Counted from the stretch's first letter, positions 1-63,204 are shown. The stretch: DNA of 63,204 nucleotides from Euprymna scolopes (GCA_053919585.1 CM132827.1), one strand, 5' to 3'. Translations and numbers: made by a program. Notes: generated by a model from the letters alone, not told the origin.

Positions 1-12909: not shown

Positions 12910-15900
12910 AGAATGTTATTGTGTATATTATATAAGAGCATCGTATTTAAAGTCCAAAAAGAAGTTCTTTGAATCTATCTAACTTTGCTTGGGTTGGGGG
13001 TTTCATCAAAATGTCCGCTAGCATGTCATTTGTAAGACAATAGATAATTTTTATGTCGCCGTTGTTTAGGGCGTCGCTGATGAAGTGGTTTTTTATGTCT
13101 ACATGCTTGCACCTTTGTCGGTGCACAGGGTCCCTGGAAAGTGCTATTGCACTCTGGTTATCTTAGAATATCTTAATTGGTCCGTAATTTTTGCATAGGT
13201 CCACTTCTGTGAGTAGTTGTAGGAGGTACATACCTTCTTGAGTGGTTTTCGCTAATGCCACATACTCAGCTTCGCATGTGGATAATGCTACTGTAGGTTG
13301 TCTTTTTGATTTTCATGAAATGGGTGGGCCGTTTTTTGTCAAACTGACGCAGTACCCAGACATACTGCATCTGTCGCATTGATCTGACGCCCAGTCGGCA
13401 TCGCTGTACGCAGTCAGCTGGAGTTGGTCGTTTGTTTTTGTATAGCATAATTGATATCGCACAGTGCCCTTTATGAATCTCAGTACATGCTTGGCTGCGG
13501 TTCAGTGCTGTTTGCACGGCTTGGATAAATACTGGGATAATTTTCCAACAATATGACTTATATCTGGTCGCGTACAGATCATCAAATAAATTAAGCTACC
13601 GACGACATCATGGTATTTTCTGGGGTCGATTGTGTCGTTGGAGTTATTGTCGGTTAAATCCAACTTCTGCTCACATGGTATTGTCCTAGGCTTACAGTCG
13701 AGCATGTTGAAACTTTCCAGTATTTTTGTCGCATTCCGTTCCTGGCTCATTAATATATATTTTTCGATTATGTTGAAATCTATTCCTAGGAAATGCTGGA
13801 GTTTTCTAAGGTCTTTCATCTCAAATTCGGACATCAGAATCTGCTTTAGTGAATCATTATTATCAGCTGCAATAATTAAATCATCGACCCATGAGATGAC
13901 AATGACTCGTTCTTTACTGCTGTGTCGTATGTAGACGCAATGATCCACTTTATTCTGATTGAAACCATTTTTGGTGAGCCGATTATGTAGGGTTTGGTTC
14001 CAGTTTCTGCCCGATTGTTTTAGGCTGTTTAGGGATTTGTTTAACATACATACTGGTTTCTCACCTGTTTTCCATTTTACTTCAAATCCTTCTGGTTGCT
14101 CCGTGTAAATTTCATGGTCGATAGGGGAAAGAAAATATGCTGTTTTTACGTCCATTTGATGTATAATGAGATCGTATTGGGTAGCCATTTGCATTAATAT
14201 GCAGATTGATGTGATGTCGGCTATCGGTGAGAAAGTCTCTGTATAATCTACTCCTTTGGTTTGATTATAGCCCCTTGCGACGAATCTTGCTTTGTATTTT
14301 GGAGTTCCGTCAGGGTTTTCTTTAATTTTGTATACCCATCTGCCACTGATTGTTGTTTTTCCTTTAGGTAAAGATATTAGTTCATGCACGTCATTTTCTT
14401 TTAGGAAATTGATTTCCTCCTGCATTGCTTTGATCAAGTGGTATATGCTGCTGGGGAGGTTGTAGCTTCTTTATAGGTGCGTGGTACACCATGTGCGGCT
14501 TTGTCACAGTAATCGACGTTGATTAGTGTGCGACCGCTCTCGTCTTGAACTGTTGTTACATAGTCCTCTAAGTAGCTGTGTATCTTGTGTTTCTGCTCAG
14601 GGTATCTCCGTATATGGATATCCTCTTCCATACCGTTGGGTGGTTCATCAACACAAGATCGTTTTGGGTTTTCTGTCAAACGTCTCTTGAGAAAGTCCCC
14701 ATCATCATCATTTGGTGGGAAAGTTTGAGTGTGTTGTTCACTAGTGCTGTAAACAAACTTTACTCTGTTCATACACTTTTCCGTTTTCTAGGTGGTAGAT
14801 TAGGTATGCTGGGCTGTTTCTGTCATATTTGATAAATAATCCTCTCTGGCATTTTGGGTCAAGTTTTCCTCCTTTTGTGTTAGAGTAGGCATAGCACACT
14901 GAGCCGAAAATGTGCATTTTTGAGAGGTAGGATTTTATGCCGGTTATCTCATAATAAGGAGTCTGTTTTAAGCGGTTGTTGAAGCATCTGTTTCGTATAA
15001 CTGCGGATGTCATAACAGTGTAAGTCCATAAAGTTTTGGGCAAGCCAATTTCTACGATCATGGATCTTGCCACTTCAAAAAATGTTCGCCGATTTCTTTT
15101 GGCCGTTCCATTCTGATGAGGTGAGTACGGCGCCGAAGTTTCATTTTTGCGGAGTAGCTTCTGGAAGTCATTTGATTTGAACTCTCAGCCATTGTCTGAT
15201 CTTAATATTTTTATTTTGCCGTAGGGGGAAATGTCTGCAATGAATCTCTCGACAGCGAGTGTAGTGTTGCTTTTATTTTTAATGAAATATACGAATACGG
15301 CGCCAGAAAAATCATCGGTGAACGAGACAGCATAGCAGTTCCCACTTAAATCTGCCGGGTCTATTGGGCCGGCTATGTCTGAATGTACTAAGTATAGTAT
15401 ACTGGTTGCCCATTCATCAGGTTGTTTATTTCTGCTTTGGGGGAATTTCCCTTGAAGGCAGATGTTACAGGTTCTGTTGCTGTAGTTTTTATTTTGTATT
15501 TTCATTCCATTAACTACAGCGGGTAGTTTCGCTACATCGTCGTAGTTACAGTGGCCGAGTATTCTGTGTCACGTGTGGACGTCGTAGTATTGATGGCAGC
15601 TGTCTTCAGCACTTTCATCCTCTACAGCCATGAGATAATATAATCTTTTGTGTACATGTATTTCAAATTTGGTCCCGTTTTTGTGAATTAGTTCGTTTTC
15701 ATTTTCTTTGAAGATGACCGTGACTCCATTTTTAGTGGCAGTTTTCACAGAGAAAATATCTTGTGGATAGGTGGATATCAGTAACGCCATTTTCAGGGTT
15801 ACTGTGACGCTGTCTCCATTTTCGTCTAGTGGACGTATTTTGGCGTCTCTTCTTTTTAATGCTATACCACTGGTTTTCATTCCATCCGCTAATTCCATGT

Positions 15901-16540
15901 AATGGTTTCCTTGGTTGGAATGTAGCGTCAAAGTTTTTGAATTTCTTTTCATCTATAATAATGTGGGAAGTTGCTCTTCGAAGCTGTGAAGCTCGGTTTT
16001 AAATATAGAGAATGCCAGTTCTTTGTTTCTGTGGGTTATGTAGATAGAAAAAGGGTCGAACTGGCTTGGTAATCCCTTTAATATCATTGCGATGATTAAA
16101 GCGTCATATATTGTTTATCCAGCATTTCTGAGGGCTGTTAAAACCGTTTCTGTTCTTATAATGTAGTCCATAATGCTTTCGCCAGTTTGCTTTTTAAGGG
16201 ATGTCAGTTGGCTATATAAAGAAATAACTCTCGGTTTTCCTTTTCCCGCGTAGTGTTTGTGTAATATTCCTAGGTCTTTTCTTCCATTATCGGCGGCTTC
16301 TCTCATTATCAGAGATAGGCTTTTATCATCCAGGAACTGTACAAGCTCCGCATAGGCTTCTTCGTTTCTCTCATCATCGTGTCCGTCTCTAACGGGATTT
16401 ATGCCTAAAATGACGTCTTTCAGGCCAAGCGTGTGTAGATGGCTTAAGAACTTAATTTCCCAAATTTCATATTTGGTTTCGTCCCTGTCGAATAGTAACC
16501 TGCTCCATCGGTTTCCATTATTACTCCTGGGCCCATAACC
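12910..16540 (-). pseudogene. Copia gag-pol polyprotein pseudogene with multiple stops and frameshifts
   Basis: ORF fragments: gag (RLLFDRDETKYEIWE), protease C-part, integrase (LVHSDIAGP, KILRSDNG), GKLDPK, RT (KYKARFVARG, QMDVKTA, WVDDL), RNase H region at about 12950-13450. Confidence 0.93.
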
Positions 16541-16710
16541 TGTTGAGTGGTGCATTTTAGGTGGAATTAAGATAGGAAATGGGTTAAGATTCAAAGGAGG
16601 AAATATAAACACGTGTGGACGGATAGAGAGAAGAAAATTTATTATAGGGCAAAAAGGGATTGTGGGATTTTTACAATAAAGGGGAGACAATCACAGGAAG
16701 AGTTCCAACA
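16541..16710 (-). repeat. Copia 5' LTR
   Basis: Followed on the minus strand by the PBS at 16527-16540. Confidence 0.95.
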
Positions 16711-17405
16711 TGGTGGTAGCCATGTTTGATTCTTTAAATCTCCTATTGAAATCAAACCCAGAACCAAAGACTCAAGTGGGCTCTGTTGCACCCCGTGGGA
16801 GAAGTTTGGATATCGATTCGTGCCATGTAAAGGGTGTTGTCCGTGTTGAGAGATGAAAAAGAAAAGAGAAAGTCAGAGTACATTTAACCTTTTTATTAAA
16901 ATTTGTCAAATGAGAGCATAATTATTAATGGAAAAAAAATTGTGAAATCACTGTTATTCTTACTAAAAAAAAAAAACTAAAAGAAAAAAGTTGACAAGGG
17001 AGATAATTAAGTTCGGTTGCTTATGTCACGTAATGAACGTTATTCAAAATGTTAGACAAGCTTTATCTAAATTTTATCGAAAACTGGTTTTCATTAATAA
17101 TTATTTTTCTACCTTATTGTTTTCCGTAATTTTTGGATATGTTACTATTGGCGACATGTCAATTTCGTAGGTAGAATTTGTTTCTCTTGAAATTTTTTTT
17201 TCATTATCATTATGATTATTAGAATAATAGGAGCACCAAAAATACCATTCATCCATGTTACGTTGGTTTCAGTGTCCTAAATTCTCATGAAAATAATAAA
17301 CGAATCATTTAGTAACACAGACTTATTCCCCTCAGACCAATGACGAGTTCGAAGGTTCGAAAAACTTCATTTCCGCACGTACAAATACAAACAAAGCCTA
17401 AACTA

Positions 17406-17696
17406 ACCGGAAGTGGAAGAAGTGATTTTTAAGATACAGTCGACAGATCGATTTTTTTGGCACTTCTACAGAATTGAGACGAGATTTTGTGCTTGATATT
17501 TGGAGTTTTCAGATTAAAAAAAAAAAAAAAACCAATGGTTTCAACTGATTTCTTTTTCTCTTTTTTTTTTTTTGTCAATTCTAATAAGTTACAATGGTAG
17601 CTCCCAAATTATGCAGTCTAGATTACCTGAATATTACTGAATTATCAAACAAAAGAACTTTAATTGTGTTAGCAGGTGAAAATTGCCGCCATCTTG
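17406..17696. promoter_or_regulatory. candidate promoter motifs (ETS and YY1 consensus sites)
   Basis: ACCGGAAGTG at 17406-17415 and GCCGCCATCTTG at 17685-17696. Motif match only. Confidence 0.25.
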
Positions 17697-18369
17697 TTTA
17701 ACTCAAAACAGAAATCTACCTCCCTTTTAAACTCTCCCGTGTCTTATGATCGTTTTCATCAAATTCTTTTTTTTTCTTTAATAAATACTTTTCTACCTCA
17801 TCAATTTTCGTAATTTTGGGATATAATCATCTTTAAAAATACGGGGGATGCGATGCGTGCGTAGATATCATTGTTTTCATGTGAAATACAGTATTACAAT
17901 TTGCGAAAGTTCGTCCTGAAGCGGCGATTTTTTTTTAATAATATGGTGTTTTAACCAAAGAACAATAATACGTACTTAATTGTTATGCTGAAAATAGTTA
18001 TATATCGAACAATTACGAAAAATTACCGACTAGAAATTTATTTATAGTTAAAAGTAATTTTTATGGAAAATTGGGTAAAATCACGGCCACCGAGAGTAAG
18101 AAGAAGGCATGTTAACTGAAAAATGTCCGCAGGCAATGTAGATAAGATTTGTCAGACTGTCAGTACTACATGAGGGCCATTTGAAAAAGAGCAATAAAAC
18201 ATTTTTAAAAAGAAAAAGGAACACAGTTCGATTAATACTTAAACTGAACTTTATTCAATATAGAATATAAACATTATCTATATAAAATTAAGTAATTTTA
18301 AAGCAATATACAATTTAATACAGATAAAACTGAATTATAAATTTAGGGAACAAACAAAGAAACATTTTT

Positions 18370-18725
18370 CTTGGTCTTCGGGACAAGATCACAGTGTATC
18401 TGTTCTTCAGATGCTCCAATTCAATTTCTTGTTCTCTGTCACTGGAGGAGAAATCCTTCACGATTGAGACAATTATTTTTGTTCCTTTTCTCCACGTTAA
18501 AAAACCACCCTGGTGTCTAACTCTGTCCCGTGGGGAGGCATTGTAAATAGGAACATTAAATAAATATTTTTTGGCCTTCGGAACAAGATCAGTTTAGTAT
18601 CTGTTTTGATGCTACACTTTACCTTTTCTGTCTTCGGTCGGTGGAGGAGAAATCTTTCATGACTGAGATTATTTTTGTTCCTGTCCAGAGTGCCCCTTAT
18701 TGGGAAGCTAGATTTTCTCCACAAG
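18370..18725 (+). repeat. two diverged tandem copies of the ~187-200-bp repeat family
   Basis: TTGG.CTTCGG.ACAAGATCA...TATCTGTT..GATGCT...GTGGAGGAGAAATC.TTCA.GA.TGAGA; also at 57508-57680 and, inverted, at 58695-59255. Confidence 0.8.
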
Positions 18726-18849
18726 ATTATATGTTGAAATATTTAAATAACTATTACTTTAAATAAAGAAATTATATTTAAAATTTTGGTTTTCTGTTCT
18801 TCTATGTCCATTTCCCCCCCCCCATGTTTTTTATCAAAATGTGTAGCAT

Positions 18850-19110
18850 ATTAGTTGTCTCACAAGCCATCATCAATGATTGTTCACTAGCAGTAACCTG
18901 TGGTGTTCCCTGGAGACCAAGTGACAACAAGTCTCCACAGATTTCCAGTGTTCTCCACCTCTTGACCACTTGTGCAGATGATTGCATGTTATCGCAACAG
19001 CCGTTGTCACTGATTTCTCGTTGGCATCGGCCATTGGTGTTTCCTGGGGTTTGGGTGACAAAATGCCTCCCCAAGGTACCAGATTTGAACTGCACACTTC
19101 CAGTGGAAAT
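18850..19110 (-). mobile_element. probable 3' end remnant of an RLE non-LTR element; related copy at about 61300-61498
   Basis: Minus-strand RTLEICGDLLSLGLQ resembles RLE element C-terminus/3' UTR. Similarity to 61340-61470 (GTGGTGTT.CCTGGAGAC.AAGT.ACAA). Confidence 0.4.
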
Positions 19111-19327
19111 TTGGTCAGTACTCTCTCACCTCGGTCTTTCCATCCTCCCTGACCCTTCACAACTAGTTGGTGTGGTGTGGCGCCAGTCGATGTCATCTAC
19201 ACCAGTTTTTTTTTTAATTATTATTACTATTATTATTATTATGATAATAATAAGGGTGCTTGTACAGTGTACGCACGTGTATTTTAAATATTATTTTCAA
19301 GTTAAATTAAATTTTAGGTTTGTATTA

Positions 19328-19601
19328 CTGTACACATAGATTCGAAAAAGTTGTCAAAAAACAAATATATCATGAATAAATGTTATCAAAGGCAAGATAA
19401 GTTACTCTTCTACCTATCTTGGAAGGTTTTTAGTGGTTTTACTCACTTTAAAACGTGTAATCGCTTCGAAAATCATACAATGTTTATCAACATATTTTAA
19501 AAAGAAAAATGTCGGCATGTTTGTAACTTATCTTGCCTTTGATAACATTTATTTGTTATATATTTGGGTTTTTGACAACTTTTTTTCATCTCTGTGTACA
19601 G
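19328..19601. mobile_element. MITE with TA TSD (Tc1/mariner type)
   Basis: TA|CTGTACACA...TGTGTACAG|TA with ~78-bp inverted arms. Confidence 0.8.
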
Positions 19602-19729
19602 TAAAACAAACTCGTTATGTAGATTATTTACAATTAAAATGTTATAAAAAAACAAAAAATTGAAGTTTTAAATATATTTCAAAGAAATGAATTACGCCCC
19701 GTGCTAAAATTATTGATAATTCACCAATC

Positions 19730-19762
<33 letters not shown>

Positions 19763-19875
19763 ACTGCCGTGAAAAATGCTTACTTTAGAATATTTGAAAA
19801 TACTCAGTGAAAAGTTTTATTTATTATTAAAAGAACGGACTGAAAAATATTATATAAAAATTGGGGGTTGTATTA

Positions 19876-20441
19876 CTGTATACATAGATTCGAAAAAGTT
19901 GTCAAAAACAAATATATAACAAATAAATATTATCAAAGGCAAGCTAAGTTACTTTTCTACCAAACTGGACATATTTTTCGTGTTTTTATTCAATGTAACA
20001 TGTTTATTCAGCTCGAAAAACATACTGTATTTACCGATGTATTGGAAAATTCAAAATGGCGCTCGACTCTCTCTTTAACATGGTAAGTTTGGGAAAAGGT
20101 GCTATAAATATAAAACTAGACAAAATACTGTTAGAAACTCGCTCAATATATATTACCGTGACATAGGTTAACACATATTCAGTGTTTTTTTTAATAGTAT
20201 TTTGTCTAGTTTATTATTTATAACACTTTTTCCCGAACTTACCGTGTTACAGAGAGAGTCGGGCGCCGTTTTGAATTTTCCAATACATCGGTAAACAATG
20301 TATGTTTTTCGAGCTGAATAAACATGTTACATTGAATAAAAACACGAAAAATATATCCAGTTTGGTAGAAAAGTAACTTATCTTGCCTTTGATAACATTT
20401 ATTTGTTATATACTTGTTTTTTGACAACTTTTTCGAATCTA
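19876..20441. mobile_element. long palindromic MITE of the same family (~265-bp arms; right tip missing)
   Basis: 19885-20150 is the reverse complement of about 20175-20441. Mirrored ORFs 19868(+) and 20239(-) reflect this. Confidence 0.88.
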
Positions 20442-21644
20442 ACCCAATAATTGTTTCTTTTGCAGTAAAAAAATAAATAAATAAAATGAAATATTCGACT
20501 TTCTCCAATAAAAATAAAAGTTCAAACACGAATTCACTTACGATATTTTGATTAAAATTATCCCAAATGTGCAATTATAATAATTATTTTCCGAATGAAC
20601 AATTGTTCTTTTTCTTTAGAACATACATGGACAATCGGTAACACATATTCGTAGCAATATTTTTTTATGCCTGTTAGCATGACCACGTGGTTGAATACCG
20701 GAAGCTGTCTATACCTACAACTTAAGTAGGAAGTAACGTTACGCTGTCACATCGGCCTTCTTTCTCGGTAGCCATGGTAAAATCGCATTTTTCTTCGATG
20801 ATATAAATTTGGCAATAGGGGGGCTAAATACAGGGGACATTACTCCGAAAGGAATAGTTCAGATAACTTGTGGTATAGCGACAATATTTGTTGCCTATAG
20901 TGATAGATTATTTTTATTATTATTAAAAACAAAATAACAGCTACTCGATGAATTTTCGTAATTTTTGGATGTACTACTATTTTCGACATCACAATTAAGT
21001 ACGTAATATTGTTTTTGCTTAAAATGATATATTTAAAAAAATCGATTTGTCGATTACAGCTTAACACACAACAAGCACCGTAATAGAGTTGAGTAGATAA
21101 AAGGGCGAATAACTCTGTCACCCCCAGAGTTACCCCCCTTGTACCAATAAACCGGTTCATAACTTAAGACTAGTGCAAATGCATTGTGGGTAATGCCATG
21201 GCACATTTCTTAGCATGTTTTCTTATGTCACCATCCTGACATCTGAAATATTCTAGATAACAAAAGAAAAGAATCAGGAAAGATGTAATTGTAAAAAAAA
21301 AAATCTTTTGTTTATTTAATACAATCTTGTTTTTCTTGACCGTAAAATTACGTCATAAAAATGTAAGTATAATTTGCAACTCATTTTTTTTCAGCTCATT
21401 GTTAATCACAGCTCATTTTTTTTTTTTAATTTTTAGAAATTAAATTCAAATTAATTTTTCCCCCTTTTAAATGCATTAATTTTTCAATTTAACACAAACT
21501 AACTAATTTAATTAAATTTCTCTGATTCTTTTATTTTTTTTTTTTTTTGTTGTTTTTTTAATACCGATTTTCGCTTAATAGGGACAAAATTATCTTTATT
21601 TCGGTTTGTTTACAATCCACGGGGGTACGTAAAAAGTCGTAAAA

Positions 21645-22612
21645 AATGCAAATATAAAACAAATAAATGTTTTCAAAGGCAAGATAAGTTAATCTTCCTA
21701 CCTATCTGACAAAGTTTGTAGTGGTTTTACTCACTTTAACACGTTAATTCAGTTTGAAAAGCATAGTGTCGAGAGTTAAGTGAGACCAAGAAAAATGGCC
21801 TCGAATATTTGAAGTCTTCAAAATTACTTAAAAATAAAGTATATACAAAATACTGTAAGAAACCCATTTAATATATGTTACTGTGATATATATTGTGTGG
21901 GTTTCTAACAGTATGAATCAGCAAAATTCCACCCCTTTACAGTGGAGATCCTTAGATTTAAGAAGGCTTCTACTCTAATAATTTCTTCTCCAGAACTGCT
22001 AGACTTTTGAATTTCCTTCTGTGTTCCTATTTTCCCAACTGTTCTGATGTGCAGAAGTTCAAGTGTAATGTAAACAGACATCTTGCTGCTCAACTCCCTA
22101 CATAATAACCCTGCAACTTATGTCCCCGATAGTAGCCCCCTACATCAAAGTGGCACTGTGTCTTGTTTGGGGTGAAAATGGAATTAAAAGAAAAATGTAT
22201 ATATTTTTGGTACTAGTGCAGAGAGTGATCCGGACGTAAATACTAACGTTATTATTTCAAAAGCCATTCTTAACATGGGGAGGCTGTTTGTATCTATTCT
22301 ATACTTCAACCTTACAATTGAATAAAAAAACATATCAGAAAACTTTAATTAAACTTGGAAATACGATTTAAAAAATAACGCGGATCACTCTCTGCATTAG
22401 CACCATATTTTTTTCAAGTCATTTTCAAGACTTTAAATATTTAGGTGTCAATCCGAGGCCATTTTTCTTGTTCTCACGTAATGCTCGACACTATATGTTT
22501 TTCGAACTGAATAAACGTTTTAGAGTGAGTAAAACTGCTAAAATCGTTTCCAGATAGGTAGAAAAGTAATTTATATTGCCTTTGATAACATTTATTTGTT
22601 ATATATTTGTTC
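21645..22612. mobile_element. older copy of the same palindromic MITE family with internal insertions
   Basis: 21645-21835 is inverted relative to 22413-22612 and shares CAAAGGCAAGATAAGTTA. Confidence 0.75.
22209..22404. mobile_element. Merlin-like MITE, 196 bp
   Basis: 24-bp TIRs GGTACTAGTGCAGAGAGTGATCCG / CGGATCACTCTCTGCATTAGCACC and perfect 8-bp TSD ATATTTTT. Confidence 0.8.
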
Positions 22613-22763
22613 TTGGCTATCTTTCCTGTACCTCTGTGGATTGTAAGGCAAAACCCGTTAGTTGAATCCTGGACTTTTAACACCCAATGCACACTGCTCG
22701 AAATGTAATTATATATTTGGAAAGTTCAATTATTTTAATATATTTTGAAACGAATCAATTATT

Positions 22764-23114
22764 CAATCTCTGGTCCCCCCTCGCCAATCTTTCACAAAAA
22801 ACACCCGTCTAGCTGAATCCACTGTTAAAAATTTCCCCCACTCTTTATCTGTGCCTAAATCAAAATGTGGATTCCATGAATAAAGCTTCTTTCTTAGAAC
22901 TGCACGCCTGTGGAACTCTGTTCCGTCTGCCTGCTTCCCACTTGACTACAACTTGGATGTCTTCAAGTCCAACGTTAACAAATTCCTAATGAACCGCCCC
23001 CTTAAGTAAACACTTCATCAAATCTCCACACTAACGTACTGTACTTGCAATAACCCTTATCCCTGAGTGGCTTCCGGGCCTTGATAAGTGGTGACCACCG
23101 TGTAAAAAAAAAAA
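22764..23114 (+). mobile_element. 5'-truncated CR1/L2-group LINE 3' end with A tail
   Basis: Nearly identical to 55437-55790 (RTARLWNS..SACFP.DYNLDVFKS). Confidence 0.88.
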
Positions 23115-23444
23115 TTCAGATATTATTAATTCGATTATTTTACTTTATTGATTTTATGAAAATTGTTAGTGCCATCCCAAACTTTTCTCGTTCTCCAAAA
23201 GTAAATAAATAACACAAAACGTTTTATCAGGAAACTTGGAAAGGTAATTTTAAAATTATTTGAACACAGATCATATTTCTGAAGATATAAATTAACAATT
23301 CAAACGATTTGCGACAACAAATATTTGAACACACTGCGAAAATTGTAGGAAAGAGAGAATAAATCTTGATGCTTTTTCCGCTGAAACAAAACATGCTAGC
23401 TAACCCTCGCTCAAGAATATAGTGGCTCAAAAAGGTAACATTTT

Positions 23445-24165
23445 GGTACTTCTACAGTTTATCACCGAAAGTGGAGACGCCAGTTTTTGGGGACCTGTCG
23501 TCAAAATCAGAGGGAGAAATCAGTATTTTAAATTATTAATTTGTTGTTGACCCTTCAATGTTGCTTTCATTCGAAAAATGTTTCATTAAAATTATTTATT
23601 TGTTTGAAAAAAAATTGATTTTATAAATATCCAATGTGTCTTTAATTCAAAAATTGTTTTATTGAAATTATATTTTCTTACGTAGACTTTTCAACAAATG
23701 TCCTTACAATTATATTTTGATAAATTTTTATACAATAAATGTTTTGGTTTTCAAATGGCACTTGCCTGAATACGGCAGAAGTCCCAAAATATGTGTTTTT
23801 TCCTGTTATCAAGATTTATTTCTAAACAAAGAAAAAACATCCAGTTAAACGATTATCAATATGTACTTTTCATTTTCTGTTTTTAATAATAAAAATATAT
23901 ATATACATTTCATGAAAAACTTTCCCGTTTTCATTAATTAAATCGAATTATGGATATATGTTCTCTTTAACTTTCTTTATTTACTTTTTTTCATAGTTCT
24001 CTCCAGAAGTAGTTAATATCTAATCTAATTTTTTGTTATTTATTTCATATTTCAGTCATAGTTTAAAATATTGATTTCTCCCTCTGATTCTAATGACAGA
24101 TGCCCTCCCCCCGCCCAATGGTGTCTCCATTTTCAGCAATAAACTGTAGTAGTAGTAGTAGTACC
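23445..24165. mobile_element. Merlin-like MITE, 721 bp
   Basis: GGTACT...AGTACC ends, ~90-bp imperfect TIRs, 8-bp TSD AACATTTT / ATCATTTT. Confidence 0.75.
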
Positions 24166-24632
24166 ATCATTTTTTTTATATTAAAAACAAGTTTAGATCA
24201 AATTCCCTGTTTTTGTTCTTTATTGTTTTTGTATTTGTAACTTGGTAGGCCAAATAAATATTTACAATAAAAAGTTGATTCTTTTAATACGCATTTTAGT
24301 TTATTTCGAACAAATATTACATTTAAAATTGTCCCTGGCATGTAGTTCTTATAATATTAAGCTACAGGCCCAATTCCTTTCATACATGCCTCTCAATTTA
24401 AATAATAACAGCCTTGGAGATACTTATGTCCAACCCGTTAATTCAGATCGACTAATCTGCTCCTCAATTCTCAGTAACATCTATGTTCAACCATCAATGT
24501 TAGTGAAGCCAGTTAACAGACACAAATGTCAACCATTCTTGTTTTGTTAGCAGCTAAAGCAGCTCTGTTTCATTACACTGCAATATACCTGTTATTGTTT
24601 GAGCTCCACTGATTTATTTAATGCAAAATACA

Positions 24633-27600
24633 ATGACATTAGGTTTAATCATAACATCAGGTTAATCATAACATCAGATTAATCATAACATCAGGTTAAT
24701 CATAACATCAGGTTTAATCATAACATCAGGTTAATCATAACATCAGGTTTAATCATAACATCAGGTTAATCATAACATCAGATTAATTATAACATTAGGT
24801 TTAATCATGCCACCAGGTTAATCATAACATCAGGTTAATCATAACATTAGGTTAATCATAACATCAGGTTAATCATAACATCAGGTTAATCATAACATTA
24901 GGTTTAATCATAACATCAGGTTAATCATAACATCAGGTTAATCATAACATCAGGTTAATCATAACATCAGGTTAATCATAACATCAGGTTAATCATGACA
25001 TCAGGTTAATCATAACATCAGGTTAATCATAACATCAGGTTAATCATAACATCAGGTTAATCATAACATCAGGTTTAATCATAACATCAGGTTAATCATG
25101 ACATCAGGTTAATCATAACATAAGGTAAATCATAACATCAGGTTAATCATAACATCAGGTTTAATCATAACATCAGGTTAATCATGACATCAGGTTAATC
25201 ATAACATCAGGTTAATCATAACATCAGGTTAATCATAACATCAGGTTAATCATAACATCAGGTTAATCATAACATCAGGTTTAATCATAACATCAGGTTA
25301 ATCATGACATCAGGTTAATCATAACATAAGGTAAATCATAACATCAGGTTAATCATAACATCAGGTTTAATCATAACATCAGGTTAATCATGACATCAGG
25401 TTAATCATAACATAAGGTAAATCATGACATCAGGTTAATCATAACATCAGGTTTAATCATAACATCAGGTTAATCATGACATCAGGTTAATCATGACATC
25501 AGGTTAATCATGACATCAGGTTAATCATAACATCAGGTTTAATCATAACATCAGGTAAATCATGACATCAGGTTTAATCATGACATCAGGTTAATCATAA
25601 CATAAGGTAAATCATAACATCAGGTTAATCATAACATCAGGTTTAATCATAACATCAGGTTAATCATGACATCAGGTTAATCATAACATCAGGTTAATCA
25701 TAACATCAGGTTAATCATAACATCAGGTTAATCATAACATCAGGTTAATCATAACATCAGGTTTAATCATAACATCAGGTTAATCATGACATCAGGTTAA
25801 TCATAACATAAGGTAAATCATAACATCAGGTTAATCATAACATCAGGTTTAATCATAACATCAGGTTAATCATGACATCAGGTTAATCATGACATCAGGT
25901 TAATCATGACATCAGGTTAATCATAACATCAGGTTTAATCATAACATCAGGTTAATCATGACATCAGGTTAATCATGACATCAGGTTAATCATGACATCA
26001 GGTTAATCATGACATCAGGTTAATCATGACATCAGGTTAATCATGACATCAGGTTAATCATAACATCAGGTTTAATCATAACATCAGGTTAATCATAACA
26101 TCAGGTTTAATCATAACATCAGGTTAATCATGACATCAGGTTAATCATGACATCAGGTTAATCATGACATCAGGTTAATCATGACATCAGGTTAATCATA
26201 ACATCAGGTTAATCATAACATCAAGTTAATCATAACATCAGGTTAATCATAACATCAGGTTAATCATGACATCAGGTTAATCATAACATCAGGTTTAATC
26301 ATAACATCAGGTTAATCATGACATCAGGTTAATCATAACATCAGGTTAATCATGACATCAGGTTTAATCATGACATCAGGTTAATCATGACATCAGGTAA
26401 ATCATGACATACGGTTAATCATGACATCAGGTTAATCATGACATCAGGTTAATCATGACATCAGGTTAATCATAACATCAGGGTAACCATGACATCAGGT
26501 TTATCATGACATCAGGTTAATCATGACATCAGGTTAATCATAACATCAGGTTAATCATGACATACGGTTAATCATGACATCAGGTTAATCATGACATCAG
26601 GTTAATCATGACATCAGGTTAATCATGACATCAGGTTAATCATAACATCAGGTTAATCATGACATCAGGTTAATCATAACATCAGGTTAATCATGACATA
26701 CGGTTAATCATGACATCAGGTTAATCATGACATCAGGTTAATCATGACATCAGGTTAATCATGACATCAGGTTAATCATAACATCAGGTTAATCATAACA
26801 TCAGGTTAATCATAACATCAGGTTAATCATAACATCAGGTTTAATCATAACATCAGGTTAATCATGACATCAGGTTAATCATAACATAAGGTAAATCATA
26901 ACATCAGGTTAATCATAACATCAGGTTTAATCATAACATCAGGTTAATCATGACATCAGGTTAATCATAACATCAGGTTAATCATAACATCAGGTTAATC
27001 ATGACATCAGGTTAATCATAACATCAGGTTAATCATGACATCAGGTTAATCATAACATCAGGTTAATCATGACATACGGTTAATCATGACATCAGGTTAA
27101 TCATAACATCAGGTTAATCATAACATCAGGTTAATCATGACATCAGGTTAATCATAACATCAGGTTAATCATAACATCAGGTTAATCATGACATCAGGTT
27201 AATCATGACATCAGGTTAATCATGACATCAGGTTAATCATGACATCAGGTTAATCATGACATCAGGTTAATCATGACATCAAGTTAATCATAACATCAGG
27301 TTAATCATGACATCAGGTTAATCATGACATCAGGTTAATCATAACATCAGGTTAATCATGACATCAGGTTAATCATGACATCAGGTTAATCATGACATCA
27401 GGTTAATCATGACATACGGTTAATCATAACATCAGGTAAATCATAACATCAGGTTAATCATAACATAAGGTAAATCATAACATCAGGTTAATCATAACAT
27501 CAGGTTTAATCATAACATCAGGTTAATCATGACATCAGGTTAATCATAACATCAGGTTAATCATAACATCAGGTTAATCATAACATCAGGTTAATCATGA

Positions 27601-30600
27601 CATCAGGTTAATCATAACATCAGGTTAATCATGACATCAGGTTAATCATGACATCAGGTTAATCATAACATCAGGTTAATCATAACCTCAGGTTAATCAT
27701 GACATCAGGTTAATCATAACATCAGGTTAATCATAACATCAGGTTAATCATGACATCAGGTTAATCATAACATCAGGTTAATCATGACATCAGGTTAATC
27801 ATGACATCAGGTTAATCATGACATCAGGTTAATCATGACATCAGGTTAATCATGACATCAGGTTAATCATGACATCAGGTTAATCATGACATCAGGTTAA
27901 TCATGACATCAGGTTAATCATGACATCAGGTAAATCATGACATCAGGTTAATCATGACATCAGGTTAATCATGACATCAGGTTAATCATGACATCAGGTT
28001 AATCATGACATCAGGTAAATCATGACATCAGGTTAATCATGACATCAGGTTAATCATGACATCAGGTTAATCATGACATCAGGTTAATCATGACATCAGG
28101 TTAATCATGACATCAGGTTAATCATAACATCAGGTTAATCATGACATCAGGTTAATCATGACATCAGGTTAATCATGACATCAGGTAAATCATGACATCA
28201 GGTAAATCATGACATCAGGTAAATCATGACATCAGGTTAATCATGACATCAGGTAAATCATGACATCAGGTTAATCATGACATCAGGTTAATCATGACAT
28301 CAGGTTAATCATGACATCAGGTAAATCATGACATCAGGTTAATCATGACATCAGGTAAATCATGACATCAGGTTAATCATGACATCAGGTTAATCATGAC
28401 ATCAGGTTAATCATGACATCAGGTTAATCATGACATCAGGTTAATCATGACATCAGGTTAATCATGACATCAGGTAAATCATGACATCAGGTTAATCATG
28501 ACATCAGGTAAATCATGACATCAGGTTAATCATGACATCAGGTTAATCATGACATCAGGTTAATCATGACATCAGGTTAATCATGACATCAGGTTAATCA
28601 TGACATCAGGTAAATCATGACATCAGGTTAATCATGACATCAGGTTAATCATGACATCAGGTAAATCATGACATCAGGTTAATCATGACATCAGGTTAAT
28701 CATGACATCAGGTTAATCATGACATCAGGTTAATCATGACATCAGGTAAATCATGACATCAGGTTAATCATGACATCAGGTTAATCATGACATCAGGTTA
28801 ATCATGACATCAGGTTAATCATGACATCAGGTTAATCATAACATCAGGTTAATCATGACATCAGGTTAATCATGACATCAGGTTAATCATGACATCAGGT
28901 AAATCATGACATCAGGTTAATCATGACATCAGGTTAATCATGACATCAGGTTAATCATGACATCAGGTTAATCATGACATCAGGTTAATCATGACATCAG
29001 GTTAATCATGACATCAGGTAAATCATGACATCAGGTTAATCATGACATCAGGTTAATCATGACATCAGGTTAATCATGACATACGGTTAATCATGACATC
29101 AGGTTAATCATGACATCAGGTAAATCATGACATCAGGTTAATCATGACATCAGGTTAATCATGACATACGGTTAATCATGACATCAGGTTAATCATGACA
29201 TCAGGTAAATCATGACATCAGGTTAATCATGACATCAGGTTAATCATGACATCAGGTAAATCATGACATCAGGTTAATCATGACATCAGGTTAATCATGA
29301 CATACGGTTAATCATGACATACGGTTAATCATGACATCAGGTTAATCATGACATCAGGTAAATCATGACATCAGGTTAATCATGACATCAGGTTTATCAT
29401 GACATACGGTTAATCATGACATCAGGTTAATCATGACATCAGGTAAATCATGACATCAGGTAAATCATAACATCAGGTTAATCATTACATACGGTTAATC
29501 ATGACATCAGGTTAATCATGACATCAGGTAAATCATGACATCAGGTTAATCATGACATCAGGTTAATCATGACATCAGGTTAATCATGACATACGGTTAA
29601 TCATGACATCAGGTTAATCATGACATCAGGTTAATCATAACATCAGGTTAATCATGACATACGGTTAATCATGACATCAGGTTAATCATGACATCAGGTT
29701 AATCATGACATCAGGTAAATCATGACATCAGGTTAATCATGACATCAGGTTAATCATGACATCAGGTAAATCATGACATCAGGTTAATCATGACATCAGG
29801 TTAATCATGACATCAGGTTAATCATAACATCAGGTAAATCATGACATCAGGTTAATCATGACATCAGGTAAATCATGACATCAGGTTAATCATAACATCA
29901 GGTTAATCATGACATACGGTTAATCATGACATCAGGTTAATCATGACATCAGGTTAATCATAACATCAGGTTAATCATGACATACGGTTAATCATGACAT
30001 CAGGTTAATCATGACATCAGGTTAATCATGACATCAGGTAAATCATGACATCAGGTAAATCATGACATCAGGTTAATCATGACATCAGGTTAATCATGAC
30101 ATCAGGTTAATCATAACATCAGGTTAATCATGACATACGGTTAATCATGACATCAGGTTAATCATGACATCAGGTAAATCATGACATCAGGTAAATCATG
30201 ACATCAGGTTAATCATGACATCAGGTTAATCATGACATCAGGTTAATCATAACATCAGGTTAATCATGACATCAGGTTAATCATAACATCAGGTTAATCA
30301 TGACATCAGGTTAATCATGACATCAGGTTAATCATGACATCAGGTAAATCATTACATCAGGTTAATCATGACATCAGGTAAATCATGACATCAGGTTAAT
30401 CATGACATCAGGTTAATCATGACATCAGGTTAATCATGACATACGGTTAATCATGACATCAGGTTAATCATGACATCAGGTAAATCATGACATCAGGTTA
30501 ATCATGACATACGGTTAATCATGACATCAGGTTAATCATGACATACGGTTAATCATGACATCAGGTTAATCATGACATCAGGTTAATCATGACATCAGGT

Positions 30601-33600
30601 TAATCATGACATACGGTTAATCATGACATACGGTTAATCATGACATCAGGTTAATCATGACATCAGGTTAATCATGACATCAGGTTAATCATGACATCAG
30701 GTTAATCATGACATCAGGTTAATCATGACATACGGTTAATCATGACATCAGGTTAATCATGACATCAGGTAAATCATGACATCAGGTTAATCATGACATC
30801 AGGTTAATCATGACATACGGTTAATCATGACATCAGGTTAATCATGACATCAGGTAAATCATGACATCAGGTTAATCATGACATCAGGTTAATCATGACA
30901 TCAGGTAAATCATGACATCAGGTTAATCATGACATCAGGTTAATCATGACATACGGTTAATCATGACATCAGGTTAATCATGACATCAGGTTAATCATGA
31001 CATCAGGTAAATCATGACATCAGGTTAATCATGACATCAGGTAAATCATGACATCAGGTTAATCATGACATCAGGTTTATCATGACATACGGTTAATCAT
31101 GACATACGGTTAATCATGACATCAGGTTAATCATGACATCAGGTTAATCATGACATCAGGTAAATCATGACATCAGGTAAATCATAACATCAGGTTAATC
31201 ATGACATACGGTTAATCATGACATCAGGTTAATCATGACATCAGGTAAATCATGACATCAGGTTAATCATGACATCAGGTAAATCATGACATCAGGTAAA
31301 TCATAACATCAGGTTAATCATGACATCAGGTTAATCATGACATACGGTTAATCATGACATCAGGTTAATCATGACATCAGGTAAATCATGACATCAGGTT
31401 AATCATGACATCAGGTTAATCATGACATACGGTTAATCATGACATCAGGTTAATCATGACATACGGTTAATCATGACATCAGGTTAATCATGACATCAGG
31501 TTAATCATGACATCAGGTAAATCATGACATCAGGTAAATCATAACATCAGGTTAATCATGACATACGGTTAATCATGACATCAGGTTAATCATGACATCA
31601 GGTAAATCATGACATCAGGTTAATCATGACATCAGGTTAATCATGACATCAGGTTAATCATGACATCAGGTAAATCATGACATCAGGTAAATCATAACAT
31701 CAGGTTAATCATGACATCAGGTTAATCATGACATACGGTTAATCATGACATCAGGTTAATCATGACATCAGGTAAATCATGACATCAGGTTAATCATGAC
31801 ATCAGGTTAATCATGACATACGGTTAATCATGACATCAGGTTAATCATGACATACGGTTAATCATGACATCAGGTTAATCATGACATCAGGTTAATCATG
31901 ACATCAGGTAAATCATGACATCAGGTAAATCATAACATCAGGTTAATCATGACATACGGTTAATCATGACATACGGTTAATCATGACATACGGTTAATCA
32001 TGACATCAGGTTAATCATGACATCAGGTTAATCATGACATCAGGTAAATCATGACATCAGGTAAATCATAACATCAGGTTAATCATGACATACGGTTAAT
32101 CATGACATACGGTTAATCATGACATACGGTTAATCATGACATACGGTTAATCATGACATCAGGTTAATCATGACATCAGGTTAATCATGACATCAGGTAA
32201 ATCATGACATCAGGTAAATCATAACATCAGGTTAATCATGACATACGGTTAATCATGACATCAGGTTAATCATGACATCAGGTTAATCATGACATCAGGT
32301 AAATCATGACATCAGGTTAATCATGACATCAGGTTAATCATGACATACGGTTAATCATGACATCAGGTTAATCATGACATACGGTTAATCATGACATCAG
32401 GTTAATCATGACATACGGTTAATCATGACATCAGGTTAATCATGACATCAGGTTAATCATGACATCAGGTAAATCATGACATCAGGTTAATCATGACATA
32501 CGGTTAATCATGACATACGGTTAATCATGACATACGGTTAATCATGACATCAGGTTAATCATGACATACGGTTAATCATGACATCAGGTAAATCATGACA
32601 TCAGGTTAATCATGACATCAGGTAAATCATGACATCAGGTTAATCATGACATACGGTTAATCATGACATCAGGTTAATCATGACATACGGTTAATCATGA
32701 CATCAGGTTAATCATGACATCAGGTTAATCATGACATCAGGTAAATCATGACATCAGGTTAATCATGACATACGGTTAATCATGACATCAGGTTAATCAT
32801 GACATACGGTTAATCATGACATACGGTTAATCATGACATCAGGTTAATCATGACATACGGTTAATCATGACATCAGGTTAATCATGACATACGGTTAATC
32901 ATGACATACGGTTAATCATGACATCAGGTTAATCATGACATACGGTTAATCATGACATCAGGTTAATCATGACATACGGTTAATCATGACATACGGTTAA
33001 TCATGACATCAGGTTAATCATGACATACGGTTAATCATGACATCAGGTTAATCATGACATACGGTTAATCATGACATCAGGTTAATCATGACATCAGGTT
33101 AATCATGACATCAGGTAAATCATGACATACGGTTAATCATGACATCAGGTTAATCATGACATACGGTTAATCATGACATCAGGTTAATCATGACATACGG
33201 TTAATCATGACATCAGGTTAATCATGACATCAGGTTAATCATGACATCAGGTTAATCATGACATACGGTTAATCATGACATACGGTTAATCATGACATCA
33301 GGTTAATCATGACATACGGTTAATCATGACATCAGGTTAATCATGACATACGGTTAATCATGACATCACGTTAATCATGACATCAGGTTAATCATGACAT
33401 ACGGTTAATCATGACATCAGGTTAATCATGACATACGGTTAATCATGACATCAGGTTAATCATGACATACGGTTAATCATGACATCAGGTTAATCATGAC
33501 ATACGGTTAATCATGACATCAGGTTAATCATGACATCAGGTTAATCATGACATCAGGTTAATCATGACATCAGGTTAATCATGACATCAGGTTAATCATG

Positions 33601-36600
33601 ACATACGGTTAATCATGACATACGGTTAATCATGACATCAGGTTAATCATGACATACGGTTAATCATGACATCAGGTTAATCATGACATACGGTTAATCA
33701 TGATATCAGGTTAATCATGACATCAGGTTAATCATGACATCAGGTTAATCATGACATCAGGTTAATCATGACATACGGTTAATCATGACATCAGGTTAAT
33801 CATGACATACGGTTAATCATGACATACGGTTAATCATGACATCAGGTTAATCATGACATACGGTTAATCATGACATCAGGTTAATCATGACATACGGTTA
33901 ATCATGACATCAGGTTAATCATGACATCAGGTTAATCATGACATCAGGTTAATCATGACATCAGGTTAATCATGACATCAGGTTAATCATGACATACGGT
34001 TAATCATGACATCAGGTTAATCATGACATACGGTTAATCATGACATACGGTTAATCATGACATCAGGTTAATCATGACATACGGTTAATCATGACATCAG
34101 GTTAATCATGACATACGGTTAATCATGACATCAGGTTAATCATGACATCAGGTTAATCATGACATACGGTTAATCATGACATCAGGTTAATCATGACATA
34201 CGGTTAATCATGACATCAGGTTAATCATGACATACGGTTAATCATGACATCAGGTTAATCATGACATCAGGTTAATCATGACATCAGGTAAATCATGACA
34301 TACGGTTAATCATGACATCAGGTTAATCATGACATACGGTTAATCATTACATACGGTTAATCATGACATCAGGTTAATCATGACATACGGTTAATCATGA
34401 CATCAGGTTAATCATGACATACGGTTAATCATGACATCAGGTTAATCATGACATCAGGTTAATCATGACATCAGGTTAATCATGACATCAGGTTAATCAT
34501 GACATCAGGTTAATCATGACATACGGTTAATCATGACATCAGGTTAATCATGACATACGGTTAATCATGACATCAGGTTAATCATGACATCAGGTTAATC
34601 ATGACATACGGTTAATCATGACATCAGGTTAATCATGACATACGGTTAATCATGACATCAGGTTAATCATGACATCAGGTATATCATGACATACGGTTAA
34701 TCATGACATCAGGTTAATCATGACATACGGTTAATCATGACATCAGGTTAATCATGACATACGGTTAATCATGACATACGGTTAATCATGACATCAGGTT
34801 AATCATGACATACGGTTAATCATGACATCAGGTTAATCATGACATACGGTTAATCATGACATACGGTTAATCATGACATCAGGTTAATCATGACATACGG
34901 TTAATCATGACATCAGGTTAATCATGACATACGGTTAATCATGACATCAGGTTAATCATGACATCAGGTTAATCATGACATCAGGTTAATCATGACATCA
35001 GGTAAATCATGACATCAGGTTAATCATGACATACGGTTAATCATGACATACGGTTAATCATGACATACGGTTAATCATGACATCAGGTTAATCATTTCAT
35101 CAGGTTAATCATGACATCAGGTTAATCATGACATACGGTTAATCATGACATACGGTTAATCATGACATACGGTTAATCATGACATCAGGTTAATCATGAC
35201 ATCAGGTAAATCATGACATCAGGTTAATCATGACATCAGGTAAATCATGACATCAGGTTAATCATGACATCAGGTTAATCATGACATACGGTTAATCATG
35301 ACATCAGGTAAATCATGACATCAGGTTAATCATGACATCAGGTAAATCATGACATCAGGTTAATCATGACATACGGTTAATCATGACATCAGGTAAATCA
35401 TGACATACGGTTAATCATGACATCAGGTTAATCATGACATCAGGTTAATCATGACATCAGGTTAATCATGACATCAGGTAAATCATTACATCAGGTTAAT
35501 CATGACATCAGGTAAATAATGACATCAGGTTAATCATGACATACGGTTAATCATGACATCAGGTAAATCATGACATCAGGTTAATCATGACATCAGGTTA
35601 ATCATGACATCAGGTTAATCATGACATCAGGTTAATCATGACATACGGTTAATCATGACATCAGGTTAATCATGACATCAGGTAAATCATGACATCAGGT
35701 TAATCATGACATCAGGTTAATCATGACATCAGGTAAATCATGACATCAGGTTAATCATGACATCAGGTAAATCATGACATCAGGTTAATCATGACATCAG
35801 GTTAATCATGACATCAGGTAAATCATGACATCAGGTTAATCATGACATCAGGTTAATCATGACATCAGGTAAATCATGACATCAGGTTAATCATGACATC
35901 AGGTAAATCATGACATCAGGTAAATCATGACATCAGGTTAATCATGACATCAGGTAAATCATGACATCAGGTTAATCATGACATCAGGTTAATCATGACA
36001 TCAGGTAAATCATGACATCAGGTTAATCATTACATCAGGTAAATCATGACATCAGGTAAATCATGACATCAGGTTAATCATGACATCAGGTAAATCATGA
36101 CATCAGGTTAATCATGACATCAGGTTAATCATGACATCAGGTAAATCATGACATCAGGTTAATCATTACATCAGGTAAATCATGACATCAGGTAAATCAT
36201 GACATCAGGTTAATCATGACATCAGGTAAATCATGACATCAGGTTAATCATGACATCAGGTTAATCATGACATCAGGTTAATCATGACATACGGTTAATC
36301 ATGACATCAGGTAAATCATGACATCAGGTTAATCATGACATCAGGTAAATCATGACATCAGGTTAATCATGACATACGGTTAATCATGACATACGGTTAA
36401 TCATGACATCAGGTTAATCATGACATACGGTTAATCATGACATCAGGTTAATCATGACATCAGGTAAATCATGACATCAGGTAAATCATGACATCAGGTT
36501 AATCATGACATCAGGTAAATCATGACATAAGGTTAATCATGACATCAGGTTAATCATGACATCAGGTAAATCATGACATCAGGTTAATCATGACATCAGG

Positions 36601-39600
36601 TTAATCATGACATCAGGTAAATCATGACATCAGGTTAATCATGACATCAGGTAAATCATGACATCAGGTAAATCATGACATCAGGTTAATCATGACATCA
36701 GGTAAATCATGACATCAGGTAAATCATGACATCAGGTTAATCATGACATCAGGTAAATCATGACATCAGGTTAATCATGACATAAGGTTAATCATGACAT
36801 CAGGTTAATCATGACATACGGTTAATCATGACATACGGTTAATCATGACATCAGGTTAATCATGACATACGGTTAATCATGACATCAGGTTAATCATGAC
36901 ATCAGGTAAATCATGACATCAGGTAAATCATGACATCAGGTTAATCATGACATCAGGTAAATCATGACATCAGGTAAATCATGACATCAGGTAAATCATG
37001 ACATCAGGTTAATCATGACATCAGGTAAATCATGACATCAGGTAAATCATGACATCAGGTTAATCATGACATCAGGTAAATCATGACATCAGGTAAATCA
37101 TGACATCAGGTAAATCATGACATCAGGTTAATCATGACATCAGGTAAATCATGACATCAGGTAAATCATGACATCAGGTTAATCATGACATCAGGTAAAT
37201 CATGACATCAGGTTAATCATGACATACGGTTAATCATGACATCAGGTTAATCATGACATCAGGTAAATCATGACATCAGGTAAATCATGACATCAGGTTA
37301 ATCATGACATCAGGTAAATCATGACATCAGGTTAATCATGACATCAGGTTAATCATGACATCAGGTAAATCATGACATACGGTTAATCATGACATCAGGT
37401 TAATCATGACATACGGTTAATCATGACATCAGGTTAATGATGACATCAGGTAAATCATGACATCAGGTTAATCATGACATCAGGTTAATCATGACATCAG
37501 GTAAATCATGACATCAGGTTAATCATGACATCAGGTAAATCATGACATCAGGTTAATCATGACATCAGGTTAATCATGACATCAGGTAAATCATGACATC
37601 AGGTAAATCATGACATCAGGTTAATCATGACATCAGGTAAATCATGAAATCAGGTTAATCATGACATCAGGTTAATCATGACATCAGGTTAATCATGACA
37701 TACGGTTAATCATGACATCAGGTAAATCATGACATCAGGTTAATCATGACATCAGGTAAATCATGACATCAGGTTAATCATGACATACGGTTAATCATGT
37801 CATACGGTTAATCATGACATCAGGTTAATCATGACATACGGTTAATCATGACATCAGGTTAATCATGACATCAGGTAAATCATGACATCAGGTAAATCAT
37901 GACATCAGGTTAATCATGACATACGGTTAATCATGACATACGGTTAATCATGACATCAGGTTAATCATGACATACGGTTAATCATGACATCAGGTTAATC
38001 ATGACATCAGGTAAATCATGACATCAGGTTAATCATAACATCAGGTTAATCATGACATCAGGTAAATCATGACATCAGGTAAATCATGACATCAGGTAAA
38101 TCATGACATCAGGTTAATCATGACATCAGGTTAATCATGACATCAGGTTAATCATGACATCAGGTTAATCATGACATCAGGTTAATCATGACATCAGGTT
38201 AATCATGACATCAGGTTAATCATGACATCAGGTAAATCATGACATCAGGTTAATCATGACATCAGGTTAATCATGACATCAGGTTAATCATGACATCAGG
38301 TAAATCATGACATCAGGTAAATCATGACATCAGGTTAATCATGACATCAGGTAAATCATGACATCAGGTTAATCATGACATCAGGTTAATCATGACATAC
38401 GGTTAATCATGACATCAGGTAAATCATGACATCAGGTTAATCATGACATCAGGTTAATCATGACATCAGGTTAATCATGACATACGGTTAATCATGACAT
38501 ACGGTTAATCATGACATCAGGTTAATCATGACATACGGTTAATCATGACATCAGGTTAATCATGACATCAGGTAAATCATGACATCAGGTAAATCATGAC
38601 ATCAGGTTAATCATGACATCAGGTAAATCATGACATCAGGTTAATCATGACATACGGTTAATCATGACATACGGTTAATAATGACATCAGGTTAATCATG
38701 ACATACGGTTAATCATGACATCAGGTTACTCATGACATACGGTTAATCATGACATCAGGTTAATCATGACATACGGTTAATCATGACATCAGGTTAATCA
38801 TGACATCAGGTAAATCATGACATCAGGTTAATCATAACATCAGGTTAATCATGACATCAGGTAAATCATGACATCAGGTTAATCATGACATCAGGTTTAT
38901 CATGACATCAGGTAAATCATGACATCAGGTTAATCATGACATCAGGTTAATCATGACATCAGGTAAATCATGACATCAGGTAAATCATGACATCAGGTTA
39001 ATCATGACATCAGGTAAATCATGACATCAGGTTAATCATGACATCAGGTTAATCATGACATACGGTTAATCATGACATCAGGTAAATCATGACATCAGGT
39101 TAATCATGACATCAGGTAAATCATGACATCAGGTTAATCATGACATACGGTTAATCATGACATACGGTTAATCATGACATCAGGTTAATCATGACATACG
39201 GTTAATCATGACATCAGGTTAATCATGACATCAGGTAAATCATGACATCAGGTAAATCATGACATCAGGTTAATCATGACATCAGGTAAATCATGACATC
39301 AGGTTAATCATGACATACGGTTAATCATGACATCAGGTTAATCATGACATACGGTTAATCATGACATCAGGTTAATCATGACATCAGGTAAATCATGACA
39401 TCAGGTTAATCATGACATCAGGTAAATCATGACATCAGGTTAATCATGACATACGGTTAATCATGACATCAGGTTAATCATGACATACGGTTAATCATGA
39501 CATCAGGTTAATCATGACATCAGGTAAATCATGACATCAGGTTAATCATGACATCAGGTAAATCATGACATCAGGTTAATCATGACATACGGTTAATCAT

Positions 39601-42600
39601 GACATCAGGTTAATCATGACATACGGTTAATCATGACATCAGGTTAATCATGACATCAGGTTAATCATGACATCAGGTTTATCATGACATACGGTTAATC
39701 ATGACATACGGTTAATCATGACATCAGGTTAATCATGACATACGGTTAATCATGACATCAGGTTAATCATGACATACGGTTAATCATGACATACGGTTAA
39801 TCATGACATCAGGTTAATCATGACATACGGTTAATCATGACATCAGGTTAATCATGACATACGGTTAATCATGACATACGGTTAATCATGACATCAGGTT
39901 AATCATGACATCAGGTTAATCATGACATCAGGTTAATCATGACATCAGGTAAATCATGACATCAGGTAAATCATGACATCAGGTAAATCATGACATCAGG
40001 TTAATCATGACATCAGGTTAATCATGACATCAGGTAAATCATGACATCAGGTAAATCATGACATCAGGTAAATCATGACATCAGGTAAATCATTACATCA
40101 GGTTAATCATGACATCAGGTTAATCATGACATACGGTTAATCATGACATACGGTTAATCATGACATCAGGTTAATCATGACATCAGGTTAATCATGACAT
40201 CAGGTAAATCATGACATCAGGTAAATCATGACATCAGGTAAATCATGACATCAGGTTAATCATGACATCAGGTAAATCATGACATCAGGTAAATCATGAC
40301 ATCAGGTAAATCATGACATCAGGTAAATCATGACATACGGTTAATCATGACATCAGGTTAATCATGACATCAGGTTAATCATGACATACGGTTAATCATG
40401 ACATCAGGTTAATCATGACATCAGGTAAATCATGACATCAGGTAAATCATGACATCAGGTAAATCATGACATCAGGTAAATCATGACATCAGGTAAATCA
40501 TGACATACGGTTAATCATGACATCAGGTTAATCATGACATCAGGTTAATCATGACATACGGTTAATCATGACATCAGGTAAATCATGACATCAGGTAAAT
40601 CATGACATCAGGTAAATCATGACATCAGGTAAATCATGACATCAGGTAAATCATGACATACGGTTAATCATGACATCAGGTAAATCATGACATCAGGTTA
40701 ATCATGACATCAGGTTAATCATGACATACGGTTAATCATGACATACGGTTAATCATGACATCAGGTTAATCATGACATACGGTTAATCATGACATCAGGT
40801 TAATCATGACATACGGTTAATCATGACATACGGTTAATCATGACATCAGGTTAATCATGACATACGGTTAATCATGACATCAGGTTAATCATGACATACG
40901 GTTAATCATGACATACGGTTAATCATGACATCAGGTTAATCATGACATCAGGTTAATCATGACATCAGGTTAATCATGACATCAGGTAAATCATGACATC
41001 AGGTAAATCATGACATCAGGTAAATCATGACATCAGGTTAATCATGACATCAGGTTAATCATGACATCAGGTTAATCATGACATCAGGTTAATCATGACA
41101 TCAGGTAAATCATGACATCAGGTAAATCATGACATCAGGTAAATCATGACATACGGTTAATCATGACATCAGGTTAATCATGACATCAGGTTAATCATGA
41201 CATCAGGTTAATCATGACATCAGGTTAATCATGACATCAGGTAAATCATGACATCAGGTAAATCATGACATCAGGTTAATCATGACATCAGGTTAATCAT
41301 GACATCAGGTAAATCATGACATCAGGTTAATCATGACATACGGTTAATCATGACATACGGTTAATCATGACATCAGGTTAATCATGACATACGGTTAATC
41401 ATGACATCAGGTTAATCATGACATACGGTTAATCATGACATCAGGTTAATCATGACATCAGGTAAATCATGACATCAGGTTAATCATGACATCAGGTAAA
41501 TCATGACATCAGGTTAATCATGACATACGGTTAATCATGACATCAGGTTAATCATGACATCAGGTAAATCATGACATCAGGTTAATCATGACATCAGGTT
41601 AATCATGACATCAGGTTAATCATGACATACGGTTAATCATGACATACGGTTAATCATGACATCAGGTTAATCATGACATACGGTTAATCATGACATAAGG
41701 TTAATCATGACATACGGTTAATCATGACATCAGGTTAATCATGACATACGGTTAATCATGACATCAGGTTAATCATGACATCAGGTTAATCATGACATAC
41801 GGTTAATCATGACATCAGGTTAATCATGACATCAGGTTAATCATGACATCAGGTAAATCATGACATCAGGTTAATCATGACATACGGTTAATCATGACAT
41901 CAGGTTAATCATGACATACGGTTAATCATGACATCAGGTTAATCATGACATCAGGTTAATCATGACATACGGTTAATCATGACATCAGGTTAATCATGAC
42001 ATACGGTTAATCATGACATCAGGTTAATCATGACATACGGTTAATCATGACATCAGGTTAATCATGACATCAGGTTAATCATGACATACGGTTAATCATG
42101 ACATCAGGTTAATCATGACATCAGGTTAATCATGACATCAGGTTAATCATGACCTACGGTTAATCATGACATCAGGTTAATCATGACATCAGGTTAATCA
42201 TGACATCAGGTTAATCATGACATCAGGTTAATCATGACATCAGGTTAATCATGACATACGGTTAATCATGACATCAGGTTAATCATGACATCAGGTTAAT
42301 CATGACATCAGGTTAATCATGACATCAGGTTAATCATGACATCAGGTAAATCATGACATCAGGTAAATCATGACATCAGGTAAATCATGACATCAGGTAA
42401 ATCATGACATCAGGTTAATCATGACATCAGGTAAATCATGACATCAGGTTAATCATGACATACGGTTAATCATGACATACGGTTAATCATGACATCAGGT
42501 TAATCATGACATCAGGTTAATCATGACATCAGGTAAATCATGACATCAGGTAAATCATGACATACGGTTAATCATGACATCAGGTTAATCATGACATCAG

Positions 42601-45600
42601 GTAAATCATGACATCAGGTAAATCATGACATACGGTTAATCATGACATCAGGTTAATCATGACATCAGGTTAATCATGACATCAGGTAAATCATGACATC
42701 AGGTAAATCATGACATCAGGTAAATCATGACATCAGGTTAATCATGACATCAGGTAAATTATGACATCAGGTTAATCATGACATACGGTTAATCATGACA
42801 TACGGTTAATCATGACATCAGGTTAATCATGACATCAGGTTAATCATGACATCAGGTAAATCATGACATCAGGTAAATCATGACATACGGTTAATCATGA
42901 CATCAGGTAAATCATGACATCAGGTTAATCATGACATCAGGTAAATCATGGCATACGGTTAATCATGACATCAGGTTAATCATGACATCAGGTTAATCAT
43001 GACATCAGGTTAATCATGACATCAGGTAAATCATGACATCAGGTAAATCATGACATCAGGTAAATCATGACATACGGTTAATCATGACATCAGGTTAATC
43101 ATGACATCAGGTTAATCATGACATCAGGTTAATCATGACATCAGGTTAATCATGACATCAGGTTAATCATGACATCAGGTAAATCATGACATCAGGTAAA
43201 TCATGACATCAGGTTAATCATGACATCAGGTTAATCATGACATACGGTTAATCATGACATACGGTTAATCATGACATCAGGTTAATCATGACATCAGGTT
43301 AATCATGACATCAGCTAAATCATGACATCAGGTAAATCATGACATCAGGTAAATCATGACATACGGTTAATCATGACATCAGGTTAATCATGACATCAGG
43401 TTAATCATGACATACGGTTAATCATGACATCAGGTAAATCATGACATCAGGTTAATCATGACATCAGGTTAATCATGACATACGGTTAATCATGACATCA
43501 GGTTAATCATGACATCAGGTTAATCATGACATCAGGTAAATCATGACATCAGGTTAATCATGACATACGGTTAATCATGACATACGGTTAATCATGACAT
43601 CAGGTTAATCATGACATACGGTTAATCATGACATACGGTTAATCATGACATCAGGTTAATCATGACATACGGTTAATCATGACATACGGTTAATCATGAC
43701 ATACGGTTAATCATGACATCAGGTTAATCATGACATACGGTTAATCATGACATCAGGTTAATCATGACATACGGTTAATCACGACATACGGTTAATCATG
43801 ACATCAGGTTAATCATGACATCAGGTTAATCATGACATCAGGTTAATCATGACATCAGGTAAATCTTGACATCAGGTTAATCATGACATCAGGTTAATCA
43901 TGACATCAGGTAAATCATGACATCAGGTTAATCATGACATACGGTTAATCATGACATCAGGTTAATCATGACATCAGGTTAATCATGACATCAGGTTAAT
44001 CATGACATCAGGTAAATCATGACATCAGGTTAATCATGACATCAGGTTAATCATGACATCAGGTAAATCATGACATCAGGTTAATCATGACATCAGGTTA
44101 ATCATGACATCAGGTTAATCATGACATCAGGTTAATCATAACATCAGGTTAATCATGACATCAGGTAAATCATGACATCAGGTTAATCATGACATCAGGT
44201 TAATCATGACATCAGGTTAATCATGACATCAGGTTAATCATGACATCAGGTAAATCATGACATCAGGTAAATCATGACATACGGTTAATCATGACATCAG
44301 GTTAATCATGACATCAGGTTAATCATGACATCAGGTAAATCATGACATACGGTTAATCATGACATCAGGTTAATCATGACATCAGGTTAATCATGACATA
44401 CGGTTAATCATGACATCAGGTAAATCATGACATACGGTTAATCATGACATCAGGTAAATCATGACATCAGGTAAATCATGACATCAGGTAAATCATGACA
44501 TCAGGTTAATCATGACATCAGGTTAATCATGACATCAGGTAAATCATGACATCAGGTTAATCATGACATACGGTTAATCATGACATACGGTTAATCATGA
44601 CATCAGGTTAATCATGACATCAGGTTAATCATGACATCAGGTAAATCATGACATCAGGTTAATCATGACATCAGGTAAATCATGACATCAGGTTAATCAT
44701 GACATACGGTTAATCATGACATCAGGTTAATCATGACATACGGTTAATCATGACATCAGGTTAATCATGACATCAGGTTAATCATGACATACGGTTAATC
44801 ATGACATACGGTTAATCATGACATCAGGTTAATCATGACATACGGTTAATCATGACATCAGGTTAATCATGACATACGGTTAATCATGACATACGGTTAA
44901 TCATGACATCAGGTTAATCATGACATACGGTTAATCATGACATCAGGTTAATCATGACATACGGTTAATCATGACATACGGTTAATCATGACATCAGGTT
45001 AATCATGACATCAGGTTAATCATGACATCAGGTAAATCATGACATCAGGTTAATCATGACATACGGTTAATCATGACATCAGGTTAATCATGACATACGG
45101 TTAATCATGACATCAGGTTAATCATGACATCAGGTAAATCATGACATCAGGTTAATCATGACATACGGTTAATCATGACATCAGGTTAATCATGACATAC
45201 GGTTAATCATGACATCAGGTTAATCATGACATCAGGTTAATCATGACATACGGTTAATCATGACATCAGGTAAATCATGACATCAGGTTAATCATGACAT
45301 ACGGTTAATCATGACATCAGGTTAATCATGACATCAGGTTAATCATGACATCAGGTAAATCATGACATCAGGTTAATCATGACATACGGTTAATCATGAC
45401 ATCAGGTTAATCATGACATCAGGTTAATCATGACATACGGTTAATCATGACATCAGGTTTATCATGACATCAGGTAAATCATGACATCAGGTTAATCATG
45501 ACATACGGTTAATCATGACATCAGGTTAATCATGACATCAGGTTAATTATGACATCAGGTTAATCATGACATACGGTTAATCATGACATCAGGTTAATCA

Positions 45601-46745
45601 TGACATCAGGTAAATCATGACATCAGGTTAATCATGACATACGGTTAATCATGACATCAGGTTAATCATGACATCAGGTTAATAATGACATCAGGTTAAT
45701 CATGACATACGGTAAATCATGACATCAGGTAAATCATGACATCAGGTAAATCATGACATCAGGTTAATCATGACATCAGGTTAATCATAACATCAGGGTA
45801 ACCATGACATCAGGTTTATCATGACATCAGGTTAATCATGACATCAGGTTAATCATAACATCAGGTTAATCATGACATACGGTTAATCATGACATCAGGT
45901 TAATCATGACATCAGGTTAATCATAACATCAGGTTAATCATGACATCAGGTTAATCATGACATCAGGTTAATCATGACATCAGGTTAATCATAACATCAG
46001 GTTAATCATGACATCAGGTTAATCATAACATCAGGTTAATCATAACATCAGGTTAATCATGACATCAGGTTAATCATGACATCAGGTTAATCATAACATC
46101 AGGTTAATCATGACATCAGGTTAATCATAACATCAGGTTAATCATGACATCAGGTTAATCATGACATCAGGTTAATCATGACATCAGGTTAATCATGACA
46201 TCAGGTTAATCATAACATCAGGTTAATCATAACATCAGGTTAATTATAACATCAGGTTAATCATGACATCAGGTAAATCATGACATCAGGTAAATCATGA
46301 CATCAGGTTAATCATGACATCAGGTTAATCATAACATCAGGTTAATCATAACATCAGGTTAATCATGACATCAGGTTAATCATGACATCAGGTAAATCAT
46401 GACATACGGTTAATCATAACATCAGGTTAATCATGACATCAGGTTAATCATAACATCAGGTTAATCATAACATCAGGTTAATCATGACATCAGGTTAATC
46501 ATAACATCAGGGTAACCATGACATCAGGTTTATCATGACATCAGGTTAATCATGACATCAGGTTAATCATGACATCAGGTTTAATCATGACATCAGGTTA
46601 ATCATAACATCAGGTTAATCATAACATCAGGTTAATCATGACATCAGGTTTAATCATAACATCAGGTTAATCATAACATCAGATTAATTATAACATCAGG
46701 TTAATCATACCATCAGATTAATTATAACATCAGGTTAATCATAAC
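24633..46745. repeat. satellite array, 17-bp monomer TTAATCATGACATCAGG, ~22.1 kb, ~1,300 copies
   Basis: Uninterrupted head-to-tail array. Main variants: ATAAC/ATGAC, GGTTAA/GGTAAA, CATCAGG/CATACGG and an 18-bp GGTTTAA form. Confidence 0.99.
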
Positions 46746-46959
46746 TGATGTGATGTTCATTTATGAAATATTAGTCAATAGTATTTTTGCTAAGGTTTTA
46801 CAAGTTCCACAACCTAAAATCATTGAGGTGGGTGATTACATCTTCCTGAACATTTTAAAGTGCATCAGGTTAATCGTTCGTCCATCCAGCATGGTTTTAG
46901 CTGAGATTGAACTCACTACATGAGTTTGTAGTGTAATTCAAATCTTGTCAGTAGCTTCT

Positions 46960-47207
46960 TGATGCTTATCCAGGGCTATCAAGGGTACTTTTTATCGTGT
47001 CGCCATCACTAGATGGGGTGCATACCATGGCTTAAGAGAGTCCCATCTACTCTCGAGAGAAGGATAGACCACATCAGTTTCTCAATCTGGTATTTTACAT
47101 TGCAGTACATATAGCACCTCGCCTTCCCAAATGGTCACCTATCTGGTGATAGCAGTTGCTTAACTTTGGTGATCTGACAAGAACCGGTGTGTCAATGTGA
47201 TTGTGCC
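46960..47207 (-). mobile_element. 5S rRNA-derived sequence (SINE3-like head or 5S pseudogene; head about 47107-47207)
   Basis: Minus strand ACACCGGTTCTTGTCAGATCACCAAAGTTAAGCAAC...ATAGGTGACCATTTGGGAA...GGTGCT matches 5S rRNA with an internal deletion. Body extent uncertain. Confidence 0.7.
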
Positions 47208-48391
47208 ATATATTTAAAAAAAAAAGATTAATCGTACTTGTCACACAGGAGAGCATAATTTAATAAATTGGTTACTCGGGTGGAAAGAACTTATAGGTGT
47301 TTCTGTGTATTAGTATTGATTTGAAAACTGAACACTGCCAATGATTGGGAATCACAATCATATTGGAATAGACTTGCATGCAACAATTGTGCTTTGATGA
47401 TTTGTGCTAAAAAATTTAGAAAACTAACTTGGTACTCCATAAATATCTTGAAAGCTGTGTATTGTGAGCTGAAGAATTATGACATCAGTTTTAAACAGCA
47501 TATACTCTGAGTTTATCTGTACAATGAAATCAGTAGAAGCAGCAAAATCAAGGCATGGCAGTGTAGACTATGACAATATAAATGTGCATCTTAGAGGCAA
47601 CTATGGAGAAACTGCGGAATGACAAGCCTCACTACTCCTCATACTAGTCACAAAAGTTAATAACTAGCCACTAACTCATAAAACAAAGTAACTCCTTAAA
47701 AAGCTCAAACACCGGATCAGTGAAGAATGTTTTTGTTATTTTATAGATGCCAACTTCCAATGGAAAGTATTGGCACGAGACGGAGGGACTGACCTTAGCA
47801 AGAAAAAAACGAAATAATTTCGCCCACAAATGGCAACTGATGGAGATGAGAAAAAGAAGAGAAATACCTTACTTTAATTTTCTTGCAGCAGATTACCAAT
47901 GTTGTGACCTCGTATAGTAAATTCCTGTACAAAGGTCAGATAATTATCACAGGAAAAATAATCATAGATCCGAAAGGATCTTAATAGACAAATGTAGACA
48001 AGAAAAAACAAATAATGGCTTGAGCTAAGAAGAGAGTGAAGCTGCCAAAGGAGAGAAGAAGATGAGGATGCCAAAGCATATGCAACAAGCTTTTTTTATA
48101 ACAGACGATTGACACGTGACATCTATTACAAATAAAAATAATCCCTAGCTTCTTAATCTCAAGCATATCCGTCAGAAGCTGCAAGAAGGTGAGAACCCTA
48201 ATTTTTTCTGACATATAAGAACTTCTGTTAGGACCATTTGCTCAATAGACAGAATTGCTGGTGAGTATACAGTTAACAGAATGACGGACACATCATGAAA
48301 AGAAAATTCGTTCAAACTGTGTGTTTAATTTTGAATTTTTAGAATACATCTTATCTATTGGCCAAGATATGAATTATATTTTTCCTTTATA

Positions 48392-48848
48392 AAAATCAAG
48401 CAGGCAGTGCCTGCTTTGCCCATTTGTAAAATACGCTTAAATATGATATTTTAATGTGTCCAGATTTTTCAGATATTATTATAGAGTCGTGATTTCAAAA
48501 GTAAAAAAATAAGCATTTAGGTGCCATCAGCTAGAATAGAAACCAAAAGCAAAACTGTAGCTATCAAAGCTGGTGACGTTACCACTGTACCAATGTGACA
48601 CACACATGAACTGATTAAAAATTAAAAATAAAGATTAATGTACAAAATGGGTAACGACTTTTCCAGTTTTGACCTATTTTTTTAACCCTTAAAAAGCTAT
48701 TTTTACCGACTAAAGACTTATAAAAAACGATCCTTAAAAATCCAGTCAGTTGGGGCCCCTAGCGCGACTCTGCGACTTTTAGTTTCGGAAGAGATAGTTT
48801 AATATGGAGGCACAGACAGACAGACATATAACTTTTTATATATTAGAT
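48392..48848 (+). mobile_element. non-autonomous Helitron/HINE-like repeat
   Basis: Hairpin AGCAGGCAGTGCCTGCT near the start; ends with (ACAG)n and TTTTATATATTAGAT. Confidence 0.4.
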
Positions 48849-49079
48849 ATAAGATTTCAAGTTTATTTGGAAAATTGTAAAATGGTGAAGGATAACAAGT
48901 TAGTGAAACACTTTTTGTATGAAATTAAACTCTATTTTGTAGTAGCTTTATCAACAGCAACTCCCACATCTTCTGATAAAGCTCCAAACCAACTGTTTTA
49001 TAGACTATTTATTTTTTTTACAGGTGAGGCACCACTTATCAAAGCCCGAAAACCAGTTGAGGATAAGTGTTAATGAGTA

Positions 49080-49830
49080 TAGGGTAGTGACTGAGGGAAC
49101 AGCATATTAATATTTAGTGCTGGAAATGAGGAAGAACTGGGGAGGACGGCTCAATAAGAACTTGTTTAAACTTGAAGACGACTATATTGCAGTCAGCTGG
49201 AAAGCATGTCAGCAGAACAGAGTTCCTCAGGCAGGCAGTTCTAGGAAACAAGCTTTGTTCATGGAAGTTGCATTTAGATTTAAGCACAGATAGAGAGTGG
49301 GGGGAAACTTTCCATGGTTATTGTAGCTAGTCGGGTGTTTTTGTGAATGTTTGGCAAGGGGGGCATAAATTGGAGCTCAATCGAGCACTCGCTATAAAAA
49401 TAATGATAGAGCAGAAACAAGCTCATAACATTATTTCAGTGGGAAAGAGGCTGCAGAGAACAAAAAAGGCATCACCTACTTGTCAAGGCAAGATAGGGTG
49501 CCCCCAGCAGTGCACCATTATAGAACGTATCAGGCTCTTATATAGAAAGAGGATTGCATTAGGAGTTGGATATCTTGTTGATCGATAAAATTATGCTGCA
49601 ATTTTTCCAGCAACCTTGACAAAGATTTGATGTAAGTCTTCCATTTCAGGTCAGGACTGAAGGTCAGACCCAGAAGCTTGTCAAAACAGCCTCTTTTAGA
49701 CGAGAGCCATTCATATTAATTGATGCCAAGTGGGGATCAGAGTGTTTATTACAAAAGATAAAAGCTTGGTTTTGGATGCGTTAAAATTAACCACTTTTTA
49801 CTCCATTGCACCACGTGTTCAATGTCTGAA
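49080..49830 (-). mobile_element. old CR1/L2-group LINE remnant
   Basis: Minus strand retains SLFPRTACLRNSVL...FPADCNIVVFKFK, similar to the 55200 ORF C-terminus; heavily degraded. Confidence 0.6.
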
Positions 49831-50066
49831 GAGAGACACTTAGATCTTTGACATCCTCTCAATCTTAAACCTCAATCAAACTGGATTTAGGTATAACCCT
49901 CTATTTTACGAGACAGTCTTGGGTAAGAATTTTCATCCTCAGGACCCAAAATCAAGAGATTAGGGTATTCCTGAAATGATCCAATCCCTATTGATTTTGC
50001 AGTGGGAGTTTACTTCTGTGCAGTCCTAGGAGGTCCATCTTCCCAGGCCTTGTCTTCTCTCTTTGA

Positions 50067-50455
50067 TTAGTATTTAGTAATATGGCATTTACTCGCCATA
50101 ACAGATTCCAAATGTTTGGGATACTTCCTTACAAGATTGTTACAAATGTTAACTGGAATTTTCTCCCACTCTTCTTGGCAAATTCGTTTAAGTTCTGTCA
50201 AATTCCTTGGATCTCTCCTTTGTACCATTAGCTTCAACTGTCGCCACAGATTTTCAATTGGGTTGAGGTCAGGTGATTGACTTGGCCATCCTAATACCTT
50301 TATTTCCTTCTCCCAAAACCATGCAGTAGGTGCCTTAGCCATGTGCTTGGGATTGTTATCCTGCTGGAATATCTAACCATTAGGCAAGTTCAAATCCTCT
50401 GCAGACTTCAAGAGATTACCATTAAGTATAGCCTGATGCATTTGAGAATTCATTT
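50067..50455 (-). pseudogene. Tc1 (DD34E) transposase C-terminal fragment
   Basis: FQQDNNPKH...[15 protein letters not shown]...WEKIP...TKY; 34 residues between D and E. Confidence 0.92.
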
Positions 50456-51750
50456 TTTTTAAATATGCCCGTTTAGATTATTCTACTCGACATGAAGTAA
50501 TTCACATAAACTCCATCATGTGTGGTTTAATCAATAAAGTCATTAGGAGATGCCTTAACTGTTTTAAATCAAATAGAAACTCCAGCTCTGCATTAAACCT
50601 TGCAGATTCTGTTCTCTTTTCTTTTATTTTAATTCACTCCAAGTTCAATAATAGGGACTTGTTTGAAAAAAAAATCCAGTTCCTGAATCTAATTGAAGAA
50701 ATCACCAAAAAAGTATGTCACAGAACTTCACCGATATCAATGATACTTACAGATTTAGCTGTGAGGTTATTTCTGTCAAAAGCTGTCCAATCCAATTCTA
50801 GTATTTCTAACTTTAGTGGAATTCTTACCATTGTTGAACAATTCAGGTTATCAATGGAAACAAGATTTTCATTCTATCTAAATGATAAAAACTTGTGTAT
50901 GCCTACTTTCCCAGACCCATGATGCAAATATTAATTTTAAAAGATTGGCATAGAGAACATATTTAGAATTGGATTCTACATCTACTTTCTACCGATGATC
51001 ATTATCAAGCAGAATGAACAGTATACACTACTCTGCTGAGGGTGAAGAAGTACGAACATGCGTAAATTACAACGTGGCAACTTTGAAACAAACTGACAAA
51101 AAAGTAACCAGAAAAAATTTCACCAAAGATACCTTCATCACTCTTTGTATAAGAAGATAATAGGACGTAAAAGTACAATTATTTCTGATTTAATTTCAGC
51201 CTCAATTCTTGAGGTGTGAAAAGTGAACATTGCATCATTTATAATAGAAAAATTGCACTGATGGACCATTTTTAAAGTATCATCAAATAAAACTGAATTA
51301 AAAGACAGTAAATATTCAATATGATTCCATACATAATGATTATTATGCCTATGTTTTTGAAACAAGTCCAGCTGCAACTTAATTATAAGTCGATAAAAAT
51401 GCTGATATGTTCAATTTTCGTGGCGAAAATAAAGTACCAAATGTCATAAACATATTCTAATTTCAAAATTACATATAACAAAACTATTAAAAGATACAGA
51501 TCTGGAATAGTGCATGCTTAATCAATACATATTGTAGAATGTTATATTCAAATGTCAGCACTTTACACGACGTACTTAAGAAAATGTAATGATCATGTGT
51601 AGTTTTTCACTTTGTTTATCGTGGTGATGTAATTACCACTTGATCTCTATATATATAGCTACTTCTTTCCTTCAATGAGACATTCATTGCCACAAATTGG
51701 GAATTGAGCAAAGTAGATGACAATATATATATATTATCGAACATATTGAT

Positions 51751-52023
51751 TTGGTTGGTTGTTTTTGTTTTACGGCATATCAACCCTTTTCAGGTTATTT
51801 AATGCCGAATCCAAAGATTTTGACGAAAATTTTTTTTAATTGAATATATTTGTTTTTTCACGTCGGTTTTTTATTTAACCCATAGTTGGGACCCTAACAG
51901 GTACTACCACTCCGGGTCAGAGTGGACCTGAGAGCAATGGTAATTAAGAGGTGGCTCCACACTCCCCAAAGCCCACAAGCTGAGGCCTGACCACTGAATA
52001 TAGTTTAAGGTCATATCCAGGAC
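51751..52023. mobile_element. SINE/LINE-tail-like interspersed repeat
   Basis: GGTACTACCACTCCGGGTCAGAGTGGACCTG...GTCATATCCAGGAC resembles an abundant octopod repeat as I recall it; not verified by search. Confidence 0.45.
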
Positions 52024-52057
52024 CTCGGACATATTGAAGTTAGGAAGAACTTTTAAT

Positions 52058-52253
52058 CGCATGCCTGTGGAACTCTCTTCCATTTGCCTGCTATCCAGCT
52101 GACTAAAATACGCTTCTTAATGAACAATTTCTTTACCAAATTTTTACTACTAATGATTATTACGATGTTGTCTCATTGACTACCATACACTCATTAACAC
52201 TTATCCTTGAGTAGCCTGCAGACCTTGATAAGTGGTAACTCTTTGGTAAAAAA
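52058..52253 (+). mobile_element. old CR1/L2-group LINE 3' tip
   Basis: GCCTGTGGAACTCT...CTTATCCTTGAGT...CCTTGATAAGTGGT..AAAA, like 55580-55790. Confidence 0.65.
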
Positions 52254-52409
52254 TAGTCTAATCGAATAAAGGCCTATCAAACAATATTTTATTTGTCATC
52301 AAGCATAAATAATAATATAGTTTAGTTAAGCTAAACGTAATTTACGTCTTTTTAGTAATAACAACATTTCTGGAAGTTGTTCTACTGTTTTTATTTATTT
52401 ACAGATACG

Positions 52410-53231
52410 ATGTCTGAGCTAAAAGAGGAGAAACCGTTTTCCTGTGAACTTTGTGGATCTTCATTTTTAAAAAGGTTTCAGCTGAACAGACACGTGTCTA
52501 AACACAATCAAGAGAAACCATTTTCATGTGAAATATGTGGGGCTTCATTTTCTTATGCATCACATATCAAACGACACGTGCGTATACACACGGGGGAGAA
52601 ACCATTTTCTTGTGAAATATGTGGATCTTCATTTTGCAATAAAGCACCTCTCCAACGTCACATGCGTGTACACACTGGAGAGAAACCATTTTGCTGTGAA
52701 ATATGTGGATGTTCGTTTGCTGATAAATTAACTTTGATGAATCACACTCGAACTCACACTGGAGAGAAACCATTTTCATGTGAAACTTGTGGGGTTTCAT
52801 TTGCGCGGAAATATTCGTTGATTACCCACATTCGTACACATACTGGCGAGAGGCCGTTTACCTGCGAAATTTGTGAATCTTCATTTTCTGAAAAATCAAC
52901 GTTGACTGAACACATGCGTATGCATACGGGGGAGAAACCATATGCCTGCGAAATATGTGGATCTTCATTTTCTCGAAAATCACACTTGATCACCCACAAT
53001 CGTACACACACTGGGGATAGACCGTTTTCCTGTGAAATTTGTGAATCTTCATTTGTTGACAAATCAACTTTGACCAGACACATACGTATACACACTGGCG
53101 AGAAACCATTCTCATGTGACATTTGTGGATTTTCTGCTTCTCAGAAATCAAATTTAAAAAATCACATGCGTATACACACAAACCTCGAGCAACAGGCAGC
53201 ATCTGATGGGCTCCCAGAATCCAAACGTTAA
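52410..53231 (+). CDS. tandem C2H2 (Kruppel-type) zinc-finger protein, 9 fingers, 273 aa from the ATG at 52410
   Basis: Nine CxxC-x12-HxxxH units with HTGEKPF-type linkers in an open frame. Pyrimidine tract plus CAG acceptor at 52404 just upstream implies an upstream exon. Confidence 0.93.
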   Translation: MSELKEEKPFSCELCGSSFLKRFQLNRHVSKHNQEKPFSCEICGASFSYASHIKRHVRIHTGEKPFSCEICGSSFCNKAPLQRHMRVHTGEKPFCCEICGCSFADKLTLMNHTRTHTGEKPFSCETCGVSFARKYSLITHIRTHTGERPFTCEICESSFSEKSTLTEHMRMHTGEKPYACEICGSSFSRKSHLITHNRTHTGDRPFSCEICESSFVDKSTLTRHIRIHTGEKPFSCDICGFSASQKSNLKNHMRIHTNLEQQAASDGLPESKR

Positions 53232-53375
53232 AATGGTATATGAACACCAAGAAACAAAAGAACCCGTAGAGCTACCTCAATCATAAAACCAGCCAAACTA
53301 TTTTGGGCAAGACTGGCTTTCAAATGACACAGAGTAGAAAACCAGCCTGGAGAGAACTTTAGTGTCTGCAAAACG

Positions 53376-54430
53376 CTCGAGTTTCTAAAGTCTTCCTATG
53401 CAGGGGTTTGTCAGGACAATTTGGCATGAGGATATTGTTCCATACAAGTAAACTGTAACCAAATATTTAAAATAACATAATATTTGCAGCACAAATAAGA
53501 TATTCTCAGTATGGCGAACCCATACTGGCATCTACAAGAGATATTGCATCTTCTTCAAGTGATGTAAGATCCAGTGACTCCACAAAGCATAATGCTTCAC
53601 CAGTGTAGGTTAATTCTTGTCTTAGAACCTTGGTATTACAAGGAGACCAAAAAGAAAGATATACTATGACATATTTACATGGTTAATACTTGATGACCAA
53701 TGCTTTTAAAAAGATGAGAGGTTTCAGTAATAACAACAACTGCAGGTTCTGCCACACGAAAGTAGAGAGTGGGAGCGACCTGATTCTGGTTGTAAAATTC
53801 TTCCATTATACAATGGGACACCATGGAGTGTCACTGGAAAATCTGAGAAAATAACGAATATCCAGTGTGGATCTTCTGCTTCTCAGAAATCAAATTTAAA
53901 AAAATCACCTACATATTAACACTGCTGTTAGACACTGTCCTCGAGTGTCTAAAGTCTCTCTGTACAGGGGTTTATCAGAACAATCTGGCATGAGGATACT
54001 TTTTCCATAGAAGTAAACCTTGACCAAATATTCAAAATCACATAGTATTCGCTGCCCAAATAAGATCTCCTCACTATGGCTAACCCACATTAGCTTTTAC
54101 GAGGAATGGTGCACCTCTCCAAGTGATGTTACCTCAAGTAATAGCACGAAGCTGGATACTCCACCAGACTAGATAAATTCTTGTCCTGGAATCCAGTAAG
54201 ACCAAGAGACCAAAATGAAAGTTATGCTACAACGTATAAAAATGGTTAATTGGGGAGAGGAAAATTATGTTCTCAATTTCTTTACTAACTCAGTGTTTGA
54301 GAAATAAAGAACTTTAATGGAACATTTGAATATCTATGTATCTCATATAGACTGCAAGTGTTAGCCCCAGATTGTGAGCCCCTTGATTTCTGAGAACTTT
54401 GACTGAAGTAAAATAAAACAATACAAAGAG
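53376..54430 (+). repeat. two tandem diverged copies of the ZF-downstream module (53376-53690 and 53866-54430; the second starts with a copy of finger 9)
   Basis: 53866-53908 is nearly identical to 53124-53165. CTCGAGT.TCTAAAGTCT...CAGGGGTTT.TCAG.ACAAT.TGGCATGAGGATA is shared. Confidence 0.85.
53688..53850 (+). mobile_element. RLE retrotransposon CCHC fragment
   Basis: LMTNAFKKMRGFSNNNNCRFCHTKVESGSDLI, then GCKIL and HWKI remnants. Confidence 0.65.
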
Positions 54431-54535
54431 CCCTTGGATATAAATTTGAATCATAAAAGAAAGTGTTAGCTTCAGGAGGGAGCCACTTGATCTCTTAAAA
54501 TTTACTGAAGTAAAAATAAATAAAAAAAAGACAGA

Positions 54536-63204: not shown

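Follow-up and report, generated by a model that had tools for sequence, protein, structure and literature searches.

Tandem arrays carry older units at their ends. For satellites, it has been reported that central repeats homogenise more than array ends (PMC5615363), and whether a kinetochore is required for the layered growth of satellites is treated as an open question by Altemose et al. (bioRxiv 10.1101/2021.07.12.452052), who also consider, citing non-centromeric arrays, that expansion may be neutral. Among shorter arrays, minisatellites are given a unit size of about 9-100 bp, and strand annealing between sisters has been proposed for one of them, MSY1 (PMC2599865). Human VNTR alleles are described as differing mainly by duplications and deletions, and one human VNTR as varying chiefly in its middle (PMC8327921; the Discussion of that paper prints CACNA1A for a citation given elsewhere as CACNA1C).

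Here we analysed a 63,204-nt stretch of the Euprymna scolopes genome (hereafter, the window), which lies at 36.33-36.40 Mb on a 71.0-Mb contig of a 5.9-Gb assembly. As the original prediction had it, the window holds an array of about 22 kb with a period of 17 bp; Tandem Repeats Finder reports it as one array at 24633-46742 with 1,299 copies.

24633..46745, + strand: the complete array of the 17-bp minisatellite, with 1,299 monomers arranged head to tail in one orientation

Segmentation into the 1,299 monomers found no N, inversion or insertion within the array and distinguished 44 monomer types, four of them common. Over the whole array, plain ATGAC accounts for 618 units, CATACGG for about 245, GGTAAA for 240 and ATAAC for 111. 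The common 18-bp type comprises 18 monomers, and besides it there are 39 rarer types, 28 of which are singletons.

The array is confined to a single locus. In the 5.9-Gb genome all 288 matches to a 32-base dimer pattern and 734 of the 743 matches to a 15-mer pattern fall within it, which rules out a genome-wide satellite family; the nine off-array 15-mer matches are scattered singles, and a backwards control gave five. About 270 bp of the left flank and about 125 bp of the right flank match only themselves in the genome, with dispersed repeats starting outside these unique segments, and neither flank has a second match within 400 kb around the window. A transposon-derived tandem repeat is likewise contradicted, since the unit and its adjoining flanks are not part of a dispersed element. 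Beyond the right end lies one further fragment.

46863..46875, + strand: a lone 13-base monomer piece, about 120 bp past the array end

The surroundings are those of a C2H2 zinc-finger cluster: across 400 kb around the window, 12 additional exons of this type occur. Such clusters are a known trait of coleoid cephalopods (PMC9068888). No larger satellite was found in the same 400 kb, and many unrelated minisatellites lie within 200 kb on either side, the largest of 4.8 kb. The kinship of a neighbouring 34-bp array with the 17-bp array is marginal. Being a 22-kb single locus among zinc-finger genes, the array is therefore a minisatellite of the VNTR type and not a satellite family. Its unit size, its one locus with unique flanks and its interspersed variant repeats all agree with this assignment.

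52405..53231, + strand: C2H2 zinc-finger coding exon of 273 aa, 5.7 kb downstream of the array (neighbouring context)

RNA depth on this exon starts at about 52405, right after an AG and on the + strand, in two of four runs and on very few reads (13, 9, 0 and 1 per run, most of them continuing as paralogs); from these few reads no upstream exon of the gene was found. Of 577 matches in a protein search, the 120 listed are generic C2H2 proteins only, none exceeding 53% identity. A zinc-finger paralog 62 kb upstream is 88% identical, but the likeness begins only at 52301, so it does not carry an ancestral copy of the array. Two guessed exon or promoter sites (20560-20780 and 23950-24155) turned out to be dispersed repeats, as did the right part of a third (17455-17760), and Rfam gave 0 matches in 16000-56000. 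The best DNA run carries 0.49 of the words from the flank and array start; runs with a word share below 0.2 were left out of account.

Change-point analysis of the monomer string was used to set the borders within the array, and it reveals a shell-core-shell layout.

24633..27783, + strand: left shell, 184 units, having a gradual inner border and small higher-order blocks and containing 23 of the array's 25 18-bp units
27784..45786, + strand: core, 1,059 units, patchy, scrambled and not mirror-symmetric
45787..46740, + strand: right shell, 56 units

The flanks had been expected to be rich in ATAAC and the core to be nearly all ATGAC, and this is what the counts say: ATAAC makes up 59% of the left shell and 43% of the right shell, but only 20 of the 1,059 core units. 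Plain ATGAC contributes 553 core units, CATACGG about 246 and GGTAAA 240. These are arranged in patches, which follow one another in the order plain/GGTAAA, mixed, plain/CATACGG and mixed again according to change-point analysis, and the longest exact repeat inside the core spans 20 units (340 bp). The two borders differ in character. On the left, ATAAC declines from 79% in the first 72 units to 46% in the rest of the shell and to 3% past the gradual inner border, whereas on the right it rises abruptly, from 1% to 43%, precisely where the second GGGTAACC marker stands.

Rare signatures tie the two ends together. The combination GGGTAACC..GGTTTATC is present at the three places where it had been noticed, in monomers starting at 26472, 45787 and 46501, and defines the following features together with the terminal units.

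26438..26607, + strand: J1, first 10-monomer marker block with GGGTAACC..GGTTTATC
45753..45922, + strand: J2, second 10-monomer marker block, at the sharp right border of the core
45787..46500, + strand: J2-J3 block, 42 units, an ATAAC/ATGAC part followed by a short GGTAAA and CATACGG patch
46501..46745, + strand: right terminal 14 units, with the third J marker, two 18-bp units and two CAGAT units
24633..24806, + strand: left terminal units carrying the variants CAGAT (G>A) and CATTAGG, probably the oldest layer

At least five matching monomers had been claimed for the first two markers; in fact 10 monomers, from 26438 and 45753, are identical. The CAGAT (G>A) variant occurs only at monomer indices 2, 8, 1295 and 1297 (on a scale of 0-1298), so that the terminal units and the 10-unit block alike place rare signatures at both ends in the same orientation, as predicted. 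Local alignment of the left and right parts scores 24.7, compared with a maximum of 19.2 in 100 shuffles and 12.1 for the reversed order. The J1-J2 interval is 1,136 units long (77 units plus the 1,059-unit core), and its parts follow the same order as those of the J2-J3 block. Judging from this order, the J2-J3 block would be the unexpanded homolog of the J1-J2 interval, and the core the expanded homolog of its patch.

The claim of symmetric layers fared worse. The shells comprise 184 and 56 units, the core carries no mirror signal, and the 18-bp form, although present in both flanks as described, is lopsided, with 23 units on the left against 2 on the right. Over the whole array mirror correlation is absent from the profiles of CATACGG (r -0.24 to -0.72) and GGTAAA (r -0.08 to 0.04), and within the core alone their mirror scores are -0.02 and 0.01, with 58-69% of circular shifts equal or higher. 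The ATAAC state alone mirrors (r 0.53-0.81). Asymmetry of the quantified variant frequencies had been named in advance as evidence against the prediction, and CATACGG and GGTAAA display it.

Since terminal CAGAT units and markers are common to both ends, three nested ages can be read from the array: the terminal units, the ATAAC shell and the core. Singletons number 9 of 240 units in the shells versus 19 of 1,059 in the core (p=0.08), which faintly hints that the core may be younger than the shell. Inside the core a youngest part at the centre is not detectable: from left to right, its thirds hold 2, 8 and 9 singletons, the fewest thus being in the left third and not in the middle, and a KS test gives p=0.04 for singletons and 0.25 for all 35 rare units. 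The core has accumulated about 1.1 private changes per kb. Set against a heterozygosity of 1.2% in another species, a squid (PMC9068888), this suggests a young core and hence a length that may vary among individuals, a rough estimate because copying erases singletons.

Based on these observations, we favor, with a probability of about 60%, the view that this single-locus 17-bp minisatellite gained its long core when one small off-centre patch was copied locally again and again. The ancestor might have been a short ATAAC-rich array of some 160-250 units with rare ATGAC, GGTAAA and CATACGG units. A block beginning at the GGGTAACC marker would have been duplicated, and in one of the copies the variant-bearing patch would then have undergone several hundred small duplications, each of about 4 units, together with short conversion-like copying, and so have expanded about 70-fold. 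The route, which we propose by carrying over the suggestion made for MSY1, may have been slippage in replication or repair by strand annealing between sister chromatids. Growth in place keeps the order of units, and old variants would therefore be left stranded at both ends. The seed would have been off-centre (184:56), and an unexpanded homolog of the seed patch appears to survive in the right shell. The expansion was most likely neutral, with no need for a centromere or a protein-binding role. Because a single allele is at hand, the order and timing of growth are something we infer.

Growth simulations are consistent with a focal process. In all of them ancestors were modelled on the present shells, which is an assumption, and new mutation was omitted. 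The core departs from shuffles in being more repetitive (fractions of distinct 8/12/16-mers 0.63/0.90/0.97, patchiness about 3.8). Among 24 coarsely spaced settings, limited to runs that retained both variants, its word statistics came closest to simulations using blocks of around 4 units and about 265-530 events, whether or not short conversion was included. Under uniform growth, a marker-free gap of at least 80% appeared in 1 of 5,600 runs, and a core of at least 75% in 72 of 8,400, none of which kept the marker block. A strict, tag-based test of intactness (the other marker tests were letter-based) was passed by 1 of 4,200 runs. Against this, a lenient criterion let through 159 of 2,400; every one of them had started from a small ancestor and used 16-unit blocks, and the median was 52 marker copies versus the 3 observed. 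Simulated uniform growth almost never yields the lopsided layout, and growth was therefore likely focal. Together with the same-orientation end markers, this supports the part of the original prediction that had an old array split by internal growth. The other part, growth from the middle in the manner of centromeric satellites, is not supported: the array has a single shell and a handful of terminal units, the seed appears off-centre and the core lacks nested layers.

A tentative alternative, which we consider possible but clearly less probable than local copying, is that the right shell was added late. A long-core allele, perhaps the product of one-sided growth, would have undergone a single unequal exchange with a short allele or a sister at the marker block, and both the end-to-end likeness and the sharp border would stem from that one exchange. 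This would account for a right border lying no more than 2 units from the marker while the left one is gradual, and for the identical 170-bp block on both sides of the interval. In human minisatellite mutants, moreover, duplications can flank inserted segments. In simulations of a single-marker allele that grew uniformly and was later spliced, 0-244 of 1,000 runs passed depending on the setting, a score that covers marker and position only and not composition. However, 16-unit blocks, on which the best of these settings rely, match the core poorly, and a near-pure ATGAC core would still require a tiny seed, core and marker having occurred together in 0 of 8,400 uniform runs from shell-like ancestors.

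It is improbable, in our view, that the ATGAC variant itself drove the growth. At each junction, the change from ATAAC to ATGAC gives rise to a TCATGA palindrome, and ATGAC runs that are long and unbroken might be unstable and outgrow the rest. TCATGA is indeed kept in all three core types; the predicted folding energy of six units shifts from -3.6 to -7.3 kcal/mol (bottom strand) and from -6.6 to -7.8 kcal/mol (top strand); and ATGA runs reach 167 units in the core as opposed to at most 7 in the shells. Nonetheless, such long runs are expected from any expansion, and the predicted structures are weak, their centroids being mostly open. Compared with shuffles, the core has no folding advantage (z -0.3 to -1.0), so that a hairpin driver is not supported; it is the shell that folds better than its own shuffles (z -4.9, -3.0). 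A purity-feedback model succeeds in part: of its 240 runs, 143 produce a large core, but all except 2 of the 240 disturb the marker blocks. For the trigger of local copying, a chance positional focus is as good an explanation.

Still less probable is a centromere-like process, in which successive central waves would be linked to a kinetochore or some other selected binding site. The three nested ages and the position of the locus close to the midpoint of the contig could be taken in its favor, but the core has no mirror layers, its centre is not poorer in private variants, a single 22-kb locus falls short in size with the next largest array nearby at 4.8 kb, and the 400 kb around the window offer zinc-finger exons instead of a larger satellite. 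Finally, we give hardly any credence to an assembly artefact (a collapsed or falsely expanded array, or a switch between haplotypes at the marker block): although the array is known from the assembly alone and two haplotypes could have been joined at the 170-bp repeat where the sharp border lies, there is no gap, the 28 private variants are spread along the array, the immediate flanks are unique and, unlike in a false duplication, the longest exact internal repeat is far below long-read length.

As to significance, older variants at array ends and internal growth of VNTRs have already been described, and one allele cannot fix the mechanism; taken as an ordinary case, the array would be of modest value as a tidy natural example. 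A bolder reading, which we hold to be rather unlikely, would see in it a centromere-free, single-copy miniature of layered expansion, where a patch of about 15 units grew about 70-fold beside its unexpanded twin, in which case one allele would record both the before and the after of expansion. If the ATGAC variant were the trigger, one base change would have made a quiet minisatellite self-amplifying, and neutral layered expansion would become directly testable with a clonable 17-bp unit. In any case, being fully resolved, confined to one locus and equipped with internal markers, the array offers a convenient neutral reference for layered growth, and long-read amplicons could be used to type it across individuals.

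A literature search by topic rather than by sequence, mostly of papers outside subscription, showed no paper on this array among those listed; PMC5932611 proved of little relevance. The human minisatellites and VNTRs as described in PMC2599865 and PMC8327921 (MSY1; CACNA1C, WDR7, VPS53) resemble it in having one locus, a short unit and few base-substitution variants in blocked or interspersed order, and probably also in changing by small duplications and conversions and in combining fixed and variable segments within one array; in the CACNA1C VNTR, the variability is in the repeat's middle (PMC8327921). The differences are that the studied MSY1 allele has 77 units versus 1,299 here and that the present array belongs to an invertebrate genome. 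The satellite edge effect, by which the centre homogenises more efficiently and the ends keep divergent variants (PMC5615363), is also similar, but here the non-expanded part extends 184 units inward on one side. This reach, and the fact that a marker block 107 units in from the left end is intact, call for more than a simple edge effect. With human alpha-satellite (bioRxiv 10.1101/2021.07.12.452052) the array would have in common older variants around a newer interior and seeding from within-array variants. Alpha-satellite, however, is described as forming higher-order arrays on the megabase scale that are mirror-symmetric and carry CENP-A on their young layers, in contrast to 22 kb of a 17-bp unit with one lopsided shell, no mirror layers and a gene-cluster setting. 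The array thus has the checked features of variant-repeat minisatellites and lacks the symmetry and size of centromeric layered expansion.

In the core of the 17-bp array (window 27784-45786), the CATACGG and GGTAAA variants avoid each other: they share only one unit, and adjacencies between them were observed 15 and 16 times, versus 53 expected in each case. Rare changes within the same core fall mainly on two bases of the TCATGA palindrome, its C and its G: eight units, on three backgrounds, show G>T at unit position 3, and unit position 17 carries six singleton changes. These changes at the palindrome might reflect either recurrent mutation or short conversion.

At its right end, the array runs into a further structure:

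window 46726-46757, imperfect inverted repeat formed by the last unit of the 17-bp array with the flank

Its predicted folding energy is -6 kcal/mol (z -1.7), and the repeat may be a remnant of how the array arose.

The window also holds two transposon-derived features:

window 13502-16690, minus strand, broken Ty1/copia-type element with an RVT_2 match
window 61760-62545, plus strand, Tc1/mariner-type transposase frame with an HTH_Tnp_Tc3_2 match below the curated cut-off

Interrupted frames that adjoin the RVT_2 match resemble integrase and gag, and a stretch of N (window 61499-61662) adjoins the transposase frame.

On a larger scale, the contig carries two further features:

G000:C45:36.13-36.60 Mb, C2H2 zinc-finger cluster of 13 coding exons
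G000:C45:36213567-36218377 (position 1567-6377 of locus L059), 4.8-kb tandem array of 34-bp units

A close paralog of the zinc-finger exon in the window (52301-53179), with a protein sequence 88% identical, lies 62 kb upstream in the same orientation (locus L070). Numerous unrelated minisatellites lie within the cluster; among 19 arrays chosen by hand (period at least 17; zinc-finger repeats, AT-dinucleotide types and long units with few copies omitted), 12 are upstream of the nearest zinc-finger exon, which is not significant.

The 34-bp array is separated from the main array by 140 kb, and no homology was found between the flanks of the two. Both arrays contain TCAGG and AATCATGA. The two halves of the 34-bp unit agree at 9 of 17 positions, which gives it the look of a dimer of two 17-bp halves. 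The unit matches the ATAAC monomer of the main array at 20 of 34 (p=0.03; p=0.07 for the ATGAC monomer; shuffles, both uncorrected).
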